A stretch of DNA of 64,000 nucleotides from assembly GCA_023818695.1 (NCBI GenBank), contig JAMWCF010000001.1, positions 147,306 through 211,305 on the forward strand, given 5' to 3'. Shown here one piece after another: positions 1-64,000 of this stretch (position 1 is its first letter; the number at the start of each line of letters is the position of its first letter). The translations under genes and the position numbers were made by a program. Under the pieces are notes generated by a model. The model was not told the origin of the DNA and did not search any database. It worked only from the letters and a program-made list of their open reading frames with translations. This DNA is from Candidatus Omnitrophota bacterium (lineage in GTDB: Bacteria > Omnitrophota > Gorgyraeia > 1-14-0-20-64-10).

Positions 1-1
1 G

Positions 2-622
2 GGCATTCTTGGAGCGCTGGTCATGCGCGGCCTCTTCATCTGGGGAGGTCTTGCGCTGATTCACCAATTCCACTGGGTCATCTACGTGATGGGGGCGTTC
101 CTGGTGCTTACCGGTTTGAAACTGGTCCGCGAGAATATCGAAGACCACCCGGACAAGAACCCGGTGATCAAGTTTTGCAAGAGGATCATCCCGTTGGATA
201 CGGGCTATCAGGGGGAGGCCTTCTTCGTGAAGAAAGCGGGCAAGTGGTTTGCCACGCCGCTCTTCCTCGTGCTCGCCGTGGTCGAGATGACCGACGTGAT
301 CTTCGCCGTCGATTCGGTGCCAGCCGTGCTCGCCGTCTCGCACGACCCGTTCATTGCGTACACCTCGAACGTTTTCGCAATCCTGGGTTTGAGGGCGCTT
401 TACTTCGTGCTCTCCGGCGTGATCCCCAGGTTCGTCTACCTGCGCTACGGGTTGTGCGCGATCCTCGTTTTCGTGGGGCTGAAGATGCTCGCTTCGGCCT
501 TCTACAAGATCCCGATTGGGGCCTCTCTGGCGGTGATCGCGACGTTGCTGATCGTTTCGGTGGGGTTCTCCCTCTATGCGACGCGGGGTGGCCGAAAGCC
601 GAAGGGGCGTTCAGGCCACTAG
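2..622 (+). CDS. TerC family integral membrane protein, 5' end outside window
   Basis: The frame is open from the window edge. The translation is a polytopic membrane protein with TerC-type motifs (DVIFAVDSVPAV, YTSNVFAILGLRALYF). Confidence 0.8.
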   Translation, partial: GILGALVMRGLFIWGGLALIHQFHWVIYVMGAFLVLTGLKLVRENIEDHPDKNPVIKFCKRIIPLDTGYQGEAFFVKKAGKWFATPLFLVLAVVEMTDVIFAVDSVPAVLAVSHDPFIAYTSNVFAILGLRALYFVLSGVIPRFVYLRYGLCAILVFVGLKMLASAFYKIPIGASLAVIATLLIVSVGFSLYATRGGRKPKGRSGH

Positions 623-880
623 GGCCTGAAACTCTGTGCGCCTCCTCACGAGAGAGGCGACATAGCTGCAGGTCGGGATAACCTTCAATCCCTCCTCTTT
701 GGCGTAGCGGAAGCCGGTCTCTACCAGTTTTTCAGCTATCCCTCGGTGACGAGCATTCTCCGGTACGTAGGTGCTGTAGAAGTCCAGCGCGCCGCCGGTC
801 CGATTGTAGGAAAGGACCGCCTTTTCGCCGCCCAGATCGATCACGAAGCGGCTGCCTCTTTCATCGTGGATCACTTCCAT
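611..880 (-). CDS. small GNAT-fold N-acetyltransferase (YjdJ-like, 89 aa)
   Basis: I chose the internal ATG at 880. The product (MEVIHDERGSRFVIDL...YVPENARHRGIAEKLV...VIPTCSYV) resembles the short GNAT family. The ATG overlaps the upstream stop (TGATG). The 76-aa extension in the ORF track is R/P-rich and overlaps the neighbouring gene. Confidence 0.7.
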   Translation of the reverse strand: MEVIHDERGSRFVIDLGGEKAVLSYNRTGGALDFYSTYVPENARHRGIAEKLVETGFRYAKEEGLKVIPTCSYVASLVRRRTEFQALVA

Positions 881-1170
881 CAGGAAGCGGAGGAGTCGAT
901 CGTTTTGGCCAGCTGGAAATCCTTGGGAGTTAGTCCGCCGGCCGAGTGGGTGGAAAGGGTGAGGGTCACCTTGTTGTAAAGGATCAGGATGCCCGGGTGA
1001 TGGTCTTGGGATTCGGCGCAGCCGGCCACTTTGTTGACGAACCGGATCGCCTCCATGAATTCTTTGAACTTGTATGTTTTCGTGATCCGGCCGCCGGTCT
1101 GTTCCCACCCCGGGATTTCACGCAGGAGCGCCGCGACGGCTTCGCCGGAAAGCTTTTCGGCGCCGGCCAT
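880..1170 (-). CDS. pterin-4a-carbinolamine dehydratase (DCoH/PhhB family, COG2154)
   Basis: Family signature CAESQDHHPGILILYNKVTLTLSTHSAGGLT is present. The ATG at 1170 overlaps the stop of the upstream moeZ-like gene. Confidence 0.85.
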   Translation of the reverse strand: MAGAEKLSGEAVAALLREIPGWEQTGGRITKTYKFKEFMEAIRFVNKVAGCAESQDHHPGILILYNKVTLTLSTHSAGGLTPKDFQLAKTIDSSAS

Positions 1171-2654
1171 CAGTACCTCGGCATACCGGGATCGACCTCT
1201 TCGGCCCATGCGTCCACGCCGCCGGCCAGCGACTTGATCTTTTTGAAGCCGGCCGATTTCAGGAGCTCGGCGGCCTTCCGGCTGCGCATCCCCTTGTGGC
1301 AGTAAAGGACCATTTCGTCCGCCGAGTCCAGCTCCGACATCCTCCTGGCGAACTCGGAGCTCGGGATGAGGCGGGCCCCCTCGATATGGCAGATTTCATA
1401 TTCGTGCGCTTCCCGGACATCAATCAGCGTAATGTTGGCTTTCTCGCTCAAGAGTTTTTTTAGCTCCGGTGCGCTGATCTCCTGGACTCCGTTGGCTTGC
1501 GGCGCGGCGGCTGGCGTCTCCTCGCCCCGACGCAGACCGCAGAACTCCTCGTAGTCAATCAGCTTCCGGATGGAGGGGTTCGGGCCGCACAGAGGGCAGT
1601 CCGGGTTCTTCTTCAGCTTCAGCTCGCGGAACCGCATTTTCAATGCATTGAAGAGCAGCAGCCGTCCGATCAGCGGCTCGCCGTTTCCAAGAATCAGCTT
1701 GATCCCTTCGGTGGCCTGGATGGTGCCGATGATCCCCGGCAGGATCCCCAAGACCCCTCCCTCGGCGCAGGATGGGACCAGTCCCGGCGGCGGCGGTTCG
1801 GGGTAAAGACAGCGGTAGCAGGGACCCCGTTTGGCATCGAAGACGGAGGCCTGCCCCTCGAACCGGAAGATGGAGCCGTACACGTTCGGTTTACCCGTCA
1901 GGACGCAGGCGTCGTTGACCAGGTAGCGGGTGGGAAAGTTATCGGTACCGTCGATCACGATGTCGTAATTTTTGATGATCTCCATGGCGTTTTCAGAAGA
2001 CAGGCGGACCTCGTGCGTTTCGATCCTGATGTGGGGGTTAATCGCCTGAAGCCGCTCCTTCGCGGCCTGGAGTTTTGGTTTGCCGACGTCCTGCGTGGTA
2101 TAGAGGACCTGCCGCTGGAGGTTCGTGAAATCGACCACGTCAAAATCAACCAGCCCGATCCGCCCCACACCGGCTGAAGCCAGGTAAAGCCCCAGCGGGG
2201 AACCAAGCCCGCCGGTGCCGATCAGGAGCATGGAGGCGGCCTTGAGTTTTTTCTGGCCTTCCACCCCCACCTCCGGCATGATCAGGTGACGGCTGTACCG
2301 CTTGATCTCATCATGGGAGAGATTGACCGGCTCGTCGGCGCCACCGGCGATGGAGGGGACGATGGTCAAAGCGTCGGTCTCTTTGAGGGCCGTTTGAAGC
2401 CCCTGCGCGTGCCGGATATCTTCGTCATTGACGAAGACGTTCACGAAAGAGCGGAGTTTGCCTTCTTCTTCATAAAGGTGGGGTTCGAGCGCCTCATGCT
2501 GGCGGACAAGATCCTTCAAGGCCTCTCCGACGGTTCGCCCGGTGACCCGGATCGTCTCCTCTTGGCCGACGAACCTTTGCAGGGCCGTCGGGATATAGAC
2601 AGGGATCGTATTATTGTTTCCAGAATTCTTCATCGAGATACCGTTCGCCTCCAT
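1170..2654 (-). CDS. three-domain fusion: CysO/MoaD-like sulfur carrier (ends SIAGG) + MoeB/MoeZ E1-like adenylyltransferase + rhodanese
   Basis: aa 1-105 resemble mycobacterial CysO (IPTALQRF.G, FVNVFVNDEDIR, TIVPSIAGG). aa ~112-370 form a ThiF/MoeB fold (IGTGGLGSP, CYRC and CPLC zinc motifs, PSCAEGGVLG). aa ~395-494 form a rhodanese domain with active-site loop CHKGMRS. The start is ATG 2654 or ATG 2633; both overlap the end of cysM. Confidence 0.85.
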   Translation of the reverse strand: MEANGISMKNSGNNNTIPVYIPTALQRFVGQEETIRVTGRTVGEALKDLVRQHEALEPHLYEEEGKLRSFVNVFVNDEDIRHAQGLQTALKETDALTIVPSIAGGADEPVNLSHDEIKRYSRHLIMPEVGVEGQKKLKAASMLLIGTGGLGSPLGLYLASAGVGRIGLVDFDVVDFTNLQRQVLYTTQDVGKPKLQAAKERLQAINPHIRIETHEVRLSSENAMEIIKNYDIVIDGTDNFPTRYLVNDACVLTGKPNVYGSIFRFEGQASVFDAKRGPCYRCLYPEPPPPGLVPSCAEGGVLGILPGIIGTIQATEGIKLILGNGEPLIGRLLLFNALKMRFRELKLKKNPDCPLCGPNPSIRKLIDYEEFCGLRRGEETPAAAPQANGVQEISAPELKKLLSEKANITLIDVREAHEYEICHIEGARLIPSSEFARRMSELDSADEMVLYCHKGMRSRKAAELLKSAGFKKIKSLAGGVDAWAEEVDPGMPRY

Positions 2655-3546
2655 CAGGGAAAATCATGACAATGAGTCCACGCTCTATTCCGCGGGCGAT
2701 CCTCAAGCCGGCTTCCAGAGCGGCGCCGGAGGAGATCCCCACGAGCAACCCTTCTTCCCGCGCCAGCCGTTTGACCATCCGGTAAGCCCTCTCGGTCTTC
2801 ACCATCTCCTGCCGGTCGGGAAGTCCGGCGTCATAGATGCCGGGAACAATGGAAGTTGCCATCTGTTTCAACCCTTCCAGCCCGTGCAGGGGGGAGTCCG
2901 GCTGGACTGCAACCAGCTGGATCGATGGATTCAGCTCTTTCAACCGTCGGCCGGTTCCCATCATCGTGCCGCTGGTCCCCAGGCCGGCCACGAAGTGGGT
3001 CACCGTTCCCTCCGTCTGTTCCCAGATCTCCGGGCCGGTTGTGTCGTAGTGGGCCTGCCAGTTGCAGGGGTTGTTGTACTGATCGGCGTAGAAATACCTC
3101 GCCGGCGATTCTCCGGCCAGGCGGCGCGCTTCCAGGATGGCGCCGTCCGAACTCTCCAGGGGGTTGGTCAGGACCAGCTCCGCTCCGTAAGCCCGCAGGG
3201 TTTTGATGACGGAAGGGCTCGCGTTGGCTGGGACGCACAGTCTCACCCGGTATCCTTTCGCCGATCCGATCATCGCGTAAGCGACGGCGGTGTTTCCGGA
3301 GCTGGCGTCCAGGAGGACCTTCTCCTTCGTGAGAAGACCGGTCCGTTCCGCCTCGGCAACGATGCGGGCGGCGGCCCTGTCTTTGACCGATCCCCCCGGA
3401 TTGAACCATTCGGCTTTGGCTAGAAGTGTGACGTGGGGAACCTCCTGGTTGATCTTCTTCAGCGGCATAAGGGGGGTGTTTCCAATCCGGCTTAATATAT
3501 CGCCCGCTTCCGTGAGGCCGACTTCAGAAACGCCGATTCTTTTCAT
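2611..3546 (-). CDS. cysM: PLP-dependent cysteine synthase, CysM-like
   Basis: Motifs GGSVKDR (PLP lysine), LGTSGTMMG and ISSGAA are present. Start set at ATG 3546 (MKRIGVSE...), 1 nt after the upstream stop. The 31-aa ORF-track extension is rejected. Confidence 0.8.
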   Translation of the reverse strand: MKRIGVSEVGLTEAGDILSRIGNTPLMPLKKINQEVPHVTLLAKAEWFNPGGSVKDRAAARIVAEAERTGLLTKEKVLLDASSGNTAVAYAMIGSAKGYRVRLCVPANASPSVIKTLRAYGAELVLTNPLESSDGAILEARRLAGESPARYFYADQYNNPCNWQAHYDTTGPEIWEQTEGTVTHFVAGLGTSGTMMGTGRRLKELNPSIQLVAVQPDSPLHGLEGLKQMATSIVPGIYDAGLPDRQEMVKTERAYRMVKRLAREEGLLVGISSGAALEAGLRIARGIERGLIVMIFPDGGERYLDEEFWKQ

Positions 3547-3547
3547 C

Positions 3548-4390
3548 CTACCAGATTCCCAGCTCCGCTTTGGCCTCTTCGGAGGCCATTGTTTTCGGAT
3601 CCCACGGAGGCGACCAGACCAGTTCCGGCTGAACCTCATTCACCCAGGGCAGTCTGCCCACGACCCCCTGCACCTGTCCCTTGATGACCGGCCCCAGCGG
3701 GCAACCGGGACTGGTGAGGGTATAGATGATCTTCACGGAGCCGTCGTGGATCTCGATGCCGTAGATGAGCCCCAGATCCACGACGTTCATGTTTAATTCC
3801 GGGTCGATGACCCTTGTCAGCGCGGCCCGGACCTCCTCCTCTTTGCTGGAGGAAGACCGGATGGGCTGCGCTCCGGCGGAAACTTCATGAGCAGGGAATC
3901 TGTCGGTATCTGATTTCATCCCCTCCTCCCCCTCCACGTGGCTGGCCTGGTTTTCCCCCCGCTCGCGCGCCAAGATCCCATCCAGCAGGGTGTTCCATGC
4001 CAATATCGCGCATTTGATCCGGACCGGGTACTTCTTGATCCCCTCGAGGGCTTCCAGGTCTTCCAATTCTCCCGGAAACTCCATCGGCTTCGATTCCAGC
4101 ATCAGTTTCTTGAAGCTGCCGATGATCTCCTTTGTTTCGGCGAAGCTCTTTCCCTTGACCGCCTCCGTCATCATGGAGGCGGAGGACTGGCTGATCGAAC
4201 AGCCCTTTCCTTCGAACTTCAGGTCCTGGAGGATGTCGCCCCTGACGGCCGCCGTCAGCTCGAGCTCGTCGCCGCAGAAGGGATTGGCTCCCTGCGCCCT
4301 GAAATCCGGTTTCTCCAGCCGGCCATGGTTTCGCGGGTTTTTGAAATGTTCCAGGATGATGTCCCGGTACAGATCATCTGCGAGAGACAA
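3548..4390 (-). CDS. SufU/IscU-like scaffold fused to a C-terminal DUF59 (SufT/MIP18-like) domain
   Basis: N-terminal domain: LYRDIILEHFKNPRNHG, NPFCGDELEL, GKGCSISQSSASMM, IKCAILAW. A linker of about 45 aa follows. C-terminal domain: ALTRVIDPELNMNVVDLGLIYGIE and TLTSPGCPLG. The likely start is TTG 4390, 10 nt after AAGGAG; the track start TTG 4426 is also possible. Confidence 0.8.
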   Translation of the reverse strand: MSLADDLYRDIILEHFKNPRNHGRLEKPDFRAQGANPFCGDELELTAAVRGDILQDLKFEGKGCSISQSSASMMTEAVKGKSFAETKEIIGSFKKLMLESKPMEFPGELEDLEALEGIKKYPVRIKCAILAWNTLLDGILARERGENQASHVEGEEGMKSDTDRFPAHEVSAGAQPIRSSSSKEEEVRAALTRVIDPELNMNVVDLGLIYGIEIHDGSVKIIYTLTSPGCPLGPVIKGQVQGVVGRLPWVNEVQPELVWSPPWDPKTMASEEAKAELGIW

Positions 4391-5612
4391 CGGAAAAGAT
4401 CTCCTTTGCTTTCCGGAGGGCGGCAACGAGAAGATCCGCCTCTTCCAGTGTGTTGTACAGATAAAAGCTGGCCCGGGCGGTGGCGACCACCCCCAGCTTC
4501 CTCATAAGGGGTTTGCAGCAGTGGTGGCCCGCTCGGATCGCGATCCCGGCGTCATCCAGGATCTGCCCGAGGTCGTGCGGGTGGAGATCCTGGACGTTGA
4601 ATGAAACAGCCCCGCCTCGGACCGCGGGGTCCATCGGGCCGTACACAGTAATTCCCTCCACCTGCCGGAGCTTTTCCAGCGTGGTGCGGGTCAACTCCGC
4701 TTCATGGGCCCGGATCTCCGGCATCCCGATCCCTTTGAGGTAGTCGATGGCCGCGCCGAAGGCGATCACATCGGCGATGTTGGGGGTCCCCGCTTCGAAT
4801 TTCCAGGGCAGGTCGTTCCATGTGGAGTGGTCCAGCCAGACGTCCTTGATCATGTCCCCGCCGGACAGGAAAGGGTCCATCTCTTCCAGGATCGCCTCCT
4901 TTGCGTACAGCACGCCTACCCCGGTGGGGCCGAGCATCTTGTGGGATGAGAAGGCCAGGAAATCGCAGTTCAGGTCGACCACGTTCACCGGCATGTGAGG
5001 AACCGCCTGCGCCCCATCCACCAGGACAGGAATCCCCTTCGCGTGGGCCATTTGGATGATCTCTTTCACCGGGTTGATGGTGCCAAGGACATTGGACATC
5101 AGGGTCAGCGAAACCAGCTTCGTTCGGCCTTCCAGGAGTCCGGGGACCGCGCCCATATCAAGCCGGCCGTCCGTGACGACTGGGATGAATTTGAGCCGAA
5201 GCCCTTTTCTCTGGGCCAGAATTTGCCAGGGCACGAGGTTGGAATGGTGCTCCATCTCCGTCAGGAGGATCTCGTCACCCTGCCGAAGGTGCTTCAGCCC
5301 CCAGCTGTGGCTGACCAGGTTGATCGACTCGGTGGTATTCCGGGTGAAGATCACCATCGTCGGTTTGGGAGCCCCGATGAAGCGGGCTGTCTTCTCCCGG
5401 ACCCCCTCGTAGAGGGCGGTCGATTCTTCACTCAAGGCGTGAATTCCCCGGTGGATGTTGGCGTTGTGCAGGGTGTAGTAATCCGCCAGCGCTTGCACCA
5501 CCTGGAGTGGTTTCTGCGAGGTGGCGGCGTTGTCCAGATAGACCAGCGGCTTGTCGTTGACCCGCCTCTTCAGGATCGGGAAGTCCTCTCTTATCTTCTT
5601 CGCGTCCAGCAT
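4374..5612 (-). CDS. sufS: cysteine desulfurase SufS
   Basis: Class V aminotransferase motifs SSHKMLGPTGVGVLY (PLP lysine) and RAGHHCCKPL (active-site Cys). Start at ATG 5612 (MLDAKKIREDFP...), 8 nt after the sufA stop. Confidence 0.9.
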   Translation of the reverse strand: MLDAKKIREDFPILKRRVNDKPLVYLDNAATSQKPLQVVQALADYYTLHNANIHRGIHALSEESTALYEGVREKTARFIGAPKPTMVIFTRNTTESINLVSHSWGLKHLRQGDEILLTEMEHHSNLVPWQILAQRKGLRLKFIPVVTDGRLDMGAVPGLLEGRTKLVSLTLMSNVLGTINPVKEIIQMAHAKGIPVLVDGAQAVPHMPVNVVDLNCDFLAFSSHKMLGPTGVGVLYAKEAILEEMDPFLSGGDMIKDVWLDHSTWNDLPWKFEAGTPNIADVIAFGAAIDYLKGIGMPEIRAHEAELTRTTLEKLRQVEGITVYGPMDPAVRGGAVSFNVQDLHPHDLGQILDDAGIAIRAGHHCCKPLMRKLGVVATARASFYLYNTLEEADLLVAALRKAKEIFSVVSRR

Positions 5613-5620
5613 GCTTTCCT

Positions 5621-5944
5621 TTATACGCTGAATGAGTGACCGCAGCCGCACGACCCCTTCGCGTTTGGGTTCTCGATGGTGAAACCGGCTCCTGTCATGG
5701 CGTCGACCCAGTCGACCCGGCAGTTGTCCACCATCGGCAGGGATTTTGGGTCGACGACCACCTTGATCCCGTTGTTGTCGAAAACGGCGTCCTCGGAGGA
5801 GGGGTTCTGGTCGAAATCCATCGCGTAGGAGTATCCGGAACAACCCCCTCCCACCACCCGGATCCGCAGGGCATACCCTGTTTTTCCCTCCGACTCCTGG
5901 AGTGTTTGGACCTTCTTTATCGCTTTTTCCGTGAGTGTGATCAT
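5621..5944 (-). CDS. sufA: HesB/IscA-family Fe-S carrier (SufA/ErpA-like)
   Basis: GGGCSGYSY and the C-terminal GSCGCGHSF cysteine motif. 107 aa. Confidence 0.85.
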   Translation of the reverse strand: MITLTEKAIKKVQTLQESEGKTGYALRIRVVGGGCSGYSYAMDFDQNPSSEDAVFDNNGIKVVVDPKSLPMVDNCRVDWVDAMTGAGFTIENPNAKGSCGCGHSFSV

Positions 5945-5956
5945 CGTATCCTCCCT

Positions 5957-6265
5957 TTAGATTTGTATGAGAACGTCATTTCCATCCACCTTAACCGGGA
6001 ATGTCTTCACCGGGACGACGGCGGGCAGGGTGATCGCCTCACCGGTTTTTACGTTGAATCGGGCGCCGTGCCGGGGACATTCCACCTCCTCTCCCTCCAG
6101 GGTCCCCTCCCCGAGCGGGCCCCCATCATGCGTGCACAGGTCCTCAATTGCGTAAAATGCGCCGCCGTTGCGGGCCAGGGCGATCCTGCGGCCCTTGGCC
6201 TCCACCACCTTGATGCTTCCTTCCGGCAGATCGCTGGTCTGCGCCGCCTTAACCCAGCCGCTCAT
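5957..6265 (-). CDS. Rieske-type [2Fe-2S] ferredoxin-like protein
   Basis: Rieske motifs LCTHDGGPL and ECPRHGARF. ATG 6265 forms an ATGA overlap with the sufD stop. Confidence 0.8.
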   Translation of the reverse strand: MSGWVKAAQTSDLPEGSIKVVEAKGRRIALARNGGAFYAIEDLCTHDGGPLGEGTLEGEEVECPRHGARFNVKTGEAITLPAVVPVKTFPVKVDGNDVLIQI

Positions 6266-7470
6266 GCGCCGTTGAGTCTCCTCTTTAATTCCGACATCAG
6301 CCGTTCGCGGAGCTCTTCCGCGGGGATCCTCTGCAGGATCTGCTCGAAGAAACCTTCCACGATCAGATGTTCCGCTTCGGCGGGCGCAAGCCCTCGGCTG
6401 TTGAGATAGTAGATCTGGTCCTGGTCGACCGGCCCCACGGCCACACCGTGCGTGCATCGCACATCATCGGCCAGGATCTCGAGCATCGGGACCGAATCGG
6501 CGGAGGCGCCGTCGCTCAAGAGCAGGTTTCTGTTGGCCTGGTAGGCGTCCGATTTCTGCGCTTGTTTTTCGATCCGGATCAGCCCGGTGTAGACCGCTTT
6601 CGAGCTGTCTTTCAGGGCGCTCTTGTACAGCAGGTCACTGCGGGTTTGTCCCGAACGGTGGTCCTGCACCGTGTGGAAGTCGAAATGCTGGGAATCCGAA
6701 CCGAACAGCACCCCGAGCAGGTCCGCTTGCGCCCCTTTCTCCTGGAGAATCGTTTCAATCTGCGCCTTCGTCGCTTTCGCCCCCAGCGCCGCGTGGATAT
6801 TCAGGAAGCTCGCATCCCGAGCGATCTCCGTCCGCTGGGTGTAGATCTCCGATATGTTTTCCCCCCACTGCTGGAGGTGAATGTAGCGCAGTGTCCCCTC
6901 CTCCCCGACCGAGATCTCCACCATTTCATCGGAGAAGGCGGGGTTGCCTCCTCCGGCCGCACCGATCCTCTCGTCTATCAGGGTCGCTTCCGAGCGCCGT
7001 CCCATCACGATGACGACGTGGGGAAAGAAGGCCAGGGCGCCCGCCGATTCGGAGATCCGGACCCGCAGGGGTGTCGGGATCTTCACACCGTCCGGGACGA
7101 AGACGAACACCCCCTGCCGCCACAGGGCCTCATGCAGGGAGACATGCTTCGCGAGCCCCAGCGGCCGGCCGGTCCGGAAGAGGTGTTTCTCCATCAGGTC
7201 GGGGAATTGGCGAAGGGCCGTGCTCAAATCGGTGACGATGACCCCCGACCGGATCCATTCCGGTGCCGGGGTTTCGAAGCTCACCTGCAGCGCTTCCTTC
7301 GGATCGAAACCGGCCGGTTCCCACCGGAAGGAATCCGGATCGGTCCGCCGCCATTCCTCGTCCGTTTTGAGGGGCCAGGGAAGGGAGTTAAACTTCTCCC
7401 ACCCCTCCCGGCGCAGCCGCAGCAGCCGGCTTGAAGATTCCGGTCCGAGCCGCTTGAGGACCTCTTCCAT
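6262..7470 (-). CDS. sufD: Fe-S cluster assembly protein SufD
   Basis: SufB/D-family C-terminus (DQIYYLNSRGLAPAEAEHLIVEGF). The start overlaps the sufB stop. Confidence 0.85.
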   Translation of the reverse strand: MEEVLKRLGPESSSRLLRLRREGWEKFNSLPWPLKTDEEWRRTDPDSFRWEPAGFDPKEALQVSFETPAPEWIRSGVIVTDLSTALRQFPDLMEKHLFRTGRPLGLAKHVSLHEALWRQGVFVFVPDGVKIPTPLRVRISESAGALAFFPHVVIVMGRRSEATLIDERIGAAGGGNPAFSDEMVEISVGEEGTLRYIHLQQWGENISEIYTQRTEIARDASFLNIHAALGAKATKAQIETILQEKGAQADLLGVLFGSDSQHFDFHTVQDHRSGQTRSDLLYKSALKDSSKAVYTGLIRIEKQAQKSDAYQANRNLLLSDGASADSVPMLEILADDVRCTHGVAVGPVDQDQIYYLNSRGLAPAEAEHLIVEGFFEQILQRIPAEELRERLMSELKRRLNGA

Positions 7471-8879
7471 CAGCCGACAGATCCCTCCATCTCCAGCTGG
7501 ATGAGCCGGTTCAACTCCACCGCGTATTCCAGAGGGAGTTCCTTCGCGAAGGCCTCGAAGAAGCCGTTGACGATCATGGTGGTGGCCTCCTGTTCTTTCA
7601 GGCCCCGGCTCATCAGGTAAAAAAGCTGTTCCTCTCCCACCTTGCTGACGGTCGCTTCATGCCCGATCTGGACGTGCTTGGCGTCTATCTCCATGGTGGG
7701 GTATGTGTCCGAGCGGGAGATCTCATCCATCAGCAGGGCGTCGCATCGGACGGATGACTTGACGTGCTCCGCCTGGGGATAGACCTTCACCAGCCCTCGG
7801 TAGCTCGTTCGCCCGCCATCCTTCGAGATCGACTTCGCAAGGATCGTGGAGCTTGTTTCCGGGGCGGCGTGGACCATCTTGGCTCCGGCGTCTTGGTGCT
7901 GGCCCTTGCCGGAGAAGGCGACGGAGATCACCTCCCCCCTGGCTTTGCGGCCGACCAGGTAGACCCCCGGGTACTTCATCGTCAGCTTACTGCCGAGGTT
8001 GCCGTCCAGCCACTCCACGATCGACTCCTCATGGGCGATCGCCCGCTTGGTCACCAGGTTGTAGACATTCTTGGACCAGTTCTGGATGGTCGTGTACCGG
8101 ATGTGTGCGTGGGGCAGGGCCACCAGCTCCACGACCGCCGAATGCAGACTATCGGAGGCGTAAACCGGGGCCGTGCATCCCTCGATGTAATGGACTGATG
8201 AGCCCTCATCAGCGATGATCAGCGTTCTCTCGAACTGTCCCATGTTTTCCGCGTTGATCCGGAAGTAGGCCTGCAGCGGGATCGCCACCCGAACCCCCTT
8301 GGGCACGTAGATGAAGCTCCCTCCCGACCAGACGGCGGAGTTGAGCGCCGCGAACTTGTTATCAGCCGCTGGGATGACGGTTCCGAAATATTTCCGAACC
8401 AGTTCCGGATATTGCTTCAGGCCGTCATCCATTCCGAGGAAGATGACCCCCTGCTTCTCCAGGTCCTCCCGAATGGAGTGGTAGACAACCTCGCTTTCAT
8501 ACTGGGCGGTTACGCCGGCCAGGAACTTGCGCTCGGCTTCCGGGACGCCCAGCCGGTCGAACGTCTTCTTGATCTCTTCGGGCACGTCTTCCCATGTCCG
8601 GCCCTGTTTGTCGGTCGGTTTGAGGTAGTAATAGATGTTCTCGAAATCGATCTGGGAGAGGATCTCCAGGTTGGCCCAGGGGGGCAGGGGTTTCCTGTTG
8701 AAATGCTCCAGGGCCTTGAGACGCAGCTGCCTCATCCAGCCCGGCTCCTTCTTCATCCAGGAGATCTCTTCGACGATGTTCTTCGTCAGCCCCCTTTTCG
8801 CCTTGTAGACGTATTTCTCCGGGTCGTGGAAGCCGTATTCCTGCTCGTAGTTCTTGCCGACATCAATGCCCGGCTTCAT
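7470..8879 (-). CDS. sufB: Fe-S cluster assembly protein SufB
   Basis: Strong SufB-like translation ([19 protein letters not shown]..., [24 protein letters not shown]). Start at ATG 8879; the track extension is rejected. Confidence 0.95.
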
Positions 8880-9648
8880 GAGGCACCTCCTGACGCTCCC
8901 CCTGCGTTTTCTCCTCGTACGGGGCGTATCCCTTCCGCTCGAGTTCCAGGGCCAGCTCTTTGCCGCCGGACTCGATGATCCGGCCGTTGATGAAGACGTG
9001 CACGACATCCGGCTGGATGTAGTTCAGGATCCGCTGGTAGTGGGTGATCAGCAGTACTCCAAGCGCCGGTCCCCGCATCCGGTTGATCCCCTCCGCTACG
9101 GTCCGCAGCGCATCGATATCAAGCCCCGAGTCGGTCTCGTCCAGCACCGCCAGCTCCGGCTTCAGCAGGGACATCTGGAGGATCTCATGCCGTTTTTTCT
9201 CGCCGCCTGAAAACCCGTCATTGACGGCTCTGGTAGCGAAGTCTTCTGGAATTTCCAGCGTGGCCATGGTGGCGGTCAGTTGTTTCCTGAATTCCTTCGG
9301 CTGGTATCCTTCGCCGAAGCGGGCCTTCATGGCGGTCCGCAGGAAATTCGCTACGCTGACTCCCGGGATGGCGGTGGGATATTGGAAAGCCAGAAAGATT
9401 CCCGCCCGGGCCCTAGCATCGGTTTTCAAGCCGGTGATATCCTCCCCTTTATAAAGGATCTGTCCTTTGGTCACCTGGTATTTTGGATGGCCCATCAGGA
9501 CGTGGGAAAGGGTTGATTTGCCGGAGCCGTTGGGTCCCATCAAGGCATGGACTTGCCCTTTCTCGATCGTCAAGGAGATTCCCTTGAGAATCGCTTTCTC
9601 CTCCACCGATACATGGAGATTTTTGATTTCAAGCAATGGCCCGCTCAT
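8863..9648 (-). CDS. sufC: Fe-S assembly ATPase SufC
   Basis: Walker [13 protein letters not shown] signature FSGGEKKR, Walker [16 protein letters not shown] 9648 forms an ATGA overlap with the regulator stop. Confidence 0.95.
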
Positions 9649-10076
9649 ATTTTGAATCCTTTCTCCGCCCCCAAAAGATCGGAAAGAAAAATGCCGTCCA
9701 GGAAATTTTCCATCACCCGCGTCAGCGAAGCCCACGCCGACCGGACGCAACAGTCGTTGATATGGACGCAGGAGGTCAGGTTGCCGGTGAACCGGTCGCA
9801 GATCTCCTGCGTGGAAGGAACCTTTCCCAGGGCCCTGACCACCGATCCCAAGGAGATCTCTTCCGGTTTGCGGGTCAGGTGGTACCCCCCCTTGGTCCCT
9901 CTGACCGACTGGGTCAGCCCCGCTTGGTTCAGATGCCGCAGGAGTTTTTCCACGTAAGCAGGGGAGAGCCCCTCTTTCTGGGCGATCTCTTTGACTGTGA
10001 CTCCGTTCTCCACTCCGTTTTTCGCCAGTTGGAGAAGGCAGCGTAGCCCGTATTCTTCCTGTGCCGTTATCTTCAT
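9645..10076 (-). CDS. Rrf2-family transcriptional regulator (IscR-like)
   Basis: N-terminal winged HTH ([29 protein letters not shown]) and a cysteine cluster C-x9-C-x5-CC. It is the first gene of the suf operon. Confidence 0.85.
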
Positions 10077-10095
10077 GGGATCTTTTAAGGTACTA

Positions 10096-10119
10096 ATACA
10101 TGACTATTTTGTCAAGTAT
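10096..10119 (-). promoter_or_regulatory. candidate Rrf2/IscR operator: inverted repeat ATACTTGAC-N6-GTCATGTAT (minus-strand reading)
   Basis: 8 of 9 positions pair across a 6-nt spacer. It lies 20-43 nt upstream of the regulator ATG, inside a strikingly AT-rich spacer. The left half contains a TTGACA -35-like hexamer. Confidence 0.4.
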
Positions 10120-10197
10120 CTGCTTATCGTCATATCTACTATAAGGTTAGCATACTTAGGATTAAAATAGGATAAAAAAGTAATATTTAGTTAGTGC

Positions 10198-10226
10198 TTG
10201 CTTACTTGGATGCAATTTGGTAAATT
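10198..10226 (+). promoter_or_regulatory. candidate sigma70-type promoter for def (TTGCTT-17-TAAATT)
   Basis: The two hexamers are spaced 17 nt apart, about 24 nt upstream of the proposed def start. Confidence 0.3.
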
Positions 10227-10249
10227 ACAACGGCTTATGGAGTTTTGAA

Positions 10250-10780
10250 TTGATCCTTAAAGTCGCCCAATTAGGTCATCCTGTTCTCCGAAAGAAAGCG
10301 GAACCTGTTCCGCTGGAGAAGATCTCCTCTCCAAGAATCCAGGGGCTTATCCAGGATATGCTTGAAACGATGGAGGAGTATGACGGGATCGGGATAGCCG
10401 CCCCGCAGGTGCATGTATCGCTTCAACTGGCCTTGATCGGTTCACAGGGGTCACCCCGCTACCCCAAAGCCCCCAAAGTCCCTTTTACCGTCTTGATCAA
10501 TCCGAAGATCAAACCGGTTTCTTCCCATAAGGAGGTGGACTGGGAGGGTTGCCTGTCGGTGGAGGGGTTGAGAGGGCAGGTTCCGCGCTGGCGGTCTGTG
10601 GAGGTTGAGGGGTATAATGCCAAGGGTGAATGGTTCCGGTTCCGGGCGGACGGTTTTCATGCCCGGGTGGTTCAGCATGAATGGGATCATCTCCAGGGAC
10701 ATGTGTATTTGGACCGGATGCCGGATCTCACCACGCTGTGCTACATGAAAGAGTTCGCCCGCTACTGGGCGGATGATTAG
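10250..10780 (+). CDS. def: peptide deformylase
   Basis: Motifs GIGIAAPQ, EGCLS and HEWDHL. Start TTG 10250 lies 7 nt after GGAG and gives LILKVAQLGHPVLR; the track start TTG 10217 is possible. Confidence 0.9.
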   Translation: MILKVAQLGHPVLRKKAEPVPLEKISSPRIQGLIQDMLETMEEYDGIGIAAPQVHVSLQLALIGSQGSPRYPKAPKVPFTVLINPKIKPVSSHKEVDWEGCLSVEGLRGQVPRWRSVEVEGYNAKGEWFRFRADGFHARVVQHEWDHLQGHVYLDRMPDLTTLCYMKEFARYWADD

Positions 10781-10791
10781 GCAAGGGGAGC

Positions 10792-11202
10792 ATGGTCCGA
10801 GTAGAAAAACAGCTTTCGGTTTTTCTGGAAAACCGGCCCGGCGGTCTGGCCAAAATCTGCGGCACGCTGGCGGAGGCGGGGATCAATATCCTGGCGCTGA
10901 CGATCCATGACACGGTCGACCATGCCATCATCCGGCTTTTGTGCGACAGGCCTGTCAAGGCGCTGTTGATCCTGGAGCAGCTGGGGCTTTATATCCTGGA
11001 ATCGGACGTCATCGTCTATGAGCTGGAAAACAAACCGGGGGCTCTGGCAGAGGTGGCCAGGAAGCTGGCCCGTGCCGACATCAATATCGAGTACGCCTAC
11101 TGCAGCGCCGTTCCGGACCAGGGGACCGGTTGTTTGGTCATTCGGGCCGATGAAGCGGACCGGACCCTCGAACTTTTAAGCGAGAACGCCCCCTTCGGCT
11201 AA
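10792..11202 (+). CDS. tandem ACT-domain protein
   Basis: Two ACT-like repeats (LSVFLENRPGGLAKICGTLAEAGINI; ELENKPGALAEVARKLARADINI). AAGGGGAG lies upstream of the ATG. Confidence 0.75.
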   Translation: MVRVEKQLSVFLENRPGGLAKICGTLAEAGINILALTIHDTVDHAIIRLLCDRPVKALLILEQLGLYILESDVIVYELENKPGALAEVARKLARADINIEYAYCSAVPDQGTGCLVIRADEADRTLELLSENAPFG

Positions 11203-11214
11203 AAACCGGCGAAG

Positions 11215-12879
11215 ATGAGTCTGACGCTGATCGCCGTTGTCGTTCTGGCCTTGTTCCTTGCGGGATACCTCGGCTACAGTCGATTCCTCGCCAGGAAATT
11301 CTGTCTGGATGACGCACGTCCCACCCCTGCCGTTACCCAGTCCGATGGGGTCGATTTCGTGCCGGCGGGGGCCCCTTTCTTGCTGGGCCAGCATTTCTCG
11401 GCGATCGCCGCGGCCGGCCCGATTGTCGGCCCGATCCTGGCGGGGCTGGCGTTCGGCTGGCTTCCGGCCCTGCTTTGGATCGTGCTGGGTGCGATCTTCA
11501 TCGGGGCGGTGCACGATTTTTCCAGTCTGTTTGGGTCCGTCCGCCACAGGGCCCAATCGGTCGCCCAGATTGTTCAAGAGCATATCGGCCGCAGGGCCTA
11601 CCTGCTTTTTCTCCTCTTCATCTGGCTCTCTCTCGTGTACGTGATCACCGCATTCGCCGACCTGACCTCCAGTTCCTTCGCCGACCCTGTTTCCGGCGGA
11701 GGGGTGGCTTCCTCCTCGATCCTTTACCTGGCGCTGGCGGTTGCCATGGGGGTCTGCATGACCCGTTTCAACATGCGGCTGGGTCCGGCCACGGCTCTCT
11801 TCCTGCCGCTGCTGGCAATGGTGATTTGGGTGGGACCGGGGGTCCCGGTTGTCCTTCCGGCGGTGCAGGGGGTGAGGCCTGTCCTTTTGTGGGATGCTGT
11901 GGTGCTGGGGTACTGTTTCCTCGCCTCCATCCTGCCGGTTTGGATCCTTCTACAGCCGCGCGGCTACCTGGGAGGTGTGTTCCTTTACGTGTCGCTCATT
12001 GTCGGGATCCTGGGGCTGGCGATGGGTGCGGCGCCGGTTCGGTATCCGGCGTTCACCGGGTTCTCCAGCGCCACCGGGATGCCGTTGTTTCCGATCCTGT
12101 TCGTCACGGTCGCCTGCGGCGCCTGCTCCGGGTTCCATGGGCTGGTCTGCTCCGGCACGACCTCGAAGCAGGTGGCGAAAGAAGGGGACTGCCGTCTGAT
12201 CGGCTATGGCGGGATGCTGCTGGAAGGAGTGGTGGCCCTTATCGCGCTGGCCACAGTGATGATTCTCGCCCCTTCCGATCCGACCGCGCTCCTCTCGCCG
12301 GACCGGATTTACGCGCAGGGGCTGGCTTCTTTCGTTGAGAGGCTTGGGGTGGCGAAGGAGTTGGCCACCTCGTTTGTCCTGCTGGCGTTCGCGACCTTCA
12401 TCTTCGACACGCTGGATGTGGCCACCCGCCTGGGGCGCTACATCCTGCAGGAGATCTTCGGGTTCCAGGGGGAGCGGGGACGAAAGCGGGCCACCCTCCT
12501 GACCCTGGCGCTGCCCGCCTTTTTCGTGACGGTCACCGTCACCGATCCTTCCGGCAAGGTTGTGCCGGCATGGAAGGCCTTCTGGACCGTCTTCGGGACC
12601 TCCAACCAGCTGCTGGCGGCGCTGACCCTGCTGGGGTTGAGCGTCTGGCTCAAGAAGAGCGGCAAACCCTGGTGGTTTGCCGCGGTCCCGTGCCTCTTCA
12701 TGATGGCGACGACCCTGTGGGCGCTTGGGATTCTTTTAAACGGCTGGTGGAAGAAGTTGGCCGCCGGCGGGCCCATTGCCGATCCGACTGCCGTCGCTTC
12801 CTTATTGTTGATGGCCCTGGGGCTGGCCCTTCTCTGGGAAGGGTGGTGGGCCATCCGTTCGCCGGCTTCAGCCCGTTAA
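11215..12879 (+). CDS. cstA: carbon starvation protein CstA family transporter
   Basis: 554-aa polytopic protein with CstA-type N-terminal motifs (HFSAIAAAGPIVGPILA, GAIFIGAVHDF). Confidence 0.9.
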   Translation: MSLTLIAVVVLALFLAGYLGYSRFLARKFCLDDARPTPAVTQSDGVDFVPAGAPFLLGQHFSAIAAAGPIVGPILAGLAFGWLPALLWIVLGAIFIGAVHDFSSLFGSVRHRAQSVAQIVQEHIGRRAYLLFLLFIWLSLVYVITAFADLTSSSFADPVSGGGVASSSILYLALAVAMGVCMTRFNMRLGPATALFLPLLAMVIWVGPGVPVVLPAVQGVRPVLLWDAVVLGYCFLASILPVWILLQPRGYLGGVFLYVSLIVGILGLAMGAAPVRYPAFTGFSSATGMPLFPILFVTVACGACSGFHGLVCSGTTSKQVAKEGDCRLIGYGGMLLEGVVALIALATVMILAPSDPTALLSPDRIYAQGLASFVERLGVAKELATSFVLLAFATFIFDTLDVATRLGRYILQEIFGFQGERGRKRATLLTLALPAFFVTVTVTDPSGKVVPAWKAFWTVFGTSNQLLAALTLLGLSVWLKKSGKPWWFAAVPCLFMMATTLWALGILLNGWWKKLAAGGPIADPTAVASLLLMALGLALLWEGWWAIRSPASAR

Positions 12880-12907
12880 GCGCTCCTCCTGGTATTGTTC
12901 CGTCTCC

Positions 12908-14272
12908 ATGTTAGAATGGACGACTATGCGTACGTCCGACAAAAGATCTCCGGTCACGTTTCGGCGGACGGCGGCGTACAGAAAGGCCGTGGATCTGGTC
13001 AGGAAGCTCAAGGATGCCGGCCACGAGGCCCTGCTGGTAGGCGGTTGCGTCCGTGACCTGCTGATGGGGCGCTCCCCGAAAGATTTCGACATCGCCACCA
13101 GCGCCGTTCCGGAGCAGGTGGCGGCCCTCTTTCCCCGGATCATTCCCGTCGGGGTCCAGTTCGGGGTCCAGATTGTTGTCAGCGGCGGTTACTCCTTTGA
13201 AGTGGCCACCTTCCGGACCGATCTCTCTTACAAGGACGGCCGCCATCCGGAAGGAGTGCGCTTCTCCACGCCGGAGGAAGACGCCTTGAGGCGGGATTTC
13301 ACTGTCAACGGGATCTTTTTCGATCCGGTCGGACAGAAGGTGATCGATTACGTCGGTGGCCGGGCCGATCTGAAAAAGAAGCTGATCCGGGCGATCGGCA
13401 ACCCGGCGAAACGCTTTCAGGAGGACCGTTTGAGGATGCTCCGGGCGGTCCGCTTCGCCTCGGTCCTGGATTTCCGGATCGATCCGGCCACCTTCCGGGC
13501 GATCTGCCGGCTCGCCAGGGGGATCGGCGAGGTCAGTCGAGAGAGAGTTCGGGATGAGCTGGTCAAGCTTTTTACGGGACCGCACCCGGGCAGGGGGCTG
13601 TCCCTGCTGGATGAGAGCGGATTGCTTGCCGTCATCCTGCCGGAGGTGGCCAAGATGAAAGGGGTCCAGCAGCCGCCGGAGTTCCATCCGGAGGGGGACG
13701 TTTTCGTCCATACGCGAATTCTGCTGGACCGTCTGAAGAAGCCGTCGACGGTTTTGGCTTTCGCCGGCCTGCTGCACGATGTCGGCAAACCGCCGACGTT
13801 TCGGGTGGCCGACCGGATCCGCTTCGACGGCCACGACAGGGTGGGGGCGTCGATGGCCAAGCGGATCTGCCGGGAACTGCGCTTTTCCAACGCGGAAACC
13901 GAGGCGATCTCGGAAATCATCGGCGACCACATGAAGTTCAAGGATGTGCGCCGAATGCGGCTGTCCACCCTCAAGCGGTTCATGGCCCTTGGGACTTTTG
14001 AGGAGCAGCTGGCGATGCACCGTGCCGACTGCTTGGCCTCCCACGGTGATTTGAGCAACTGGAGGTTTTTGAGGAAGAAGCAAAAGGAGCTTTCTTCGGA
14101 AGAGCTCAAGCCGGAGCCGTTGATCAAAGGGGGCGATCTGCTGGAGATGGGATTCCCGGAGGGGCCTGCCATCGGGAAGATCTTGAAAGCGGTCGAGGAA
14201 AAGCAGCTGGAGGGGGATCTGAAATCGAAGGAATCGGCGTTGTCCTGGGTCCAGAAAGAGTTCCGGCGGTGA
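12908..14272 (+). CDS. cca: CCA-adding enzyme / poly(A) polymerase family with HD domain
   Basis: Nucleotidyltransferase motif LVGGCVRDLLMGRSPKDFDIAT and an HD motif LLHDVGKP. Confidence 0.8.
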   Translation: MLEWTTMRTSDKRSPVTFRRTAAYRKAVDLVRKLKDAGHEALLVGGCVRDLLMGRSPKDFDIATSAVPEQVAALFPRIIPVGVQFGVQIVVSGGYSFEVATFRTDLSYKDGRHPEGVRFSTPEEDALRRDFTVNGIFFDPVGQKVIDYVGGRADLKKKLIRAIGNPAKRFQEDRLRMLRAVRFASVLDFRIDPATFRAICRLARGIGEVSRERVRDELVKLFTGPHPGRGLSLLDESGLLAVILPEVAKMKGVQQPPEFHPEGDVFVHTRILLDRLKKPSTVLAFAGLLHDVGKPPTFRVADRIRFDGHDRVGASMAKRICRELRFSNAETEAISEIIGDHMKFKDVRRMRLSTLKRFMALGTFEEQLAMHRADCLASHGDLSNWRFLRKKQKELSSEELKPEPLIKGGDLLEMGFPEGPAIGKILKAVEEKQLEGDLKSKESALSWVQKEFRR

Positions 14273-15057
14273 AGCGGTGGTCTCCGATGCGCGAGAAACC
14301 GGCCTCCCCGGCGGAGGCGATTGCTTCCGTTTTCGCGTGGATCGGCATTTCAGCGGTGACCGTTTTCTGGGTGATCCCGATCGCTGTCGTCTTCCTTTTT
14401 CGCCGGTTTCTAGACCCGGACCTGCGCCTGGCGCATCATTTCGCCACCCGGTGTGGCAGGAACCTGATCGGGCTGGCGCCCGGTTCATCGGTCCAGGTTT
14501 TCGGTGAGGAGAATATTCCGGCTGACCGGCCGGCCATCTTGATGGCCAACCATTTGAGCTATGTGGACGTTCCTCTGCTGTGCTTCATCCGGCACCAGTT
14601 CAAATGGATGGCGGACGTCGGGCTTTTCAGCATTCCATTCTTCGGCTGGGCGATGCGGATGGCCGGCTATATTCCGGTCGACCGGGGCAACCCCCGGGCC
14701 GGGCTGCGCTCCCTGGAGCAGGCGAAGTTCTGGCTGTCCAAAGGGATCTCGATCTTCATCTTTCCGGAAGGGACCCGAAGCCAAACCGGCGTCTTTTCCA
14801 AATTTCAGACAGGGGGGTTCCGGCTGGCCGTCACCGCCGGGGTGCCGGTGGTTCCGGTGGTAGTGATCGGCACCCGGCAGCTTCTGCCGCGCAACAGCTG
14901 GATCTTCCGGTGGGGGATCAAACTGCAGATTCGGATCCTGGAGCCGGTTCTTCCCGACTCTTCCGATCCAAAGCAGGTCCGGGCCCTCTCGGCCCGGGTT
15001 CGGTCGAGCATGTTCCGCGCGTACCAGCAGCATCTCGGGGAGATCCGGGCTTCGTGA
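14269..15057 (+). CDS. plsC: 1-acyl-sn-glycerol-3-phosphate acyltransferase
   Basis: HX4D motif NHLSYVD and FPEGTRS. GTG 14269 forms a GTGA overlap with the cca stop; ATG 14287 is an alternative start. Confidence 0.85.
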   Translation: MKRWSPMREKPASPAEAIASVFAWIGISAVTVFWVIPIAVVFLFRRFLDPDLRLAHHFATRCGRNLIGLAPGSSVQVFGEENIPADRPAILMANHLSYVDVPLLCFIRHQFKWMADVGLFSIPFFGWAMRMAGYIPVDRGNPRAGLRSLEQAKFWLSKGISIFIFPEGTRSQTGVFSKFQTGGFRLAVTAGVPVVPVVVIGTRQLLPRNSWIFRWGIKLQIRILEPVLPDSSDPKQVRALSARVRSSMFRAYQQHLGEIRAS

Positions 15058-15380
15058 AGCGTTTCTGTCTCTTCCTGTGTTTGGGCGGGATTCTGTTCGT
15101 TGCCGGCACAGTGCAGGCCGCAGGAGAGAAAACCGGGGTGCTGATCATGGCCCACGGGGGGGCCGAACAGTGGAACCGTTTGGTTGAGGAGGCGGCGGCA
15201 ATGCAGCAGGGAATCGACCGCCTCCTGGGAAAGAAGGAGGTTTCAACCGTCGTGAGGAATTCTCCTGGCTGGAATGCCCGGCCCGTCAGGTCCGCATTCG
15301 GGAGGGGGTCCGGATCCGGATGCAGGGAGCACTGGACGATTCCCCTCTGGTGGCCGAAGTCCTCCTGGATCGGGTTTTGA
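15054..15380 (+). CDS. signal-peptide protein with a truncated CbiX-like first chelatase domain (possible 5' half of a disrupted gene)
   Basis: GTG 15054 forms a GTGA overlap with the plsC stop. The product begins VKRFCLFLCLGGILFVAGTVQAAG, then GVLIMAHGGAEQWN. The frame closes at 15380, 61 nt inside the next ORF. Confidence 0.4.
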   Translation: MKRFCLFLCLGGILFVAGTVQAAGEKTGVLIMAHGGAEQWNRLVEEAAAMQQGIDRLLGKKEVSTVVRNSPGWNARPVRSAFGRGSGSGCREHWTIPLWWPKSSWIGF

Positions 15381-15799
15381 AAATGAGCCGCAAGCCAGAG
15401 CGGGAGGCGGTGGTGTTGGTGGCTCACGGTCCGGAGTCGATGGAGGATAACGCCTCCTGGCTTGCCGTGATGCAGAGGCTGGGCGGCGCCATACAGACGA
15501 AGGGGAGGTTTTCAGAGCTGGCGCTGGCCACCTTGCAGGATGATGCGCCGCCGGAGATTCGGGAGCAGGCCACTCGGCCGATGCGCTGGCTGGTGCAGGA
15601 GTTAGGTCAGACGCGCAAGGTTTCGGTGGTTCCGCTGTTTCTTTCCCGGGGAGGGATCGAGGAAAAGATCGTACAGCGCCTGGAAGGTCTTTCTTGCGTC
15701 TTCAGCGGAGAAACGCTTCTGCCTCACCCGAAAATCTCAAAATGGATTCAGAAAGAAATCCAATCGGCCCTGACGGCGCTGGAGGGAGAGCCGCTGTGA
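15320..15799 (+). CDS. CbiX-like class II chelatase domain protein
   Basis: ALDDSPLVAEVLLDRV, then VVLVAHGPES...VSVVPLFLSRGG...LLPHPKI. It is in a different frame from 15054-15380. This frame is open back to 15188. Confidence 0.65.
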   Translation: MQGALDDSPLVAEVLLDRVLKMSRKPEREAVVLVAHGPESMEDNASWLAVMQRLGGAIQTKGRFSELALATLQDDAPPEIREQATRPMRWLVQELGQTRKVSVVPLFLSRGGIEEKIVQRLEGLSCVFSGETLLPHPKISKWIQKEIQSALTALEGEPL

Positions 15800-17025
15800 A
15801 GCGTCCTCCTTCGCTGGCGCTAATCTTTATTACCGTCTTCGTCCACCTGGTTGGTTTTGGAATCGTCATACCGGTTCTGCCTCTTTACGCCGACCGGTTT
15901 GGCGCCTCCGCTTTTCAGGCCGGGATGCTGCTGGCTTCCTATTCGGCGGCGCAAATCATGTTCGCCCCGATCCTGGGCAGGATTTCGGATAGGGTGGGGC
16001 GCAAGCCGGTTTTGATGGTCAGCATCCTGGGGACCGCCGTCGGTTTTTTCCTGATGGGGATGGCCGACTCTCTGCCGGTCCTGTTCTGGGGACGGATCCT
16101 GGACGGAGTGACCGGGGGCAACGTCTCCACGGCGCAGGCCTACATCGCCGACGTGACTCCGCTTGAAGACCGTTCGAAAAGAATGGGGCTGATCGGCGCG
16201 GCGTTCGGGCTTGGGTTTATCTTCGGCCCGGCACTGGGAGGAATTTTGAGCCACATCTCCATGGCGGCTCCATTTCTGTTTGCGGCCGGGATGGCCGTAT
16301 TGAATGCCCTTTTCGTGAAACTGTGGCTTCCGGAGAGTCTGCCCCCCTCCCGGCGGGTGACCGGTTCGGGGGAAGGGGTTCTTCCGGTCATTTTCCACTT
16401 GTGGAGGGTCCAGACCCTGAACCTTATCTTCGCGACCTATCTGGTGGTGACGATCGCCTTTTCCCTTCTGACGGCGACCTATCCCCTCTTCGCGCAGGAC
16501 CGTTTCTCCTGCACGGTCTCGCAGGTCGGCTACATCTTCGCCGGGTTGGGGTTGATGAGCGCTTTGATCCAGGGAGGCCTGCTTGGCTGGCTCGTCAAGG
16601 TTTTTGGGGACGCCGGGCTGGTCATGCTGGGGGCCGTCATTCTGGCGGCCGGGTTTTTCCTTCTGCCCCTGTCGGCAGGATATTTCTCGATGGTAGCCGC
16701 CACGGGGGTGGTTGCCCTGGGGCACAGTCTGGTGGCGGCTCCGCTCAACGGTTTGGCCTCCAAGACCGTCTCTCCGGGATCCCAGGGGCAGGTTTTGGGA
16801 GCAATGCAGGCGATTGCCTCCTTCGCCAGGATTGTCGGCCCCATAGCAGGCGGTGTCCTCTTTGATTTTGACGCAGCGCGCAACGGCGTTCATGTCGGTA
16901 TCTCCCCCTATTTCGCGGCGGGCGCAATGACTTTAGGCGCCTTCCTGCTTGCTTTTATGCTTCAGCGGTCGGTCCGAAGGGAGATGCAGCACGGCGTCTT
17001 GGGGCGGGGGTCTTATTTGCCATGA
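15796..17025 (+). CDS. MFS transporter (drug:H+ antiporter-like)
   Basis: 12-TM profile and motif A-like GRISDRVGRKPV. GTG 15796 forms a GTGA overlap with the upstream stop. Confidence 0.85.
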   Translation: MKRPPSLALIFITVFVHLVGFGIVIPVLPLYADRFGASAFQAGMLLASYSAAQIMFAPILGRISDRVGRKPVLMVSILGTAVGFFLMGMADSLPVLFWGRILDGVTGGNVSTAQAYIADVTPLEDRSKRMGLIGAAFGLGFIFGPALGGILSHISMAAPFLFAAGMAVLNALFVKLWLPESLPPSRRVTGSGEGVLPVIFHLWRVQTLNLIFATYLVVTIAFSLLTATYPLFAQDRFSCTVSQVGYIFAGLGLMSALIQGGLLGWLVKVFGDAGLVMLGAVILAAGFFLLPLSAGYFSMVAATGVVALGHSLVAAPLNGLASKTVSPGSQGQVLGAMQAIASFARIVGPIAGGVLFDFDAARNGVHVGISPYFAAGAMTLGAFLLAFMLQRSVRREMQHGVLGRGSYLP

Positions 17026-17501
17026 ATCCTGAAATCAGGCGGACGGTTCTTCGGAAGATCGTCCATGGCGTCTATGTGGCGGGGGTAAAAGATGACCAAC
17101 ACCTTAACGCCCTGACGGTGACCTGGATCTGTCAGGTCTCCTTCCAACCGCCGCTGGTGATGGTCGCCATCCGGAAAGATGGCGTCTCTTATGGTATGAT
17201 CCGGGCAGGGCGGGTTTTCACCTTGAACCTCCTGTCATCCGGCCAGAAGGAGCTGGCCCAGCATTTCCTGAAACCGGCCCACCTGGGCGCCGACAAGCTG
17301 GCGGGGATGAAGTACCGCCTGGGGAGGACAGGCGCCCCTATTCTGGAGGAGACGGCCGCTTATGTGGAATGCGAAGTCCGCAAGATTTACGATGACGCCG
17401 GAGACCACGCCCTGGTGGTGGGGGAGGTCATCGAGGCGGGGCTCCACAGGGATGTCGAGCCGCTGACGCTAAAGGAAACCGGATGGCACTACGGGGGATG
17501 A
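17022..17501 (+). CDS. flavin reductase-like FMN-binding split-barrel protein
   Basis: Flavin_Reduct-like translation (NALTVTWICQVSFQPPLVMVAI, FTLNLLSSGQKELAQHF). ATGA overlap with the MFS stop. Confidence 0.8.
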   Translation: MNPEIRRTVLRKIVHGVYVAGVKDDQHLNALTVTWICQVSFQPPLVMVAIRKDGVSYGMIRAGRVFTLNLLSSGQKELAQHFLKPAHLGADKLAGMKYRLGRTGAPILEETAAYVECEVRKIYDDAGDHALVVGEVIEAGLHRDVEPLTLKETGWHYGG

Positions 17502-17502
17502 G

Positions 17503-18627
17503 ATGTCCGAAGCTTCTTTGATCATCGCGGCAAGCGAGCAGAACGCCGATCTGTTTTACGCCACTGGCTTCTGGGCTCCCGATCCCTTCATATTCCTCCA
17601 GATCGGCGATAAGAAGCTTCTTTTGATGAGCGACCTGGAGGTAGACAGGGCCAGGTCGGAGTCCAAGGTTGACGAGGTGCTCTCCATCTCGCGGCTGGCC
17701 GACGACGCCAGGAAGCGGGGAATAGCCAAACCGGGGCTCGTGGATATCCTGGAGATCGTTTTGAAAGAGCGCGAGGTCGACGCTCTGCGGGTCCCTTCGA
17801 CCTTCCCAGTGGGAATCGCCGACCGGATCCGAGCGAAAGGATTTTCTCTGCGGGTCAGCGAGGATCCTTTCTTCCCGGAGAGGATGTGCAAGAGGCCCGA
17901 GGAGGTTGCCGCCATCCGGGAAACGATCCGCTTGACTGAGGAGGCGCTGCAGGCCGCCATTCGCCTGATCGAGGAATCGGAGATCAAGGGGGAGGACCTC
18001 TGGCTGCGGGGACAGCCGCTGACATCGGAACTGGTTCGCAAGGTCCTGCATTTGACCCTGATGGGTTCCGACTGCCTGGCGCAGGAGACGATCGTCGCCG
18101 GCGGCGCGCAGGCCTGCGACCCGCACTGCATTGGGTTCGGCCCCTTGAAGGCGCACAAGCCGATCGTCCTGGATGTCTTCCCGGTCTCCACGAAAAGCCG
18201 ATACTACGCAGACATCACCCGGACGGTGGTTAAGGGCAAGCCCAGCGAAACGCTGAAAAAGATGTACCAAGCGGTTCGGCATGGCCAGGAGATCGCCTTC
18301 GGGATGGTCAAGAACGGTGTTCAGGCGCAGACGATCCACCAAGCGATTCTGGATTACTTCGAAAAAGAAGGTTTTACAACAGGGGAGAAGAACGGCCGAA
18401 TGACAGGATTCTTCCACGGGACCGGGCACGGCCTGGGGCTGGAGATCCATGAGCCGCCCCGGATCTCTTCGACGCCTGACATTCTGAAAACCGGCCAGGT
18501 GGTGACGGTGGAACCGGGTCTTTACTATCCGGAGGAGGGAGGGATCCGGATCGAGGACGATGTCTTCGTCACCGCCACCGGCTGCGAAGTTCTTTCCAGC
18601 TTCCCGAAGGTTTTCGAGCTTTTCTGA
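17503..18627 (+). CDS. M24-family Xaa-Pro aminopeptidase
   Basis: Metal-ligand motifs DITRT, HGTGHGLGLEIHE, VEPGLY and GIRIEDDV. Confidence 0.85.
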   Translation: MSEASLIIAASEQNADLFYATGFWAPDPFIFLQIGDKKLLLMSDLEVDRARSESKVDEVLSISRLADDARKRGIAKPGLVDILEIVLKEREVDALRVPSTFPVGIADRIRAKGFSLRVSEDPFFPERMCKRPEEVAAIRETIRLTEEALQAAIRLIEESEIKGEDLWLRGQPLTSELVRKVLHLTLMGSDCLAQETIVAGGAQACDPHCIGFGPLKAHKPIVLDVFPVSTKSRYYADITRTVVKGKPSETLKKMYQAVRHGQEIAFGMVKNGVQAQTIHQAILDYFEKEGFTTGEKNGRMTGFFHGTGHGLGLEIHEPPRISSTPDILKTGQVVTVEPGLYYPEEGGIRIEDDVFVTATGCEVLSSFPKVFELF

Positions 18628-19242
18628 TCAACCCCTCGCCTCCATCTGGGTGTTATGGCGTTTCTCGAACGCGGCGATCGCCGCCTCCTGCCGAAGGGTC
18701 AGCCCGATTTCGTCGAGTCCCCGGATCAGGTGGTCTTTGACCGACGGGTCAATGTCGAAATGGAAGGAGATCTCCTCCGGCAGGTGAAGGGTCACCCGCT
18801 GTTCTTCCAGGTTGACCGTGGCCTCCAGCCCTTTGTACCGACTGGTCATCTGGAAGATCTCCTCCACCTCCGGCTCCTGCAGCTCTACGGTGAGAAGACC
18901 GTTCTTGGTGGAGTTATTCCGAAAGATATCGGCGAAGCTGGGAGCGATCACCGCTTTGAAACCGTACTGGTGGACCGCCCAGACGGCGTGTTCCCGGGAA
19001 GAGCCGCAGCCGAAGTTATTTCGGGCCACCAGGATCGAGGCCCCATTGAACCTCGGTTCATTCAGCTCGAAAGCGGGATCCGGTGTGCCGTCCGGCCGAT
19101 AGCGCCAGTCATAGAACAGAGATTCACCGAAGCCGGTCCGCTTGATCGATTTCAGGAACTGTTTCGGGATGATCTGGTCGGTGTCGACGTTGGCTCTGTC
19201 CAGCGTGGCCACCAGTCCCCGGTGCGACCTAAACGCTTCCAC
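18628..19242 (-). CDS. leuD: 3-isopropylmalate dehydratase small subunit
   Basis: [18 protein letters not shown] and [11 protein letters not shown]. Start GTG 19242 lies 7 nt after GGGAG and overlaps leuC by 14 nt. Confidence 0.9.
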
Positions 19243-20641
19243 TTTTCCACTCCCTGATGTCCACAAAGTGTCCTTCCACCGCCGCGGCGGCCGCCATTTC
19301 CGGGGAGACCAGATGAGTCCGGCCCCCCTTGCCCTGGCGCCCCTCGAAGTTCCTATTGGAGGTGGAAGCGGAACGCTCCTGTGGTTTGAGCTGGTCCGGG
19401 TTCATCCCCAGACACATGGAACAGCCGGCGAACCGCCATTCGCAGCCTGCCTCCTTGTAGATCTTGTCCAGCCCCTCGGCCTCTGCCTGCCGACGCACCT
19501 GCTCGGAACCCGGCACCACCAGCACCTTGACCCCTTTGGCCACCTTCCGTCCCTTGAAGATTCTCGCGGCGGCCCGCAGGTCTTCGATCCGGCCGTTGGT
19601 GCAGCTGCCGATGAAGACCATGTCTACCTTGATCTCGGTGATCGGCGTGCCGGGCTTCAAGCCCATGTAGGCGAGGGCCTGTTCCACATCCCTGCGGCTG
19701 TAGCCGGGGACCTTGTCCGGTTCTGGGATTCGGCCGGTGACATCCATCACCATCCCGGGGTTGGTTCCCCAGGTCACCTGCGGCGCGATCTCCGATGCGT
19801 TGATCTCCAGCGTCCGGTCGAATGCCGCGTCCGGGTCGGAGGGAAGGGTCTTCCAGTAGGCTATGGCCTTTTCCAGCGCCGCTCCTTTCGGGGCGAACGG
19901 CCGGTTTCCGGAGGCAATGTAGTTGAAAGTGGTCTCATCCGGCGCGATCATCCCGGCCCTGGCGCCGGCCTCGATTGACATGTTGCAGATCGTCATGCGC
20001 TGTTCCATGGAGAGCCGCCGCACCGCCTCCCCGGCGTACTCCAGCACATAGCCGGTCCCTCCGCCGGTGCCGACCAGCCCGATCAGCTTCAGAATCATAT
20101 CCTTGGGGGTGGATCCCGGTTTCAGCCGGCCGGTGTATTCCACCTTGAAGGTTTTCGGTCTCTTCTGGGGCAGGGTCTGCGTGGCCAGCACGTGCTCTAC
20201 CTCCGAGGTTCCGATTCCAAAAGCGAGGGTGCCAAACGCTCCGTGCGTTGAGGTGTGGGAGTCACCGCAGACGATGGTGCAGCCGGGCAGGGTGATTCCC
20301 AGCTCCGGTCCGATAATATGGACGATCCCCTGCCTGTCTGACTGCAGGCCGTAGAGGGTGATCCCGAACTGGCGGCAGTTGGTTTCCAGCGCATCGATCT
20401 GTGCCCTGGAGATCGGATCGGCAATTGTCAGCCGGTCGTCGGTCGGCACGTTGTGGTCCATCGTGGCGAAGGTCAGCTCCGGCCGCCGGACTGTCCGCTT
20501 GGTCAGGCGAAGCCCCTCGAACGCCTGCGGGGAGGTCACCTCATGGACCAGGTGCCGGTCGATGTAGAGCAGGGTAGTTCCGTCGGATTGGCCGGCCACG
20601 ACGTGCGAATCCCAGATCTTCTCGAAGAGGGTTTTTCCCAT
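19229..20641 (-). CDS. leuC: 3-isopropylmalate dehydratase large subunit
   Basis: Aconitase-family motifs [15 protein letters not shown] and GSCTNGR. Confidence 0.95.
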
Positions 20642-20673
20642 AGAGCGATTAGTATAGCACGCGATGGAAGGGG

Positions 20674-21183
20674 TTATGGCCGCTGTTGAGAGGCGGGGAT
20701 TCTCTCCATCCGGATAAAGCTGTAGGGAAATCTGTTTTTTTCGTCCGCGGGGTGATCGGACCGTTCGGCCTCACGCCAGAGGTTCCGATTCCATTGAAAG
20801 GTGGCGTCCCCCTGGAACTGTTCCCTGATGAGAGTCAGAAGGATTTCATCGGCGAGCGGCTCCGCCTGCTTGTAGATGCTCGCCCCGCCGATTACGAAGA
20901 CCCGGTTCTCCTGCTTCTCTTCGCAGATTCGCAAGGCCTCTTGTAATGACGGGGCGGTGAGGGCCCCGCAACAGGGGTAATCCTTTCGGGAGGTGACGAC
21001 GATGTTGGTTCGGCCGGGCAGGGGTTTGCCGATCGACTCGAAGGTTTTGCGTCCCATGATGACCGGATGCCCCAGCGTCAGCTGTTTGAACCGCTTGAGA
21101 TCCGCCGGCAGGTGCCAGGGGAGCTTGTTGTTTGCGCCGATCACCCCGTTCTGGGAGACGGCGACGATGATGGAGACGGTCAT
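20674..21183 (-). CDS. folA: dihydrofolate reductase
   Basis: [23 protein letters not shown] and [11 protein letters not shown]. The start overlaps the thyA stop (TGATG). Confidence 0.9.
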
Positions 21184-21977
21184 CAGACGGCGATCGGGGC
21201 TTTGATCGAGGGGTGGGACTGGTAATTCTCCAGCGTGAAATCCTCATATGTGAAGTTGAAGATCGAATGAATGGCTGGGTTGAGCTTCATGACCGGCAGG
21301 GGGAACGGCTCCCGGGTCATCTGGAGTTTGGCCTGCTCCACGTGATTCAGGTAAAGATGGGCGTCGCCCAGGGTGTGGATGAATTCTCCCGGCTGCAGGC
21401 GGCAGACCTGCGCCGTCATCATCGTCAGAAGAGCGTACGAAGCGATGTTGAACGGAACTCCCAGGAAAACGTCCGCGGAACGCTGGTAAAGCTGGCAGGA
21501 GAGACGGCCGTCTGACACATAGAACTGAAAGAGGCAATGGCAGGGAGGAAGTTTCATCTTGTCGATGTCGGCCGGGTTCCAGGCCGAGACGATCAGTCGC
21601 CGGGAGTCCGGGTTATTTTTGATTCCCTCAATCACCTGGCTGATCTGATCGATGCAGCCCCCTTCCGGGGTGAGCCATCTGCGCCACTGGTATCCATAGA
21701 CAGGGCCCAGCTCCCCTTTTTCGTCCGCCCACTCGTCCCAGATCGTGACCCCGTTTTCCTTCAGCCACCTAATGTTGGTATCGCCCCGCAGGAACCAGAG
21801 GAGTTCGTAGATCACCGATTTGATGTGGATCTTCTTCGTGGTCACCAGAGGGAACCCGGCGGCCAGGTCAAAGCGCATCTGGTAGCCGAAGATGCTCAAC
21901 GTGCCGGTGCCGGTCCGGTCTTCTTTCTTGGCGCCGTTGTCAAGGATGTGGCGCAGGAGGTCAAGATAGGCCTTCAT
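21183..21977 (-). CDS. thyA: thymidylate synthase
   Basis: [12 protein letters not shown] and the active site [12 protein letters not shown]. 264 aa. Confidence 0.95.
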
Positions 21978-21999
21978 CGCTTCCTTTTAAGCATCTCTT

Positions 22000-22005
22000 A
22001 TTATA
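22000..22005 (-). promoter_or_regulatory. perfect TATAAT -10 box for thyA-folA (minus strand)
   Basis: The plus strand reads ATTATA. On the minus strand, TATAAT lies 22 nt upstream of the thyA ATG, with AAGGAAG as the Shine-Dalgarno sequence. Confidence 0.4.
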
Positions 22006-22008
22006 CTC

Positions 22009-22038
22009 TTGGCGGCGGTTTGGGAGCTGTAATATAAT
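22009..22038 (+). promoter_or_regulatory. candidate nuoA promoter (TTGGCG-18-TATAAT)
   Basis: A perfect TATAAT sits at 22033-22038, only 13 nt upstream of the nuoA ATG, in a GC-rich genome. Confidence 0.4.
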
Positions 22039-22051
22039 AGCCGTTCTACTC

Positions 22052-22405
22052 ATGAGCGAATATTCTGGGATTCTTCTCACATTTCTTTTCGCCGGGGCGA
22101 TTGCTGGTACTTTCATCTTCCTGGCCACGGTGCTGGGGCCGAAGAGGCCGTCCCCCGCCAAGTCGGAGCCGTTCGAGTGCGGGATGAGGCCGTTTCAGCT
22201 GCCGGCGGGCAGGCTGACCATCCGGTATTACCTTGTGGCGATGCTCTTCATCCTGTTCGACGTGGAGCTGGTTTTCCTTTTCCCCTGGGCGGTGGTCTTC
22301 CGGGGGCTTGGGTTTTACGGCTTTGTCACGATGGCGATTTTTCTGGGGATTTTGCTCGTCGGGTTCGTTTACGCCTGGAAGAAGGGGGCGCTGGAGTGGC
22401 AGTAA
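22052..22405 (+). CDS. nuoA: NADH-quinone oxidoreductase subunit A
   Basis: 117-aa, 3-TM protein with KSEPFECG and FILFDVELVFLFPWA. Confidence 0.9.
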   Translation: MSEYSGILLTFLFAGAIAGTFIFLATVLGPKRPSPAKSEPFECGMRPFQLPAGRLTIRYYLVAMLFILFDVELVFLFPWAVVFRGLGFYGFVTMAIFLGILLVGFVYAWKKGALEWQ

Positions 22406-22425
22406 AAGGGAGGGGGTAACGGACC

Positions 22426-22935
22426 ATGTTCGGCGGAGAGAATTTCGTCACCTCAAAACTGAACGCGGCGATCGGCTGGGCTCGGAAATACTCGATCTTC
22501 CAGTACCCGTTCGTGACCGCCTGCTGCGGCATGGAGTATATGGCCACCGCCTGTTCCCATTACGACGTGGACCGGTTTGGGGCGGGCCTGCCGCGCTTTT
22601 CCCCCAGGCAGGCGGACGTCCTCTTCGTGGTGGGGACGATCAGCCACAAGATGGCGCCGGTCTTAAAGACGATCTACGACCAGATGACCGAGCCGAAATG
22701 GGTGGTCGCCTTCGGCGTTTGCACCTGCACCGGCGGTTTCTACGACAATTACGCCACCGTCATGGGGATCGACACGATCATTCCGGTGGATATCTACATC
22801 CCCGGTTGCCCGCCCAGGCCCGAGTACGTGCTGGACGGACTGATGAAACTGCAGGAGAAGATCCAGTTGCAGCACTCCGGGAAACCGTACCCCAAAGCGC
22901 AGATGTATCATGCTGGACAATCCTTCTCTGTTTGA
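22426..22935 (+). CDS. nuoB: NADH-quinone oxidoreductase subunit B
   Basis: Cluster N2 ligand motifs CCGMEY, GVCTCTGG and IPGCPPRP. Confidence 0.95.
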   Translation: MFGGENFVTSKLNAAIGWARKYSIFQYPFVTACCGMEYMATACSHYDVDRFGAGLPRFSPRQADVLFVVGTISHKMAPVLKTIYDQMTEPKWVVAFGVCTCTGGFYDNYATVMGIDTIIPVDIYIPGCPPRPEYVLDGLMKLQEKIQLQHSGKPYPKAQMYHAGQSFSV

Positions 22936-23497
22936 TCTTCTCCATCAGCGGTTTCCCGCCGCGATCCTGTCGACCCACGCCCACCGGGGCGACGCCACGG
23001 TGACGATCCGTTCGGAATATCTGCTGGATGTGGCACGGTTCTTGAGGGATGAACCGGGCTTCCGTATGAACTTCCTCATGGATCTGACGGCGGTCGATTA
23101 CCTGACCTTCGGCCAGAAGCCGCCGGGCAGGGCGGCCCACTTCAATGCCGGGGTGGCCGTCAGGCCGCCGGCCTTCATCCAGGATCAGATTCCTTGGCCG
23201 GGACCGGCCACCGGCGCCAGGTTTGAGGTGGTCTATCATTTCTATTCCCTCGAGACCGGCCACCGCCTTCGGTTGAAAGTGCCGGTAGAGGAGGATTCCC
23301 CGCAGGTCGACTCGCTGACTCCCGTGTGGGCCTCCGCCGACTGGTTTGAGCGGGAGGTGTGGGACATGTTCGGGATTCGCTTCAAGGGACACCCGAACCT
23401 GAAGAGGATCCTGATGTATGAGGAGTTTCAGGGGCATCCCTTGCGCAAGGATTACCCGGTCAATAGGCGTCAGCCGCTGATTGGTCCGATCAACTGA
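22910..23497 (+). CDS. nuoC: NADH-quinone oxidoreductase subunit C
   Basis: WFEREVWDMFGIRFKGHPNLKRIL. Overlaps nuoB by 26 nt. Confidence 0.9.
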   Translation: MLDNPSLFDLLHQRFPAAILSTHAHRGDATVTIRSEYLLDVARFLRDEPGFRMNFLMDLTAVDYLTFGQKPPGRAAHFNAGVAVRPPAFIQDQIPWPGPATGARFEVVYHFYSLETGHRLRLKVPVEEDSPQVDSLTPVWASADWFEREVWDMFGIRFKGHPNLKRILMYEEFQGHPLRKDYPVNRRQPLIGPIN

Positions 23498-23498
23498 C

Positions 23499-24884
23499 AT
23501 GGACACGACGACGCTCACAGAATCGATAGAAAACCAGATGATTCGTAAGGAGATGCTCCTGAACGTGGGACCGGCTCACCCGGCCATGCACGGGATCATC
23601 CGGATTGTGGTCGGTTTGGAGGGGGAGGTGGTGAAGTCGACCGAGGTGGAGATCGGCTACCTACACCGGGGTTTCGAGAAGATGTCGGAGACGGTCGCCT
23701 ACAACGGCGTTTTCCCGTACACCGACCGGTTGAATTACGTCTCGCCCCTGATCAACAACATGGGATTCGCCATGGCGGTGGAGAAGCTGATCGGGCTCCA
23801 GGTGCCGGACAGGTGCCACTACATCCGGGTGATCATGTCGGAGATTTCCCGGGTGTCGGATCACCTGACCTGCATCGGCGCCAGCGCCATGGAGCTGGGG
23901 GCCTTCACCGTCTTCCTCTATATGATCAAGGCGAGGGAGTTTTTGTGGGAGCTGGTGGAGATGGTGACCGGCGCCCGTTTGACCGTCTCCTACTGCCGGG
24001 TTGGCGGGGTGAAGGCCGACCTGCCGGCCGGTTTCGAGGAGATGACCAGAAGGAGGATCGCCGAAGTCCGGAAGGTGATCGCCGAGTGCGACAAGCTCTT
24101 GACCCGCAACCGGATCTTTGTCGACCGGATGAAGGGGACAGGGAACATCTCGCAGGCGGAGGCCGTCTCATACGGGATTACGGGCCCATTCCTGCGGGCC
24201 ACGGGGGTCAACTATGACGTTCGGAAAAATTGTCCCTACGCGGTCTATGACCGGCTGGATTTCGATGTGCCGCTTGGCACCGAGGGAGACAACCTGGACC
24301 GGTATTACTGCCGGATGGAGGAGATGGAACAGTCCCTGCGGATCGTGGAGCAATGCTTGCGGGATATCCCCGGCGGCGCGGTGGCGGTCGATCCCGAGAC
24401 CGGCCGGCCCATGCAGACGGAGGATCTCCATCGGATGGCTGCCTCTGAGATGGTGGATGAGGCGAAGATGGGGAAGATCTATAAGGTGAGTGGGAAAGAG
24501 GCGGTTGTGGATCCCACGCTGGAAGGGACCGACAAGAAGGTCTGGAAAAGGATTTCGGCTGGAGAGAAGAGAGTTTCCCTTCCGCCGAAAGAGGACACCT
24601 ACGGCAATATCGAAGGGCTGATGAACCACTTTAAACTGGTGATGTTCGGCCACGGGATTCGGCCGCCCCGGGGGGAGGTCTACTTCCCGGTGGAGGGGGC
24701 CAACGGGGAGCTCGGGTTTTACGTGGTCAGTGACGGCTCGGAAAACGCTTATCGGGTTCGGGTGCGGCCTCCCTGCTTCACGATTCTCGCAGCTTTGCCA
24801 TTGCTGCTCAACGGGGATCAGGTGGCGGATATCATTCCCACCTTCGGCTCGGTCAACATGATCGGTGGAGAGCTCGACCGATGA
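23499..24884 (+). CDS. nuoD: NADH-quinone oxidoreductase subunit D (with internal insertion)
   Basis: NVGPAHPAMHGIIR and C-terminus GSVNMIGGELDR. ATG 23499 lies 1 nt after the nuoC stop. 461 aa, against roughly 400-410 in the canonical proteins as I recall them. Confidence 0.95.
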   Translation: MDTTTLTESIENQMIRKEMLLNVGPAHPAMHGIIRIVVGLEGEVVKSTEVEIGYLHRGFEKMSETVAYNGVFPYTDRLNYVSPLINNMGFAMAVEKLIGLQVPDRCHYIRVIMSEISRVSDHLTCIGASAMELGAFTVFLYMIKAREFLWELVEMVTGARLTVSYCRVGGVKADLPAGFEEMTRRRIAEVRKVIAECDKLLTRNRIFVDRMKGTGNISQAEAVSYGITGPFLRATGVNYDVRKNCPYAVYDRLDFDVPLGTEGDNLDRYYCRMEEMEQSLRIVEQCLRDIPGGAVAVDPETGRPMQTEDLHRMAASEMVDEAKMGKIYKVSGKEAVVDPTLEGTDKKVWKRISAGEKRVSLPPKEDTYGNIEGLMNHFKLVMFGHGIRPPRGEVYFPVEGANGELGFYVVSDGSENAYRVRVRPPCFTILAALPLLLNGDQVADIIPTFGSVNMIGGELDR

Positions 24885-26713
24885 CCAGGCAGCCGGTCTT
24901 CGACTTCAAGAAACTGGAGGAGCAGGCGAAAGAGATTCTTTCCAGGTATGAGGAGAAAAGGGCCGCGACACTGCCGCTGTTGTGGCTGGCGCAGGAGCAG
25001 ATCGGCCATCTTACCCCTGAAGCGGAGCAATGGGTCGCCGACAAAGTGGGCAAAAGCATCGCCCAGGTCCGGGAGGTGGTCTCCTTCTACACCCTCTATC
25101 ACACCAAGCCGGTCGGAAAGTATCACGTCCAGGTCTGCGTCTCCCTGCCGTGCCTTTTGAAGGGGTCCGACAGGGTAATCGCCCAGATGAAGGAGCGCTA
25201 CGGGATCTCCCCGGGGCAGACCAGCCGGGACGGCCAGGTGACCCTCTCCACGGTGGAATGCCTCTGCGCCTGCGAATCGGCCCCGTGCGCGCAGATCAAC
25301 AGGCAGTACGTCGGCTGTCTGACCGACAAGAACATCTTTGAGATGGTGATTCAGCAGACCAGCACGGGCCGGGGCGGGAACCTGAACCTTCCTGAACCTC
25401 CTCTGCACATCGCTGCCGACGGGCCGGTTCTGTCCCTGCGGTTCAAGAACAGCCAGGGAACCTGGTTCGACTCCTACGCCGCCGACGGAGGATACCAGGC
25501 GGCGAAGAAGGTTCTGACCTCGATGAAGCCACAGGAGGTGATCGACCTCGTCTTGAAATCGAACCTGCGGGGACTCGGCGGGGCCGGTTTCCCCACCGGC
25601 CGGAAATGGTCCTTCATTCCGAAAGATTCACCAAAGCCGAAATTCCTTGTGGTCAACGCTGATGAGGGGGAACCTGGCACCTTCAAGGACAGGTACATTC
25701 TGGAGAGAGATCCGCACGCCCTCATCGAGGGGATGATCATCGCTGCCTACGCCATCGGTTCCCACAAATCGTACGTTTACATCCGGGGGGAGTACGACAG
25801 GCCGATCGAACGGTTCAGCAAGGCGGTGGAGGAGGCGTACGCCAAGAAATGGCTCGGGAAGAATATCCAGGGCAGCGGGTTCGATCTGGATGTGGTGGTC
25901 CACCGGGGGGCCGGCGCCTACATCTGCGGTGAGGAGACAGCTCTGCTCTCTTCGCTCGAGGGAGGCAAGGGTTTCCCGAAGCTCAAGCCCCCGTTCCCGG
26001 CGATCGAGGGACTCTTCAAGTGCCCGACGATCGTCAACAACGTCGAGACCCTTTCCTGCGTGCCGCCGATCATCAAGAACGGGCCGGAATGGTTCGCGAA
26101 GCTCGGCAGCGCCAAGCAGGGAGGAACCCGTCTTTACTCCGTCTCCGGTCATGTGAACCGGCCCGGGCTTTACGAGGCCTCGGCCGCCGTCTCCCTGAAG
26201 GAGCTGATCGAGGGGCAGCAGTTTGCGCAGGGGGTCCGTGCAGGGAAGAAGCTGAAGGCGGTGATCCCCGGCGGGATCTCCGCCAAGATCCTGAAGGCGG
26301 AGGAGATCAATGTGGCGATGGATTTCGATTCCCTGATGGCAGCCGGCACGATGGCCGGCTCGGCCGGGGTGATCGTGATGGACGAGACCACCTGCATCGT
26401 GGAAGCCCTGCGCAGCGCTTCCCACTTCTTCGCGGATGAATCGTGCGGCCAGTGTTCCCCCTGTCGGGAGGGGACCGGTTGGATCCTGAAGATCATGAAC
26501 CGGGTCCGGGAGAACCAGGGCAGGAAGGTCGACCTGGATAACCTCCTCTCCATCGCCGGGAATATGGAAGGCAAAACGATCTGCGTCTTTGCGGACGCCG
26601 CCGCATGGCCGGTGCAGAGCTACATCAGCAAGTTCCGTGAGGAGTTCGAGTATCACATCCGGGAAGGCAGATGCGATCTGGCGTCGCACGGTTTGGTCGG
26701 GAGCAACAGGTAG
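24881..26713 (+). CDS. fused NADH-quinone oxidoreductase subunits E and F
   Basis: aa 1-160 resemble NuoE (CVSLPC...CLCACESAPC 2Fe-2S motifs). aa ~200-610 resemble NuoF (GLGGAGFPTGRKWSF, GAGAYICGEETALLSSLEG, ESCGQCSPCREG). It is one uninterrupted 610-codon frame. Confidence 0.9.
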   Translation: MTRQPVFDFKKLEEQAKEILSRYEEKRAATLPLLWLAQEQIGHLTPEAEQWVADKVGKSIAQVREVVSFYTLYHTKPVGKYHVQVCVSLPCLLKGSDRVIAQMKERYGISPGQTSRDGQVTLSTVECLCACESAPCAQINRQYVGCLTDKNIFEMVIQQTSTGRGGNLNLPEPPLHIAADGPVLSLRFKNSQGTWFDSYAADGGYQAAKKVLTSMKPQEVIDLVLKSNLRGLGGAGFPTGRKWSFIPKDSPKPKFLVVNADEGEPGTFKDRYILERDPHALIEGMIIAAYAIGSHKSYVYIRGEYDRPIERFSKAVEEAYAKKWLGKNIQGSGFDLDVVVHRGAGAYICGEETALLSSLEGGKGFPKLKPPFPAIEGLFKCPTIVNNVETLSCVPPIIKNGPEWFAKLGSAKQGGTRLYSVSGHVNRPGLYEASAAVSLKELIEGQQFAQGVRAGKKLKAVIPGGISAKILKAEEINVAMDFDSLMAAGTMAGSAGVIVMDETTCIVEALRSASHFFADESCGQCSPCREGTGWILKIMNRVRENQGRKVDLDNLLSIAGNMEGKTICVFADAAAWPVQSYISKFREEFEYHIREGRCDLASHGLVGSNR

Positions 26714-26718
26714 TAGCC

Positions 26719-28353
26719 ATGCCTACACTGACGATTGACGGAAAGCAGGTTACGGTCGAACCGGGCACCACGGTGATCCAGGCGGCGGAGAAGCTGGGGA
26801 TCTTCGTGCCGAGATACTGCTACCATCCAGGGCTGACGATCGCCGGCAACTGCCGGATCTGCCTGGTGGAGGTGGAAAAGGCACCGAAGCTGCAGATCGC
26901 CTGCAACACCCCCTGCGCCGACGGGATGGTCGTTCACACCCAGAGCTCGAAGGTGAACCAGGGCAGGGCATCGGTGCTGGAGTTCCTTCTGATCAACCAC
27001 CCGCTGGACTGCCCGGTCTGCGACCAGTCCGGTGAATGCGACCTTCAGAACTTCTACATGCAGTACGGACTCTACGACGCCCGGTTCCAGGAGCAGAAGC
27101 AGAAGAAGCCGAAGGCGGTCCCGCTGGGGCCGACCGTGATGCTGGACGCGGAACGCTGCGTTCTCTGCTCCCGCTGCACCCGCTTCACCGATGAGATCAC
27201 CAGGACCGGCGAACTGGGGATCTTTAACCGGGGCGACAAGGCGGAGGTCGGCCTGTATCCCGGCAAGACGCTGGACAACAAATACTCTGGCAACGTGGTG
27301 GATATCTGCCCTGTGGGGGCGCTGACCGACCGGGATTTTCGGTTCAAGGCACGGGTCTGGTATCTTTCCAGCGCCCCCTCGATCTGCACCGGCTGTTCCC
27401 AGGGATGCAACATCGACGTTCATTACGTCATCGACCGGCCCCATTTGGCTGAAGGGGCCAGGATCATGCGGTTGAAGCCCCGCTATAACCCGGACGTCAA
27501 CAAATGGTGGATGTGCGACGAAGGCCGCTACGGCTACAAGTTCGTGGATGAAAACCGGATCCGCCAAGTCAGCCATCGGGGGCAGGCGGTTTCCTGGGAG
27601 GATGCTTACTCCTCTCTGGCCGCCTCGCTGGCGCGGTTCAAATCGGACGGCCGGTTGAATGAAATCGGCATCCTGCCGTCCGCCCAGCAGACCAATGAAG
27701 AGCTTTTCCTGGTTCGGAAACTGTTCAAGGAGGGGCTTGGCATCAAGAACTGCGACATTCAGGTCCCCAGCCCGGCGGGAACCAGCGACGGCTTTCTGAT
27801 CAAACCGGACAAGAACCCGAACACGATGGGAGCTGCCCTGATCGGTTTCCCCGGAGCCTCCAAGCCGCTGAAGTCAACCAACGGCTCCTCTGCCTCCGGC
27901 CATATCTTTGACAAGGCCCTCTCCGGCGAGATCAGGGCCCTATGGGTTTTCGGCCATGACCTGGTGAAGCTTTTCGGGGAGGAGAAGGTCAAGGCGCTGG
28001 CCGCCTCGCTGGAGCTGTTCGTTTTCCAGGGCTCCAACGACAACGGGACCGCCCGCTACGCCCACTGGGTTCTGCCCAGCGCTGTCTTTGCCGAGAACGA
28101 CGGGACCTTCGTCAACGTAAGCGGCTGGGTGCAGAGGATCAAACCCTGTTTTGCCCCTCTGGCTGATTCCCTGCCGGATGCCCAGGTTCTGCTGGAGCTG
28201 GCCCGGCGGATTGGAATTTCGCTTTCTTTTAAGTCGGCCGAAGAGGTGTTCAACGCTCTGGCCGCGGAGATGCCGGCCTTTGGGGGGCTCACCTACGAGA
28301 GGATCGGTCTGCAGGGAGCCCGGGTCCACCAGAAGGAGCCAGCAGCGCGATGA
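26719..28353 (+). CDS. nuoG: NADH-quinone oxidoreductase subunit G (short, 544 aa)
   Basis: CYHPGLTIAGNCRIC (2Fe-2S), HPLDCPVCDQSGEC, CVLCSRCTRF and CPVGAL. Start at ATG 26719. Confidence 0.9.
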   Translation: MPTLTIDGKQVTVEPGTTVIQAAEKLGIFVPRYCYHPGLTIAGNCRICLVEVEKAPKLQIACNTPCADGMVVHTQSSKVNQGRASVLEFLLINHPLDCPVCDQSGECDLQNFYMQYGLYDARFQEQKQKKPKAVPLGPTVMLDAERCVLCSRCTRFTDEITRTGELGIFNRGDKAEVGLYPGKTLDNKYSGNVVDICPVGALTDRDFRFKARVWYLSSAPSICTGCSQGCNIDVHYVIDRPHLAEGARIMRLKPRYNPDVNKWWMCDEGRYGYKFVDENRIRQVSHRGQAVSWEDAYSSLAASLARFKSDGRLNEIGILPSAQQTNEELFLVRKLFKEGLGIKNCDIQVPSPAGTSDGFLIKPDKNPNTMGAALIGFPGASKPLKSTNGSSASGHIFDKALSGEIRALWVFGHDLVKLFGEEKVKALAASLELFVFQGSNDNGTARYAHWVLPSAVFAENDGTFVNVSGWVQRIKPCFAPLADSLPDAQVLLELARRIGISLSFKSAEEVFNALAAEMPAFGGLTYERIGLQGARVHQKEPAAR

Positions 28354-29486
28354 TGGCCGACCTGGCGATCAAACTGGGGCTGATCGGGATTTTCATCGCC
28401 GGGTTCGTGCTGAACGTCGGAGGCCTGCATGCCTGGGTGGAGCGCAAGCAGTCGGCCCTGATGCAGGATAGGATCGGCGCCAACAGGGCCTTCATCATCC
28501 TTCCCTGGAGATGGGCCGCCCCGATCAACTGGCTTTTGAGGCCCCTGAACGTGCTGGGGCTGTTCCACCCGGTGGCCGACGCAGTGAAGATGTTCACCAA
28601 GGAAGATTTCATCCCGCCGAAAGGGGACCGGTTCCTTCACACGTTGGCCCCGTTTGTCTCGATGTTCTTCGCGCTGGCGGCCTTCGCCGGAATTCCATTC
28701 GGCGACCGGCTGGTCCTGGGGGAGCGGGTCATCGAGCTGCAGATTGCCAAGATCGACATCGCCCTCCTTTACATCTTCGCCATGCTTTCCCTCGGCGTCT
28801 ATGGCGTGATCCTGGCCGGCTTCGCCTCCAAGAGCAACTACGCTCTACTGGGGTCGTTGCGGGCCTCCGCACAGATGATCTCCTATGAGATCGCGCTGGG
28901 GATCTCGATCATCGGCGTCATCCTGATCTACGGCACCCTGGATATGCAGGAGATGGTTCGGGCGCAGGGGAAGCTGCTGTTCGGCTTCCTGCCAATGTGG
29001 GGGATCTTTCTCCAGCCGGTGGCCTTCTTCATCTTCATGGCGGCGGCGCTAGCGGAGACGAAGAGGATTCCGTTCGATCTGCCCGAAGGTGAGAGCGAAA
29101 TCATTGGCTATTTTGTCGAGTACAGCGGCATGAAGTTCGGCATCTTTTTCATGGTCGACTTCATCGAGACGGTGATGGTGGCCTGCCTGATGACAACCCT
29201 CTTCTTCGGCGGCTGGCAGGTGCCGTACCTGTATCCGGATGGGTTCCACTTCCCGTGGGGCGGGGTGATCCCGGTGAACAGCCTGGTTTATGTGCTGGCC
29301 GGGGTGGCCAGCTTCACGGTGAAGGTTCTCTTCTTCTGCTGGCTCTTCATGACGGTTCGCTGGACTCTGCCACGGTTCCGGTATGACCAGCTGATGACTC
29401 TGGGATGGAAGGTGCTCTTCCCAATCTCGCTGGTCAACGTGGTCCTGACGGCGCTGGCGGTCCTGGTCTATAAGGTGGTGATCTAA
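28350..29486 (+). CDS. nuoH: NADH-quinone oxidoreductase subunit H
   Basis: 8-TM profile and PFDLPEGESEIIGYFVEYSG. ATGA overlap with nuoG. Confidence 0.95.
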   Translation: MMADLAIKLGLIGIFIAGFVLNVGGLHAWVERKQSALMQDRIGANRAFIILPWRWAAPINWLLRPLNVLGLFHPVADAVKMFTKEDFIPPKGDRFLHTLAPFVSMFFALAAFAGIPFGDRLVLGERVIELQIAKIDIALLYIFAMLSLGVYGVILAGFASKSNYALLGSLRASAQMISYEIALGISIIGVILIYGTLDMQEMVRAQGKLLFGFLPMWGIFLQPVAFFIFMAAALAETKRIPFDLPEGESEIIGYFVEYSGMKFGIFFMVDFIETVMVACLMTTLFFGGWQVPYLYPDGFHFPWGGVIPVNSLVYVLAGVASFTVKVLFFCWLFMTVRWTLPRFRYDQLMTLGWKVLFPISLVNVVLTALAVLVYKVVI

Positions 29487-30151
29487 TGCAGATCAAAAAG
29501 CGTGAGCTCACATTCTGGGAGAAGATCTACCTGCCGGAGATTTTTCGGGGGGTCTGGATCACCTCGGTCCATTTCTTCCGGAACCTCGCCATCCACACCG
29601 CCCACCGGTTCGGCCTGCTGAAGAACGTCCGAGCGGGGGTGACCTTCCAGTACCCGGAGAACCCCAGACCTCTCTTCCCTCGTTTGCGGACCCGACACCG
29701 ACTGACGGTCCGGGAAGAGGGGACCCCCCGGTGCGTCGGCTGCATGCTCTGTGAGACGGTCTGCCCGGCCAAGTGCATCACCATTGTGGCCGGGGAGCAC
29801 CCGGATCCCAACGTAGAGAAGTACCCGGTCCGGTTCGACATCGACCTGGGGGTTTGCGTCTACTGCGGCTATTGCGTGGAGGTCTGCCCGGAGGATGCCA
29901 TCCGGATGGATACCGAGATTCTGGATGTGGCCGCCTATTCCAGGGCCGAAATGAAGCTGGACATGCATGAGCTGATGAATCCGCAGTTGCGGAAACCGGT
30001 GAAAGAGTGTACACTTAAGTTTCCCCACAAATGCGCGATCCACGGGGGCGAGTTGAGGGGGGACTGGCGGTTCGTCTACGGCAAGAACCCGGAGCAGATC
30101 CGGGAAGAGGGCTGGAAAGAGATTCAGGAGCTGTCAGGCAAAGAGCATTAG
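29486..30151 (+). CDS. nuoI: NADH-quinone oxidoreductase subunit I
   Basis: Two 4Fe-4S motifs, CVGCMLCETVCP and CVYCGYCVEVCP. TAATG junction with nuoH. Confidence 0.9.
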   Translation: MQIKKRELTFWEKIYLPEIFRGVWITSVHFFRNLAIHTAHRFGLLKNVRAGVTFQYPENPRPLFPRLRTRHRLTVREEGTPRCVGCMLCETVCPAKCITIVAGEHPDPNVEKYPVRFDIDLGVCVYCGYCVEVCPEDAIRMDTEILDVAAYSRAEMKLDMHELMNPQLRKPVKECTLKFPHKCAIHGGELRGDWRFVYGKNPEQIREEGWKEIQELSGKEH

Positions 30152-30237
30152 CCGGAAAGAGCCCCGATAGGTAAGCCCGTCAGAGGCGGGCCCGCCAATG
30201 CTACGGCGGGGCAGGGACGCCAAAAACGGCATTCAGG

Positions 30238-30282
30238 AAAAAGCCGGCTGGTTCAGCAATTGAGCCAGCCGGCTTTGTTTTT
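30238..30282. terminator. bidirectional intrinsic terminator between nuoI (+) and the methyltransferase/nuoN unit (-)
   Basis: A perfect 12-bp stem (AAAGCCGGCTGG 30240-30251 pairs with CCAGCCGGCTTT 30265-30276) with a 13-nt loop. It is flanked by an A5 run upstream and GTTTTT downstream, so a U-tract follows the hairpin on both strands. Confidence 0.6.
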
Positions 30283-30304
30283 GGGGGTTGGCTTTGGACA
30301 CCCC

Positions 30305-31033
30305 TCACGCTCGCTGGAGGATGTAGAAGACGTAGCCGTAGGAGGCGTTGTGGTTCTTAAAGAGCCGGATCTCCTCCTCGAAGGGTGCGAGCACTGCGGC
30401 GTATTCCATCGACTGCACCTTCAGGTCTGAAATCCGCTTGGCCATCGGGCCGTAGTAATTCTCCCACCAGTCCGATTCCGGCAGGATGAAATGGTGCAGC
30501 GGCTTGTAACCGGCCTTTTCGGTGAGCGTCAGGTTCTCCTCGATCCCCTGCATGGCCGGATATTTCCGGGCCCAAAACCGTTTCGGTTCCTCCGGCCGCT
30601 CCCCGGAAAGCCAGCTTAGCTCGCTCACGCAGGCGCATCCCCCCTTCTTGAGGAAATCGCGCCAGTAGGCGAGCCCCTTCTGGAAACCGATCAGGTAGAG
30701 GGCCCCTTCCGACCAGAGCAGGTCGAAACTTTCCTTCCGGAAAGGGAGCGATTCCATGGAGCCGTGGCAGATCTCGACGTTATCGCTCAAACTGGTCAGC
30801 TGGGCGTAGATCTTCACCTGCTCCAGAAAAGGTTTGTGGATGTCCACCGCGCTGACCTTGCCGCCGGTCTGGTGGGCGAGCTGGACTGACGTCAAACCGG
30901 TCCCGCAGCCGGCGTCCAAAATGCGCGGGTTTTTGGGTAAGGAAGGGATGAGAGAAAGGGCTTTGCGGGTGGTGGCGTTGCTGCCGGGCCCCTGCCGGGG
31001 GAGCCATTCGAACAGTTCAGAAACGATGTCCAA
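30305..31033 (-). CDS. class I SAM-dependent methyltransferase
   Basis: Motif I ILDAGCGTGLTS. 242 aa. Starts 9 nt downstream of the nuoN stop on the same strand. Confidence 0.8.
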   Translation of the reverse strand: MDIVSELFEWLPRQGPGSNATTRKALSLIPSLPKNPRILDAGCGTGLTSVQLAHQTGGKVSAVDIHKPFLEQVKIYAQLTSLSDNVEICHGSMESLPFRKESFDLLWSEGALYLIGFQKGLAYWRDFLKKGGCACVSELSWLSGERPEEPKRFWARKYPAMQGIEENLTLTEKAGYKPLHHFILPESDWWENYYGPMAKRISDLKVQSMEYAAVLAPFEEEIRLFKNHNASYGYVFYILQRA

Positions 31034-31042
31034 GGGTGGAGC

Positions 31043-32485
31043 TTAAAACAGCCCTTTGACGGCGGCGAAGGATAGGGAGAGGAACGGTTCCTGCCAGATG
31101 CCGATCCCGAGGATTCCGAGCAGGCAGAAGAGCAGGGCCAGCCGCATCGGCAGGGAGACCGGCACCGGCGAAGAGTCCTCGGCTCGGTCCACGTACATCA
31201 CCTTGACTACGATCAGGTAATAGTATAAGGAAATGACCACCGCGACAGCCCCGATGATCGCCAGAGTCAGGTGTCCTTGAGAGAGGGCCCCCAGCAGGAG
31301 CATGAATTTTCCGATGAAACCGGCCAGAGGCGGCACGCCAGCCAGCGACAGCAGGGCGATGAACATCACCATCGCCAGCAGGGGAGATCGCTTGGAAAGC
31401 CCGGCGTAGTTTTTGATTTCATCGGAACCGGTGTGGGAGGAGAAAACGGTCACCACCAGAAAAACAGCGAGGTTGGTTACGAGGTACCCTGCCAGGTAAA
31501 AGACCATGGCGGTCGATCCCAGCGAGGAGGGGCAGGCCAGGCCGATCAGCAGGTAGCCGGCGTGCCCGATCGACGAGTAGCCCAGCAGACGCTTGATATT
31601 TTTCTGGGGGATCGCCCCCAGGTTCCCGTAAAGGATCGTCAGTCCCGCCACCCAGACCAGCACCGGCGCCCAGTCGGCGCTGGAGGAGATGAACAGCTCG
31701 TGGAAGACCCGCAAGGCCACCAGGAACCCGGCCGATTTGGAGCCGACCGACAGGAAAGCGGTCACCGACGTCGGCGCCCCCTCGTAGACATCCGGCGTCC
31801 AGAGCTGGAATGGCACCCCCGCCGTCTTGAATAGGATCCCGCCCAGGATCAGGAAAAGGCCGAAGAGGCAGCCGGCGGAGAAAGGGGTTTCCTGGAGGAA
31901 CTGGCGGATCTCCACGAATCGGATGGAGCCGCTGGAACCGTAGACGAAAGCTACGCCGTACAGGAAACAGGCGGAGGCGATCGAGCCGAGGATCAGGTAT
32001 TTGATTCCGGCTTCCAGGGAACGCAGGTCTGTCTTGAGGTACGCAGTCATCACGTAGAAGCTGATGGTGATCAGTTCCAGGGCGATGAACAGCATCAGGA
32101 AGTCGGCGGCGGAGGCGACGAACATCATCCCCAGCGTCGCCGAGAGGATCAGCAGGTAAAACTCCCCGTGCGCCTGCTGCGCGGCGGCCGGCGTTTTGGA
32201 GATCTCACGAGTCATTAGGATCACCAGAAGGGAGGTGATGATGAAGATTCCTTTGAAGAGGAGGGCCGCCGAGTCGATCCGGTACATGCCGTGAAGCAGC
32301 TCCAGGGTGTCGAGCTGCCGCTGCATGCACAGCAGGGGCAGGACCGGGAGCAGGCCGATGGCCGCCATGAGGCCGAGCTTCGTGTGGCCCCGGCCCTTCC
32401 AACGCAGGTCGAGCAGGAGGATCAGCAGGGCCAGCGCCCCCACCCAGATCTCCGGTAGGAGGTAAAAGAAGTGGGATGGCATCAT
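31043..32485 (-). CDS. nuoN: NADH-quinone oxidoreductase subunit N
   Basis: 480-aa antiporter-like protein of about 14 TM. It follows nuoM with an overlap. Confidence 0.9.
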   Translation of the reverse strand: MMPSHFFYLLPEIWVGALALLILLLDLRWKGRGHTKLGLMAAIGLLPVLPLLCMQRQLDTLELLHGMYRIDSAALLFKGIFIITSLLVILMTREISKTPAAAQQAHGEFYLLILSATLGMMFVASAADFLMLFIALELITISFYVMTAYLKTDLRSLEAGIKYLILGSIASACFLYGVAFVYGSSGSIRFVEIRQFLQETPFSAGCLFGLFLILGGILFKTAGVPFQLWTPDVYEGAPTSVTAFLSVGSKSAGFLVALRVFHELFISSSADWAPVLVWVAGLTILYGNLGAIPQKNIKRLLGYSSIGHAGYLLIGLACPSSLGSTAMVFYLAGYLVTNLAVFLVVTVFSSHTGSDEIKNYAGLSKRSPLLAMVMFIALLSLAGVPPLAGFIGKFMLLLGALSQGHLTLAIIGAVAVVISLYYYLIVVKVMYVDRAEDSSPVPVSLPMRLALLFCLLGILGIGIWQEPFLSLSFAAVKGLF

Positions 32486-33981
32486 AGGCGGGCCACCGAT
32501 CGCAGCGGAGCCAGGTGGTCGAGGATCGTTTCGATTGAGCCGCCGATCATGTTGAGCAGGGGGCCCGGCCAGCAGCCGACCAGCACCAGCGCCGCCACCA
32601 GGATGACGTAAGGCAGCCGTTCAAATGGGGTGTGGGCATCCTCCAGGTGGACCCACCTGGGGTTCATGGGACCGAAGAAGCCGGTCCGGACGGCCCGAAG
32701 CATGTAGAAGGCAGTGATCACGATCCCGAAGACGGCCGCCAGGGAAGGCCAGCGGTAAACGTCCCAGGAGCCGAAGAAGACCAGCAGCTCCGCCACGAAG
32801 TTGCCGAAACCCGGCAGACCCGAAGAGGCGAGCGCCGCGATGGCGAACATCGAAGCGATGAACGGCACCCGCTTGGAAAGGCCGCCCCATTCGGAGATCA
32901 CCCGCGTATGGGTCTGGTCGTAGATGTGGCCGACGGTGGCGAAGGCGAGGGAGGTCATGATCCCGTGGGCGAACATCAACATCACCGCCCCGTTGAGGGA
33001 GACCGGGTTCAGGCAGGCCAGTCCCAGCAGGACGTAACCCATGTGGCTGGAGGAGGAGTAGCCGATGATGAACTTCACATCCTTTTGGGCCATCGCCACG
33101 AAGCCGCCGTAGATGATATTCATGGTGCAGAGCCCCGCCACCAGAGGCATCCAGGCGTAGGCCCCTTCGGGCAGGAGCTGAATGCCGATGCGCAGGATCG
33201 CATAAGAGCCCAGCTTCATCAGCACACCGGCGTGCAACATGCTGACCGCCGAAGGGGCCGCGGCGTGGCCGATCGGCGACCAGGAATGGAAAGGCCACAT
33301 CGGGGCGATCACACCAAAGCCGACCAGCAGGAACGGGAAGAGAAAGGTCTGGATGTGCGCCGGGATCGGGTTCTGCGAGAGGTAGCGCTGGAGCTCGATC
33401 AGGTCGAAACTCCAGATGCCGCTGATCAGGTAAACGAGCAGCAGACCCACCAGCGCCAGCACCGCCCCAGCGGTCAGGTAGAGGGTCAGCTTCATGGTGG
33501 CGTAGAGTTTATCCCCGGAACCCCAGATACCGATCAGGGGGAACATCGGGATCACCGCCATCTCATAAAAGAGATAGAAGAAGAAGAGATCCAGCGAAAC
33601 GAAGACGCCGCTGACCCCGCCGATCAGCAGGAGGTAGAAGATGTAGTACTCCTTGACCCGTTCCTGGATCCGGTAGGAGATGAGGACACCGGTGAAGCCG
33701 CAGATGGCGTGTAGGAGCAGGAGAACCATGTTGATGCCGTCCAGCCCCACCTGGAAATGGACCCCGATGGAGGGAATCCATGGAATCTTCTGGAGCCATT
33801 GATATCCGCCCCGCGCGTGGTCGTACAGGAAGAAAAGGGTGACGGCAATGGCCAGGGGGAAGAAGGTAAAGATGGCGGCGACCCGGCGGACGATGTCGGT
33901 CCGGTTTTCCGGGATGGCCAGCAGCAGGATTGCTCCCGCGAACGGGAAGAGAAGGGCGGCTGTTACAGGAGACATCGCCAC
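32482..33981 (-). CDS. nuoM: NADH-quinone oxidoreductase subunit M
   Basis: 499-aa Mrp-antiporter-like membrane protein (WPFHSWSPIGHAAAPSAVSMLHAGVLMKLG). Confidence 0.9.
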   Translation of the reverse strand: MAMSPVTAALLFPFAGAILLLAIPENRTDIVRRVAAIFTFFPLAIAVTLFFLYDHARGGYQWLQKIPWIPSIGVHFQVGLDGINMVLLLLHAICGFTGVLISYRIQERVKEYYIFYLLLIGGVSGVFVSLDLFFFYLFYEMAVIPMFPLIGIWGSGDKLYATMKLTLYLTAGAVLALVGLLLVYLISGIWSFDLIELQRYLSQNPIPAHIQTFLFPFLLVGFGVIAPMWPFHSWSPIGHAAAPSAVSMLHAGVLMKLGSYAILRIGIQLLPEGAYAWMPLVAGLCTMNIIYGGFVAMAQKDVKFIIGYSSSSHMGYVLLGLACLNPVSLNGAVMLMFAHGIMTSLAFATVGHIYDQTHTRVISEWGGLSKRVPFIASMFAIAALASSGLPGFGNFVAELLVFFGSWDVYRWPSLAAVFGIVITAFYMLRAVRTGFFGPMNPRWVHLEDAHTPFERLPYVILVAALVLVGCWPGPLLNMIGGSIETILDHLAPLRSVARL

Positions 33982-35867
33982 CCCGCCAGGATGATCGCCG
34001 CCAATCCCGCGGCGATGCTCAACGCGTAGATCTGGACCTTGCCGGTCTGCAGGCGGGTCAGGACCCAGCCGCAGAATCCGGTTGAACCGGCGACCCCATT
34101 GATGATGAAGCCGATCAGGACCGAGCGCTCCACCCAGCCGAGGATGATTGCGGTCCTCTGCTGGATTCGGTTGTTGATCCAGCGGTAGATGTCGTCCATG
34201 TAATATTTGTTGGAAAGGACCCGGGCGACCGCCTTGTATTTTTGGAGAAGGATTTCATCGGTGCTGCCGTCGCCGTAGAGCCGCCAGGCCAAAGCCAGTC
34301 CCGCCACCGCCACGGCGGAGGAGATCAGGGCGACCGGCATGTTGAACTCGACGTGAGCAGCCTGCGCGTGATGAAGCAAGGCGGGGATTCCGATAAAGCC
34401 GCCTACCGCCGACAGCGCGGCCAGGATCACCAGCGGCAGATACATCACCGGGGGCACTTCATGCGGGTGATGTCTGGGGTCTCTCGAGGGACCCAGGAAG
34501 GCGGCGCACAGCAGCCGGCCCATGTAGTAAGAGGTCATGCCGGCGGTGAGGGTCCCGGTTACATAAAGGAGTTTATTCCGCTCGAAGGCCAAGGCGAGGA
34601 TCTCATCCTTGCTCCAAAAGCCGGAGAGGGGCCAGATGCCGCACAGCGCCAGCGAGCCGACGATGAAAAGCATCGTGGTGACCGGCATCGCCTCCCGCAG
34701 GCCGCCCATGTGCCAGATGTTGTTGGTGTGCAGGGCATGGATCACGCAGCCGGCCCCCATGAAAAGGAGGGCCTTGAAGAAGGCGTGGGTGGTCAGATGG
34801 TACATGCCGGCGGTATACCCCCCCAGTCCCACCGCCATGACCAGGTATCCCAGTTGGCTCAAGGTAGAATAGGCCAGGATCCTCTTGATGTCATTTTCCA
34901 CCAGGGCCATACTGGCAGCGAACAAGGCCGTAAAGCTCCCGACCGCCGCGATGACCTGCAGGGCGTCCGGGACCGCGGCGAACAGGAAGAAGGTCCGGCA
35001 GAGCATGTAGACACCGGCGGCCACCATGGTCGCTGCATGAATAAGGGCCGAGACCGGCGTGGGACCTTCCATCGCATCCGGGAGCCAGACATGCAGGGGG
35101 AACTGGGCCGATTTCCCGAGGACGCCGCAGAAAAGCAGCAGGGCGACCATGGAGAGGGGGGAGGCCAGCGACGTCCCGAGCTGGCCGGCCATGACCGGAA
35201 TCCTCGCCTCCAGTTCGATGAAGTTCAGCGTTTTGGGCAGGAGGTTGATCCCCGAGAGGGACCAGAGCATCAGGATTCCGACCAGGAATCCGAAGTCGGC
35301 GATTCGGTTGACGAGAAAGGCCTTTTTGCCAGCATCGGCGGCGCTCGGCTTCTCATACCAGAAGCCGATCAGCAGGTAAGAGCTGGCTCCCACCAGCTCC
35401 CAGAAGATGAAAAGGGTGACGAAATTGTTAGCCAGGACGATGCCGAGCATGGAGAAGGCGAAAAGGGAAAGGAAAGCGAAGTAGCGGCTGAAGGCGGGGT
35501 CGTCCGCCATATAGCCGACGGAATAGATGAAGATCATCAACCCCACACCGGTGACAACCAGGCACATCAGGATGGCCAGAGGGTTGACGAACAGGCCGAA
35601 TTCGATGTTTAAACCGGAGATTTGGATCCAGGGGACGGACAGTTCGAGTGCGGCATGGCCGCCGGAGCGGATCTGGCAGACCAGCAGGTTCACGGTGGAG
35701 AGGAACGCCAGCCCCATCGACCCGATGGCCAGCCCGGCGCTGGCCCCCCTGGAGCGCCGGGTCACTAAGGAAATGGCCAGGAACGCCGCCAGCGGCAGAA
35801 ACAGGATTCCCCAGACCGACCAGGCCGGAGGGTGGATGGCAGCGGCTGTTTCGGGATGGGCTACCAT
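33963..35867 (-). CDS. nuoL: NADH-quinone oxidoreductase subunit L
   Basis: 634-aa antiporter-like protein (FPLHVWLPDAMEGPTPVSALIHAATMV) with a C-terminal lateral-helix region. Confidence 0.9.
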   Translation of the reverse strand: MVAHPETAAAIHPPAWSVWGILFLPLAAFLAISLVTRRSRGASAGLAIGSMGLAFLSTVNLLVCQIRSGGHAALELSVPWIQISGLNIEFGLFVNPLAILMCLVVTGVGLMIFIYSVGYMADDPAFSRYFAFLSLFAFSMLGIVLANNFVTLFIFWELVGASSYLLIGFWYEKPSAADAGKKAFLVNRIADFGFLVGILMLWSLSGINLLPKTLNFIELEARIPVMAGQLGTSLASPLSMVALLLFCGVLGKSAQFPLHVWLPDAMEGPTPVSALIHAATMVAAGVYMLCRTFFLFAAVPDALQVIAAVGSFTALFAASMALVENDIKRILAYSTLSQLGYLVMAVGLGGYTAGMYHLTTHAFFKALLFMGAGCVIHALHTNNIWHMGGLREAMPVTTMLFIVGSLALCGIWPLSGFWSKDEILALAFERNKLLYVTGTLTAGMTSYYMGRLLCAAFLGPSRDPRHHPHEVPPVMYLPLVILAALSAVGGFIGIPALLHHAQAAHVEFNMPVALISSAVAVAGLALAWRLYGDGSTDEILLQKYKAVARVLSNKYYMDDIYRWINNRIQQRTAIILGWVERSVLIGFIINGVAGSTGFCGWVLTRLQTGKVQIYALSIAAGLAAIILAGWRCLL

Positions 35868-36163
35868 CGCAGAATCCTCAAGTCATCCGCCTCGGTCTTG
35901 TTGAACTGCCTGACTAGCACCACGGCGATGGCCAGCCCTACCGTAACTTCCGCCGCAGCCACGATCATCACGAAGAAGACCACCACCTGGCCGGCTAGAT
36001 CGCCCAGGGAATAGGAAAAGGCGACGAACGCCAGGTTGACGGCCGCCAGGAGGATCTCAAGGGACAGGAGGATCATGATGATGTTGCGCCGGGTGATCGC
36101 TCCGATGAGACCGATGGCGAACAGGACGCCGCTCAAAATCAGGAGTTCCTGGAGAGGGATCAT
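35861..36163 (-). CDS. nuoK: NADH-quinone oxidoreductase subunit K
   Basis: 100-aa, 3-TM protein (MIPLQELLILSGVLFAIGL...AAAEVTVGLAI). ATG 36163 forms an ATGA overlap with nuoJ. Confidence 0.9.
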   Translation of the reverse strand: MIPLQELLILSGVLFAIGLIGAITRRNIIMILLSLEILLAAVNLAFVAFSYSLGDLAGQVVVFFVMIVAAAEVTVGLAIAVVLVRQFNKTEADDLRILRW

Positions 36164-36660
36164 AGCCGCTTCTTCGCCAGCACGATGGCGCCAATGATTC
36201 CCGCCAAAAGCAGCAGGGAGGCCACTTCGAAAGGCAAGGCGTAGCGGGTAAAGAGCAGGGCGCCGACCGCCGCGGTGGTCCCCTCGGTCCCCGCCCCCGT
36301 TGCGGGCGGCGCGATGGTGAAGAAGCAGGCCGCCACCACGATCTCCCACAGCAGGACCAGGCCGAACAGGGCCCCTCCCAGATTCAGCATGTTGGTCCGC
36401 AGCCGGAACAGTCTTTCCGGAGCCATGTCCACCAGCATCACCACGAAGAGGAAGAGGACCAGGATCGCCCCGGCGTAGACAAGAACCTGGATGGCCGCCA
36501 CGAAGTAGGCGTGCAGAAGCAGGAAGATGCCTGAGAGCGAAAATAAGGCGGCGACAAGGGACAGGACCGCGTAAACCGGGTGGCGGGCCATAATGACCCC
36601 CAGAGCTCCCGCGATCGCAAACGACGATAGAATGTAGAACAGCAGTGAGGTTTGCTCCAT
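36160..36660 (-). CDS. nuoJ: NADH-quinone oxidoreductase subunit J
   Basis: 166-aa membrane protein (FVAAIQVLVYAGAILVLFLFVVM). First gene of the minus-strand nuo unit. Confidence 0.9.
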   Translation of the reverse strand: MEQTSLLFYILSSFAIAGALGVIMARHPVYAVLSLVAALFSLSGIFLLLHAYFVAAIQVLVYAGAILVLFLFVVMLVDMAPERLFRLRTNMLNLGGALFGLVLLWEIVVAACFFTIAPPATGAGTEGTTAAVGALLFTRYALPFEVASLLLLAGIIGAIVLAKKRL

Positions 36661-36686
36661 CGATGAGTCGGGAAAAACGAAGCGCT

Positions 36687-36695
36687 ATTATAACA
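36687..36695 (-). promoter_or_regulatory. extended -10 promoter element TGTTATAAT for nuoJKLMN (minus strand)
   Basis: The minus strand reads TGTTATAAT. It lies 26 nt upstream of the nuoJ ATG. Confidence 0.45.
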
Positions 36696-36703
36696 AATCG
36701 CGA

Positions 36704-36732
36704 TTGACGTCATGGAAAAAAATCGGTATCAT
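36704..36732 (+). promoter_or_regulatory. candidate sigma70-type promoter for transketolase genes (TTGACG-17-TATCAT)
   Basis: Exact 17-nt spacer. The -10 box ends 10 nt before ATG 36743, which implies a near-leaderless mRNA. Confidence 0.35.
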
Positions 36733-36742
36733 CCAAGCTGCC

Positions 36743-37630
36743 ATGTCCGCTCCACTCTCTCTTCCCGTTCCGCAGCTTCCTGAAGTCGCCAGGGATTTGC
36801 GCAAAGAGGTGATTCGGATGCTGGCCAAGGCCGGCTCGGGCCACCCCGGCGGCTCCTTGTCCTCGGCCGACCTTATGACCTGTCTTTTCTTCCATGAGAT
36901 GAAATACGATCCGGCCAATCCCCGCTGGGCGGAGCGGGACCGGCTGGTTTTGAGCAAGGGCCATGGGTGTCCCATCCTCTACGCTGCGATGGCCAAAGCC
37001 GGTTATTTCCCCATGGAGCAGCTCCAGACGCTGCGGGAGCTGGATTCTCCTCTGCAGGGGCATCCTGACCAGAGATTTCTGCCCGGTTTGGAGGCCTCCA
37101 CCGGATCGCTGGGACAGGGGCTTTCGGTGGCCGCGGGGATCGCACTGGCCGGCCGGTTCGATAAAAGAGATTACTGGACTTACTGCCTCATGAGCGATGG
37201 GGAAACGGAGGAGGGCCAGACCTGGGAGGCGGCTGCCTTCGCCGGTTTCCATCGGCTGGACCGGCTGATCGCCATCGTCGACTACAATAAGTTTCAGCTC
37301 GACGGAGCGATCAAGGATATTCTGGACATGGAGCCGTTTCTCGCCAAGTGGGAGTCATTTCGGTGGCATGCGCAGGAGATCAACGGCCATTCGATTCCGG
37401 AGATTTTGGAGGCGATCGCTACGGCCAAGGCGGAAAAGGGAAGACCCCATGTCCTTATCGCCCATACGGTCAAGGGCAAGGGAGTTTCCTTCATGGAGAA
37501 CAACAATTACTTTCACGGCGTGGCCCCCACCGCCGAGGAGGCGGAGGCGGCTCTGAAGGAGCTTGACGGTGATTCCTCCCTCTCGCGGGCCCTGGTGGCG
37601 GCGGGGAAGCTGAAGAAAGGAAGTAAGTGA
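36743..37630 (+). CDS. transketolase, N-terminal (TPP-binding) subunit
   Basis: AGSGHPGGSLS and MSDGETEEGQTWEAAAFAG. ATG 36743 is preferred over the track start TTG 36704. Confidence 0.9.
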   Translation: MSAPLSLPVPQLPEVARDLRKEVIRMLAKAGSGHPGGSLSSADLMTCLFFHEMKYDPANPRWAERDRLVLSKGHGCPILYAAMAKAGYFPMEQLQTLRELDSPLQGHPDQRFLPGLEASTGSLGQGLSVAAGIALAGRFDKRDYWTYCLMSDGETEEGQTWEAAAFAGFHRLDRLIAIVDYNKFQLDGAIKDILDMEPFLAKWESFRWHAQEINGHSIPEILEAIATAKAEKGRPHVLIAHTVKGKGVSFMENNNYFHGVAPTAEEAEAALKELDGDSSLSRALVAAGKLKKGSK

Positions 37631-38586
37631 TTCTACTCATGGAGAAAAAACTGGGTTGTGCTACCCGCGACGCTTATGGGCAGGCGCTGGCCGAACTGGG
37701 CAAGCAAGATGCCCGGATCATCGTGCTGGACGCCGACCTGGCCACCTCCACCCGGACCTCCGCCTTCGCGAAGCTCTTTCCGGAGAGGTTCATCAATGTC
37801 GGGATTTCGGAGGCGAACATGGTTGGCATCGCCGGCGGCCTGGCCTCCTCCGGCAAGATTCCCTTCATCTCCAGTTTCGCCTGTTTTCTGACCTGCAAGG
37901 CGTATGATCAACTGCGGATGGCAGTAGCCCTTCCGCATCTGAATGTCAAGGTGGTGACCTCGCACGGCGGGATCAGCGTCGGGGAGGATGGCTCCTCCCA
38001 GCAGTCGATCGAGGATGTGGCCCTGATGACCTCTTTGCCCGGTTTCTCGGTGATGATCCCGTCGGATGGGCATGTCACCCGGATGCTGGTGAGGGAGGCC
38101 GCTTTCCGGGAGGGCCCGATGTACATTCGGACCGGCCGGCCCAAGGCCCCGATCGTTCACACGCCCACGACCCCGGTCGCCATCGGCAAGGGAATTCCGG
38201 TGAGGAAGGGGTCAGATGTAGCGATCGTCGCCAACGGCCTGCTGGTTTTCGAGGCTCTTCTGGCCGCGGAGGAGCTTGCTAAAGAAGGAATTTCCGCTTC
38301 CGTGATTGATTGTCATACCGTCAAGCCGCTGGATGAGGAGTTGCTTGTTTCGCAGGCCCGGACCGTCGGCGCGGTTGTAACGGCCGAAGAGCACCAGATC
38401 TGGGGCGGGCTGGGAGCCGCGGTGTCCCAGCTCCTCGCCCGGGTCTGTCCGGTGCCGATGGAGTTCGTGGCGATCCGGGACACCTATGCCGGCTCTGGAA
38501 AACCGGAAGAGCTCTTCCGGAAATACGGCTTGACCGCTTCCGATATCGTCCAGGCAGCCCGCCGCGCCACGAAGCGGAAAAAGTAA
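37627..38586 (+). CDS. transketolase, C-terminal (pyrimidine-binding) subunit
   Basis: FINVGISEANMVGIAGGLA. GTG 37627 forms a GTGA overlap; ATG 37639 is an alternative start. Confidence 0.9.
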   Translation: MILLMEKKLGCATRDAYGQALAELGKQDARIIVLDADLATSTRTSAFAKLFPERFINVGISEANMVGIAGGLASSGKIPFISSFACFLTCKAYDQLRMAVALPHLNVKVVTSHGGISVGEDGSSQQSIEDVALMTSLPGFSVMIPSDGHVTRMLVREAAFREGPMYIRTGRPKAPIVHTPTTPVAIGKGIPVRKGSDVAIVANGLLVFEALLAAEELAKEGISASVIDCHTVKPLDEELLVSQARTVGAVVTAEEHQIWGGLGAAVSQLLARVCPVPMEFVAIRDTYAGSGKPEELFRKYGLTASDIVQAARRATKRKK

Positions 38587-38599
38587 CTTTCATTCCCTG

Positions 38600-39241
38600 A
38601 TGAGAATCTACCTGAAACAGCTGGAGCTGGGACCGCTCCAGAATTTCGTCTATCTCATTGGCCCGGCGGAATCGGCGGAGACGGCGGTCGTGGATCCTGG
38701 CTGGGATGTTCCCGGGATCCTGAAGACCGCCGAACGGGATGGGAGGAGGATCACGGCGGTGCTGGTCACCCACACCCATTTTGACCATATCAACGGGGTG
38801 GCGGAGCTAGTCAGTGCCACCGATGTCCCGGTTTATGTCCATAAAAAAGAGGAGGGGGCGCTTCCGGTGGAGCCGGCCAGCAGGAAAGGAGTGGAAGGGG
38901 GATACGAGTTTTCGCTTGGACCGCTTGCGCTCTCTTTCCTGCATACGCCGGGCCACACGCCGGGCTCTCTGTGCGTATCGGTTCAGGACAAGCTGATTAC
39001 CGGGGACACTCTTTTCATTGGGGGATGCGGCCGGTGCGATCTGCCGGGTGGCGACCCGGAGCTCCTCCACAAGAGTCTTGTCCGCTTGAGCCAAATGGAT
39101 GACCGGTTCATCGTTCACCCCGGGCATAACTACGCCTCGCAGCCGACATCCTTCTTAAAGGATGAAAAGAGGTACAATCCTTTTCTTCAGGCAAAAGACC
39201 TTCTCGGTTTCATGGGCCTGATCGGGGCGGTCAGGAAATAG
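38600..39241 (+). CDS. MBL-fold metallo-hydrolase (glyoxalase II-like)
   Basis: THTHFDHING motif, HTPGHTPGS and a C-terminal HPGHNY. Confidence 0.8.
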   Translation: MRIYLKQLELGPLQNFVYLIGPAESAETAVVDPGWDVPGILKTAERDGRRITAVLVTHTHFDHINGVAELVSATDVPVYVHKKEEGALPVEPASRKGVEGGYEFSLGPLALSFLHTPGHTPGSLCVSVQDKLITGDTLFIGGCGRCDLPGGDPELLHKSLVRLSQMDDRFIVHPGHNYASQPTSFLKDEKRYNPFLQAKDLLGFMGLIGAVRK

Positions 39242-39634
39242 GTGGACAGTGTCCTGATCGAAGCGTTGGCTTGTTTTGCCAGGGTCGGCGTGCCGGCGTG
39301 GGAACGCCGGCGCAAGCAGAAGATCCTGGTGGACGCGGAGCTTTTCCTGGATTTAAGGAAGGCGGGCCGGTCGGACCGCTTTCAGGAAACGGTCGATTAC
39401 TCGGCCGTAGCGGCGCTGATCAGGGAGACGGCTGAGGCGAAGCCTTTTCGCCTGGTGGAAGCGATTGCGCAGGAGGCGGCCGAAAAGATCCTCCGGCGCT
39501 TCAAGGTGAAGCGGGTTTCCGTCAGGATCCGAAAGTTTTCGGTGCCCAGGACGCGCAGCGTTGGTGTGAGCGTCACCCGTTCGGCCGGAAAGAGGCGAAG
39601 CTCGTCGGGGTTTCCCAGAACCGGACCTCGGTGA
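39242..39634 (+). CDS. folB: dihydroneopterin aldolase
   Basis: FolB-like translation: IEALACFARVGVPAWERRRKQKILVDAELFLDL, ETVDYSAVAALI, VRIRK. GTG start. The last ~25 aa form a tail that overlaps queD. Confidence 0.8.
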   Translation: MDSVLIEALACFARVGVPAWERRRKQKILVDAELFLDLRKAGRSDRFQETVDYSAVAALIRETAEAKPFRLVEAIAQEAAEKILRRFKVKRVSVRIRKFSVPRTRSVGVSVTRSAGKRRSSSGFPRTGPR

Positions 39635-39980
39635 CGGGGAAACCGAGCTTCTTGGCCTCATCGAAGATCATCCGGCAGATTGTTTCGGCGGTGGGGTTCT
39701 GGTCGATGACGACGACGGGCTCTTTTTGAGAGGTAAGGATGCCCAGCAGGGGGTCGGTTTTGTTGAGCACCATCTTGTGGTCGAGGGTTTCGTCAACCCA
39801 GTTCTGCAGCCGGGATTTCATGTCATTGAAATCCATCACCATTCCCCGATGGTCCAGCTTGTCCGATGTGAGCTCGATCTGGACCTTGGCGTTGTGGCCG
39901 TGCAGAAACCGGCATTTCCCTTCGTAATTGAGGAGCCGGTGGCCGTAGCAGAAATGAATTTCTTTTGTGACCTTGTACAT
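39573..39980 (-). CDS. queD: 6-carboxytetrahydropterin synthase
   Basis: HFCYGHRLLNYEGKCRFLHGHN zinc/catalytic motif. 135 aa. Confidence 0.9.
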   Translation of the reverse strand: MYKVTKEIHFCYGHRLLNYEGKCRFLHGHNAKVQIELTSDKLDHRGMVMDFNDMKSRLQNWVDETLDHKMVLNKTDPLLGILTSQKEPVVVIDQNPTAETICRMIFDEAKKLGFPVTEVRFWETPTSFASFRPNG

Positions 39981-40007
39981 GATTTGCTATAACGTGAAGA
40001 TCATACG

Positions 40008-40679
40008 ATGAGAGCGATCAAAGATCAAGGCAACGCGGTGGCCGTGCTGGCCAGCGGCGGCGTGGAGAGCGCAGCGCTCATTGCGGAGGCGCTGCGGCGG
40101 TACCAGCGGGTCTATCCGATTTACGTCCGCAAAGGTTTTCAGTGGGAGCTGACGGAGCTGGTCCACTTGAGGCGCCTTCTGCGCGCTCTGGAATCGGACG
40201 GCCTGGCCCGGCTGACCGTGCTCCGTGTCCATGTCGAGGAAATCTACGGGAGCCACTGGAGTTTCGGCGCGGCGGCCACCCCCGGTTCCAAAGAGCCGGA
40301 CAGCGCGGTCTTTCTGCCCGGACGGAATCTTCTGCTGCTGACGATGGGGGGCCTCTTCTGCGGTGTGCGCAGGATCCCGACCTTATGGATCGGCATCCTG
40401 AAGGGGAACCCCTTCCATGACGCGAGGGCTGCCTTTATCCAGCAGGTGGAGGCGCTGCTCCACCAGTCGCTTGGCGTCGAGGTCCGGATCGCCGCCCCCC
40501 TGAAAGAGTTGACGAAGGTCGAGGTCATCAATCGGTGGGCAGACGTCCCGTGGCAGCACACCTTCTCCTGCATCCGGCCGGTCCGCCGCAGGCACTGCGG
40601 CCGCTGTCAGAAGTGCGCGGAGCGGAAAAAAGCTTTCCAGCTGGCGCGCATTCCTGACCAAACGCTCTATGGGCATTAA
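40008..40679 (+). CDS. QueC-family PP-loop ATPase (divergent 7-cyano-7-deazaguanine synthase-like)
   Basis: PP-loop ASGGVES, LPGRNLLLL and a C-terminal zinc motif SC...HCGRCQKCAERKKAF. The central substrate motifs differ from the canonical QueC I remember. Confidence 0.7.
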   Translation: MRAIKDQGNAVAVLASGGVESAALIAEALRRYQRVYPIYVRKGFQWELTELVHLRRLLRALESDGLARLTVLRVHVEEIYGSHWSFGAAATPGSKEPDSAVFLPGRNLLLLTMGGLFCGVRRIPTLWIGILKGNPFHDARAAFIQQVEALLHQSLGVEVRIAAPLKELTKVEVINRWADVPWQHTFSCIRPVRRRHCGRCQKCAERKKAFQLARIPDQTLYGH

Positions 40680-40682
40680 CCA

Positions 40683-41051
40683 ATGAGCATCTATCGAGGC
40701 GGTATCGGCCAGTGGTCCTGGACGTTCCACCGTCTGACCGGGGTGGGGGTCCTGCTGTTCCTCCTGGTCCACATCCTGGATACGGCGCTGATCATGATGG
40801 GACCGCACTGGTACAACAAGATCATCCGGTTTTACAGGACGCCGCTTTTCGGCCTCATGGAGATAGCGCTTTTCGCGGCGGTCCTTTATCACGCCCTTAA
40901 CGGCGTCCGGATTATCGTGATCGACTTCCGGCCCGAAACCACCGTTCATTACAAGAAGATGTTTTTTATCCAGATGGCGCTGTTCGCCTTGATATTTATC
41001 CCGGTTTGCATCATCATGCTGGGCCATATCGCCCAGGGTCTACACCCGTGA
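40683..41051 (+). CDS. sdhC: succinate dehydrogenase cytochrome b subunit
   Basis: 122-aa, 3-TM protein (WTFHRLTGVGVLLFLLVHILD) directly upstream of sdhA/B. Confidence 0.8.
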   Translation: MSIYRGGIGQWSWTFHRLTGVGVLLFLLVHILDTALIMMGPHWYNKIIRFYRTPLFGLMEIALFAAVLYHALNGVRIIVIDFRPETTVHYKKMFFIQMALFALIFIPVCIIMLGHIAQGLHP

Positions 41052-41428
41052 GATCTTCCTACGGTTCCAGGCAGAGGCCCTCCGGCGGAGTGGAGCTGTT
41101 CACCTGGCTCTTCATGCGCTATTCCGGGGTCCTTTTGCTGTTTCTGGCCCTCGGCCACCTGTTCATCATGCATGTCTTCAACAGCATTCACCAGATCGAT
41201 TACGATTTCGTGGTTCGCCGGTACATGGCCCTCTTCTGGCGGGGATACGACCTGTGCATGCTCTGGCTGGCGATGATCCACGGCCTCAACGGCATGCGGA
41301 TCCTCATCGACGACTACCTGAAACCGCCCTGGCAGGGGCGCTCCGTCAAGGTTCTTTACGTGACGGGCGGTCTGTTCCTCCTGCTCGGCACCTGGGTCAT
41401 CATCTGTTTCCAGCCGGCGGCGGGGTAA
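41048..41428 (+). CDS. sdhD: succinate dehydrogenase membrane anchor subunit
   Basis: 126-aa, 3-TM protein (LFLALGHLFIMHVF). GTG 41048 forms a GTGA overlap with sdhC. Confidence 0.7.
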   Translation: MRSSYGSRQRPSGGVELFTWLFMRYSGVLLLFLALGHLFIMHVFNSIHQIDYDFVVRRYMALFWRGYDLCMLWLAMIHGLNGMRILIDDYLKPPWQGRSVKVLYVTGGLFLLLGTWVIICFQPAAG

Positions 41429-41431
41429 AAG

Positions 41432-43159
41432 ATGGCTGTCCACCAGTTTGATGCGGTGATTGTCGGGGCCGGGGGGGCCGGCCTGATGGCGGCTCTGCAG
41501 GCATCTCAATCGGCCCGGATCGCCGTCCTGTCGAAACTTTACCCCACCCGCTCCCACACCGGCACCGCCCAGGGAGGCATCGGCGCGGCCCTGGGCAACC
41601 TGGAAACCGACACATGGGAATGGCACATGTTCGACACGGTCAAGGGAGGCGACTATCTGGTCGACCAGGACGCAGCGGAGATCATGTGCCGGGAGGCGGT
41701 TGACACCGTTTACGAACTGGAACACATGGGACTGCCTTTCAGCCGCACGCCCGATGGGAAGATCGCCCAGAGACCATTCGGAGGGCACACGAAGGAGTTC
41801 GGCAAGGCGCCGGTCCGCCGCTCCTGCTACGCGGCCGACCGGACCGGCCACATGATCCTGCAGACCCTCTACCAGCAGTGCATCAAGCAGGGGGTGACTT
41901 TTTTCGATGAGTACCATGTGGTGGATCTTCTCACACGCGATGGGGCGGCCTGCGGCGTGGTTGCGGTGGAGATCGCCACGGGCGATCTCCATGTTTTCCA
42001 CGCCAAAGCGGTTCTCTTCGCCACGGGTGGCTGCGGGCGGATGTACAAGATCACCTCCAACGCGCTGACCCTCACCGGCGATGGGATGGCGGTCGTCGGC
42101 CGGCGGGGGATCCCCCTGGAAGACATGGAGTTTTTCCAGTTCCATCCGACCGGGATCTACAAGATGGGTATCCTAATCACGGAAGGGGCGCGGGGGGAGG
42201 GGGGGATCCTGCGCAACGGCAAGGGGGAACGGTTCATGGAAAAGTACACCCCCACGCTGAAGGACCTGGCGCCGAGGGATATGGTCAGTCGCGCCATCTT
42301 CCGGGAGGTCCGGGAGGGCCGCGGCATCGACGGCAAAGATTACGTTCACCTGGACCTTACCCATCTGGACCCGAAAGTGATCCGAGAAAAACTGCCGGAC
42401 ATCACCGATTTCGTGGAAACGTACCTGGGAATCGACCCGAGCAGAGCGCCGATCCCGATTCAGCCGACTGCCCATTACGCGATGGGAGGGATTCCCACCA
42501 ATGCCAGGGCCGAGGTGGTGGCCGATGAAAAGAATACCGTTTTCCCCGGTCTTTACGCGGCCGGGGAATGCGCCTGCGTTTCCGTCCATGGGGCCAACCG
42601 GCTGGGAACCAATTCCCTGGTGGATATCATTGTTTTCGGCAGGAGGGGGGGGAAGCAGGTCGGGGAGTTCGTCAAGAAGGCTTCTTTCACACCCTTGCCA
42701 GAGAAACCGCTGGAGCAGACCGAGGCCCGCTTTGCGGCGCTGAAACGGGAGGGGGGAGGGGAGTCTGTCTTTGAGATCAGGAAGGATCTGCAGGAGGAGA
42801 TGATGGACAAGGCGTCCGTCTTCCGGACGGAGCCGGACCTGACAAAGATGCTTCAGATCATCGGTGATCTGAAGAGCAGGTACTCGAAGATCCATGTGAA
42901 GGACCGGGGAACCGGCTACAATATGGAGCTGCTGGAGGCCTTCGAGCTGGGGTGTCTTTTGGACCTGGCGCAGGCGACGGTCACCTCCGCTCTGGCCCGC
43001 CAGGAGTCGCGGGGCGCCCATTACAGGGAGGATTTCCCGAAGCGGGATGACGCCAATTGGCTCAAGCACACGCTGGCAAAAATAAACGGTCAGAGGGTTA
43101 CCCTCTCTTACAAGCCGGTTTCCATCACGAAGTTCCAACCGCAGGAGCGGAAATATTAA
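41432..43159 (+). CDS. sdhA: succinate dehydrogenase flavoprotein subunit
   Basis: [13 protein letters not shown]-attachment region [11 protein letters not shown] and HPTG. Confidence 0.95.
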
Positions 43160-43857
43160 TGGAAGTCACCTTTCAACTGCTTCGTTTCGACCCTCTGAAA
43201 GACCGCCAGCCCCATTGGGAGACATACAGGGTGGAGCTGGAACCGACCGATCGGGTGCTCGACGGCCTGGAAGCGATCAAGGGACAGATGGATGGGACCC
43301 TCGCCTACCGGCGTTCCTGCGCCCACGGGGTGTGCGGTTCCGACGCCATGATCATCAACGGCCGCAACCGCCTGGCTTGCAAGGCGCTGGTCAAGAACAT
43401 GAAGGAGCCGATCCGCATCGAACCGATGCGGGGTTTCAAGGTGCTGAAGGATTTCGTGGTCGACATGGGACCGTTTTTCGAGAAATACCGGGCCGTCAAA
43501 CCGTACCTGATCGAGAAGGAGGCCAGGCCGCAGAAGGAGCGGCTGCAGTCCCAGGAGGAGAGGGAGCGTTTTGACGACACGACGAAATGCATCCTCTGCG
43601 GCGCCTGCACGACCAGCTGTCCCTCTTTCTGGTTCAACGCCGGCTATGTCGGTCCCGCCGCCATCGTGCAGGCGCACCGGTTCATCTTCGACAGTCGGGA
43701 CGGCGGCGCCGAGGAGCGGCTGTCCGTCTTGAACAATCAGGAGGGGGTCTGGCGCTGCCGGACGGTCTTCAACTGCGTCGAGGCCTGTCCGCGGGGCATC
43801 AACGTCACGCGGGCGATCGGGGAGGTGAAGAAGGTGATCGCCAAGGGTGGGAGGTGA
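43159..43857 (+). CDS. sdhB: succinate dehydrogenase iron-sulfur subunit
   Basis: SCAHGVCGSDAM (2Fe-2S), CILCGACTTSCP (4Fe-4S) and CVEACPRGI (3Fe-4S). TAATG junction with sdhA. Confidence 0.95.
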   Translation: MEVTFQLLRFDPLKDRQPHWETYRVELEPTDRVLDGLEAIKGQMDGTLAYRRSCAHGVCGSDAMIINGRNRLACKALVKNMKEPIRIEPMRGFKVLKDFVVDMGPFFEKYRAVKPYLIEKEARPQKERLQSQEERERFDDTTKCILCGACTTSCPSFWFNAGYVGPAAIVQAHRFIFDSRDGGAEERLSVLNNQEGVWRCRTVFNCVEACPRGINVTRAIGEVKKVIAKGGR

Positions 43858-43881
43858 GAGAGGAGCCATCCTGCGGCTACC

Positions 43882-45690
43882 ATGAATCCTGCGCCGACAT
43901 GTAAAAACCGATCGGCGGCCGGAATCGTTTTTCTTTCCATGCTGCTATTTTCCACCGTGACGGTGTCATTCCTTTTTTCAGATGCGGAGGAGGTGCCGGT
44001 TTCAATCATTGACCCGGCCGTCCAGATCGAGCAGGGAGGGATCGTCATCCGCAGGGAGGCGAAGGAACAGGCCTATTATCTGGTGACCTACCTGTATGAC
44101 GACCATATCTGGGGCAGGCGGATTTCAAAAGAAGGGAAGTTCGTTTCCCGCAGGCCGGTCAAGTTTCTGCGCTGGGAGATGAATCAGGGCGGTTGGGGTT
44201 ATATCCCGGCCGCCACCGCGGCGGAGCTGATCGATCCGAGCATCATCGAACCGGTTCCCGCGAAACGGTTTACCCGAAGGCCGCTCCTTTCCTCCGAGTC
44301 CGCGGCGGTTGTGGCCAAGAGCGATTTCGAATCGGCCACGTCGTTCCTTCAAGTTGGCAACACTCTTTACGGCGCCGATCCCCGGCAGGACCGGCTTTTG
44401 GCGGTTGATCTGGCAACGGGCCGCCTGGACCCGTCTCTGTGGGAGGATGGGATCTTTAAAAACCCTGATCTCCTGAAGGGCCCTTCGGCCATGACCCATG
44501 TCGGGACAACCCTCTTCGTTGTCGGCTCCCAGTCCCATAACGTGGTGGCCATTGACCTTCGGACCGGCGAGCCGGATAGGAAGAGCTGGAGGGGAGGGGT
44601 TTTCAAGGATGAAAACGTCCTCAAGGGGCCGTCTGCCATCCTTCAGGTGGGGGATAATCTCCTCGTTGCCGGAACGTTAAGCAATACGGTGGTGGCGATC
44701 GGTATCGAAAGGGGGACACTCAACCCGGGACTCCTCGGCGGTGGGGTTTTGCGTCATGGGTCGGTGAGCCAGCCGTCGGCCATTGTGCACATCGGGAACA
44801 CCCTATATGTGGCCGGGTTCCAAAGCAACATCATACTGGCCGCGGACCTGGATTCGGCAAGGCCGGCGCGGGGGAAGTTTGAGAACGGTGTTTTCAGGGA
44901 TGAATCGATTCTGCAGGGGCCTTCCGCCATGATCCACATCGGCGACACGATTTACGTGATCGGGACAAAGAGCAGCACCATCGTGGCGATCAATCCGGCG
45001 ACGGGCGGCCTGGACCGGAGCCGGTTTTCAGGCGGGGTTTACCGCTCCTCGCTGGGCCCGAAAAGCCCGGCTGCTTTCCTGACGATCGGCGATGTCGTTT
45101 ACGTCGTTGACTCCCAGAAGAGCACCCTCCTGGCCATCGACCGGTCAACCGGGGATCCGGTTCCCGGTTTGGCGGTGGATCCGGATTCCTTTTCCCGCTT
45201 CGTCCGCCTCTCCGGAGGCGCCGAGGGGCGGGAGGCGGATGAGGCGGTCGTTATCCTGCCGATCGAGACGGCTCTCCGGCGTCACGCCGAGTTGGCCCCG
45301 CAGATGCCCTTCGGCGCTTCGGCGGCGGTTTTTTTCAGGAGTTTGAAGATTCATGGATCCGCCGCGGCAGCTCCCCGCATCGCCCGGCTTCGCCAGATCC
45401 CCTCCCCGGAACTGGCGGCGGCCGATCTTCAGTTTGTCGGTCCGGAAGGGTTGAGTCCCTACGGGATCCTTGTGGTCGATACCGGCGCGGAGCCCCCTCC
45501 CGCTCCGTCCGTCCCCCGGGTGGCGGTTGTTGATCTGAAGGTCCTGCAGCCGACAGGCTTCCAGGAGGTCCTGGCGTCTGCCGTTTCTCAATGGGGAGGC
45601 GGTGGGGAAGCCGCCGTCGTCGGTTCAGGCCGTCTGAAGGACGGCCGCTCGGTCCTGTTCATCGGCTCTCCATCGTCAAACCGTCCCTGA
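43882..45690 (+). CDS. membrane-anchored or secreted beta-propeller repeat protein (YVTN/NHL-like blades), function unknown
   Basis: N-terminal hydrophobic anchor AAGIVFLSMLLFSTVTVSFLF. Six blades of about 49 aa follow, then an unassigned 160-aa C-terminal region. Confidence 0.7.
   Translation: MNPAPTCKNRSAAGIVFLSMLLFSTVTVSFLFSDAEEVPVSIIDPAVQIEQGGIVIRREAKEQAYYLVTYLYDDHIWGRRISKEGKFVSRRPVKFLRWEMNQGGWGYIPAATAAELIDPSIIEPVPAKRFTRRPLLSSESAAVVAKSDFESATSFLQVGNTLYGADPRQDRLLAVDLATGRLDPSLWEDGIFKNPDLLKGPSAMTHVGTTLFVVGSQSHNVVAIDLRTGEPDRKSWRGGVFKDENVLKGPSAILQVGDNLLVAGTLSNTVVAIGIERGTLNPGLLGGGVLRHGSVSQPSAIVHIGNTLYVAGFQSNIILAADLDSARPARGKFENGVFRDESILQGPSAMIHIGDTIYVIGTKSSTIVAINPATGGLDRSRFSGGVYRSSLGPKSPAAFLTIGDVVYVVDSQKSTLLAIDRSTGDPVPGLAVDPDSFSRFVRLSGGAEGREADEAVVILPIETALRRHAELAPQMPFGASAAVFFRSLKIHGSAAAAPRIARLRQIPSPELAAADLQFVGPEGLSPYGILVVDTGAEPPPAPSVPRVAVVDLKVLQPTGFQEVLASAVSQWGGGGEAAVVGSGRLKDGRSVLFIGSPSSNRP
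44332..45171 (+). repeat. six tandem repeats of about 147 nt (48-51 aa) encoding propeller blades
   Basis: Repeat units begin at aa 152, 203, 252, 300, 349 and 398. Consensus: GPSA[MI].[HQ][VI]G[NDT].[LI][YF]V.G..S..[IV][VL]AID...G......GGVF[KR]DE..L. Confidence 0.75.
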
Positions 45691-45705
45691 TGCTATAATT
45701 GTTGT

Positions 45706-46647
45706 ATGATTTCCCAACACTCGCCTTATCTGAAGCATATCTACGTCTGCGTCAACTGCAGGGAGACCGGGGCCTGCTGTGCCAACGCCGACGGGGAGGC
45801 GATCCGGGCCAAGCTCAAGGCGTTCGTCAATGACAACGGTTTAAAAGGGAAAGTCCGAGTCAGCGGTTCCGGATGCATGGACCTCTGTTCCAAGGGGGCC
45901 AACGTGATGGTTTACCCGGACCACCAGTGGTACGGCCGCGTGACCCTCGAGGGCGCGGATCGGATCATTGATGAGCATTTGAGGCCCCTGCTGGCCCACG
46001 CGGACCGCCAAAACGGCAAGACACCGATCCGGGCTTTTCTCTTCGATCTGGGAAACGTGCTGGTCCGTTTCGATCACATGATTTTCGCCAGGAAGGTGAC
46101 CTCCCGGACGAATGCTTCGCCGGATGAGCTCTTCCGCCTTTTTTACGATTCGCCGCTGGTGGCCGACCATGACCTCGGGAAATTAAGCTTCCAGGGTTTT
46201 TACGAGCGGCTGAAGGAAGCGGTTTCTTTGCAGGTCAGCTGCGATGAATTCAAGATGCTGTGGAACAGCATCTTCTCCGAGAACGCGGAGATGGTGTCGC
46301 TGGCCAGACAGCTGATGAAGCGCTACCCGTGCATCCTGGTTTCCAACACCAACCGGGCTCACTTCGATTACTGCCTCAACACCTACCCATTCCTGGAGGA
46401 GCTGACCGGATGGGTCCTTTCTTATGAGGTGGGTGTCTTGAAGCCCCATCCGGATTTTTACCGGCGGGCCCTCGAGCTGGCCGGTGTCGCCCCCTCCAAC
46501 GCCTTTTACATCGATGACCGGCAGGATTTGATTGATGCCGCCCACAGCCTGGGATTCCAGACCCACCGCTTCAGCGGAGATGTAAAGCCCCTGCTGAACG
46601 AATTGAAGGACAGGGGCATCGACCAGTCCCTCCTTCGACCCGTCTAA
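45706..46647 (+). CDS. fusion of thioredoxin-like [2Fe-2S] ferredoxin domain and YihX-like HAD phosphatase
   Basis: aa 1-95: HIYVCVNCRETGACC...GSGCMDLCSKGANVMVYPDHQWYG. aa ~108-313: FLFDLGNVLVRFD, LVSNTNRAHF, GVLKPHPDFY, YIDDRQDLIDAA. Confidence 0.8.
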   Translation: MISQHSPYLKHIYVCVNCRETGACCANADGEAIRAKLKAFVNDNGLKGKVRVSGSGCMDLCSKGANVMVYPDHQWYGRVTLEGADRIIDEHLRPLLAHADRQNGKTPIRAFLFDLGNVLVRFDHMIFARKVTSRTNASPDELFRLFYDSPLVADHDLGKLSFQGFYERLKEAVSLQVSCDEFKMLWNSIFSENAEMVSLARQLMKRYPCILVSNTNRAHFDYCLNTYPFLEELTGWVLSYEVGVLKPHPDFYRRALELAGVAPSNAFYIDDRQDLIDAAHSLGFQTHRFSGDVKPLLNELKDRGIDQSLLRPV

Positions 46648-46649
46648 CG

Positions 46650-48086
46650 GTGCTCGCGGCCCTTGAGACACTGCCGCCTCCGAAAAAGGCCGCTGTTCCC
46701 CTCTTTCCTGGATGGGCTGCCGCCTTAGGTCCCGGTATTGTCTGGTTGGCCCTTGCCCAGGGCAGCGGGGAGCTGATCTGGTGGCCCTCTATGGTCGCCA
46801 AATATGGTCTGGCTTTTCTTTTCCTTCTGATCCCGGCTTGTCTGCTCCAGCTTCCCATTAACTATCATATCGGCTACTACACGCTGGCGACAGGCGAGTC
46901 GATCTTCCAGGGGTTTATCCGCTTCAACCGCTGGTTCGCGCTGTTCCTATGGCTGTTGATGACGGTGGCCTTCTTCTGGTTCGGGGCCTTCGCGTCGGCC
47001 GGAGGAACGGCGTTGGCGGCCCTCACCAATTTTCCGCAGGGCTGGACGGTTAAGGCGCAGACCTTCTTCTGGGCCTACGCGTCCATGGCCTTCTTCCTGG
47101 GGGCTTTGCTCTTGAGCCGAGTTGTTTATCGAGGCATCGAAAAGATCATGCTGCTGGTGTCCGTCGTGACCGTCCTGGGACTTCTGGGATCTTGCACACA
47201 CCCATCGGTCCTTCGGGTGATGCCGGACTTCATGGCCGGTCTGGTCCGGCCCGTTTGGCCTGCGGGAAGGGTCTGGGATCCGTCCGATGCCACCTTGCTG
47301 CTGACGGCCATTACATTCGCCGGCTTGGGAGGATTCTGGACTCTCTTCTATTCCTACTGGCTGCGGGAAAAAGGGGCCGGCATGGCGGCTATGATGGGAC
47401 ACATCACCAGCCCGATTACAGGCCGGCCGGAGAAGATCGCGTTAAGCGGCGCTGTCGCGCAGGAGGGGCCGTTTCTGGTTGAGCGCTGGAGACCCTGGAG
47501 GAGGTTTCTCATCGTCGACAGCGGCGTCGGAATTCTCGGGAACATTCTCACCACACTGATGACCTGCCTGCTAGCCTTCGCGGTCCTGCATCCGGAGGGT
47601 CTTGTGCCGAAAGATTACGAGCTGGCGGTCGTCCAGAGCAGGTTCTTTGAAATCCAGTGGGGTGCGGCCGGCCGGGCCCTGTTTCTGGTCGTGGCAGCGG
47701 CGTTCATGTCGGACACGTGGTTGGCCACGGTGGACGCGGTCAGCCGGATCAACACCGACGTGCTGGTCAGCCTGTTTCCGGCGGCGCGCCGGATCTCCAT
47801 CCGGAGTTGGTATTACCTATGGGTGGCCTGGCTGACGGCGGTGACGTCGGTGACCATGCTGTTTCAGACGCCGGGGATTCTGATTCTGCTTTCGGCGGTG
47901 ATTGGGTTTGCGGGGACAGTGCTGTTTACCGGCGCCTTGTTCGGGATCAGCTTCCGGCTTCTTCCTGCGATGCTTCCGGTGGCTTTGCGCCCGGGCCGTA
48001 TTGCCTGGACGGGACTGGCGGTTTCCTACGCGGCTTATCTGGTACTGGCCGCCGCCTACCTCTGGACCCTCTTCAGCCGGCCCTAA
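46650..48086 (+). CDS. Nramp-superfamily-like polytopic membrane transporter
   Basis: About 11-12 TM. N-terminal LGPGIVWLALAQGSGELIWWP resembles Nramp-related families. GTG start 2 nt after the upstream stop. Confidence 0.5.
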   Translation: MLAALETLPPPKKAAVPLFPGWAAALGPGIVWLALAQGSGELIWWPSMVAKYGLAFLFLLIPACLLQLPINYHIGYYTLATGESIFQGFIRFNRWFALFLWLLMTVAFFWFGAFASAGGTALAALTNFPQGWTVKAQTFFWAYASMAFFLGALLLSRVVYRGIEKIMLLVSVVTVLGLLGSCTHPSVLRVMPDFMAGLVRPVWPAGRVWDPSDATLLLTAITFAGLGGFWTLFYSYWLREKGAGMAAMMGHITSPITGRPEKIALSGAVAQEGPFLVERWRPWRRFLIVDSGVGILGNILTTLMTCLLAFAVLHPEGLVPKDYELAVVQSRFFEIQWGAAGRALFLVVAAAFMSDTWLATVDAVSRINTDVLVSLFPAARRISIRSWYYLWVAWLTAVTSVTMLFQTPGILILLSAVIGFAGTVLFTGALFGISFRLLPAMLPVALRPGRIAWTGLAVSYAAYLVLAAAYLWTLFSRP

Positions 48087-48865
48087 TACCGTTCGATCTG
48101 CGTCAGCAGGATATAGCTCAAATAATCCTTGCCGGCGATGGCCCGCAGCGCCCCCAGCTGTCTCCTGCGGAAGGTCAGCCGGCTGATACGGATCTCCTCC
48201 AGCGCGGCTTCCACCTTGTAAAACCGAAGGTAGTACAAATCAATCACCTGACGCTGCTTGGGCGGCAGCATTTGGACGACGCGGGTGACCCGGTGATGGT
48301 GGAACTCGTTCAGGAACCGGTAGGGGATGCAACGGAGGTAAGAATAGGGAGTCAGGAGCCGTTGCCTGCCGTCGGGCGGCTCCTCCATCGACTGGTAAGA
48401 CCGCAGGATGGTCGGCCACAGCTGCTGCCTGATGTAATTCCCGAACAGCCGGACTTCGACATGAGCGGGAAACTCCAGCAGACACGATTTAAAGCACTTG
48501 TGAACAAGCGAATGGAATTCTTTTTCACCAAAAACCTTGTAGTCTCCCCTGCAGTACCGCTTCTCATCCGGAGATCGGGGGATAAAGCGGCATCCCTGCA
48601 TGGAGAGCAGGTATTCCCAGCAGGAGAGCCCCCATTGGATCATCGGCTGAAAGAGATGGACCAGCTCCCCGTAGGCCGTCCCGAAGCCGGGTTCATCTGC
48701 TTGCCGGCGGCAGAGCAGGGCCCGGCGGGCCAGAGCAGCGATCCTCTTTCTCTGTTTCGGCAGGGGCGGGAGGGAAGGACGGCGGAAGACGCGCGGCATG
48801 GCGATATCCAGTGCGGGCGTTTCCTCCTGAACAGCAGCCGATATTTCGTCCGTTAATCGGATCAT
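48083..48865 (-). CDS. divergent sigma-70-family-like protein (region-4 HTH at C-terminus), 260 aa
   Basis: ATG 48865 (MIRLTDEIS...). C-terminus LPPKQRQVIDLYYLRFYKVEAALEEIRISRLTFRRRQLGALRAI resembles sigma region 4. The upstream half of the 492-aa track ORF overlaps a better plus-strand gene and is rejected. Confidence 0.55.
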   Translation of the reverse strand: MIRLTDEISAAVQEETPALDIAMPRVFRRPSLPPLPKQRKRIAALARRALLCRRQADEPGFGTAYGELVHLFQPMIQWGLSCWEYLLSMQGCRFIPRSPDEKRYCRGDYKVFGEKEFHSLVHKCFKSCLLEFPAHVEVRLFGNYIRQQLWPTILRSYQSMEEPPDGRQRLLTPYSYLRCIPYRFLNEFHHHRVTRVVQMLPPKQRQVIDLYYLRFYKVEAALEEIRISRLTFRRRQLGALRAIAGKDYLSYILLTQIERY

Positions 48866-48914
48866 GAGATTCAGGTGGCCTCTTCGGGAGACTATATCAT
48901 ATCCGGCGGGAGCG

Positions 48915-48943
48915 TTGACATGGGAAAACCGCTCCTGTAAGCT
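48915..48943 (+). promoter_or_regulatory. candidate sigma70-type promoter (TTGACA-17-TAAGCT) for the SirB1-like gene
   Basis: Perfect -35 hexamer, 17-nt spacer and a TAnnnT -10 box, 21 nt upstream of ATG 48965. Confidence 0.4.
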
Positions 48944-48964
48944 AAATGGACACGATTCCTTCAC

Positions 48965-49891
48965 ATGGCAGATGATCCGGCATTTCAAACCAATTTCCCG
49001 GCCCTGTTGAAACTCCTGGCAGACGACGACCCGAACATCGTCGCTTCCGCCAGGGCGAAGCTCCTGGAATACGGGGAGCAGGCGATCGCTCCGCTGGAAG
49101 CGGCCCTCAAAAAAGAGAAGGATCCGGCCCTCCAGAAGAAGATCGAGCAGACGATCAGGGAGATCCGCCTGGAGACCGTCACCCAGGAATGGCAAGGGTT
49201 TTCCTCCCTGCCTGACGATAAGCTGGATCTGGAAAAGGGGGTTTTCCTGCTGGCCAAGGTTTCCTATCCCGGCATGGACGCCAAGGGATACGGCCGCCGG
49301 CTCGATGAGATCGCCCATCAGGTCCGTTCGCGGATCCGGCCCTCGTCCCGTCTGAAGACCCAGCTGGGAATCCTCAATGACTACCTCTTCAAGCAGCAGA
49401 AGTTCAAGGGGAACTGGGACGATTACTTCGATCCGGAGAACAGCTTCCTGAACAGGGTCATGGACCGCAAGCTCGGCATCCCGATCTCCCTTTCCGTGCT
49501 GTACCTGCTGATCGCCAACCGTTTGAAGCTTCCCCTGAAAGGGGTCGGGATCCCCGGCCACTTCATGCTCAAATACGAGGGGGAGGGGGGCGAAGTCTAC
49601 CTGGATGCCTTCAACGAAGGACGGTTCCTGACCCGCTCGGAATGCATCCAGTTCATTGTGGAAGCGGGGTATCCTTACCAGCCGGAATTCATGAAAGGGG
49701 TGGGGGACAGGGAAATTCTGGCGAGGATGCTACGGAACCTGATCTTGATTTACATCGACCGTCAGGACGAACTTATGGAGAGGGTCTTCACCCGTTTCCT
49801 GAACCATCTGACCCCCGTCGATGACTCCGACTCGATGGGAGGGGCAACGGGTCTGGTTTCAGAAGAGACCCCGGAAGATCCTTTTGAATAA
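48965..49891 (+). CDS. transglutaminase-like / SirB1 (UPF0162) family protein with N-terminal HEAT-like segment
   Basis: DPENSFLNRVMDRKLGIPISLSVLYLLIANRLKLPLKGVGIPGHFMLKY. Confidence 0.7.
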   Translation: MADDPAFQTNFPALLKLLADDDPNIVASARAKLLEYGEQAIAPLEAALKKEKDPALQKKIEQTIREIRLETVTQEWQGFSSLPDDKLDLEKGVFLLAKVSYPGMDAKGYGRRLDEIAHQVRSRIRPSSRLKTQLGILNDYLFKQQKFKGNWDDYFDPENSFLNRVMDRKLGIPISLSVLYLLIANRLKLPLKGVGIPGHFMLKYEGEGGEVYLDAFNEGRFLTRSECIQFIVEAGYPYQPEFMKGVGDREILARMLRNLILIYIDRQDELMERVFTRFLNHLTPVDDSDSMGGATGLVSEETPEDPFE

Positions 49892-49907
49892 TCTCGAGAG
49901 GTCTCCC

Positions 49908-50756
49908 GTGAAGATCCGAATCGGCCACAGTCCGGATCCAGACGATGCGTTTCTTTTCTACGGTCTGACGCATGGCAAGGTCGCCGTGCCGGGCGTCAGC
50001 ATTTCCCACCTTCTGGAAGGGATCGAGGAACTCAATCAGAGGGCCCTGAAAGGGGAGCTTGAAATGAGCGCCATCTCTCTGCATGCTTATCCCTATGTAG
50101 CGGACAAGTACCTGCTGATGACCACAGGCGCCAGCATGGGGGAGGGATACGGCCCCGTAGTGATCAGTCGCGAACAGCTTTCGCCGGAGGATCTGAAGAA
50201 GGTCAGGGTCGCGGTTCCGGGGCGGCTGACCACCGCAGCCCTTCTGCTGCAACTGGCCGCCGGCCGGATTGGTTTTGAGATCATGCCATTCGACAGGATT
50301 CTGGCCGCCGTCGAAGAGGGGGCCGTGGAGGCTGGCGTGCTGATCCACGAAGGGCAGATCACCTATTCGAGCCGCGGTCTGAAAAAGGTGCTGGATCTGG
50401 GGGAATGGTGGCATGCCAGGACGGGCGGGTTGCCGGTTCCCCTGGGGGTCAACGTCCTGCGCAGGGATTTGGGAGAGAGTCTTTTGAGGGAGCTGGCCGC
50501 TGCTTTCAAAGCCAGCTTGGATTACGCCTTCGCTCACCGCGCGCAGGCCCTTGAGTATGCTGGACAGTGGGCGAGGGGATTGGATCCTCCGAACACCGAT
50601 AAGTTCGTCGGCATGTACGTCAACCGATGGAGCGTCGATTGCAGGCCGGACGGAGCGCGCGCCATGCAGAAACTGCTGGATTGGTCGGCCGAAGCGGGGT
50701 TGACCCCCGGGCCGGTCCGTCTGGAGTATGTGGAGGTGGAACATGCTGCGAGGTGA
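49908..50756 (+). CDS. mqnD: 1,4-dihydroxy-6-naphthoate synthase-like (MqnD, futalosine pathway; PF02621 family)
   Basis: Collinear resemblance to the Thermus MqnD as I recall it (IGHSPDPDDAFLFYGL, RVAVPGRLTTAALLL, VEAGVLIHEGQITY, LDLGEWWHARTGLPVPLG-like). GTG 49908 start. Confidence 0.7.
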   Translation: MKIRIGHSPDPDDAFLFYGLTHGKVAVPGVSISHLLEGIEELNQRALKGELEMSAISLHAYPYVADKYLLMTTGASMGEGYGPVVISREQLSPEDLKKVRVAVPGRLTTAALLLQLAAGRIGFEIMPFDRILAAVEEGAVEAGVLIHEGQITYSSRGLKKVLDLGEWWHARTGGLPVPLGVNVLRRDLGESLLRELAAAFKASLDYAFAHRAQALEYAGQWARGLDPPNTDKFVGMYVNRWSVDCRPDGARAMQKLLDWSAEAGLTPGPVRLEYVEVEHAAR

Positions 50757-51171
50757 AGGACCCCGCCTTTTCACGGTGGAGGAGGCTAACCGGCTTCTTC
50801 CGGATATCACAGAACAGCTCCATCATCTGCGGATGATCCAGGACCGGCTTTGGAAGGCGGAGAAGGACAAGGCGGTCGAGGAGCTGTCCTGGCTGCGCGA
50901 AGACGGCACTGTCAGCCCATCGGCCCAAAGAAACATCGAGCTGCTGGAACAGCGTTTGGAGCGGGCCGGCAAGGAATTTGAAGTGGCGCTGGAACAGTTC
51001 GCCGAGTCGGGGGCGCAATTGAAAGATTTGCAGTCGGGGCTGGTCGATTTCTTCACGGCCCGAGATGATTCCCTGGTTTTTTTGTGCTGGAAGGAGGGGG
51101 AGGACCGGATCCGGTTTTGGCACGAGATCGAGACCGGATTTGCTGGGTGCAGAGCTCTGAAGGAGTTTTAA
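50743..51171 (+). CDS. DUF2203 family protein
   Basis: N-terminus RLFTVEEANRLLPDITEQL is typical of DUF2203. ATG 50743 lies 6 nt after GGAGG and overlaps mqnD by 14 nt. Confidence 0.6.
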   Translation: MLRGEGPRLFTVEEANRLLPDITEQLHHLRMIQDRLWKAEKDKAVEELSWLREDGTVSPSAQRNIELLEQRLERAGKEFEVALEQFAESGAQLKDLQSGLVDFFTARDDSLVFLCWKEGEDRIRFWHEIETGFAGCRALKEF

Positions 51172-51177
51172 GGGCCG

Positions 51178-51912
51178 ATGAAGCTCCGGGGAAAGGTGGC
51201 GGTTGTCACTGGCGGCGCCAAAAGGATCGGCCGCCGCATTGCGCTGGCGCTGGCGTCGGAGGGATGCCATGTGGCGATCACCTACCGTTCTTCCGAGAAA
51301 GAAGCGCTGCAAACGGTTTCCATGATTCGGGGCCGGAAAGTCAAGGGGATGGCGGTCCGGGTCGACCAGCGCGATAAAGAGGAGGTCGAGGAAGCCGTCG
51401 GCTCGATCCTCCGCTCCTTCAAGAGGGTCGACATCCTCGTCAACAACGCCTCCTCTTTCTACCCGACACCGTTCGGCCGGGTCTCCGGTCGGTCATGGGA
51501 TGATCTCCTCCAGGCGAATCTGGAAGGGCCGTGGTGGTTTTCCCAGGCGCTGGGCCCGCTGATGAAACGCCGGGGGGCGGGGAAGATCGTCAACATCATC
51601 GACGTCTCGGTCTTCTCCCCCTGGAAGGAGTATCTGCCCTATTCCGTCGCGAAAGGAGGGCTGTTGACGCTGACGAGGGGGTTGGCGAAGGTCCTGGCAC
51701 CTGAAGTCCAAGTCAACGCCATCGCTCCCGGCCCGATCCTGTTGCCTCCGTCGGTCTCCCGGAAGGAAAAGGAGGCGGCCATCCGCAGAACCCTCCTGAA
51801 GAGATGCGGGACGCCTGACGACATCGCCCAGGCGGTCCTCTTCTTCGTCCAGGGGTCCGATTTCGTTACCGGCGTGCTCCTGCCGGTGGACGGAGGGCGC
51901 CTTCTTGCCTAA
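51178..51912 (+). CDS. SDR oxidoreductase, pteridine reductase/FolM-like
   Basis: VTGGAKRIGRRIA cofactor motif, NNASSFYPTPF and YSVAKGG catalytic Tyr-Lys. Confidence 0.75.
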   Translation: MKLRGKVAVVTGGAKRIGRRIALALASEGCHVAITYRSSEKEALQTVSMIRGRKVKGMAVRVDQRDKEEVEEAVGSILRSFKRVDILVNNASSFYPTPFGRVSGRSWDDLLQANLEGPWWFSQALGPLMKRRGAGKIVNIIDVSVFSPWKEYLPYSVAKGGLLTLTRGLAKVLAPEVQVNAIAPGPILLPPSVSRKEKEAAIRRTLLKRCGTPDDIAQAVLFFVQGSDFVTGVLLPVDGGRLLA

Positions 51913-52330
51913 AACCGGGGCTGCACCCAGGCGTCTTGTCGTGGCCGTCGCCGTCATCCAGAGGGGTCGGAAGGTGCTGATCACCCAGCGGATGTTGTCC
52001 GATTCCTTTGGGGGAATGTGGGAATTCCCGGGCGGCAAGAAGCAGGCGGGGGAGAGCTTGGAGCGCTGTCTGGTCCGGGAAATCAAAGAGGAACTGGGGC
52101 TTGCCATCCGGGTCGCTGGAAGGATCAATGTGGTGGAGCACCGGTACCCCACCTGCCTCATCCGGATGACCTGTTTCGACTGCCGCGTCCTGGCCGGCGA
52201 GCCCAAACCACTGGAATGCGCCGACCTGCGGTGGGTCCTGCCGGGGGAGCTTTCGAAATACCGGTTCCCGCCGGCCAGCGGACCGATCATCCGCCATTTG
52301 CTTCAAAAAGAGGCCTCCTGCAGTGAATGA
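51905..52330 (+). CDS. mutT: NUDIX hydrolase, MutT-like
   Basis: Nudix box GGMWEFPGGKKQAGESLERCLVREIKEELGL. Confidence 0.85.
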   Translation: MPKTGAAPRRLVVAVAVIQRGRKVLITQRMLSDSFGGMWEFPGGKKQAGESLERCLVREIKEELGLAIRVAGRINVVEHRYPTCLIRMTCFDCRVLAGEPKPLECADLRWVLPGELSKYRFPPASGPIIRHLLQKEASCSE

Positions 52331-53135
52331 TGCCTATCGCAAGACCGCTGTGGAGGCTGCTCTGGCGGGAGGGAATGTCCTGGCGGCGAACGTCGGCCGG
52401 CTGAAGCGGTCGGATGTCCGCCGCAAGGGAGGGGTCGATTGGGTGACCAGGATCGACCATCTTTCGGAAGAGAGGATCCTGCGGGTGATCCGGCGGCGGT
52501 TTCCGGGCGACGCCATCGTGGCGGAGGAGTCGGCTCCTGCCGCTTCGGTCTGCGATCGCCAGTGGTTTGTAGACCCACTGGACGGCACGGTCAACTTCAT
52601 CCATGGGTTTCCGATGTTTTGCGTTTCCATCGGGTTCGCCCACAAAGGGGTGCTGCAGGTGGGAGCCATTTACGACCCCCTGCGGAAGGAACTCTTCACC
52701 GCTTCCCGAGGCCAGGGGGCCTACCTGAATAAAAAGCGGATCAGCGTAATCGCTGGCGGTGCCGGCCTTCAGGGGGTCCTGGTGACCACCGGGTTTCCGT
52801 TCAGGGCGAGCCGGCAGATTGACCTTTACCTGGAATCGTTCCGGCGGGTTTTCATGAAAACAGGGACGATTCGGAGGGCCGGTTCGGCCGCTTTGGACCT
52901 GGCCTACACGGCCTGCGGCAGGGCCGGCGGGTTTTGGGAGATGGCCCTATCCCCTTGGGACATGGCGGCGGGTGCTCTGTTGATCCAGGAGGCCGGAGGA
53001 AGGGTGAGCAACTTTTTCGGCGGGCCGTCCTATTTGTCGGATGGGCACATCGCCGCCGGCTCCCGGGTGGTCCACAAGGAGCTGGTCCGGATCCTGACGC
53101 CGGTTTTTCGGGGAAAGCTGGCGGGCGGCCGATGA
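52323..53135 (+). CDS. suhB: inositol monophosphatase family protein
   Basis: WFVDPLDGTVNFIHGFP and WDMAAGALL motifs. Confidence 0.9.
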   Translation: MNDAYRKTAVEAALAGGNVLAANVGRLKRSDVRRKGGVDWVTRIDHLSEERILRVIRRRFPGDAIVAEESAPAASVCDRQWFVDPLDGTVNFIHGFPMFCVSIGFAHKGVLQVGAIYDPLRKELFTASRGQGAYLNKKRISVIAGGAGLQGVLVTTGFPFRASRQIDLYLESFRRVFMKTGTIRRAGSAALDLAYTACGRAGGFWEMALSPWDMAAGALLIQEAGGRVSNFFGGPSYLSDGHIAAGSRVVHKELVRILTPVFRGKLAGGR

Positions 53136-53617
53136 CCCTCTCCGACTTCCAAAAGCAGGCCGATTTCTTCTTTGAGAAGGCTTTTGAACACCAGAAGCGG
53201 GGGGAGTTCAAGGAGGCAGTCGGCTGCTACAAGAAATCCCTGGAATTGCACCCGACCGCCAGGGCGCACACCTTTCTCGGATGGGCCTATTCCCTGACCG
53301 GCAGGTTTGAGGAGGCAATGGAGGAGTGCAAGAAGGCGATTCGGATCGACCCGGAGTTCGGAAATCCGTACAATGATATCGGCGCTTATCTGATCGAGCT
53401 GGGCCGGCTGGAGGAGGCGGTTCCCTGGCTGGAAAGGGCCATCCGGGCCAGGCGATATGCAGAAAGAATGTTTCCTTTCTACAATCTGGGTCGGATCTGG
53501 GAGATCAAGGGGAGGCTCCCAGATGCCATCCGGTGCTACGAGGAGGCCCTTCGGCAGAACCCGACGTACCTGTCGGCCAAGACAGCTTTGAGCCGGGTCC
53601 GGGCGCTGTTCAATTAG
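53132..53617 (+). CDS. TPR repeat protein (161 aa)
   Basis: ATG 53132 forms an ATGA overlap with suhB. The product contains several 34-aa TPR units (EAVGCYKKSLELHP, EAMEECKKAIRIDP, DAIRCYEEALRQNP). Confidence 0.75.
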   Translation: MTLSDFQKQADFFFEKAFEHQKRGEFKEAVGCYKKSLELHPTARAHTFLGWAYSLTGRFEEAMEECKKAIRIDPEFGNPYNDIGAYLIELGRLEEAVPWLERAIRARRYAERMFPFYNLGRIWEIKGRLPDAIRCYEEALRQNPTYLSAKTALSRVRALFN

Positions 53618-53667
53618 GTTCTCATGGGGCGTATATGTATATAGTGATAGGGATGAGGTGACACCAG

Positions 53668-54606
53668 ATGCCTGATGTGGAGAATGTCGTGATACTGGGT
53701 TCCGGCTGTGCCGGTTTGACGGCGGCGATTTACGCCTCCCGCGCCGATTTGAATCCTCTTCTGCTGGAAGGGACTTCGCCCGGCGGACAGCTGGCGATGA
53801 CGACCGACGTGGAGAATTATCCGGGGTTCCCCTCTGGGATCCAGGGGCCGGACCTGATGGAGCAGATGAAAAAACAGGCCGCCCGCTTCGGCACCCGGTT
53901 CCTCCAGGGGGATGCCGACCGGGTGGACGTCAAGCGCCGCCCGTTTCTAGTGGAGGTGTCGGGCCGGCAGATACAGACCCGGACTCTCATCGTCGCCACG
54001 GGCGCCTCCGCCCGGTTCCTGGGACTGGAATCGGAGAAGAGACTGGTCGGGCACGGGGTCTCCGCTTGCGCCACCTGCGACGCCTTCTTTTTCAAGGGCA
54101 AGGAGGTGGTGGTGGTCGGAGGGGGGGACACCGCTATGGAGGAATCGACCTTTTTGACGAAGTTCGCCAGCAAGGTGACCGTCGTCCACCGGAGGGACAC
54201 TCTGCGTGCTTCCAAGATCATGCAGGAGAGAGCCAAGGCGAACCCCAAGATCAACTGGATTTGGGACACCGCCGTTGCAGATATCTATGATCCGGCCCAG
54301 AAGAAGGTGACCGGCGTCCGCCTGAAGAACCTGAAGACCGGCGCGGAGTCCGATTTTCCATGCGATGGGGTTTTCATCGCCATCGGCCACCAGCCGAATA
54401 CCTCGTTCCTGAAGGGGCAGGTGGAGCTGGATGAGAAAGGGTATCTCGTGCTGAAGAAGAACACGCAGACCTCTGTTCCGGGCGTCTTCGGCTGCGGAGA
54501 TATCCACGACGTGCGGTACAAGCAGGCGGTGACGGCCGCCGGTTGGGGGTGCATGGCCGCGATCGACTGCGAAAGGTACCTTCAGGAGCAGGGGAATCAT
54601 TCATGA
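53668..54606 (+). CDS. trxB: thioredoxin-disulfide reductase
   Basis: ILGSGCAG, redox-active CATCDAFF and VVGGGDTAMEE. Confidence 0.95.
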   Translation: MPDVENVVILGSGCAGLTAAIYASRADLNPLLLEGTSPGGQLAMTTDVENYPGFPSGIQGPDLMEQMKKQAARFGTRFLQGDADRVDVKRRPFLVEVSGRQIQTRTLIVATGASARFLGLESEKRLVGHGVSACATCDAFFFKGKEVVVVGGGDTAMEESTFLTKFASKVTVVHRRDTLRASKIMQERAKANPKINWIWDTAVADIYDPAQKKVTGVRLKNLKTGAESDFPCDGVFIAIGHQPNTSFLKGQVELDEKGYLVLKKNTQTSVPGVFGCGDIHDVRYKQAVTAAGWGCMAAIDCERYLQEQGNHS

Positions 54607-55367
54607 GCGTCCTTCGGCTTTTTGAGCTCACGGGCAAGAAAGCGCTGGTGACCGGGGCCTCCCGCGGTCTGGGCAAGGCGATGGCGATTGCCCTGGCGCA
54701 GGCCGGCTGCGACCTCGCCCTCAACGCCAGGAATGAAGGGTCCCTGGGGGAAACCGCCCAGGCGATTCGGAAAGAGGGCCGGCAGGTCTGCCTCGTCGCG
54801 GGCGACGTCTCGAATGAGGCGGATGTGAAGAGGATCTGCGAAGGGGCGAATCAGCAGATGGGGCGGATCGATGTCCTGGTCAACAACGCCGGCGTGTGGG
54901 AGGGAAGCTACGTCATCCGGATGCAGAAGGCCGACTGGGACAGGGTGATCACCACCAACCTCACCGGCTCTTTTCTCATGGCGAAAGCGGCCGCCAAGAT
55001 CATGCTCAAGCAGCGGTCCGGCAAGATCATCCAGGTCTCCTCCATCCTTGGGCTGGCGGGGGGGCCTCAATCGGTCGCCTACAGCGCCGCCAAGGCCGGC
55101 GTGGTCCAGCTGACACGGGTCATGGCGATCGAGCTCGGTCCTGCTGGGATTCAGGTCAACGCCATCGCCCCCGGCTATTTCAAGACCGATATGACGAAAC
55201 AGTATGAATCGGACCCCGCCTTAAAGGCCTACATCGACAAGATCCCGGCCAAGCGGGTCGGCGAACCGGAGGATCTGGCCGGGCTGATCGTTTTTCTGGC
55301 TTCCAGAGCTTCGGACCACATCACGGGGCAGGTGATCGTCATCGATGGAGGGGAGATCCTTGTGTAA
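54603..55367 (+). CDS. SDR family oxidoreductase (3-oxoacyl-ACP reductase/gluconate 5-dehydrogenase-like)
   Basis: VTGASRGLG, NNAG and YSAAKAG. ATGA overlap with trxB. Confidence 0.85.
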   Translation: MSVLRLFELTGKKALVTGASRGLGKAMAIALAQAGCDLALNARNEGSLGETAQAIRKEGRQVCLVAGDVSNEADVKRICEGANQQMGRIDVLVNNAGVWEGSYVIRMQKADWDRVITTNLTGSFLMAKAAAKIMLKQRSGKIIQVSSILGLAGGPQSVAYSAAKAGVVQLTRVMAIELGPAGIQVNAIAPGYFKTDMTKQYESDPALKAYIDKIPAKRVGEPEDLAGLIVFLASRASDHITGQVIVIDGGEILV

Positions 55368-55398
55368 TGGATAACGCGGCTTGAGAGGAGGTGCGACG

Positions 55399-55932
55399 AT
55401 GGGCGCCGTCAGCGGGAAGAAAATCTTGATGGTGATCGCTTCAGACAAGTTCAGGGATGAGGAGTACCAGAAACCGCGGCGCATTCTTGAACAGGAAGGG
55501 GCCTCCGTCACGGTAGCCTCTTCCACTCTGAAGGAATCCACCGGCATGCTGGGGCTGAAGGTCAAGCCGGACATCCTTCTCCAAAACGCCGATATGAGCG
55601 CCTATGACGCCGTCATCTTCGTGGGAGGGTACGGCGCGCAGGAGTATTGGGACGACCCCGCCGCGCACGCCCTCGCCAGGAAAGCATTCAATTCCGGCAA
55701 GCTGACGTCAGCGATCTGCGTGGCCCCGATGACCCTCGCCAACGCCGGCATCCTCAAGGGAAGGAAGGCGACCATCTGGCCGGATTGCGCCGATGACTTC
55801 AAGACCAAAGGGGTCGTCTACACCGGCTCTCCCGTTGAGAAGGACGGCACGTTGATCACCGGTTCGGGGCCGGACGCCGCCGACGCTTTCGGCAAGGCGC
55901 TGCTGCAGGCATTGAAACAGAGACCCTCCTGA
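55399..55932 (+). CDS. DJ-1/PfpI family protein
   Basis: KILMVIASDKFRDEEY and the nucleophile elbow AICVAP. ATG 55399 lies 7 nt after GAGGAGG. Confidence 0.8.
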   Translation: MGAVSGKKILMVIASDKFRDEEYQKPRRILEQEGASVTVASSTLKESTGMLGLKVKPDILLQNADMSAYDAVIFVGGYGAQEYWDDPAAHALARKAFNSGKLTSAICVAPMTLANAGILKGRKATIWPDCADDFKTKGVVYTGSPVEKDGTLITGSGPDAADAFGKALLQALKQRPS

Positions 55933-55941
55933 ACCGGCGGC

Positions 55942-57423
55942 ATGGGTAGCCACATCCTGGCGATTGATCAAGGCACGACCGGCACCAGGGCCATCCTCTT
56001 TCACCGGTCCGGCCGCGTGGCCGGGCAGGCCTACCAGGAGCTGTCCCAGCATTTCCCGAAACCGGGATGGGTGGAACACGACCCCGAGGAGATCTGGCGT
56101 TCGACCGTGCGTGTCATCGGACAGGCGGCCCGCCATGCCGGCATCAAGCTTTCCTCCGTGGAGGCGATTGGGATCACGAACCAGAGGGAGACCACGGTCC
56201 TCTGGGACAAGCGGTCAGGAAGGCCGCTTTACCGGGCGATCGTCTGGCAGGACAGGAGGACCTCCGATATCTGCCGGGGACTGAAGCCGCGCGAGCCAGA
56301 CGTCCGGACCGTCACCGGCTTGGTGCTGGATCCTTATTTTTCAGGAACGAAATTGACCTGGCTCATCCGGCATGTCCCGGTCGTGTCCCGGGCCATCCGG
56401 GCCGGTCGGGCCGCTTTCGGAACGGTCGACTCCTGGCTTCTCTGGAAGCTGACCGGCGGCGCCGTCCATGCCACCGACGTCACCAATGCCTCCCGGACCC
56501 TCCTGTACGATCTTCGCAGGTGGCGCTGGTCCCGGCCGATGATGAAGATGCTCGGAGTTCCCGGCTCCATTCTGCCGGATGTTCTACCCTCCGGCTCCCA
56601 TTTCGGGGAGACGGCGCGATTGGCGTTTCTGCCTTCGGGGATCCCGATCCGCGGCATCGCCGGTGACCAGCAGGCGGCCCTGTACGGACAGGGCTGCGTC
56701 TCCGCCGGTTCGGCGAAGAACACGTACGGGACCGGCTGTTTTCTTCTCATGCAAACCGGCAGGCGGTTCGTGCGCTCCAGCGCTGGGCTGATCACCACGG
56801 CGGCGTGCGACGATCTGGGCCATCCGGCTTACGCGCTGGAAGGATCGGTCTTCATCGCTGGCGCCGCGGTCCAATGGCTGCGCGACGGCCTGAAGATCAT
56901 CAAGACGGCTTCGGAGACGGAAAAACTGGCCCGGTCGGTGAAAGACACCGGCGGCGTCTATTTCGTCCCCGCATTCGTCGGTCTGGGGGCCCCTTATTGG
57001 AACCCGGAGGCCAGAGGGCTGATCTGCGGGTTGACGCGGGGCAGCGGCCGGGCCCATCTGGCGCGGGCCGCCCTGGAGTCGATCGCTTTCCAATCGCAGG
57101 AGGTCCTGGAGGCGATGCGCAGGGACAGCGGGATCGGCCTGCGTTCCCTTCAGGTCGATGGAGGAGCGACAAAGAATGACTTTCTGCTGCAGTTTCAGGC
57201 CGATCTGACCGGTGTATCCGTTGTCAGACCGAAGATCGTAGAGACGACGGCGCTGGGGGCCGCCCAATTGGCCGGCGTCGGCATCGGCATGTGGAGTCAA
57301 AAGGATCTTCAGAGAATGAGGGGAACAGACAAGAGATTTTTCCCTCGATGGACGGACAAGGAGAGGACAATGGCCATGAAACGCTGGCGGGCCGCTGTGG
57401 CACGGACTCTCCTAATCCCCTGA
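55942..57423 (+). CDS. glpK: glycerol kinase
   Basis: ILAIDQGTTGTRAILF, NQRETTVLWD and FVPAFVGLGAPYW. Confidence 0.95.
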   Translation: MGSHILAIDQGTTGTRAILFHRSGRVAGQAYQELSQHFPKPGWVEHDPEEIWRSTVRVIGQAARHAGIKLSSVEAIGITNQRETTVLWDKRSGRPLYRAIVWQDRRTSDICRGLKPREPDVRTVTGLVLDPYFSGTKLTWLIRHVPVVSRAIRAGRAAFGTVDSWLLWKLTGGAVHATDVTNASRTLLYDLRRWRWSRPMMKMLGVPGSILPDVLPSGSHFGETARLAFLPSGIPIRGIAGDQQAALYGQGCVSAGSAKNTYGTGCFLLMQTGRRFVRSSAGLITTAACDDLGHPAYALEGSVFIAGAAVQWLRDGLKIIKTASETEKLARSVKDTGGVYFVPAFVGLGAPYWNPEARGLICGLTRGSGRAHLARAALESIAFQSQEVLEAMRRDSGIGLRSLQVDGGATKNDFLLQFQADLTGVSVVRPKIVETTALGAAQLAGVGIGMWSQKDLQRMRGTDKRFFPRWTDKERTMAMKRWRAAVARTLLIP

Positions 57424-57435
57424 TACAGCCGCGCC

Positions 57436-59046
57436 GTGCGACGGGACATCGACCGCCTGCTGGAGGGCCCCTTTGATCTTCTCATCGTCGGCGGCGGCAT
57501 TGTCGGCGCCGGCATCGCGTGGGATGCCGCCGGCCGCGGCCTGCGGGTCGTCCTGGTCGAGCAGGAGGATTTTGCTTCAGGGACCTCCTCCAAGACGACC
57601 AAGCTGATCCATGGGGGAATCCGGTATCTGGAAAATCTGGATTTTCGGCTTGTCCGGGAAGCGATCCGCGAAAGACAGCTTCTGCTCACCGCCGCCCCTC
57701 ACCTTGTCTCGCCGCTGCCGTTCCTGATCCCAGTGGCGGGAAAATTCCCGAGACCGTGGCCCATGGTCAGGGCCGGCGTTTCCCTCTACGGGTTTTTGGC
57801 CGGCCGCTCCGGAATCCCCGGGCACAGATTTCTCTCCCGGCAGACCGTCCTCCGAGAGGAGCCGATCTTATCGGAGTCGTCGGTTGAGAAGGGAGCCGTC
57901 TACTACGATGCTCAAATGGACGACGCCCGGATGGTTTGGGAAGTCCTGTTCTGCGCGATGGAGAAAGGAGCGGTCGCCGCCAACCATCTCCAGGTACAGC
58001 GATGGATTATGGAGGAGGGCCGGATCCGGGGGGCGGAACTTAAAGACCGTGTGTCGGGCCGGCTCTTTTCCGTATCGGCTAGGGTAATCGTCAATGCGAC
58101 CGGTCCATGGTCCGACCGGCTCCGGTGTCTGGCGGATCCGCGCAGCGCGCCGATTGTCAGACCCTCCAAGGGGATCCATCTTGTCTACCCCGATATCGGA
58201 CTGCGTCACGCCCTCCTTTTATCTTCCGGGAAAGACAACAGGATTTTCTTTCTGATCCCCTGGCGGGGGATGACCTTGATTGGCACGACCGACACCGATT
58301 ATCAAGGGGACCCGGGCCAGGCGCATGCCGATGCTGAGGACGTCAATTATCTCCTGGAATCGTCCAACAGGATCGCCCCGCGGTTGAGGCTCTTGAAAGA
58401 AAGAATCATCTCCACGTTCGCCGGCGTCAGACCCCTGATCGCACGGGACCAGAAAGACCCCTGGGCCGTCAGCCGTTCCCACTTAATCCACCAGGATTCC
58501 AACGGGCTCCTGTCGGTTGTCGGCGGGAAATTCACTACCTTCCGCCGAACCGCCGAAGAGGTGGTGAACAGGGTCTGCGCCCTTCTGCCGGACAGGAAAA
58601 CCGCAGCCTGCGTGACGACCGGCTCCCCGATCGGCTACCGCCCTTCGACGGTTTCCAAAAAGGGGATCCACGCATCGGCCCTCTTTCTTGTTGAAAAGGG
58701 GATTCTGGAGCCGGCTGCTGTCGAACGTCTCATCAAGAGGTACGGCATTCAAACGCCGTTGTTGTTCGATGCGATTAAGCAGGACCCCTCTCTGGCCGCT
58801 CCTCTGTGTTCCCATCATCCCTTCCTGGCCGCGGAGGTCCGGTTCGCCGTCGAGCATGAAATGGCGGTGACCCTTGCCGATCTGCTCCAGAGACGCTTTC
58901 AGGTTGATTGTTCCCCCTGCCGCGGTTTCGATATGCTCCCGGCCTGCGCGCAGCTCATGGGTGCCCTGCTGGGATGGTCTGCCGAACGGCGCCAGGAGAT
59001 GACGGCGCAGGTCCGGCGCCAGCTCTTGGGTATGGTTAATCAATAA
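57436..59046 (+). CDS. glpD: FAD-dependent glycerol-3-phosphate dehydrogenase
   Basis: FDLLIVGGGIVGAGIA, ASGTSSKTTKLIHGGIRYLE. GTG start. Confidence 0.9.
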   Translation: MRRDIDRLLEGPFDLLIVGGGIVGAGIAWDAAGRGLRVVLVEQEDFASGTSSKTTKLIHGGIRYLENLDFRLVREAIRERQLLLTAAPHLVSPLPFLIPVAGKFPRPWPMVRAGVSLYGFLAGRSGIPGHRFLSRQTVLREEPILSESSVEKGAVYYDAQMDDARMVWEVLFCAMEKGAVAANHLQVQRWIMEEGRIRGAELKDRVSGRLFSVSARVIVNATGPWSDRLRCLADPRSAPIVRPSKGIHLVYPDIGLRHALLLSSGKDNRIFFLIPWRGMTLIGTTDTDYQGDPGQAHADAEDVNYLLESSNRIAPRLRLLKERIISTFAGVRPLIARDQKDPWAVSRSHLIHQDSNGLLSVVGGKFTTFRRTAEEVVNRVCALLPDRKTAACVTTGSPIGYRPSTVSKKGIHASALFLVEKGILEPAAVERLIKRYGIQTPLLFDAIKQDPSLAAPLCSHHPFLAAEVRFAVEHEMAVTLADLLQRRFQVDCSPCRGFDMLPACAQLMGALLGWSAERRQEMTAQVRRQLLGMVNQ

Positions 59047-59191
59047 CTAATTTTGATATTTTAGGCCGATATCCTGGACACGCCCTTCTTTTGGAGGCAT
59101 ACTTGATAGTGCTTCATCGGAAAGCAGGAAAGGAGGCATGGTATCGATTAAGACAAAGTAAGCTGTTACCCGTTTACGGGTTGTGTGAAAA

Positions 59192-59245
59192 CGCCGGGCT
59201 GTTTCTCTGATATCAGGAAGGACAGCCCGGCGATTTTTCTTTTTT
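59192..59245 (+). terminator. intrinsic terminator
   Basis: An 11-bp GC-rich stem (CGCCGGGCTGT 59192-59202 pairs with ACAGCCCGGCG 59222-59232). The loop contains the palindrome CTGATATCAG. The tract ATTTTTCTTTTTT follows. Confidence 0.55.
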
Positions 59246-59278
59246 CGGACTCCCGGACGCTGTACACTAAAATCCGAG

Positions 59279-60871
59279 ATGAACGCGATCCTGCGGCTGA
59301 CCGGTTTTTTCGCATTCATGGCGGCGGTCTTTTTCCTGTCCGCCGTCCCGCTTCCCGCCAAAGATCCGAGCTGGAGCGATCTGAACGAACTGGTGACGGT
59401 CCTCTACCAGAAAGGCAGATATACCGAAGCGGTTTCGGTGGCCAAGGAGTCCCTGGAATTGGCCAGGAAGATGTTCGGTTCCGATCATCCCAACGTCGCC
59501 ACCAGTTTGAACAACCTGGCCTCCCTCTATAAATCGACAGGCAGATTCCAGGAAGCGGAGCCCCTTTATCAGGAGGCGATGGCCATTTATGAAAAGGCCT
59601 TCGGCGAAGACCATCCTTATGTGGCCACCTGCCTGAACAATCTCTCCTCCCTGTACAAGTCGCAGGGAAAATACGCCAAAGCCGATCCCTTGAGCCGCAA
59701 GGCACTGGAAGTCTACGAGAAGGCGTTCGGACAGGACCATCCCCAGGTGGCGACGACTTTGAACAACATCGCGGAGATTCACCGGGCGCGGGGCCAGTAC
59801 GCGGAGGCCGAACCGCTTTATCAGCGGGCACTGACGATCCTGGAAAAAACAATGGGAGGGGACAACCCGAACACCGCCACCCCGATGAATAATCTCGCGG
59901 AGCTCTACCGGCTTCAGGGGCGTTTCGACCGGGCGGAGCCCCTTTATCAGAAGGCGATCGAGATCGTTTCCAAGGCGTTCGGCGAGAGCCATCCGGATGT
60001 GGCGACGTACAAGAATAATCTGGCCCTGCTTTATAAAGTGCAGGGCCGTTTTGAGGATGCCGAGAAGACGTACATGACGGCGCTCCATATCGTTGAACGG
60101 GAACTGGGGAAGGACCATCCGGAGGCCGCCCACATCCTGAACAATCTCGCGGAGCTGTACCGGGCCCAGGGAAAGAATGATGAGGCCAAAGCGCTTTACG
60201 AAAAATCGCTGGGAATCCAGCGGGCCGTGTTGGGTGAGAACTCCTCTCAAACGGCCACGACCCTCAACAACCTGGCTGAACTCTACCGCTCCACGGGAAA
60301 TCTGGATAAGGCGGAGGCCCTTTTTAAGCAATCCCTGGAAATGCGTGAACAGGCGCTGGGGCCGGAACACCCGGATGTGGCCGTTGCCTTGAGCAACCTG
60401 GCGGGGCTTTACTACGATCGGGCCCGCTACCAGGAAGCGCAGGATATGTATGAGCGGGCACTGAAGATCCGGGAGAAGGTTTTCGTGCCGGGGCATCCGG
60501 ACATCGCCATCCTGTTGCACAACCTCGCCGGTGTTTACCAGACCCAGGCCCGATACCGGGAGGCGGAGGTCCTTTATAAGCGCTCCATCGGCATTCTGGA
60601 AAAGGCCTTTGGCGCCGACCATGTAAACCTGGCCAACTCCCTCAACAACCTCGCGTTGCTTTATAAGTGGCAGGGGCGCTACGACGAAGCAGCGGCGCTT
60701 TACCAGGAGGCGCTGGCCTCTTTGGAAAAGAATTACGGCGCGGACCACCCGGACGTGCTGATCGTCTTGAGCAACTACGCGGCTTTTTTAAGGGAGATCG
60801 GGCGCATCCGGGAAGCGGAAGAGATTGAGGAGCGTTTGAAGCGGCAGGTGGAAGCCGGCTCTAGTTCCTGA
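59279..60871 (+). CDS. secreted TPR-repeat protein (kinesin-light-chain-type 42-aa TPR units)
   Basis: Signal peptide MNAILRLTGFFAFMAAVFFLSAVPLPA, followed by 12 tandem units. Confidence 0.85.
   Translation: MNAILRLTGFFAFMAAVFFLSAVPLPAKDPSWSDLNELVTVLYQKGRYTEAVSVAKESLELARKMFGSDHPNVATSLNNLASLYKSTGRFQEAEPLYQEAMAIYEKAFGEDHPYVATCLNNLSSLYKSQGKYAKADPLSRKALEVYEKAFGQDHPQVATTLNNIAEIHRARGQYAEAEPLYQRALTILEKTMGGDNPNTATPMNNLAELYRLQGRFDRAEPLYQKAIEIVSKAFGESHPDVATYKNNLALLYKVQGRFEDAEKTYMTALHIVERELGKDHPEAAHILNNLAELYRAQGKNDEAKALYEKSLGIQRAVLGENSSQTATTLNNLAELYRSTGNLDKAEALFKQSLEMREQALGPEHPDVAVALSNLAGLYYDRARYQEAQDMYERALKIREKVFVPGHPDIAILLHNLAGVYQTQARYREAEVLYKRSIGILEKAFGADHVNLANSLNNLALLYKWQGRYDEAAALYQEALASLEKNYGADHPDVLIVLSNYAAFLREIGRIREAEEIEERLKRQVEAGSSS
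59372..60850 (+). repeat. twelve tandem 126-nt (42-aa) coding repeats
   Basis: Units start at aa 70, 112, 154 ... 490 with exact 42-aa periodicity. Consensus: HP.VA..LNNLA.LY..QGRY.EAEPLY..AL.I.EKA.G.D. A partial unit lies at aa 32-69. Confidence 0.85.
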
Positions 60872-61496
60872 CGCCGATCCGCGGACAGAGCGACCCCAAC
60901 GGGCATTCGCCGCAGGCCGGCTTGATCGCTTTGCAGATCCGCCTTCCGTGAAAGATCAGCAGGTGTGAGAAGAGGGTCCAGGCCCGCTTCGGAACCTGCT
61001 TCATTAGATCGATCTCAATCTTGTCCGGATCCGACTCCTTGGAAAGGCCGATCCGGTTGGCCAGCCGGCGCACGTGCGTGTCGACGACGATCCCCGGGAC
61101 GTCGTAGACGTTGCCAAGAATCACATTGGCGGTCTTGCGCCAGACCCCCGGCAAGGTGATCAACTCCTCCATCGTGCGGGGAACCTCTCCGCCGAACCGG
61201 TCCCGCAGGATCTTCCCGATCCCCTGGATGGTCTTCGCTTTCTGCCTGTAAAACCCGGTTGACCGGATCTCTCTCTGCAGAACGGACAGGTTCGCCTTCG
61301 CGTAATCCTCCGCGGTCCTGTATTTTCTAAACAGGGCGGGGGTGACCTTATTGACCCTTTCATCGGTGCATTGGGCCGACAGGATGGTCGCCACGAGCAA
61401 TTCGAGCGGGGTTTTGTAGTGAAGGGAGCAGGCGGCGTCCGGGTGAAGTTTTTTAAGAGCGGCGAGAACTTTCCTGGCCAGGCCTGTTGAAGGCAT
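60861..61496 (-). CDS. nth: endonuclease III
   Basis: HhH-GPD fold and the 4Fe-4S loop CKAIKPACGECPLGSLC (C-x6-C-x2-C-x5-C). Confidence 0.95.
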   Translation of the reverse strand: MPSTGLARKVLAALKKLHPDAACSLHYKTPLELLVATILSAQCTDERVNKVTPALFRKYRTAEDYAKANLSVLQREIRSTGFYRQKAKTIQGIGKILRDRFGGEVPRTMEELITLPGVWRKTANVILGNVYDVPGIVVDTHVRRLANRIGLSKESDPDKIEIDLMKQVPKRAWTLFSHLLIFHGRRICKAIKPACGECPLGSLCPRIGVRN

Positions 61497-61501
61497 CGGC
61501 G

Positions 61502-62392
61502 TCAGTTCAGAAGACGGCGCAGCGCTGTTTCCAGGTCCGGATGTCGGAAGGAATATCCGGTTTTTATCAGTTTCGCCGGCTCCGCCCGGGTGCTGGCCAG
61601 AAGGGTTTCATCCGCCATTTCACCGAAAAGCAGGCGCACGGCGAAAGCGGGAACAGGCAGGACGGCCGGCCGATGCAGGGTCTTGCCGAGGATTCTCGAA
61701 AACTCGGCGTTGGTAACAGGCGATGGGGAGACGACATTCACCGGTCCGCTGACCTGGCTGTTCAGCAGGGCATGTCGGACGGCACCGGCGGCGTCATCCA
61801 GGGAGATCCAGCTGATGTACTGCCTTCCGTTGCCGAAGGAGCCGCCCAAACCCAGCCGGAAGGGGGGGAGCATCTTCTTGAGCGCGCCGCCTTTGGGGCT
61901 CAAGACGATGCCGAACCGCAGGTTCACAACCCGGATCCCTCTCTTTCGCAGCGGCTCGCAGGCCGCCTCCCACCCGGTGCCCACCTCCGCCAGGAAGCCG
62001 GAGCCGGCGGGTGAATCTTCGTTCAGAACGGTGTCTCCCCGGTTCCCGTAGAATCCGACGGCGGAGGCGCATAAAAAGACCTCCGGCGTGTTTTGAAGGG
62101 AAGCGACCGTTTCCGCCAAAAGACGGGTGTTCCTGATCCGGCTGTCACGGATTCGGGCTTTCTTCGCTTCATTCCAGCGGCCTTCGGCGATCGGATCGCC
62201 CCCCAGATGGATGACGGCGTCGAACCCTTCCAATTTGGCGCCGTCGATGGTTCCCCGGTCAGGATTCCACGACAGCTCGCCCGGTTCCGGGGCCGAACGG
62301 ACCAACCGCGTGATCCGATGGCTCTCCTTCCCCAGCAGGCAGGTGAGGGCCGAACCGATGAGTCCTTTTGATCCGGTCATAATGATGTTCAT
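61502..62392 (-). CDS. TIGR01777/YfcH-like epimerase family protein (SDR39U1)
   Basis: MNIIMTGSKGLIGSAL Rossmann start and a DUF1731-like C-terminus. ATG 62392 lies 6 nt after AAGGA; the track start at 62410 is possible. Confidence 0.8.
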   Translation of the reverse strand: MNIIMTGSKGLIGSALTCLLGKESHRITRLVRSAPEPGELSWNPDRGTIDGAKLEGFDAVIHLGGDPIAEGRWNEAKKARIRDSRIRNTRLLAETVASLQNTPEVFLCASAVGFYGNRGDTVLNEDSPAGSGFLAEVGTGWEAACEPLRKRGIRVVNLRFGIVLSPKGGALKKMLPPFRLGLGGSFGNGRQYISWISLDDAAGAVRHALLNSQVSGPVNVVSPSPVTNAEFSRILGKTLHRPAVLPVPAFAVRLLFGEMADETLLASTRAEPAKLIKTGYSFRHPDLETALRRLLN

Positions 62393-62424
62393 AGCGGATC
62401 CTTGGCTCATTGTATCAGGAGGGG

Positions 62425-62433
62425 TGTTATAAT
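62425..62433 (+). promoter_or_regulatory. extended -10 promoter element TGTTATAAT for the alcohol dehydrogenase-family gene
   Basis: Perfect TGnTATAAT, 52 nt upstream of ATG 62486. GAGGA serves as the Shine-Dalgarno sequence. Confidence 0.45.
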
Positions 62434-62485
62434 GGCAACTCTGCGGGGTACACCTTCATTTCACGATCACCTTAGAGGATAAACG

Positions 62486-63508
62486 ATGAAAGCGGTTTTC
62501 TTTCAGCAGCACGGCGGTTTGGATGTGCTGCGGTACGGCGATATCCCGGCTCCCTCTCCCGGAGAAGGGGAGGTTCTTGTGAAAGTGGAGGCCTGTGGGT
62601 TGAACCATCTTGATTTATGGATGAGGCAGGGGCTTCCCGGGATCAAAATCCCCATGCCGCATATCTCCGGCTCCGAAGTGGTGGGCACCGTTTACGCGGC
62701 GCCGGCCAACGGGTTTCAGAAGGGGCAGCGCGTCCTGGTGGCGCCGGGGATCAGCTGTTCCACCTGTTCCGCCTGCTCCGCCGGCAGAGAATCCCTCTGC
62801 CAGAAATTCAGGATCGTCGGGCTCCAGACCAACGGCGGTTATGCGGAATACATGTCGGTTCCCGCCAGAAACCTGATCCCTCTGGGGGATAAGTTCAAAC
62901 CGGAGGAATGGGCGGCGGTCCCTCTGGTTTTTTTGACCGCGTGGCACATGCTGATCACAAGGGGACAGTTGAAAGCGGGAGAAAGCGTTTTAATCCAGGG
63001 GGGCGGTTCCGGCATCGGATCGGCCGCCCTCCAGATCGCCAAGCTGGCCGGGGCCGGCGTTTTTACGACCGTCGGTTCGGAGAAAAAAGCGCGCAAGGCC
63101 AAGCTGCTCGGTGCCGACTGGGTCATCAATCACACGAAGGCCGATGTCGTGAAAGAGGTGCTGAAGAAAACAGACCAGCAGGGAGTGGATCTGGTCTTCG
63201 AGCATGTGGGGCCTGCGACATGGAACGGGTCGATCCGCTGTCTCAAAAAAGGCGGACGCCTGGTCACCTGCGGTGCCACAACCGGCCCCAAGGTGGAGCT
63301 GGACCTTCGGTTTTTCTTCACCAAGGAACTCACCGTGATGGGGGCTTACATGGGCAGCCGGTACGAACTGGACCGGGTGCTCGCCCTGATCGAAGAGGGG
63401 CGGCTCAAACCGGTGGTGGACACGGTTTTCATGCTCAAGGAGGCCCCGAGAGCCCAGAAGATGATGGAAGAACGGAATTTCTTCGGGAAAATCGTTTTGA
63501 AAATATGA
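62486..63508 (+). CDS. zinc-binding medium-chain dehydrogenase/reductase (alcohol dehydrogenase/quinone oxidoreductase family)
   Basis: [10 protein letters not shown], structural-zinc cysteines [15 protein letters not shown] and the Rossmann motif [12 protein letters not shown]. Confidence 0.85.
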
Positions 63509-63509
63509 G

Positions 63510-64000
63510 ATGGCTGTGATGAGCGTCGTGTTGACCGAACAAACCGTCTTGGAAAAGCTGAAAGAGGTCGAGGACCCTGAGCTGGGGGTGGATGTCATCA
63601 CCTTGAAGATGGTCAAGGAGGTCCGGATTTCCGGCGGCAGCGTCTCCCTGACGCTGGAATTGACCACTCCGGCCTGTCCCGTACGGGAGAAATTTCAGGA
63701 GGAGATCCGCTCGGCAGTGGCCTCCATCCCCGGTGTTTCGAAGGTGGATGTGACCACGACCGCCAGGGTCAGGGCCACAAGGCCATTCGATCAGCAGGGG
63801 ATGCCCGGTGTCAAAAACGTGGTGGCGGTGGCCAGCGGCAAGGGGGGGGTCGGCAAATCAACGGTGAGCGCCAACATCGCCGTGGCGCTGGCCCGCAGTA
63901 GCGCCCGCGTGGGGCTGATGGACGCCGACATCTACGGCCCGAACATTCCACTCATGATGGGGCTGACCGGCCTTCCTCCGCTGAAAGACCAGCGGATCGT
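63510..64000 (+). CDS. mrp: Mrp/ApbC/NBP35 Fe-S cluster carrier ATPase, 3' end outside window
   Basis: I translated this by hand, because the track lists no ORF without a stop. N-terminal DUF59 ([19 protein letters not shown]...TTPACP), then the deviant Walker [13 protein letters not shown]. The frame is open to the window edge. Confidence 0.9.

Follow-up and report, generated by a model that had tools for sequence, protein, structure and literature searches.

In an uncultured Omnitrophota bacterium, the SUF machinery and a cysteine module built around a sulfur carrier protein are joined in one operon of twelve genes, headed by the gene of a single putative repressor that would sense Fe-S clusters. 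Two systems, each already known, have here been fused within one lineage; the operon recombines familiar parts and adds no new type of system. The join was confirmed and is kept in a small clade; the linkage is modular and specific to its lineage, and is no universal feature of SUF operons.

Gene content and regulation of the operon

The operon occupies positions 611-10076 of the stretch of DNA that we analysed (64 kb of a Candidatus Omnitrophota MAG, hereafter the window). All twelve minus-strand genes claimed in an earlier note were found where it had placed them, and profile searches (Pfam, NCBIfam) confirmed the identity of each.

The first gene encodes an Rrf2-family regulator of 143 aa (9645-10076; PF02082, 116 bits). 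Its three cysteines (C-x9-C-x5-C) lie at the IscR cluster-ligand positions, and this triad is kept in the alignment. Of the NCBIfam models, TIGR00738 (rrf2_super) alone scored above its cutoff; those for IscR, CymR and SUF regulators stayed below. Upstream of rrf2, reading of the sequence revealed an imperfect palindrome, ATACTTGAC-N6-GTCATGTAT (10096-10119, minus strand), a putative Rrf2 operator whose arms are complementary at 8 of 9 positions and which a repeat search with an exact 6-nt seed misses because of its central mismatch. The palindrome overlaps a -35 element, TTGACA (10110-10115), accompanied by a weak -10 element, TACCTT (10087-10092), 10 nt ahead of the rrf2 ATG. The same motif (ATAsTTGAC-N6-GTCATrTwT) precedes rrf2 in six related loci (L081, L083, L084/L085, L086 and L087), so that palindrome and promoter are found in seven loci including the window. 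The core TGAC-N6-GTCA has two copies in the window, the second of which (18738) is within a coding region.

The regulator is followed by the genes for the ATPase SufC (8863-9648; TIGR01978, 349 bits against a cutoff of 213), SufB (7470-8879; TIGR01980, 719 against 346; AGGAGG Shine-Dalgarno sequence) and SufD (6262-7470; TIGR01981, 249 against 222). Next come a Rieske-type [2Fe-2S] ferredoxin of 102 aa (5957-6265; PF00355, 76 bits), whose gene occupies the same position in many SufS-anchored loci, and an A-type Fe-S carrier of the SufA/IscA/ErpA family (5621-5944; TIGR00049, 131 bits against 59). The SufS-family cysteine desulfurase (412 aa; 4374-5612; TIGR01979, 604 bits against 475) includes the sequence RAGHHCCKPL, which we take to be the site of the catalytic cysteine. 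The last SUF gene, which starts with TTG, encodes a fusion of SufU with a DUF59/SufT-like domain (280 aa; 3548-4390; TIGR01994, 157 bits against 92.5; PF01883, 70 bits) that was also found in relatives. SUF operons of Firmicutes and Actinobacteria, such as sufCDSUB of B. subtilis and sufR-sufBDCSU-sufT of M. tuberculosis, have SufB, SufC, SufD, a SufS-family desulfurase, SufU and a DUF59/SufT-like domain in common with the window. In contrast to them, the window operon has a three-cysteine Rrf2 protein instead of SufR, a fused SufU-DUF59, an inserted Rieske protein and A-type carrier, and a tail of four non-SUF genes.

This tail begins with cysM (2611-3546) and a cysO::moeZ::rhodanese fusion (1170-2633), both described below, and ends with two small genes. 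The first encodes a pterin-4a-carbinolamine dehydratase of the PCD/DCoH family (96 aa; 880-1170; NF002017, 109 bits against 80), which matches the activity signature [EDKH]-x3-H-[HN]-[PCS]-x5,6-[YWF]-x9-[HW]-x8,15-D, reportedly described by Naponelli et al. in 2008. An ancillary role of PCD-family proteins in Moco metabolism was once proposed (named in PMC3223725). The second, announced as a GNAT, was narrowed to a minimal acetyltransferase of 89 aa (Acetyltransf_CG; 611-880; PF14542, 75 bits), with no match in the NCBIfam search. Its 3′ end reaches 12 nt into the stop end of a convergent TerC gene (23-622, plus strand).

When recomputed, every junction proved to be either an overlap or a gap of no more than 12 nt. 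ATGA overlaps join rrf2 to sufC (9645-9648) and sufD to the Rieske gene (6262-6265); overlaps of 1 nt join sufB to sufD (7470), moeZ to PCD (1170) and PCD to GNAT (880); and overlaps of 17 nt join sufC to sufB (8863-8879) and sufS to sufU-DUF59 (4374-4390). The sufA/sufS gap measures 8 nt (5613-5620) and the sufU-DUF59/cysM gap 1 nt (3547). cysM and the fusion overlap by 23 nt (2611-2633) with the start that has a GGAGG Shine-Dalgarno sequence, identical to the NCBI start; the alternative ATG at 2654 would extend the overlap to 44 nt. The description of all junctions as overlaps or gaps of at most 8 nt does not hold for the 12-nt gap between the Rieske gene and sufA (5945-5956), which had not been listed.

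A consensus scan of the block detected no internal sigma-70-like promoter, and its only promoter-like site is the one overlapped by the conserved Rrf2 palindrome. The block had been said to contain no terminator hairpin; we found a single one, a weak terminator-like structure on the minus strand within sufS (4629-4610). On both strands, 18 terminator-like sites were counted against 12.1 ± 3.9 in shuffles, and an Rfam search of positions 1-11000 returned no match. As the earlier note had supposed, the block looks like a single transcription unit under Rrf2 control, judging from the palindrome over the -35 element in the window and six related loci.

The cysteine module and its known counterparts

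The cysM gene encodes a CysM-type PLP cysteine synthase of 311 aa (PF00291, 232 bits) that scored 342 bits against TIGR01138 (cysM), below the cutoff of 394. An alignment of 68 sequences revealed a short, CysM-type loop (HGLEGLKQM) and a lysine in place of Arg220 of M. tuberculosis CysM (Rv1336), a sequence from which the use of O-phosphoserine or O-acetylserine is not assignable. The long C-terminal tail of Rv1336 is missing. In a comparison with PDB entries, the enzyme scored 186 bits against Rv1336, 219 against M. tuberculosis CysK1 and 218 against E. coli CysM; specific orthology to Rv1336 was rejected on account of the two higher scores.

The fusion protein (487 aa; PF02597, PF00899, PF00581) comprises a CysO-like beta-grasp domain, a MoeZ/MoeB-type E1 and a rhodanese domain. 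It scored 505 bits against the MoeZ model NF005902, and a Candidatus Omnitrophica MAG encodes a protein with 100% identity to it. A reading of CysO as a free protein did not hold: it is instead the N-terminal domain of the MoeZ polypeptide (2340-2633), and its terminal Gly97-Gly98 (2340-2345) is internal to the chain. The best solved match of this domain is A. orientalis CysO (4n6e_B, E 2e-18), followed by M. tuberculosis CysO (3dwg_C, E 3e-17), and the alignments reach the terminal Gly-Gly. These matches bear out the proposal that cysM and CysO::MoeZ form a thiocarboxylate-pathway module, as a genuine relative of the known one. The C-terminal rhodanese loop reads CHKGMR. Alignment of the fusions revealed as invariant the PSIAGG motif, two CxxC pairs, Cys289 and the rhodanese Cys445, and none of the 18 aligned fusions, four of them from Omnitrophota, departs from Ala-Gly-Gly at the end of the carrier domain.

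The pN/pS ratios of cysM (0.28-0.39) and of the CysO domain (0.26-0.35), obtained with saturated synonymous sites, point to purifying selection similar to that on sufS (0.21-0.37). Within the tail, conservation is highest in the MoeZ part (76-78% amino acid identity, pN/pS 0.19-0.27).

The M. tuberculosis pathway, encoded by mec-cysO-cysM (Rv1334-Rv1336) and moeZ (Rv3206c), likewise comprises a Gly-Gly-ended beta-grasp carrier, an E1 adenylyltransferase with a C-terminal rhodanese domain, and a CysM-type enzyme whose active-site loop is short and whose residue 220 (Arg220) is basic. There, however, CysO is free, a Mec/JAMM gene belongs to the system and moeZ lies apart from the suf operon, whereas the window has a fused CysO, no Mec/JAMM gene in the operon and the module inside the SUF operon. 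In its protein families and predicted role, the module corresponds to operon type 4c of Iyer, Burroughs and Aravind (2006), in which a cysteine synthase, a JAB protein, a ThiS/MoaD carrier and an E1-rhodanese were predicted to couple sulfur transfer by a carrier protein to cysteine production (PMC1779556). The window differs from this type by the loss of JAB, by the PCD gene directly after the fusion and by the embedding in a SUF operon. Neither SufS nor any desulfurase is mentioned in that work (PMC1779556), and the literature searchable here yielded no precedent for the SUF attachment. The arrangement, which had been thought undescribed, is thus new in its attachment to SUF and not in the module itself.

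Distribution of the linkage

The twelve-gene order, or an eleven-gene version of it, recurs in other Omnitrophota MAGs (L081-L085), whose fusion protein is 74-76% identical to that of the window, and a metagenome contig (L125) has the same gene order as the window. The SUF linkage is kept among these relatives despite saturated synonymous divergence. The GNAT gene is present in L083 and L086 and absent from L081, L084 and L087, and the rest of the 3′ tail occurs as cysM+cysO::moeZ+PCD, cysM+moeZ, moeZ+PCD, cysM alone or PCD alone. The tail of a related suf operon (L097) consists of cysM only and that of a suf operon in L144 of PCD only, so that either gene can accompany SUF where MoeZ is missing. 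Of the 34 more distant SufS loci whose downstream DNA was long enough, none had moeZ and one had cysM. Viewed from SufS, the proximity is thus rare.

Outside this clade, the module takes the form cysM-JAMM-cysO::moeZ. In 80 species-level loci, which come from many phyla, the gene immediately upstream of the fusion is cysM in 63, and 11 have a cysteine desulfurase no more than 10 kb away from the module (binomial p 6e-7 against an assumed background of 2%). These desulfurases are of SUF, ISC, NifS-like and encapsulin-cargo types, and their linkages are differently arranged. In Gemmatimonadales, a stand-alone operon with unrelated flanks consists of a three-cysteine Rrf2 gene, cysM, JAMM and cysO::moeZ. 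Stand-alone modules of Omnitrophota have a sulfite reductase gene as their neighbour, an indication that their sulfur comes from sulfide.

Possible functions of the linkage

We propose, at about even odds, that in an Omnitrophota sub-clade a pre-existing cysM and CysO::MoeZ module was attached 3′ of a SUF operon to give one Rrf2-controlled unit: genes of the SufCBD-SufS-SufU type, then the cysteine module, then PCD and the small GNAT. From its sequence and conservation, the three-cysteine Rrf2 protein would sense Fe-S cluster status and, by binding the palindrome over the -35 element, would set all twelve genes together. Since the Gly-Gly of CysO is internal and offers no free carboxylate, the carrier would have to be released, presumably by a protease encoded elsewhere that cuts after Gly98. 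By homology with the M. tuberculosis pathway, MoeZ would then adenylate the freed CysO, the rhodanese persulfide would convert it to the thiocarboxylate, and CysM would condense this with an activated serine to form cysteine. The substrate of SufS would thereby be made in step with SufS, while MoeZ may remain a general E1 for other sulfur carriers.

This proposal is favored by the gene identities and junctions, the lack of an internal promoter in the scan and of any hairpin but the weak one in sufS, the operator in seven loci and the regulator type, the gene order in relatives, the purifying selection, the CysO matches and the invariant catalytic residues. The position of cysM in 63 of 80 loci, the L097 tail, the Gemmatimonadales operon and the desulfurase proximity also speak for it. 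For the cleavage there is a precedent: MoaX, the fused MoaD-MoaE of M. tuberculosis, must be cut after Gly-Gly by a protease that is unidentified (PMC4326299), and JAB-mediated release of fused carriers was predicted by Iyer et al. (2006). In both MoaX and the window fusion, a ubiquitin-like sulfur carrier is the N-terminal part of its partner enzyme, which is the downstream synthase in MoaX and the activating E1 in the window, where cleavage is predicted. Against the proposal stand the lack of JAMM near the SUF-linked loci, the losses of CysO, the loci without cysM, the absence of moeZ from the 34 distant SufS loci and a CysM that is not Rv1336-specific.

The earlier suggestion that the operon supplies cysteine for Fe-S assembly is plausible from these genes, but it cannot be the sole reason for the linkage, since in L086 and L087/L088 moeZ-PCD comes straight after sufU-DUF59 with neither cysM nor CysO; there, the SUF linkage persists without any cysteine synthesis, and within the clade both cysM and the CysO domain can be dispensed with. 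A sulfur relay from SufS to MoeZ is an equally live alternative to cysteine supply. In its full form, which we hold only tentatively, MoeZ and not cysM was selected into the SUF operon, with cysM and CysO as dispensable ancestral passengers. SufS would load persulfide via SufU onto the MoeZ rhodanese domain, MoeZ would thiocarboxylate carriers for molybdopterin, thiamin, tRNA thiolation or CysO, and PCD would support pterin or molybdopterin chemistry. The conservation of the MoeZ part fits this reading, as does the MoeZ tree, in which unfused proteins are scattered within a clade that has only fused proteins as outgroups, indicating repeated loss of the CysO domain while MoeZ was kept. Comparable relays from a desulfurase to an E1-rhodanese exist in human, where NFS1 gives sulfur to the rhodanese domain of MOCS3, and in yeast (Nfs1 to Uba4); together with the ancillary Moco role once proposed for the PCD family, they favor the same reading. 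Likewise, the MoeB-like MoeZR is thought to take persulfide sulfur from a cysteine desulfurase: according to Voss et al. (2011), it serves both MoaD and CysO, and its physiological sulfur source is unknown, with a desulfurase as the likely donor (PMC3227635). In the window, desulfurase and E1-rhodanese are three genes apart in one operon and may form such a relay; the established relays are not known to share an operon with a cysteine synthase. However, for cysteine synthesis such a relay would be circular, from cysteine through persulfide and thiocarboxylate back to cysteine. The tails of L097 and L144 without MoeZ and the sulfite reductase beside the stand-alone modules also argue against it, as does the absence of MoaD, MoaE, ThiS and ThiG from the scanned window ORFs and the Pfam-annotated genes of related loci.

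The proposed release of CysO calls for a protease, and no JAMM/Mec gene was detected in the window or at a distance of up to 10 kb from any of the nine SUF-linked Omnitrophota loci, whereas JAMM adjoins the fusion in 64 of the 80 loci elsewhere. In L089, a JAB gene directly follows the fusion, where the window has PCD. It is therefore conceivable, though unlikely, that with the loss of JAMM the CysO domain became unreleasable and has no carrier role, that CysM depends on sulfide or thiosulfate and that MoeZ serves other carriers. An exact deletion of CysO with retention of cysM (L035), the cysM-only tail of L097 and the equally good scores of CysM against sulfide-using CysK/CysM enzymes are in line with this. 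The selection on the CysO domain, comparable to that on sufS, and its invariant Ala-Gly-Gly end speak against this reading, and an unlinked JAMM gene in an Omnitrophota genome (L095) means that absence from the operon does not equal absence from the genome.

Finally, a rearrangement that merely put the tail behind the suf operon, with no functional coupling, would agree with the variable tail, the 34 SufS loci without moeZ and a desulfurase near only 11 modules in other phyla, but is very improbable given the start/stop overlaps maintained across lineages with saturated synonymous divergence, the independent desulfurase linkages far above the 2% expectation and the dedicated three-cysteine Rrf2 gene ahead of the Gemmatimonadales module.

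Gene content and predicted regulation of the operon

Twelve consecutive open reading frames on the minus strand (611-10076), identified by profile searches, encode in order an Rrf2 regulator, SufC, SufB, SufD, a Rieske ferredoxin, an A-type carrier, SufS, a SufU-DUF59/SufT-like fusion, a CysM-type PLP enzyme, a ThiS-ThiF-Rhodanese tri-domain protein (the CysO::MoeZ fusion, 1170-2633), a pterin dehydratase (PCD) and an 89-aa GNAT protein. The three scaffold proteins all scored above their curated equivalog cutoffs (SufB, TIGR01980, 719 versus 346; SufC, TIGR01978, 349 versus 213; SufD, TIGR01981, 249 versus 222), as did the desulfurase SufS (TIGR01979, 604 versus 475) and its acceptor SufU (TIGR01994, 157 versus 92.5). 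The translations contain RAGHHCCKPL in SufS and NPFCGD, GKGCSIS and RIKCAIL in SufU, which we take to be the catalytic and ligand motifs.

Re-derivation of start codons and junctions confirmed all coordinates given in the earlier note. The tight packing that it described holds at every junction it listed, but a 12-nt gap between the Rieske gene and sufA (5945-5956) had been left out. The likeliest start of the fusion gene is at 2633 rather than 2654, given the GGAGG Shine-Dalgarno sequence there and the agreement with the 487-aa NCBI protein; with this start, cysM overlaps the carrier gene by 23 nt. The block had been described as free of internal terminators, and a single weak terminator-like hairpin was found in it, on the minus strand within sufS. 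No sigma-70-like promoter was detected inside the block by a consensus scan, and Rfam returned no matches in window 1-11000. Gene identities and packing are read from the sequence itself, as are operator conservation, catalytic residues and the conserved and variable parts of the arrangement, while co-transcription of the twelve genes and their control by Rrf2 are what we infer from them. At the 3′ end, the GNAT gene and a convergent TerC-family gene (23-622, plus strand), whose 5′ end may lie outside the window, share 12 nt (611-622), with no terminator-like hairpin between the two.

An AT-rich spacer of 140 nt lies 5′ of rrf2, which is divergent from def. A TTGACA -35 box is followed by 17 nt, TACCTT (10087-10092), 10 nt and the rrf2 ATG. 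This -35 box is overlapped by an imperfect palindrome, ATACTTGAC-N6-GTCATGTAT (10096-10119), which six related loci also have 5′ of rrf2, giving seven loci in all; the repeat search does not report it, owing to its central mismatch. A second TGAC-N6-GTCA copy (18738) was rejected as an operator, as it sits in GC-rich coding sequence. Since the rrf2 ATG is located just 10 nt past the putative -10 box and rrf2 has no Shine-Dalgarno sequence, the operon mRNA probably has little or no leader.

In the C-terminal half of the Rrf2 protein, a C-x9-C-x5-C triad aligns with the cluster-ligand cysteines of IscR. The protein passes the Rrf2 superfamily cutoff only and remains below that of the IscR equivalog (84 versus 208), and is therefore an IscR-like type of Rrf2, not IscR itself. 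With its three cysteines and a palindromic operator at the promoter, the regulator was treated as a putative Fe-S-sensing, autoregulated Rrf2 of the IscR-like type, which would bind this operator. In two related loci, L081 (190 aa) and L083 (180 aa), the automated start of rrf2 is too early compared with the conserved 11-residue start.

The CysO::MoeZ fusion, CysM and a putative processing protease

A Candidatus Omnitrophica MAG encodes a protein 100% identical to the fusion. Residues 1-98 of the fusion have as best solved matches the CysO proteins of Amycolatopsis orientalis (4n6e_B, E 2e-18) and M. tuberculosis (3dwg_C, E 3e-17), and the alignment stops exactly at the C-terminal Gly-Gly of these proteins. 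PSIAGG does not vary among 18 aligned fusions, which come from several phyla, and precedes a variable linker; the CysO-type domain ends in an invariant Ala-Gly-Gly that is internal, the MoeZ polypeptide continuing after it. Also invariant in this alignment are the E1 nucleotide loop GxGGLG, two CxxC pairs, Cys289 and the rhodanese loop C445-x2-G-x-R-S. Both the E1 domain (PF00899, 290 bits) and the C-terminal rhodanese (PF00581, 78 bits) are recognized, the whole protein scoring below the MoeZ (505 versus 647) and MoeB (555 versus 633) equivalog cutoffs.

As an internal Gly-Gly has no carboxylate, CysO would have to be released after Gly98. MoeZ would then adenylate and thiocarboxylate CysO, and CysM would form cysteine. 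MoaX provides an experimental precedent for the release of a fused carrier (PMC4326299), and release of such carriers by JAB peptidases was a prediction of Iyer, Burroughs and Aravind in 2006 (PMC1779556). The pN/pS ratios of the CysO domain and cysM (0.26-0.39, with saturated synonymous sites) reveal a purifying selection comparable to that on sufS (0.21-0.37), which argues that both are still functional.

A 68-protein CysM alignment shows conservation of the PLP lysine, the SGNT loop and the short CysM-type loop, and by sequence the enzyme is a genuine member of the cysteine-synthase family. With reference sequences checked against the PDB, it scored 219 bits with M. tuberculosis CysK1, 218 with E. 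coli CysM and 186 with Rv1336, the higher scores of the first two leading us to reject it as a specific ortholog of Rv1336. Unlike Rv1336, it has no long C-terminal tail and ends four residues past the RYLDEE motif. Where Rv1336 has residues 214-222, the 68 fusion-adjacent CysM proteins carry a conserved loop, HGLEGLKHM, with lysine at the Arg220 position in the window enzyme and in 66 of the 68. The earlier note had proposed to class the active site as O-phosphoserine or O-acetylserine type by alignment; this assignment was dropped, since arginine occupies the Arg220 position both in Rv1336 and in E. coli CysM (O-acetylserine sulfhydrylase/cysteine synthase B in the PDB) and so does not discriminate substrate class.

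No JAMM/Mec protease is encoded with the module: tblastn, motif and profile HMM searches detected no JAMM in the 64 kb of the window or at any of nine SUF-linked Omnitrophota loci. For the window, 47 gap ORFs were run through tblastn, the motif H[ST]HP was scanned for, and an HMM was built from 34 JAMM ORFs of surveyed loci plus that of the closest outgroup, L089, which as positive control scored 123 bits. The only repeated weak match (55985-56086, E 0.01) was rejected because it lies antisense to a 493-aa ORF, presumably a glycerol kinase as read by eye. L089 displays a cysM-fusion-JAB order with sulfite reductase alongside. Another Omnitrophota MAG (L091-L094) harbors a stand-alone cysM-fusion-bAvd-JAB module, also beside sulfite reductase, and in a third Omnitrophota genome (L095) a JAMM gene is unlinked to the module. 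From these stand-alone modules and the unlinked JAMM, the processing protease of the SUF-linked clade may be encoded elsewhere in the genome. The small gene between cysO::moeZ and JAMM in L091 (7616-7972), also found in L092-L094, has 23S_rRNA_IVP/bAvd Pfam matches.

Distribution of the module and of its SUF linkage

Related Omnitrophota loci (L081-L085), with fusions 74-76% identical, share the order Rrf2-sufCBD-Rieske-sufA-sufS-sufU/DUF59-cysM-fusion-PCD, with or without GNAT, as found in the window. A metagenome contig (L125) follows the same order through cysM and ends in the CysO domain. Other loci carry different tails. In L035, the cysM stop is followed by MLTHEEIKRYSRHL, a moeZ from which the CysO domain is exactly deleted, and L086 and L087/L088 have an unfused moeZ (about 80% identical) and PCD, without cysM and CysO. 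Similar suf operons are closed by cysM alone in L097 (9998-11038; SufS 65% and Rrf2 58% identical) and, without MoeZ, by PCD alone in L144 (6465-6821). Judging by these single-gene tails, neither PCD nor cysM needs MoeZ for its association with SUF. A neighbour-joining tree of 120 homologs, based on the MoeZ part, places all 23 unfused proteins at scattered positions within the Omnitrophota clade, whose outgroups are all fused; this pattern implies that the ancestor was fused and that the CysO domain was lost repeatedly.

Approached from the desulfurase side, the linkage is lineage-specific: among 80 metagenomic SufS relatives (55-76% identity), 34 had at least 3.5 kb of downstream DNA, and these included moeZ in 0/34 loci and cysM in 1/34. 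The proximity of cysM/moeZ to sufS, for which the earlier note had called for a neighbourhood survey, is thus conserved in L081-L085 but not, for moeZ, in distant SufS loci. In L083 (2410-4896), SufB reaches 828 aa with a LAGLIDADG_3 match, suggesting an intein; M. tuberculosis SufB also carries one.

The fusion alignment, searched against one genome per GTDB species, returned 80 loci from Acidobacteriota, Gemmatimonadota, Armatimonadota, Eisenbacteria, Verrucomicrobia, Elusimicrobia, Thermoplasmata-labelled MAGs and others. In 63/80, cysM precedes the fusion on the same strand, a JAMM/Mov34 ORF with an HSHPD motif occupies the 400-600 nt between them, and by profile HMM a JAMM adjoins the fusion in 64/80. 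The surveyed module is operon type 4c of Iyer, Burroughs and Aravind (2006), which groups ThiS/MoaD, E1-rhodanese, JAB and cysteine synthase (PMC1779556), and the cysteine module is therefore already known. The suggestion that the arrangement was undescribed survives, in the literature searched, for the attachment to SUF: the new elements are a JAMM-less module joined to a SUF operon under Rrf2 regulation in a single Omnitrophota sub-clade and, more widely, a tendency of the module to be located close to cysteine desulfurase genes that had not been remarked on before.

A clear desulfurase gene was found within 10 kb of the module in 11 of the 80 loci (p = 6e-7 against an assumed 2% background, our own estimate, without phylogenetic correction). 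SufS-type genes with suf genes lie upstream or divergent in L028, L035, L062 and L067, and L041 has a full iscR-iscS-sufA-sufBCD-sufS-sufU set downstream. In four Acidobacteriota loci (L015, L022, L032 and L034), Rrf2 then IscS follow directly downstream, three of the four having IscU-like and IscA-like genes, and the IscS cutoff is passed by L015 and L034. A NifS-like gene lies near the module in L079, and a family 2A encapsulin-cargo desulfurase in the Verrucomicrobia MAG locus L070 (10620-12098; NF041166, 813 bits versus a cutoff of 800). There, cysM-JAMM-cysO::moeZ lies 1.2 kb upstream of the desulfurase gene, tying the module to a sulfur-metabolism nanocompartment. In Gemmatimonadales, a stand-alone operon of a three-cysteine Rrf2 (36-41% identical to the window regulator), cysM, JAMM and cysO::moeZ (L004, 8122-11428; also L005, L006 and L026) is flanked in L004 by unrelated genes (metallophosphoesterase, SmpB). 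The desulfurase neighbours and this Rrf2 operon point to a recurring link, regulatory or metabolic, between the cysteine route and Fe-S biogenesis, for which a literature search retrieved no published account.

Sulfur flow, PCD and the surrounding genes

Sequence alone does not reveal which way sulfur flows relative to SufS, and two readings, which are not mutually exclusive, were considered. The module could make cysteine for SufS, as the earlier note proposed, an interpretation that is partly supported; it is favoured by the cysM-only tail, the Rrf2-cysM operons of other phyla and the sulfite reductase beside stand-alone modules. Conversely, SufS/SufU could feed the MoeZ rhodanese, in line with the moeZ-PCD-only variants and with the dual Moco/CysO role of MoeZR, whose physiological sulfur donor was called unknown by Voss et al. 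(2011) (PMC3227635).

A further model, which we regard as unlikely, makes the SUF operon of this clade a sulfur-trafficking hub: the SufS/SufU persulfide would be the physiological donor of the MoeZ rhodanese, a protease distinct from the canonical JAMM would free CysO, CysM would recapture carrier-bound sulfur as cysteine, and the Fe-S-sensing Rrf2 would tune the whole. If so, the recurrent desulfurase neighbours (SUF, ISC, NifS-like, encapsulin-cargo) of cysM-cysO::moeZ and its position behind three-cysteine Rrf2 genes in other phyla would reflect a general, undescribed coupling of thiocarboxylate-based cysteine synthesis with Fe-S cluster biogenesis. How cysteine supply is matched to desulfurase demand is poorly understood outside model organisms. 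SufS, SufU, CysM and CysO::MoeZ under one putative Fe-S-sensing repressor offer a compact expressible set for questions of donor and supply, and the variants that occur in nature, with cysM only, moeZ only or CysO deleted, amount to a deletion series already at hand. Practical importance is limited, since the organisms are uncultured, every component comes from a known family and the arrangement occurs in a small clade only.

The PCD protein scores 109 against a cutoff of 80 (NF002017) and matches the activity signature with ESQDHHPGILILYNKVTLTLSTHSAGGLTPKD; this motif, like the proposal of an ancillary role of PCD-family proteins in Moco metabolism, reportedly originates from Naponelli et al. 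(2008). Its link with SUF has no obvious explanation. No Moco, thiamin or sulfate-assimilation genes were present among twenty other window ORFs scanned, which include complex I, succinate dehydrogenase/fumarate reductase-type flavoprotein, aconitase-family and transketolase genes. Such a window rich in Fe-S enzymes fits a respiratory lifestyle with high Fe-S cluster demand.

Fe-S-enzyme-rich regions extend over 18628-20641, 23481-35867 and 41432-43159. Complex I is represented by the 49 kDa, 51 kDa, NuoG-like, NuoH and three antiporter-like subunits, the aconitase family by a large and small subunit pair, and the flavoprotein by the Pfam domains FAD_binding_2 and Succ_DH_flav_C. At 12908-14488, long ORFs overlap on opposite strands (525 aa minus, 454 aa plus), the 525-aa one without Pfam match; at the equivalent position, L081 has a 489-aa gene, also without Pfam domain, between CstA and an ACT-domain gene.

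Follow-up and report, generated by a model that had tools for sequence, protein, structure and literature searches.

A CysO-like sulfur carrier fused to a MoeB-type E1-rhodanese in an Omnitrophota suf operon, a probable pro-protein

How can a sulfur carrier work when its terminal Gly-Gly lies inside a longer protein? Established E1 chemistry requires a free carboxylate for adenylation. In the stretch of Omnitrophota DNA analysed here (64,000 nucleotides, the window), a gene at the tail of a suf cluster encodes a CysO-like carrier followed in frame by an E1-like adenylation domain and a rhodanese. The primary product has no free C-terminal Gly carboxylate, with 389 residues in frame after the GG, and one could be attained only after proteolysis. 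Judging from sequence and from analogy with known systems, we consider it probable (roughly 0.65) that the fusion is a precursor that is cut after Gly98 and releases a CysO carrier that feeds CysM.

The first-pass annotation had placed carrier, E1 and rhodanese in one frame, joining a CysO-like domain to its own activator. This open reading frame is real (1170-2654, minus strand; 494 aa from the first ATG at 2654), and Pfam recovers all three parts in the 494-aa version: ThiS at 19-105 (E 6e-12), ThiF at 120-354 (E 2e-86) and Rhodanese at 394-485 (E 1e-21). Only the start has to be moved. The ATG at 2633, with GGAGG 11 nt 5' of it, is the likely true start and gives a 487-aa protein (MKNSGNNN...), used for numbering below (Table 1); NCBI MCM8811564.1 is identical to it and begins at the same ATG. 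TIVPSIAGG ends at residue 98, followed by ADEPVN (99-104) and then LSHDEIKRYSRHL; the sequence spanning the carrier-E1 junction is SIAGGADEPVNLSHDEIK.

A stop or frameshift between GG and ADEP had been named as the point to check, since it would mean two separate genes, cysO and moeB. The window sequence has neither a stop nor a change of frame there, and it has no in-frame start codon or ribosome-binding site after GG for a separate E1. An internal translation start for the E1 was also considered and rejected, with no in-frame start found between GG and RYSRHL. Split forms with a single in-frame stop between the two parts do occur in other lineages, but 22 more Omnitrophota-type proteins from independent assemblies all have the same unbroken junction, and the fusion recurs in more than 200 independent sequences (NCBI, ENA, JGI and Logan assemblies) from Omnitrophota, Acidobacteriota, Armatimonadota, Gemmatimonadota, Chloroflexota and other phyla. 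Because the uninterrupted fusion is found in 97 of the 120 best database matches and, among the matches listed, in 61 of 80 GTDB loci and 60 of 80 metagenome loci, an assembly or frameshift artefact can in practice be excluded on these sequences, and we give it next to no credence.

Table 1. Features of the fusion locus and two further predicted proteins (window coordinates)
Feature	Coordinates	Strand	Basis or remark
Pterin-4a-carbinolamine dehydratase	880-1170	minus	start overlaps fusion stop codon (TGATG)
Fusion gene: CysO-like carrier, linker, ThiF/MoeB adenylation domain, rhodanese; 487 aa + stop	1170-2633	minus	
Rhodanese domain, about residues 383-487	1173-1487	minus	Pfam Rhodanese, E 1e-21
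E1-like adenylation domain, about residues 105-370	1524-2321	minus	Pfam ThiF, E 2e-86; Foldseek to MoeB
Linker ADEPVN, residues 99-104, carrier to E1	2322-2339	minus	pLDDT below 50 for residues 94-101
Gly97-Gly98 codons; predicted cleavage after Gly98 (predicted mature carrier C-terminus)	2340-2345	minus	alignment to CysO terminal GG
CysO-like beta-grasp (ThiS/MoaD family) domain, residues 9-98, ending VPSIAGG	2340-2609	minus	Pfam, NCBIfam, phmmer, AF2/Foldseek
cysM-like PLP cysteine synthase, about 311 aa	2611-3546	minus	Pfam PALP, E 1e-68
SufU-SufT fusion protein (NifU_N + FeS_assembly_P)	3548-4426	minus	profile matches
sufS-type cysteine desulfurase; start approximate (412 aa in relatives)	4374-5612	minus	Aminotran_5 in syntenic loci
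HesB/SufA	5621-5944	minus	ORF, Pfam, synteny with L003, L004, L088
Rieske ferredoxin	5957-about 6265	minus	ORF, Pfam, synteny with L003, L004, L088
sufD	6262-7470	minus	ORF, Pfam, synteny with L003, L004, L088
sufB	7470-about 8879	minus	ORF, Pfam, synteny with L003, L004, L088
sufC	8863-about 9648	minus	ORF, Pfam, synteny with L003, L004, L088
Rrf2-family regulator, operon head	9645-10076	minus	ORF; PF02082 in syntenic loci
M24 peptidase	17503-18627		predicted protein in window, Pfam
DJ-1/PfpI protein	55381-55932		predicted protein in window, Pfam

The N-terminal domain is a carrier of the CysO type, as the earlier alignment by eye had suggested. It aligns end to end with the CysO proteins of M. 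tuberculosis (3dwg_C; phmmer E 3e-17; 38% identity) and A. orientalis (4n6e_B; E 2e-18), with Gly97-Gly98 superposed in the alignment on the C-terminal GG of both solved structures, and it passes the NCBIfam SAMP1 cut-off (63.4 bits against 60). The structure prediction proposed at that stage gave a beta-grasp model (AF2 pLDDT about 88-97) that matches CysO with a Foldseek TM of 0.88-0.89 (0.86-0.88 for the M. tuberculosis protein) and an rmsd of 1.5-2.1 Å; the pTM of the full-length model is 0.58. Fold, similarity to characterised carriers and Gly-Gly at the end of the fold are those of a PF02597 carrier. The GG codons lie where they had been placed, and the motif is indeed internal rather than terminal, with the E1-rhodanese in frame after it. 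An N-terminal Ubl, a GG at the junction and a flexible, non-conserved linker are the marks of a Ubl-fusion pro-protein.

The adenylation domain contains the motifs GTGGLGS (139-145), DGTDNF (228-233), CYRC (272-275), SCAEGG (288-293) and CPLC (346-349), and its model matches MoeB (1jw9_B; Foldseek TM 0.94, rmsd 2.4 Å). The rhodanese active-site loop, CHKGMRS, spans residues 445-451 (Cys445 at nt 1299-1301). Alignment A1 shows no variation at the E1, zinc-site, crossover-loop Cys and rhodanese Cys positions, at either CXXC motif (CYRC and CPLC) or, among the aligned relatives, at C445, G448, R450 and S451 of the rhodanese. The domains and the loop are thus as first described; the assignment to MoeZ did not hold. 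MoeZR, like the fusion, has a ThiF-type adenylation domain and a C-terminal rhodanese with an active-site Cys, but its first CXXC is replaced by NYRD and its second is missing (PMC3227635). Because both CXXC motifs are present here, the E1 is by its motifs of the MoeB/MoeBR type, and not a MoeZR sensu Voss et al. 2011. Among the NCBIfam models, PRK08762 MoeB passes its cut-off (491 bits against 449), and both PRK07411 MoeB (555 against 633) and PRK07878 MoeZ (505 against 647) stay below theirs.

ORF and Pfam assignments also bear out the suf context, with the gene order Rrf2-sufC-sufB-sufD-Rieske-HesB/SufA-sufS-sufU/sufT-cysM-fusion. A cysteine-synthase-family PLP gene adjoins the carrier, as in a CysO-CysM-Mec operon; this cysM, whose own start was placed by comparison with homologues of 309-312 aa, overlaps the beginning of the fusion gene with its last 23 nt, and the two are translationally coupled. 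Its product is a generic family member that scores 342 bits with TIGR01138 cysM, under the 394 cut-off. The PDB matches are cysteine synthases, including Mtb CysM (3dwg_A; E 9e-54, about 33rd), which is not specifically the closest, and this counts against our main reading. The pterin-4a-carbinolamine dehydratase gene that overlaps the fusion at its other end is also found downstream of the unfused E1 in sister genomes; it is not carrier-specific, because it is kept there too.

The operon contains no JAMM/MPN+ peptidase (Mec). That no JAMM protease is encoded nearby had been noted from the start, and within the 64-kb window none was detected by motif regex, by tblastn and hmmsearch with two operon JABs, by a 120-sequence JAB HMM run with --max, or by Pfam on all of about 60 predicted proteins. 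Another 94 kb, taken from five related Omnitrophota loci, yielded no JAMM/MPN either, and none of the best 120 of 8000 JAB homologue matches carries an Omnitrophota label. Among the matches listed, 67 of the 76 GTDB loci that have at least 1.5 kb of upstream sequence have a same-strand JAB gene no more than 300 nt upstream, and 71 have one somewhere in the locus; it is adjacent in 56 of 59 fused GTDB loci and in 41 of 48 JGI metagenome loci. None of these GTDB and metagenome matches is an Omnitrophota locus. The operon JABs of the relatives have an intact HxHx7Sx2D motif, and in most lineages the JAMM/Mec-like gene sits between cysM and the fusion. The Omnitrophota clade retains both of these flanking genes and is missing the adjacent JAMM; two metagenome loci unrelated to this clade (L096 and L136) likewise have the order cysM-fusion without a JAB. 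The first-pass annotation had called such a fusion within a suf operon unusual. The fusion itself is not rare, being the majority form of its operon type across several phyla; what sets the Omnitrophota clade apart is that its fusion lies within a suf operon, where cysM is retained and the JAMM is missing.

At the junction, each of the 97 fused proteins among the best 120 matches has P-S-I-A-G-G, and the GG is invariant across all fused relatives, the JAMM-less clade included. The linker, by comparison, ranges from 2 residues (GGAELSHEE, GGADLSQDE) to about 40 and is not conserved in sequence; its P1' residue is Ala in the window and A, S, T, R, V, K, L, N or G across relatives. In the split loci (19-20 in each of the GTDB and metagenome sets, among the matches listed) the carriers do not end at GG either, and have tails of 1-15 residues such as GGR, GGMY, GGAA and GGNGDR before the stop. 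Carrier and E1 share a frame in 14 of the 18 split loci examined, several parted by one stop codon. A phmmer search with the carrier domain, run over 1.84 billion representatives, brought up mainly short or fragmentary proteins and served to assess post-GG tails, not to count fused against free forms; only 9 of the 138 nearest 50%-cluster representatives with the motif end exactly at GG. Because the split orthologues also carry tails, trimming would be a property of the whole clade, which from these sequences looks like a family of pro-carriers with the fusion as its extreme form.

Sister Omnitrophota genomes present three states: cysM with the fusion (window, L003, L004 and L088), cysM with an unfused E1-rhodanese that has no carrier domain (L172), and loss of both carrier domain and cysM (L006 and L170). 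In L006 the E1 stands alone, and of cysM just a piece of the 3' end survives (GGARYLDEEFWKQ, up to its stop codon). A single deletion was rejected as the origin of the unfused form: two segments are missing, and between them lie this cysM remnant and the MKNSG... N-terminus, which is shared. Because the carrier (L172) or carrier and cysM together (L006, L170) have been lost, the carrier-cysM module appears dispensable in this clade and is possibly eroding. Where the carrier domain persists without a JAMM, it is, by its substitution ratios, still under purifying selection: in five such Omnitrophota genes pN is 0.20-0.33 against a saturated pS of 0.5-0.8, giving a dN/dS of about 0.13-0.5 (with pS saturated), similar to that of the rhodanese domain. 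The 22 Omnitrophota sequences average 69% identity in this domain, and every one of them has an intact GG motif.

We propose the following route. After translation, a trans-acting peptidase would cut the flexible linker of the 53.5-kDa protein directly after Gly98, yielding a 98-residue carrier of 10.86 kDa, its Gly-Gly carboxylate now free, and an E1-rhodanese of the MoeBR type (42.7 kDa). The E1 would adenylate the C-terminal glycine of the freed carrier, and the persulfide on rhodanese Cys445 would turn the adenylate into a thiocarboxylate. The co-translated CysM could then use this thiocarboxylate as sulfide donor to the PLP-aminoacrylate and form a carrier-cysteine adduct, which the same kind of peptidase would hydrolyse to cysteine and recycled carrier; the cysteine would be available to SufS of the same operon. 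For most lineages this peptidase is presumably the JAMM/Mec-like protein whose gene separates cysM from the fusion, and in the Omnitrophota clade it must be encoded elsewhere or have been replaced. Cleavage after GG by a trans-acting peptidase had been inferred at first sight, and it is still an inference, now the one best backed by comparison, because of the invariant GG, the hypervariable disordered linker, the JAMM adjacent in about 87% of relatives, the tailed split orthologues and experimental precedents. Several points count against this route. The canonical pathway needs the peptidase twice, for processing and for cysteine release, and none is encoded in the window or the related 94 kb. 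Some sister genomes do without the carrier domain, and some of these without cysM as well. Mycobacterial CysO is thiocarboxylated by MoeZR and not by MoeBR (PMC3227635), the type found here. Finally, an operon that combines SufS, which turns cysteine into persulfide, with CysO/CysM, which would turn persulfide into cysteine, would run in a circle unless the rhodanese taps another sulfur source.

In JAMM-less lineages the fusion may instead never be cleaved, and its beta-grasp domain would then be a docking or regulatory module that carries no thiocarboxylate; as a tether it might hold the E1-rhodanese close to CysM and channel persulfide sulfur directly, or it might auto-inhibit the E1 site. 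The missing JAMM in the window and in related Omnitrophota loci would agree with this, as would L096 and L136, and the cysM beside a carrier-less E1-rhodanese in L172 hints that CysM can do without a carrier. We nevertheless find such a module unlikely: pure docking would not require the GG, which is strictly invariant even in the JAMM-less clade, 2-residue linkers are too short for an internal GG to loop into the E1 or CysM site, the domain has orthologues in JAMM-adjacent operons and among split carriers, and adenylation chemically requires the carboxylate to be free. In favour of such a module, Iyer et al. 2006 argued that another, different Ubl-ThiF fusion has a non-carrier role (PMC1779556). 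There is likewise a small chance that the Omnitrophota clade and rare lineages such as L096 and L136 handle both the precursor and the CysO-cysteine adduct without JAMM/Mec, either through an unrecognised peptidase that does both jobs or through an attached carrier tether channelling persulfide sulfur to CysM. If so, Mec-independent, protein-mediated cysteine synthesis would be wired into Fe-S cluster assembly.

The three states among close relatives, and unfused E1s that are 78-84% identical to that of the window, could also mean that the carrier domain is a relic of a decaying pathway and that the protein now serves only as E1-rhodanese for MoaD, ThiS or TtuB-like carriers; the JAMM would have been lost first, then the carrier domain, then cysM. 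Purifying selection comparable to that on the rhodanese, the conservation of domain and GG among the Omnitrophota sequences, and a cysM that is intact and translationally coupled make this quite unlikely. Very unlikely, in our view, is that the precursor is cut by a non-JAMM protease or an intramolecular reaction. The MoaX peptidase is still unidentified although mycobacteria encode Mec (PMC4326299), and the window does encode an M24 peptidase and a DJ-1/PfpI protein. M24 enzymes, however, are aminopeptidases, neither gene is operon-linked, and the fused state is not tracked by any candidate gene; for an N-to-O/S acyl shift P1' would have to be Ser, Thr or Cys, and in the window it is Ala. Autoproteolysis was rejected, P1' having no conserved nucleophile across relatives.

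If processing after Gly98 is correct, a large and mostly uncultured set of bacteria, including Acidobacteriota, Armatimonadota, Gemmatimonadota and Omnitrophota, would make the carrier of a cysteine pathway as a pro-protein with its own activating enzyme. Such a pro-protein would be the bacterial equivalent of ubiquitin precursors; it would guarantee 1:1 stoichiometry and put a JAMM peptidase in the place of gatekeeper of sulfur flow. Because current annotations name only 'MoeB' or 'ubiquitin-like small modifier protein 1', the carrier and the cysteine route would be missed in metabolic reconstructions. The Omnitrophota version, embedded in a suf operon and without an adjacent JAMM, is a natural test case for whether CysO/CysM chemistry truly needs a Mec-type peptidase, and the sister-genome series (fusion and cysM, cysM only, neither) may capture the stepwise dismantling of the module.

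The closest known system is the CysO-CysM-Mec-MoeZR cysteine pathway of M. tuberculosis, reportedly described by Burns et al. in 2005. It shares with the window a CysO-type carrier, an E1 with a C-terminal rhodanese and an adjacent CysM-family PLP enzyme, and a counterpart of Mec, which hydrolyses CysO-cysteine (PMC3227635), adjoins the fusion in most of its relatives. In the window, by contrast, the carrier is fused upstream of the E1 with its GG internal, the E1 is of MoeBR type, neither operon nor window encodes Mec, and the genes form the end of a suf cluster. Iyer, Burroughs and Aravind predicted in 2006 that JAB frees fused ThiS/MoaD domains, and their operon type 4c, which lists Solibacter usitatus, has the same four components as relatives of the fusion (ThiS/MoaD, E1-rhodanese, JAB and cysteine synthase; PMC1779556); the passages searched make no mention of a carrier-E1 fusion in type 4c. 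The fusion is common in the order of S. usitatus. The Campylobacter Ubl-ThiF fusion in the same paper belongs to another Ubl family, is without a rhodanese and co-occurs with a separate ThiS (PMC1779556).

Processing of such fusions has experimental precedents. HvJAMM1 of Haloferax volcanii cleaves a linear SAMP1-MoaE fusion that is inactive until cut (PMC4443979), again a JAMM/MPN+ metalloprotease acting on a linear Ubl-enzyme fusion after GG; that substrate was engineered in an archaeon, whereas the present fusion is natural, bacterial and mostly JAMM-adjacent, with the window locus lacking the JAMM. MoaX, the MoaD-MoaE fusion of M. tuberculosis molybdopterin synthase, is inactive unless cleaved after GG (PMC4326299). 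Like the window fusion it has an N-terminal beta-grasp carrier, a GG at the junction and no adjacent peptidase gene; its partner is the sulfur acceptor MoaE and not an activating E1, it acts in molybdopterin synthesis and not in cysteine synthesis, and its cleavage has been demonstrated, whereas that of the window fusion is predicted. The split orthologues, with their tails of a few residues, resemble a further group of pro-carriers. HcyS, for example, has a short post-GG tail that is trimmed by a cluster-encoded JAMM (HcyS/HcyD). The post-GG tails of QbsE and CxnE are also assigned to JAMM trimming (QbsE/QbsD, CxnE/CxnF; PMC5925218). In the window fusion, the 'tail' is a complete E1-rhodanese of 389 residues.

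The 494-aa reading frame in the window is real, and its probable start, an ATG preceded 11 nt upstream by GGAGG, gives a 487-aa product identical to NCBI MCM8811564.1 (labelled 'MoeB'; Candidatus Omnitrophota MAG, 697-kb contig). The ORF, the Pfam matches and the motif coordinates bear out the first-pass annotation, which described CysO-like, E1 and rhodanese domains joined in frame with an internal GG.

Features of the fusion gene, its window neighbours and related loci (nt unless residues are stated)
Feature	Position	Strand	Remark
Fusion ORF	1170..2654	-	probable start ATG 2633
ThiS domain (Pfam)	residues 19-105		494-aa numbering
ThiF domain (Pfam)	residues 120-354		494-aa numbering
Rhodanese domain (Pfam)	residues 394-485		494-aa numbering
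Carrier end ...TIVPSIAGG	residue 98	-	487-aa numbering; GG codons 2340-2345
Linker ADEPVN	residues 99-104		487-aa numbering
E1 N-terminal sequence LSHDEIKRYSRHL			directly after linker
Rhodanese loop CHKGMRS	residues 445-451		487-aa numbering
cysM	2611-3546	-	3' end overlapped by first 23 nt of fusion gene
Pterin-4a-carbinolamine dehydratase	880-1170	-	start overlaps fusion stop, TGATG 1168-1172; translationally coupled
SufU/SufT-like protein	3548-4426	-
Rieske protein	5957-6265	-
FolB	39242-39634	+
PTPS/QueD-like	39573-39980	-
QueC	40008-40679	+
ORFs without Pfam match	12911-14488 (-), 46650-48086 (+), 48083-49561 (-), 49788-50810 (-), 51493-52290 (-)
sufB of L003	2410-4896
cysM to E1, L172	5100-7194
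cysM remnant, L006	9945-10030
sufU/T-E1, L170	5110-7158
cysM-fusion, L096; L136	1577-4020; 8992-11446
Same-frame split loci L007, L022, L046, L055, L056, L062, L069, L071, L074	near 8260-8310 in most		carrier/E1 junctions
Cysteine-rich-tail carriers P0257, P0260, P0289, P0320, P0336, P0385; L069	L069: 5199-5579

The N-terminal domain can be aligned from one end to the other with CysO of M. tuberculosis (3dwg_C, E 3e-17) and of A. orientalis (4n6e_B, E 2e-18), and its internal GG aligns with the C-terminal GG of both structures. CysO structures are also the top match of an AF2 model of residues 4-121 (TM 0.88-0.89, rmsd 1.5-2.1 A), followed by SAMP1, MoaD-related proteins and Urm1. These comparisons support a beta-grasp CysO-type carrier. 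In structure, the E1 part can be superposed on MoeB (1jw9_B, TM 0.94) as well as on ThiF and Uba4. Invariant in 79 aligned relatives are the glycine-rich ATP loop, DGTDNF, the crossover-loop Cys (SCAEGG), the rhodanese Cys and two CXXC motifs (CYRC 272-275 and CPLC 346-349). By the definition of Voss et al. 2011 (PMC3227635), MoeZ/MoeZR proteins lack the second CXXC and have NYRD where the first would be. Because both motifs are present, the E1 is of MoeB/MoeBR type and not MoeZ-like as initially proposed, in line with NCBIfam, whose MoeB models give it higher scores than does the MoeZ model. The window CysM belongs to the cysteine-synthase family of PLP enzymes, without being especially close to the CysO-dependent Mtb CysM.

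All fused proteins retain the motif P-S/A-I/V-A-G-G. The spacer after it is not conserved in sequence and ranges in length from 2 residues (GGAELSHEE) to about 40, and AF2 gives pLDDT <50 at residues 94-101, with high confidence on either side. Judged from sequence and model, the junction appears to be a flexible spacer behind a functionally constrained GG. The residue following GG in relatives is A, S, T, R, V, K, L, N or G, a variability that rules out self-cleavage chemistry dependent on Ser/Thr/Cys at P1'.

In split loci, where carrier and E1 are separate genes, the carrier extends past GG and stops after tails such as GGR, GGH, GGMY, GGAA, GGNGDR and GGARDRV. The two ORFs share a frame in 14 of the 18 split loci examined, and in several a single stop codon divides them (e.g. 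GGNGDR, stop, MALSNDEVKRYSRHL); fused and split genes thus differ by one point mutation, and the forms interconvert through gain or loss of that spacer stop. GG is terminal in only 9 of the 138 nearest carrier-domain cluster representatives (50% identity) that show the motif, and 1-20 residues follow it in 53. With split carriers tailed and so few ending at GG, the whole clade therefore appears to consist of pro-carriers requiring C-terminal trimming.

Several CysO-like carriers have cysteine-rich post-GG tails (GGCCCCCCL, GGCCVMTCGT, GGCCALI, GGACACYCPCRMNA, GGCCPCGCCCCPR), some of which may derive from fragmentary metagenome gene calls; we know of no described function for such tails.

The same three-domain architecture occurs in 97 of the 120 best database matches, whose named sources include Omnitrophota, Armatimonadota, Acidobacteriota, TA06 and Chthonomonadetes. 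A GTDB scan (one genome per species, queried with an alignment of carrier plus junction) gave at least 80 loci; among the matches listed, 61 of 80 were fused and 19 split, mostly from Acidobacteriota but also from Gemmatimonadota, Chloroflexota, Armatimonadota, Verrucomicrobiia, Bacteroidota, Cyanobacteriota and Eisenbacteria. A JGI metagenome scan, again with at least 80 loci, had 60 fused and 20 split among the matches listed. The fusion is a widespread form, the majority among the matches listed in both samples, so that an assembly artefact was rejected and the initial description of the fusion as unusual does not hold. One MAG labelled 'Thermoplasmata archaeon' (L045, DASPYU010000019.1) carries a bacterial-type cysM-JAB-fusion operon, which could reflect horizontal transfer or a binning error.

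The proposed suf-operon context was confirmed: upstream of cysM, on the same strand, are sufU/sufT (fusion), sufS, HesB/SufA, Rieske, sufD, sufB, sufC and an Rrf2 regulator. SufU (NifU_N) and a SufT-like domain (FeS_assembly_P) form a single 292-aa protein, as in all Omnitrophota suf operons seen, and the small Rieske [2Fe-2S] protein keeps its position between sufD and HesB/SufA in all related suf operons. The window SufB is of normal length; that of L003, a related Omnitrophota MAG, has 828 aa and a LAGLIDADG_3 match, which suggests an inserted intein. The pterin-4a-carbinolamine dehydratase, also downstream of E1 in unfused relatives, is one of several pterin/queuosine genes dispersed across the window, with FolB, PTPS/QueD-like and QueC genes ~37 kb from the fusion. 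In five window ORFs (265-525 aa) Pfam matches nothing at E <= 0.1.

Outside Omnitrophota the gene order is cysM, a JAB metallopeptidase (PF14464/PF01398), then the fusion. Scored with an HMM built from 120 JAB homologues, the 76 listed GTDB loci that extend 1.5 kb or more upstream have a same-strand JAB within 300 nt upstream in 67 cases and anywhere in the locus in 71, and none has cysM without JAB. In the 48 comparable metagenome loci listed, JAB is adjacent in 41 and present anywhere in 44. The JAMM motif of the relatives' JABs is intact. Four Omnitrophota assemblies (the window, L003, L004/L005 and L088/L089) share the order Rrf2-sufCBD-Rieske-SufA-sufS-sufU/T-cysM-fusion-dehydratase, without JAB. 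The claim that no JAMM gene lies nearby was upheld by the JAB HMM (--max), which found no JAMM-like sequence in 158 kb of Omnitrophota DNA (the whole window plus five loci), and by Pfam, which found none among all ~60 predicted window proteins. What is truly odd is the lack of this gene in the Omnitrophota operon, because the canonical cycle needs JAMM twice. Two of the 48 metagenome loci (L096 and L136, non-Omnitrophota soil contigs at about 60% identity) likewise place cysM immediately before the fusion, on contigs devoid of JAB, so the JAMM gene was lost or moved more than once. The simplest answer would be a JAMM encoded elsewhere in the genome, a reading eased by L031 and L080, where JAB and cysM lie 5-6 kb off on the opposite strand.

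The architecture is that of a CysO/CysM/JAMM sulfur-carrier pathway with a probable pro-carrier. The best-supported reading, also one of those offered in the first-pass annotation, is that the fusion would be a pro-protein cleaved after Gly98; the invariant GG, variable spacer, adjacent JAMM in relatives, tails and precedents back it well, while the cleavage itself we infer. A peptidase would release a 10.86-kDa CysO and a 42.7-kDa E1-rhodanese. Following the mycobacterial CysO/CysM cycle (PMC3227635), the carrier would then be adenylated and converted to a thiocarboxylate by transfer of persulfide sulfur, the thiocarboxylate would attack the CysM aminoacrylate, and the carrier-cysteine adduct would be hydrolysed. 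Because SufS takes sulfur from cysteine and CysO/CysM would rebuild cysteine in the same operon, the rhodanese presumably takes its sulfur from thiosulfate, sulfide or some other donor; its sulfur source is unknown in mycobacteria too (PMC3227635).

Cleavage by a non-JAMM peptidase is unlikely. Three genes of the window, and no others, look peptidase-like; they encode an M24 aminopeptidase, a DJ-1/PfpI protein and a peptide deformylase. We give equally little credence to an uncleaved carrier acting as a tether or regulator. It is similarly doubtful that the carrier domain is a decaying relic. Two other arrangements occur in close relatives with E1 78-84% identical to the window's. In L172, cysM is intact (75% identity to the window gene) and precedes an E1-rhodanese from which the carrier domain is missing; in L006 and L170/L171, both cysM and the carrier domain are gone. 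All that is left of cysM in L006 is a 13-codon stretch of its 3' end (GGARYLDEEFWKQ, then a stop), and the MKNSG... N-terminus is shared; in L170, sufU/T and E1 meet at a clean junction. Given these losses, the module appears to be undergoing stepwise dismantling in parts of the Omnitrophota clade. In genes retaining it, the carrier domain is under purifying selection (pN 0.20-0.33 versus saturated pS 0.5-0.8, comparable to the rhodanese domain), with a mean identity of 69% among 22 Omnitrophota sequences.

We found no experimental study of the carrier::E1-rhodanese architecture in the literature. Archaea and bacteria share Ubl-E1 fusions (Makarova and Koonin 2010), and Iyer et al. 2006 (PMC1779556) describe a type 4c operon of ThiS/MoaD, E1-rhodanese, JAB and cysteine synthase and predict that JAB liberates ThiS/MoaD domains fused to other proteins. 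Pro-protein cleavage of the kind proposed here has precedents. MoaX functions only once it has been cut after GG82, by a protease still unknown (PMC4326299); HvJAMM1 cuts a linear SAMP1-MoaE fusion, which has no activity beforehand (PMC4443979); and the post-GG tails of QbsE and CxnE are assigned to JAMM enzymes (PMC5925218). Like the window fusion, the 168-aa 'MoaD related protein' of Thermus thermophilus (PDB 1v8c_A), whose structure is solved, is a carrier fusion with a buried GG (residue 87) and a second domain behind it.
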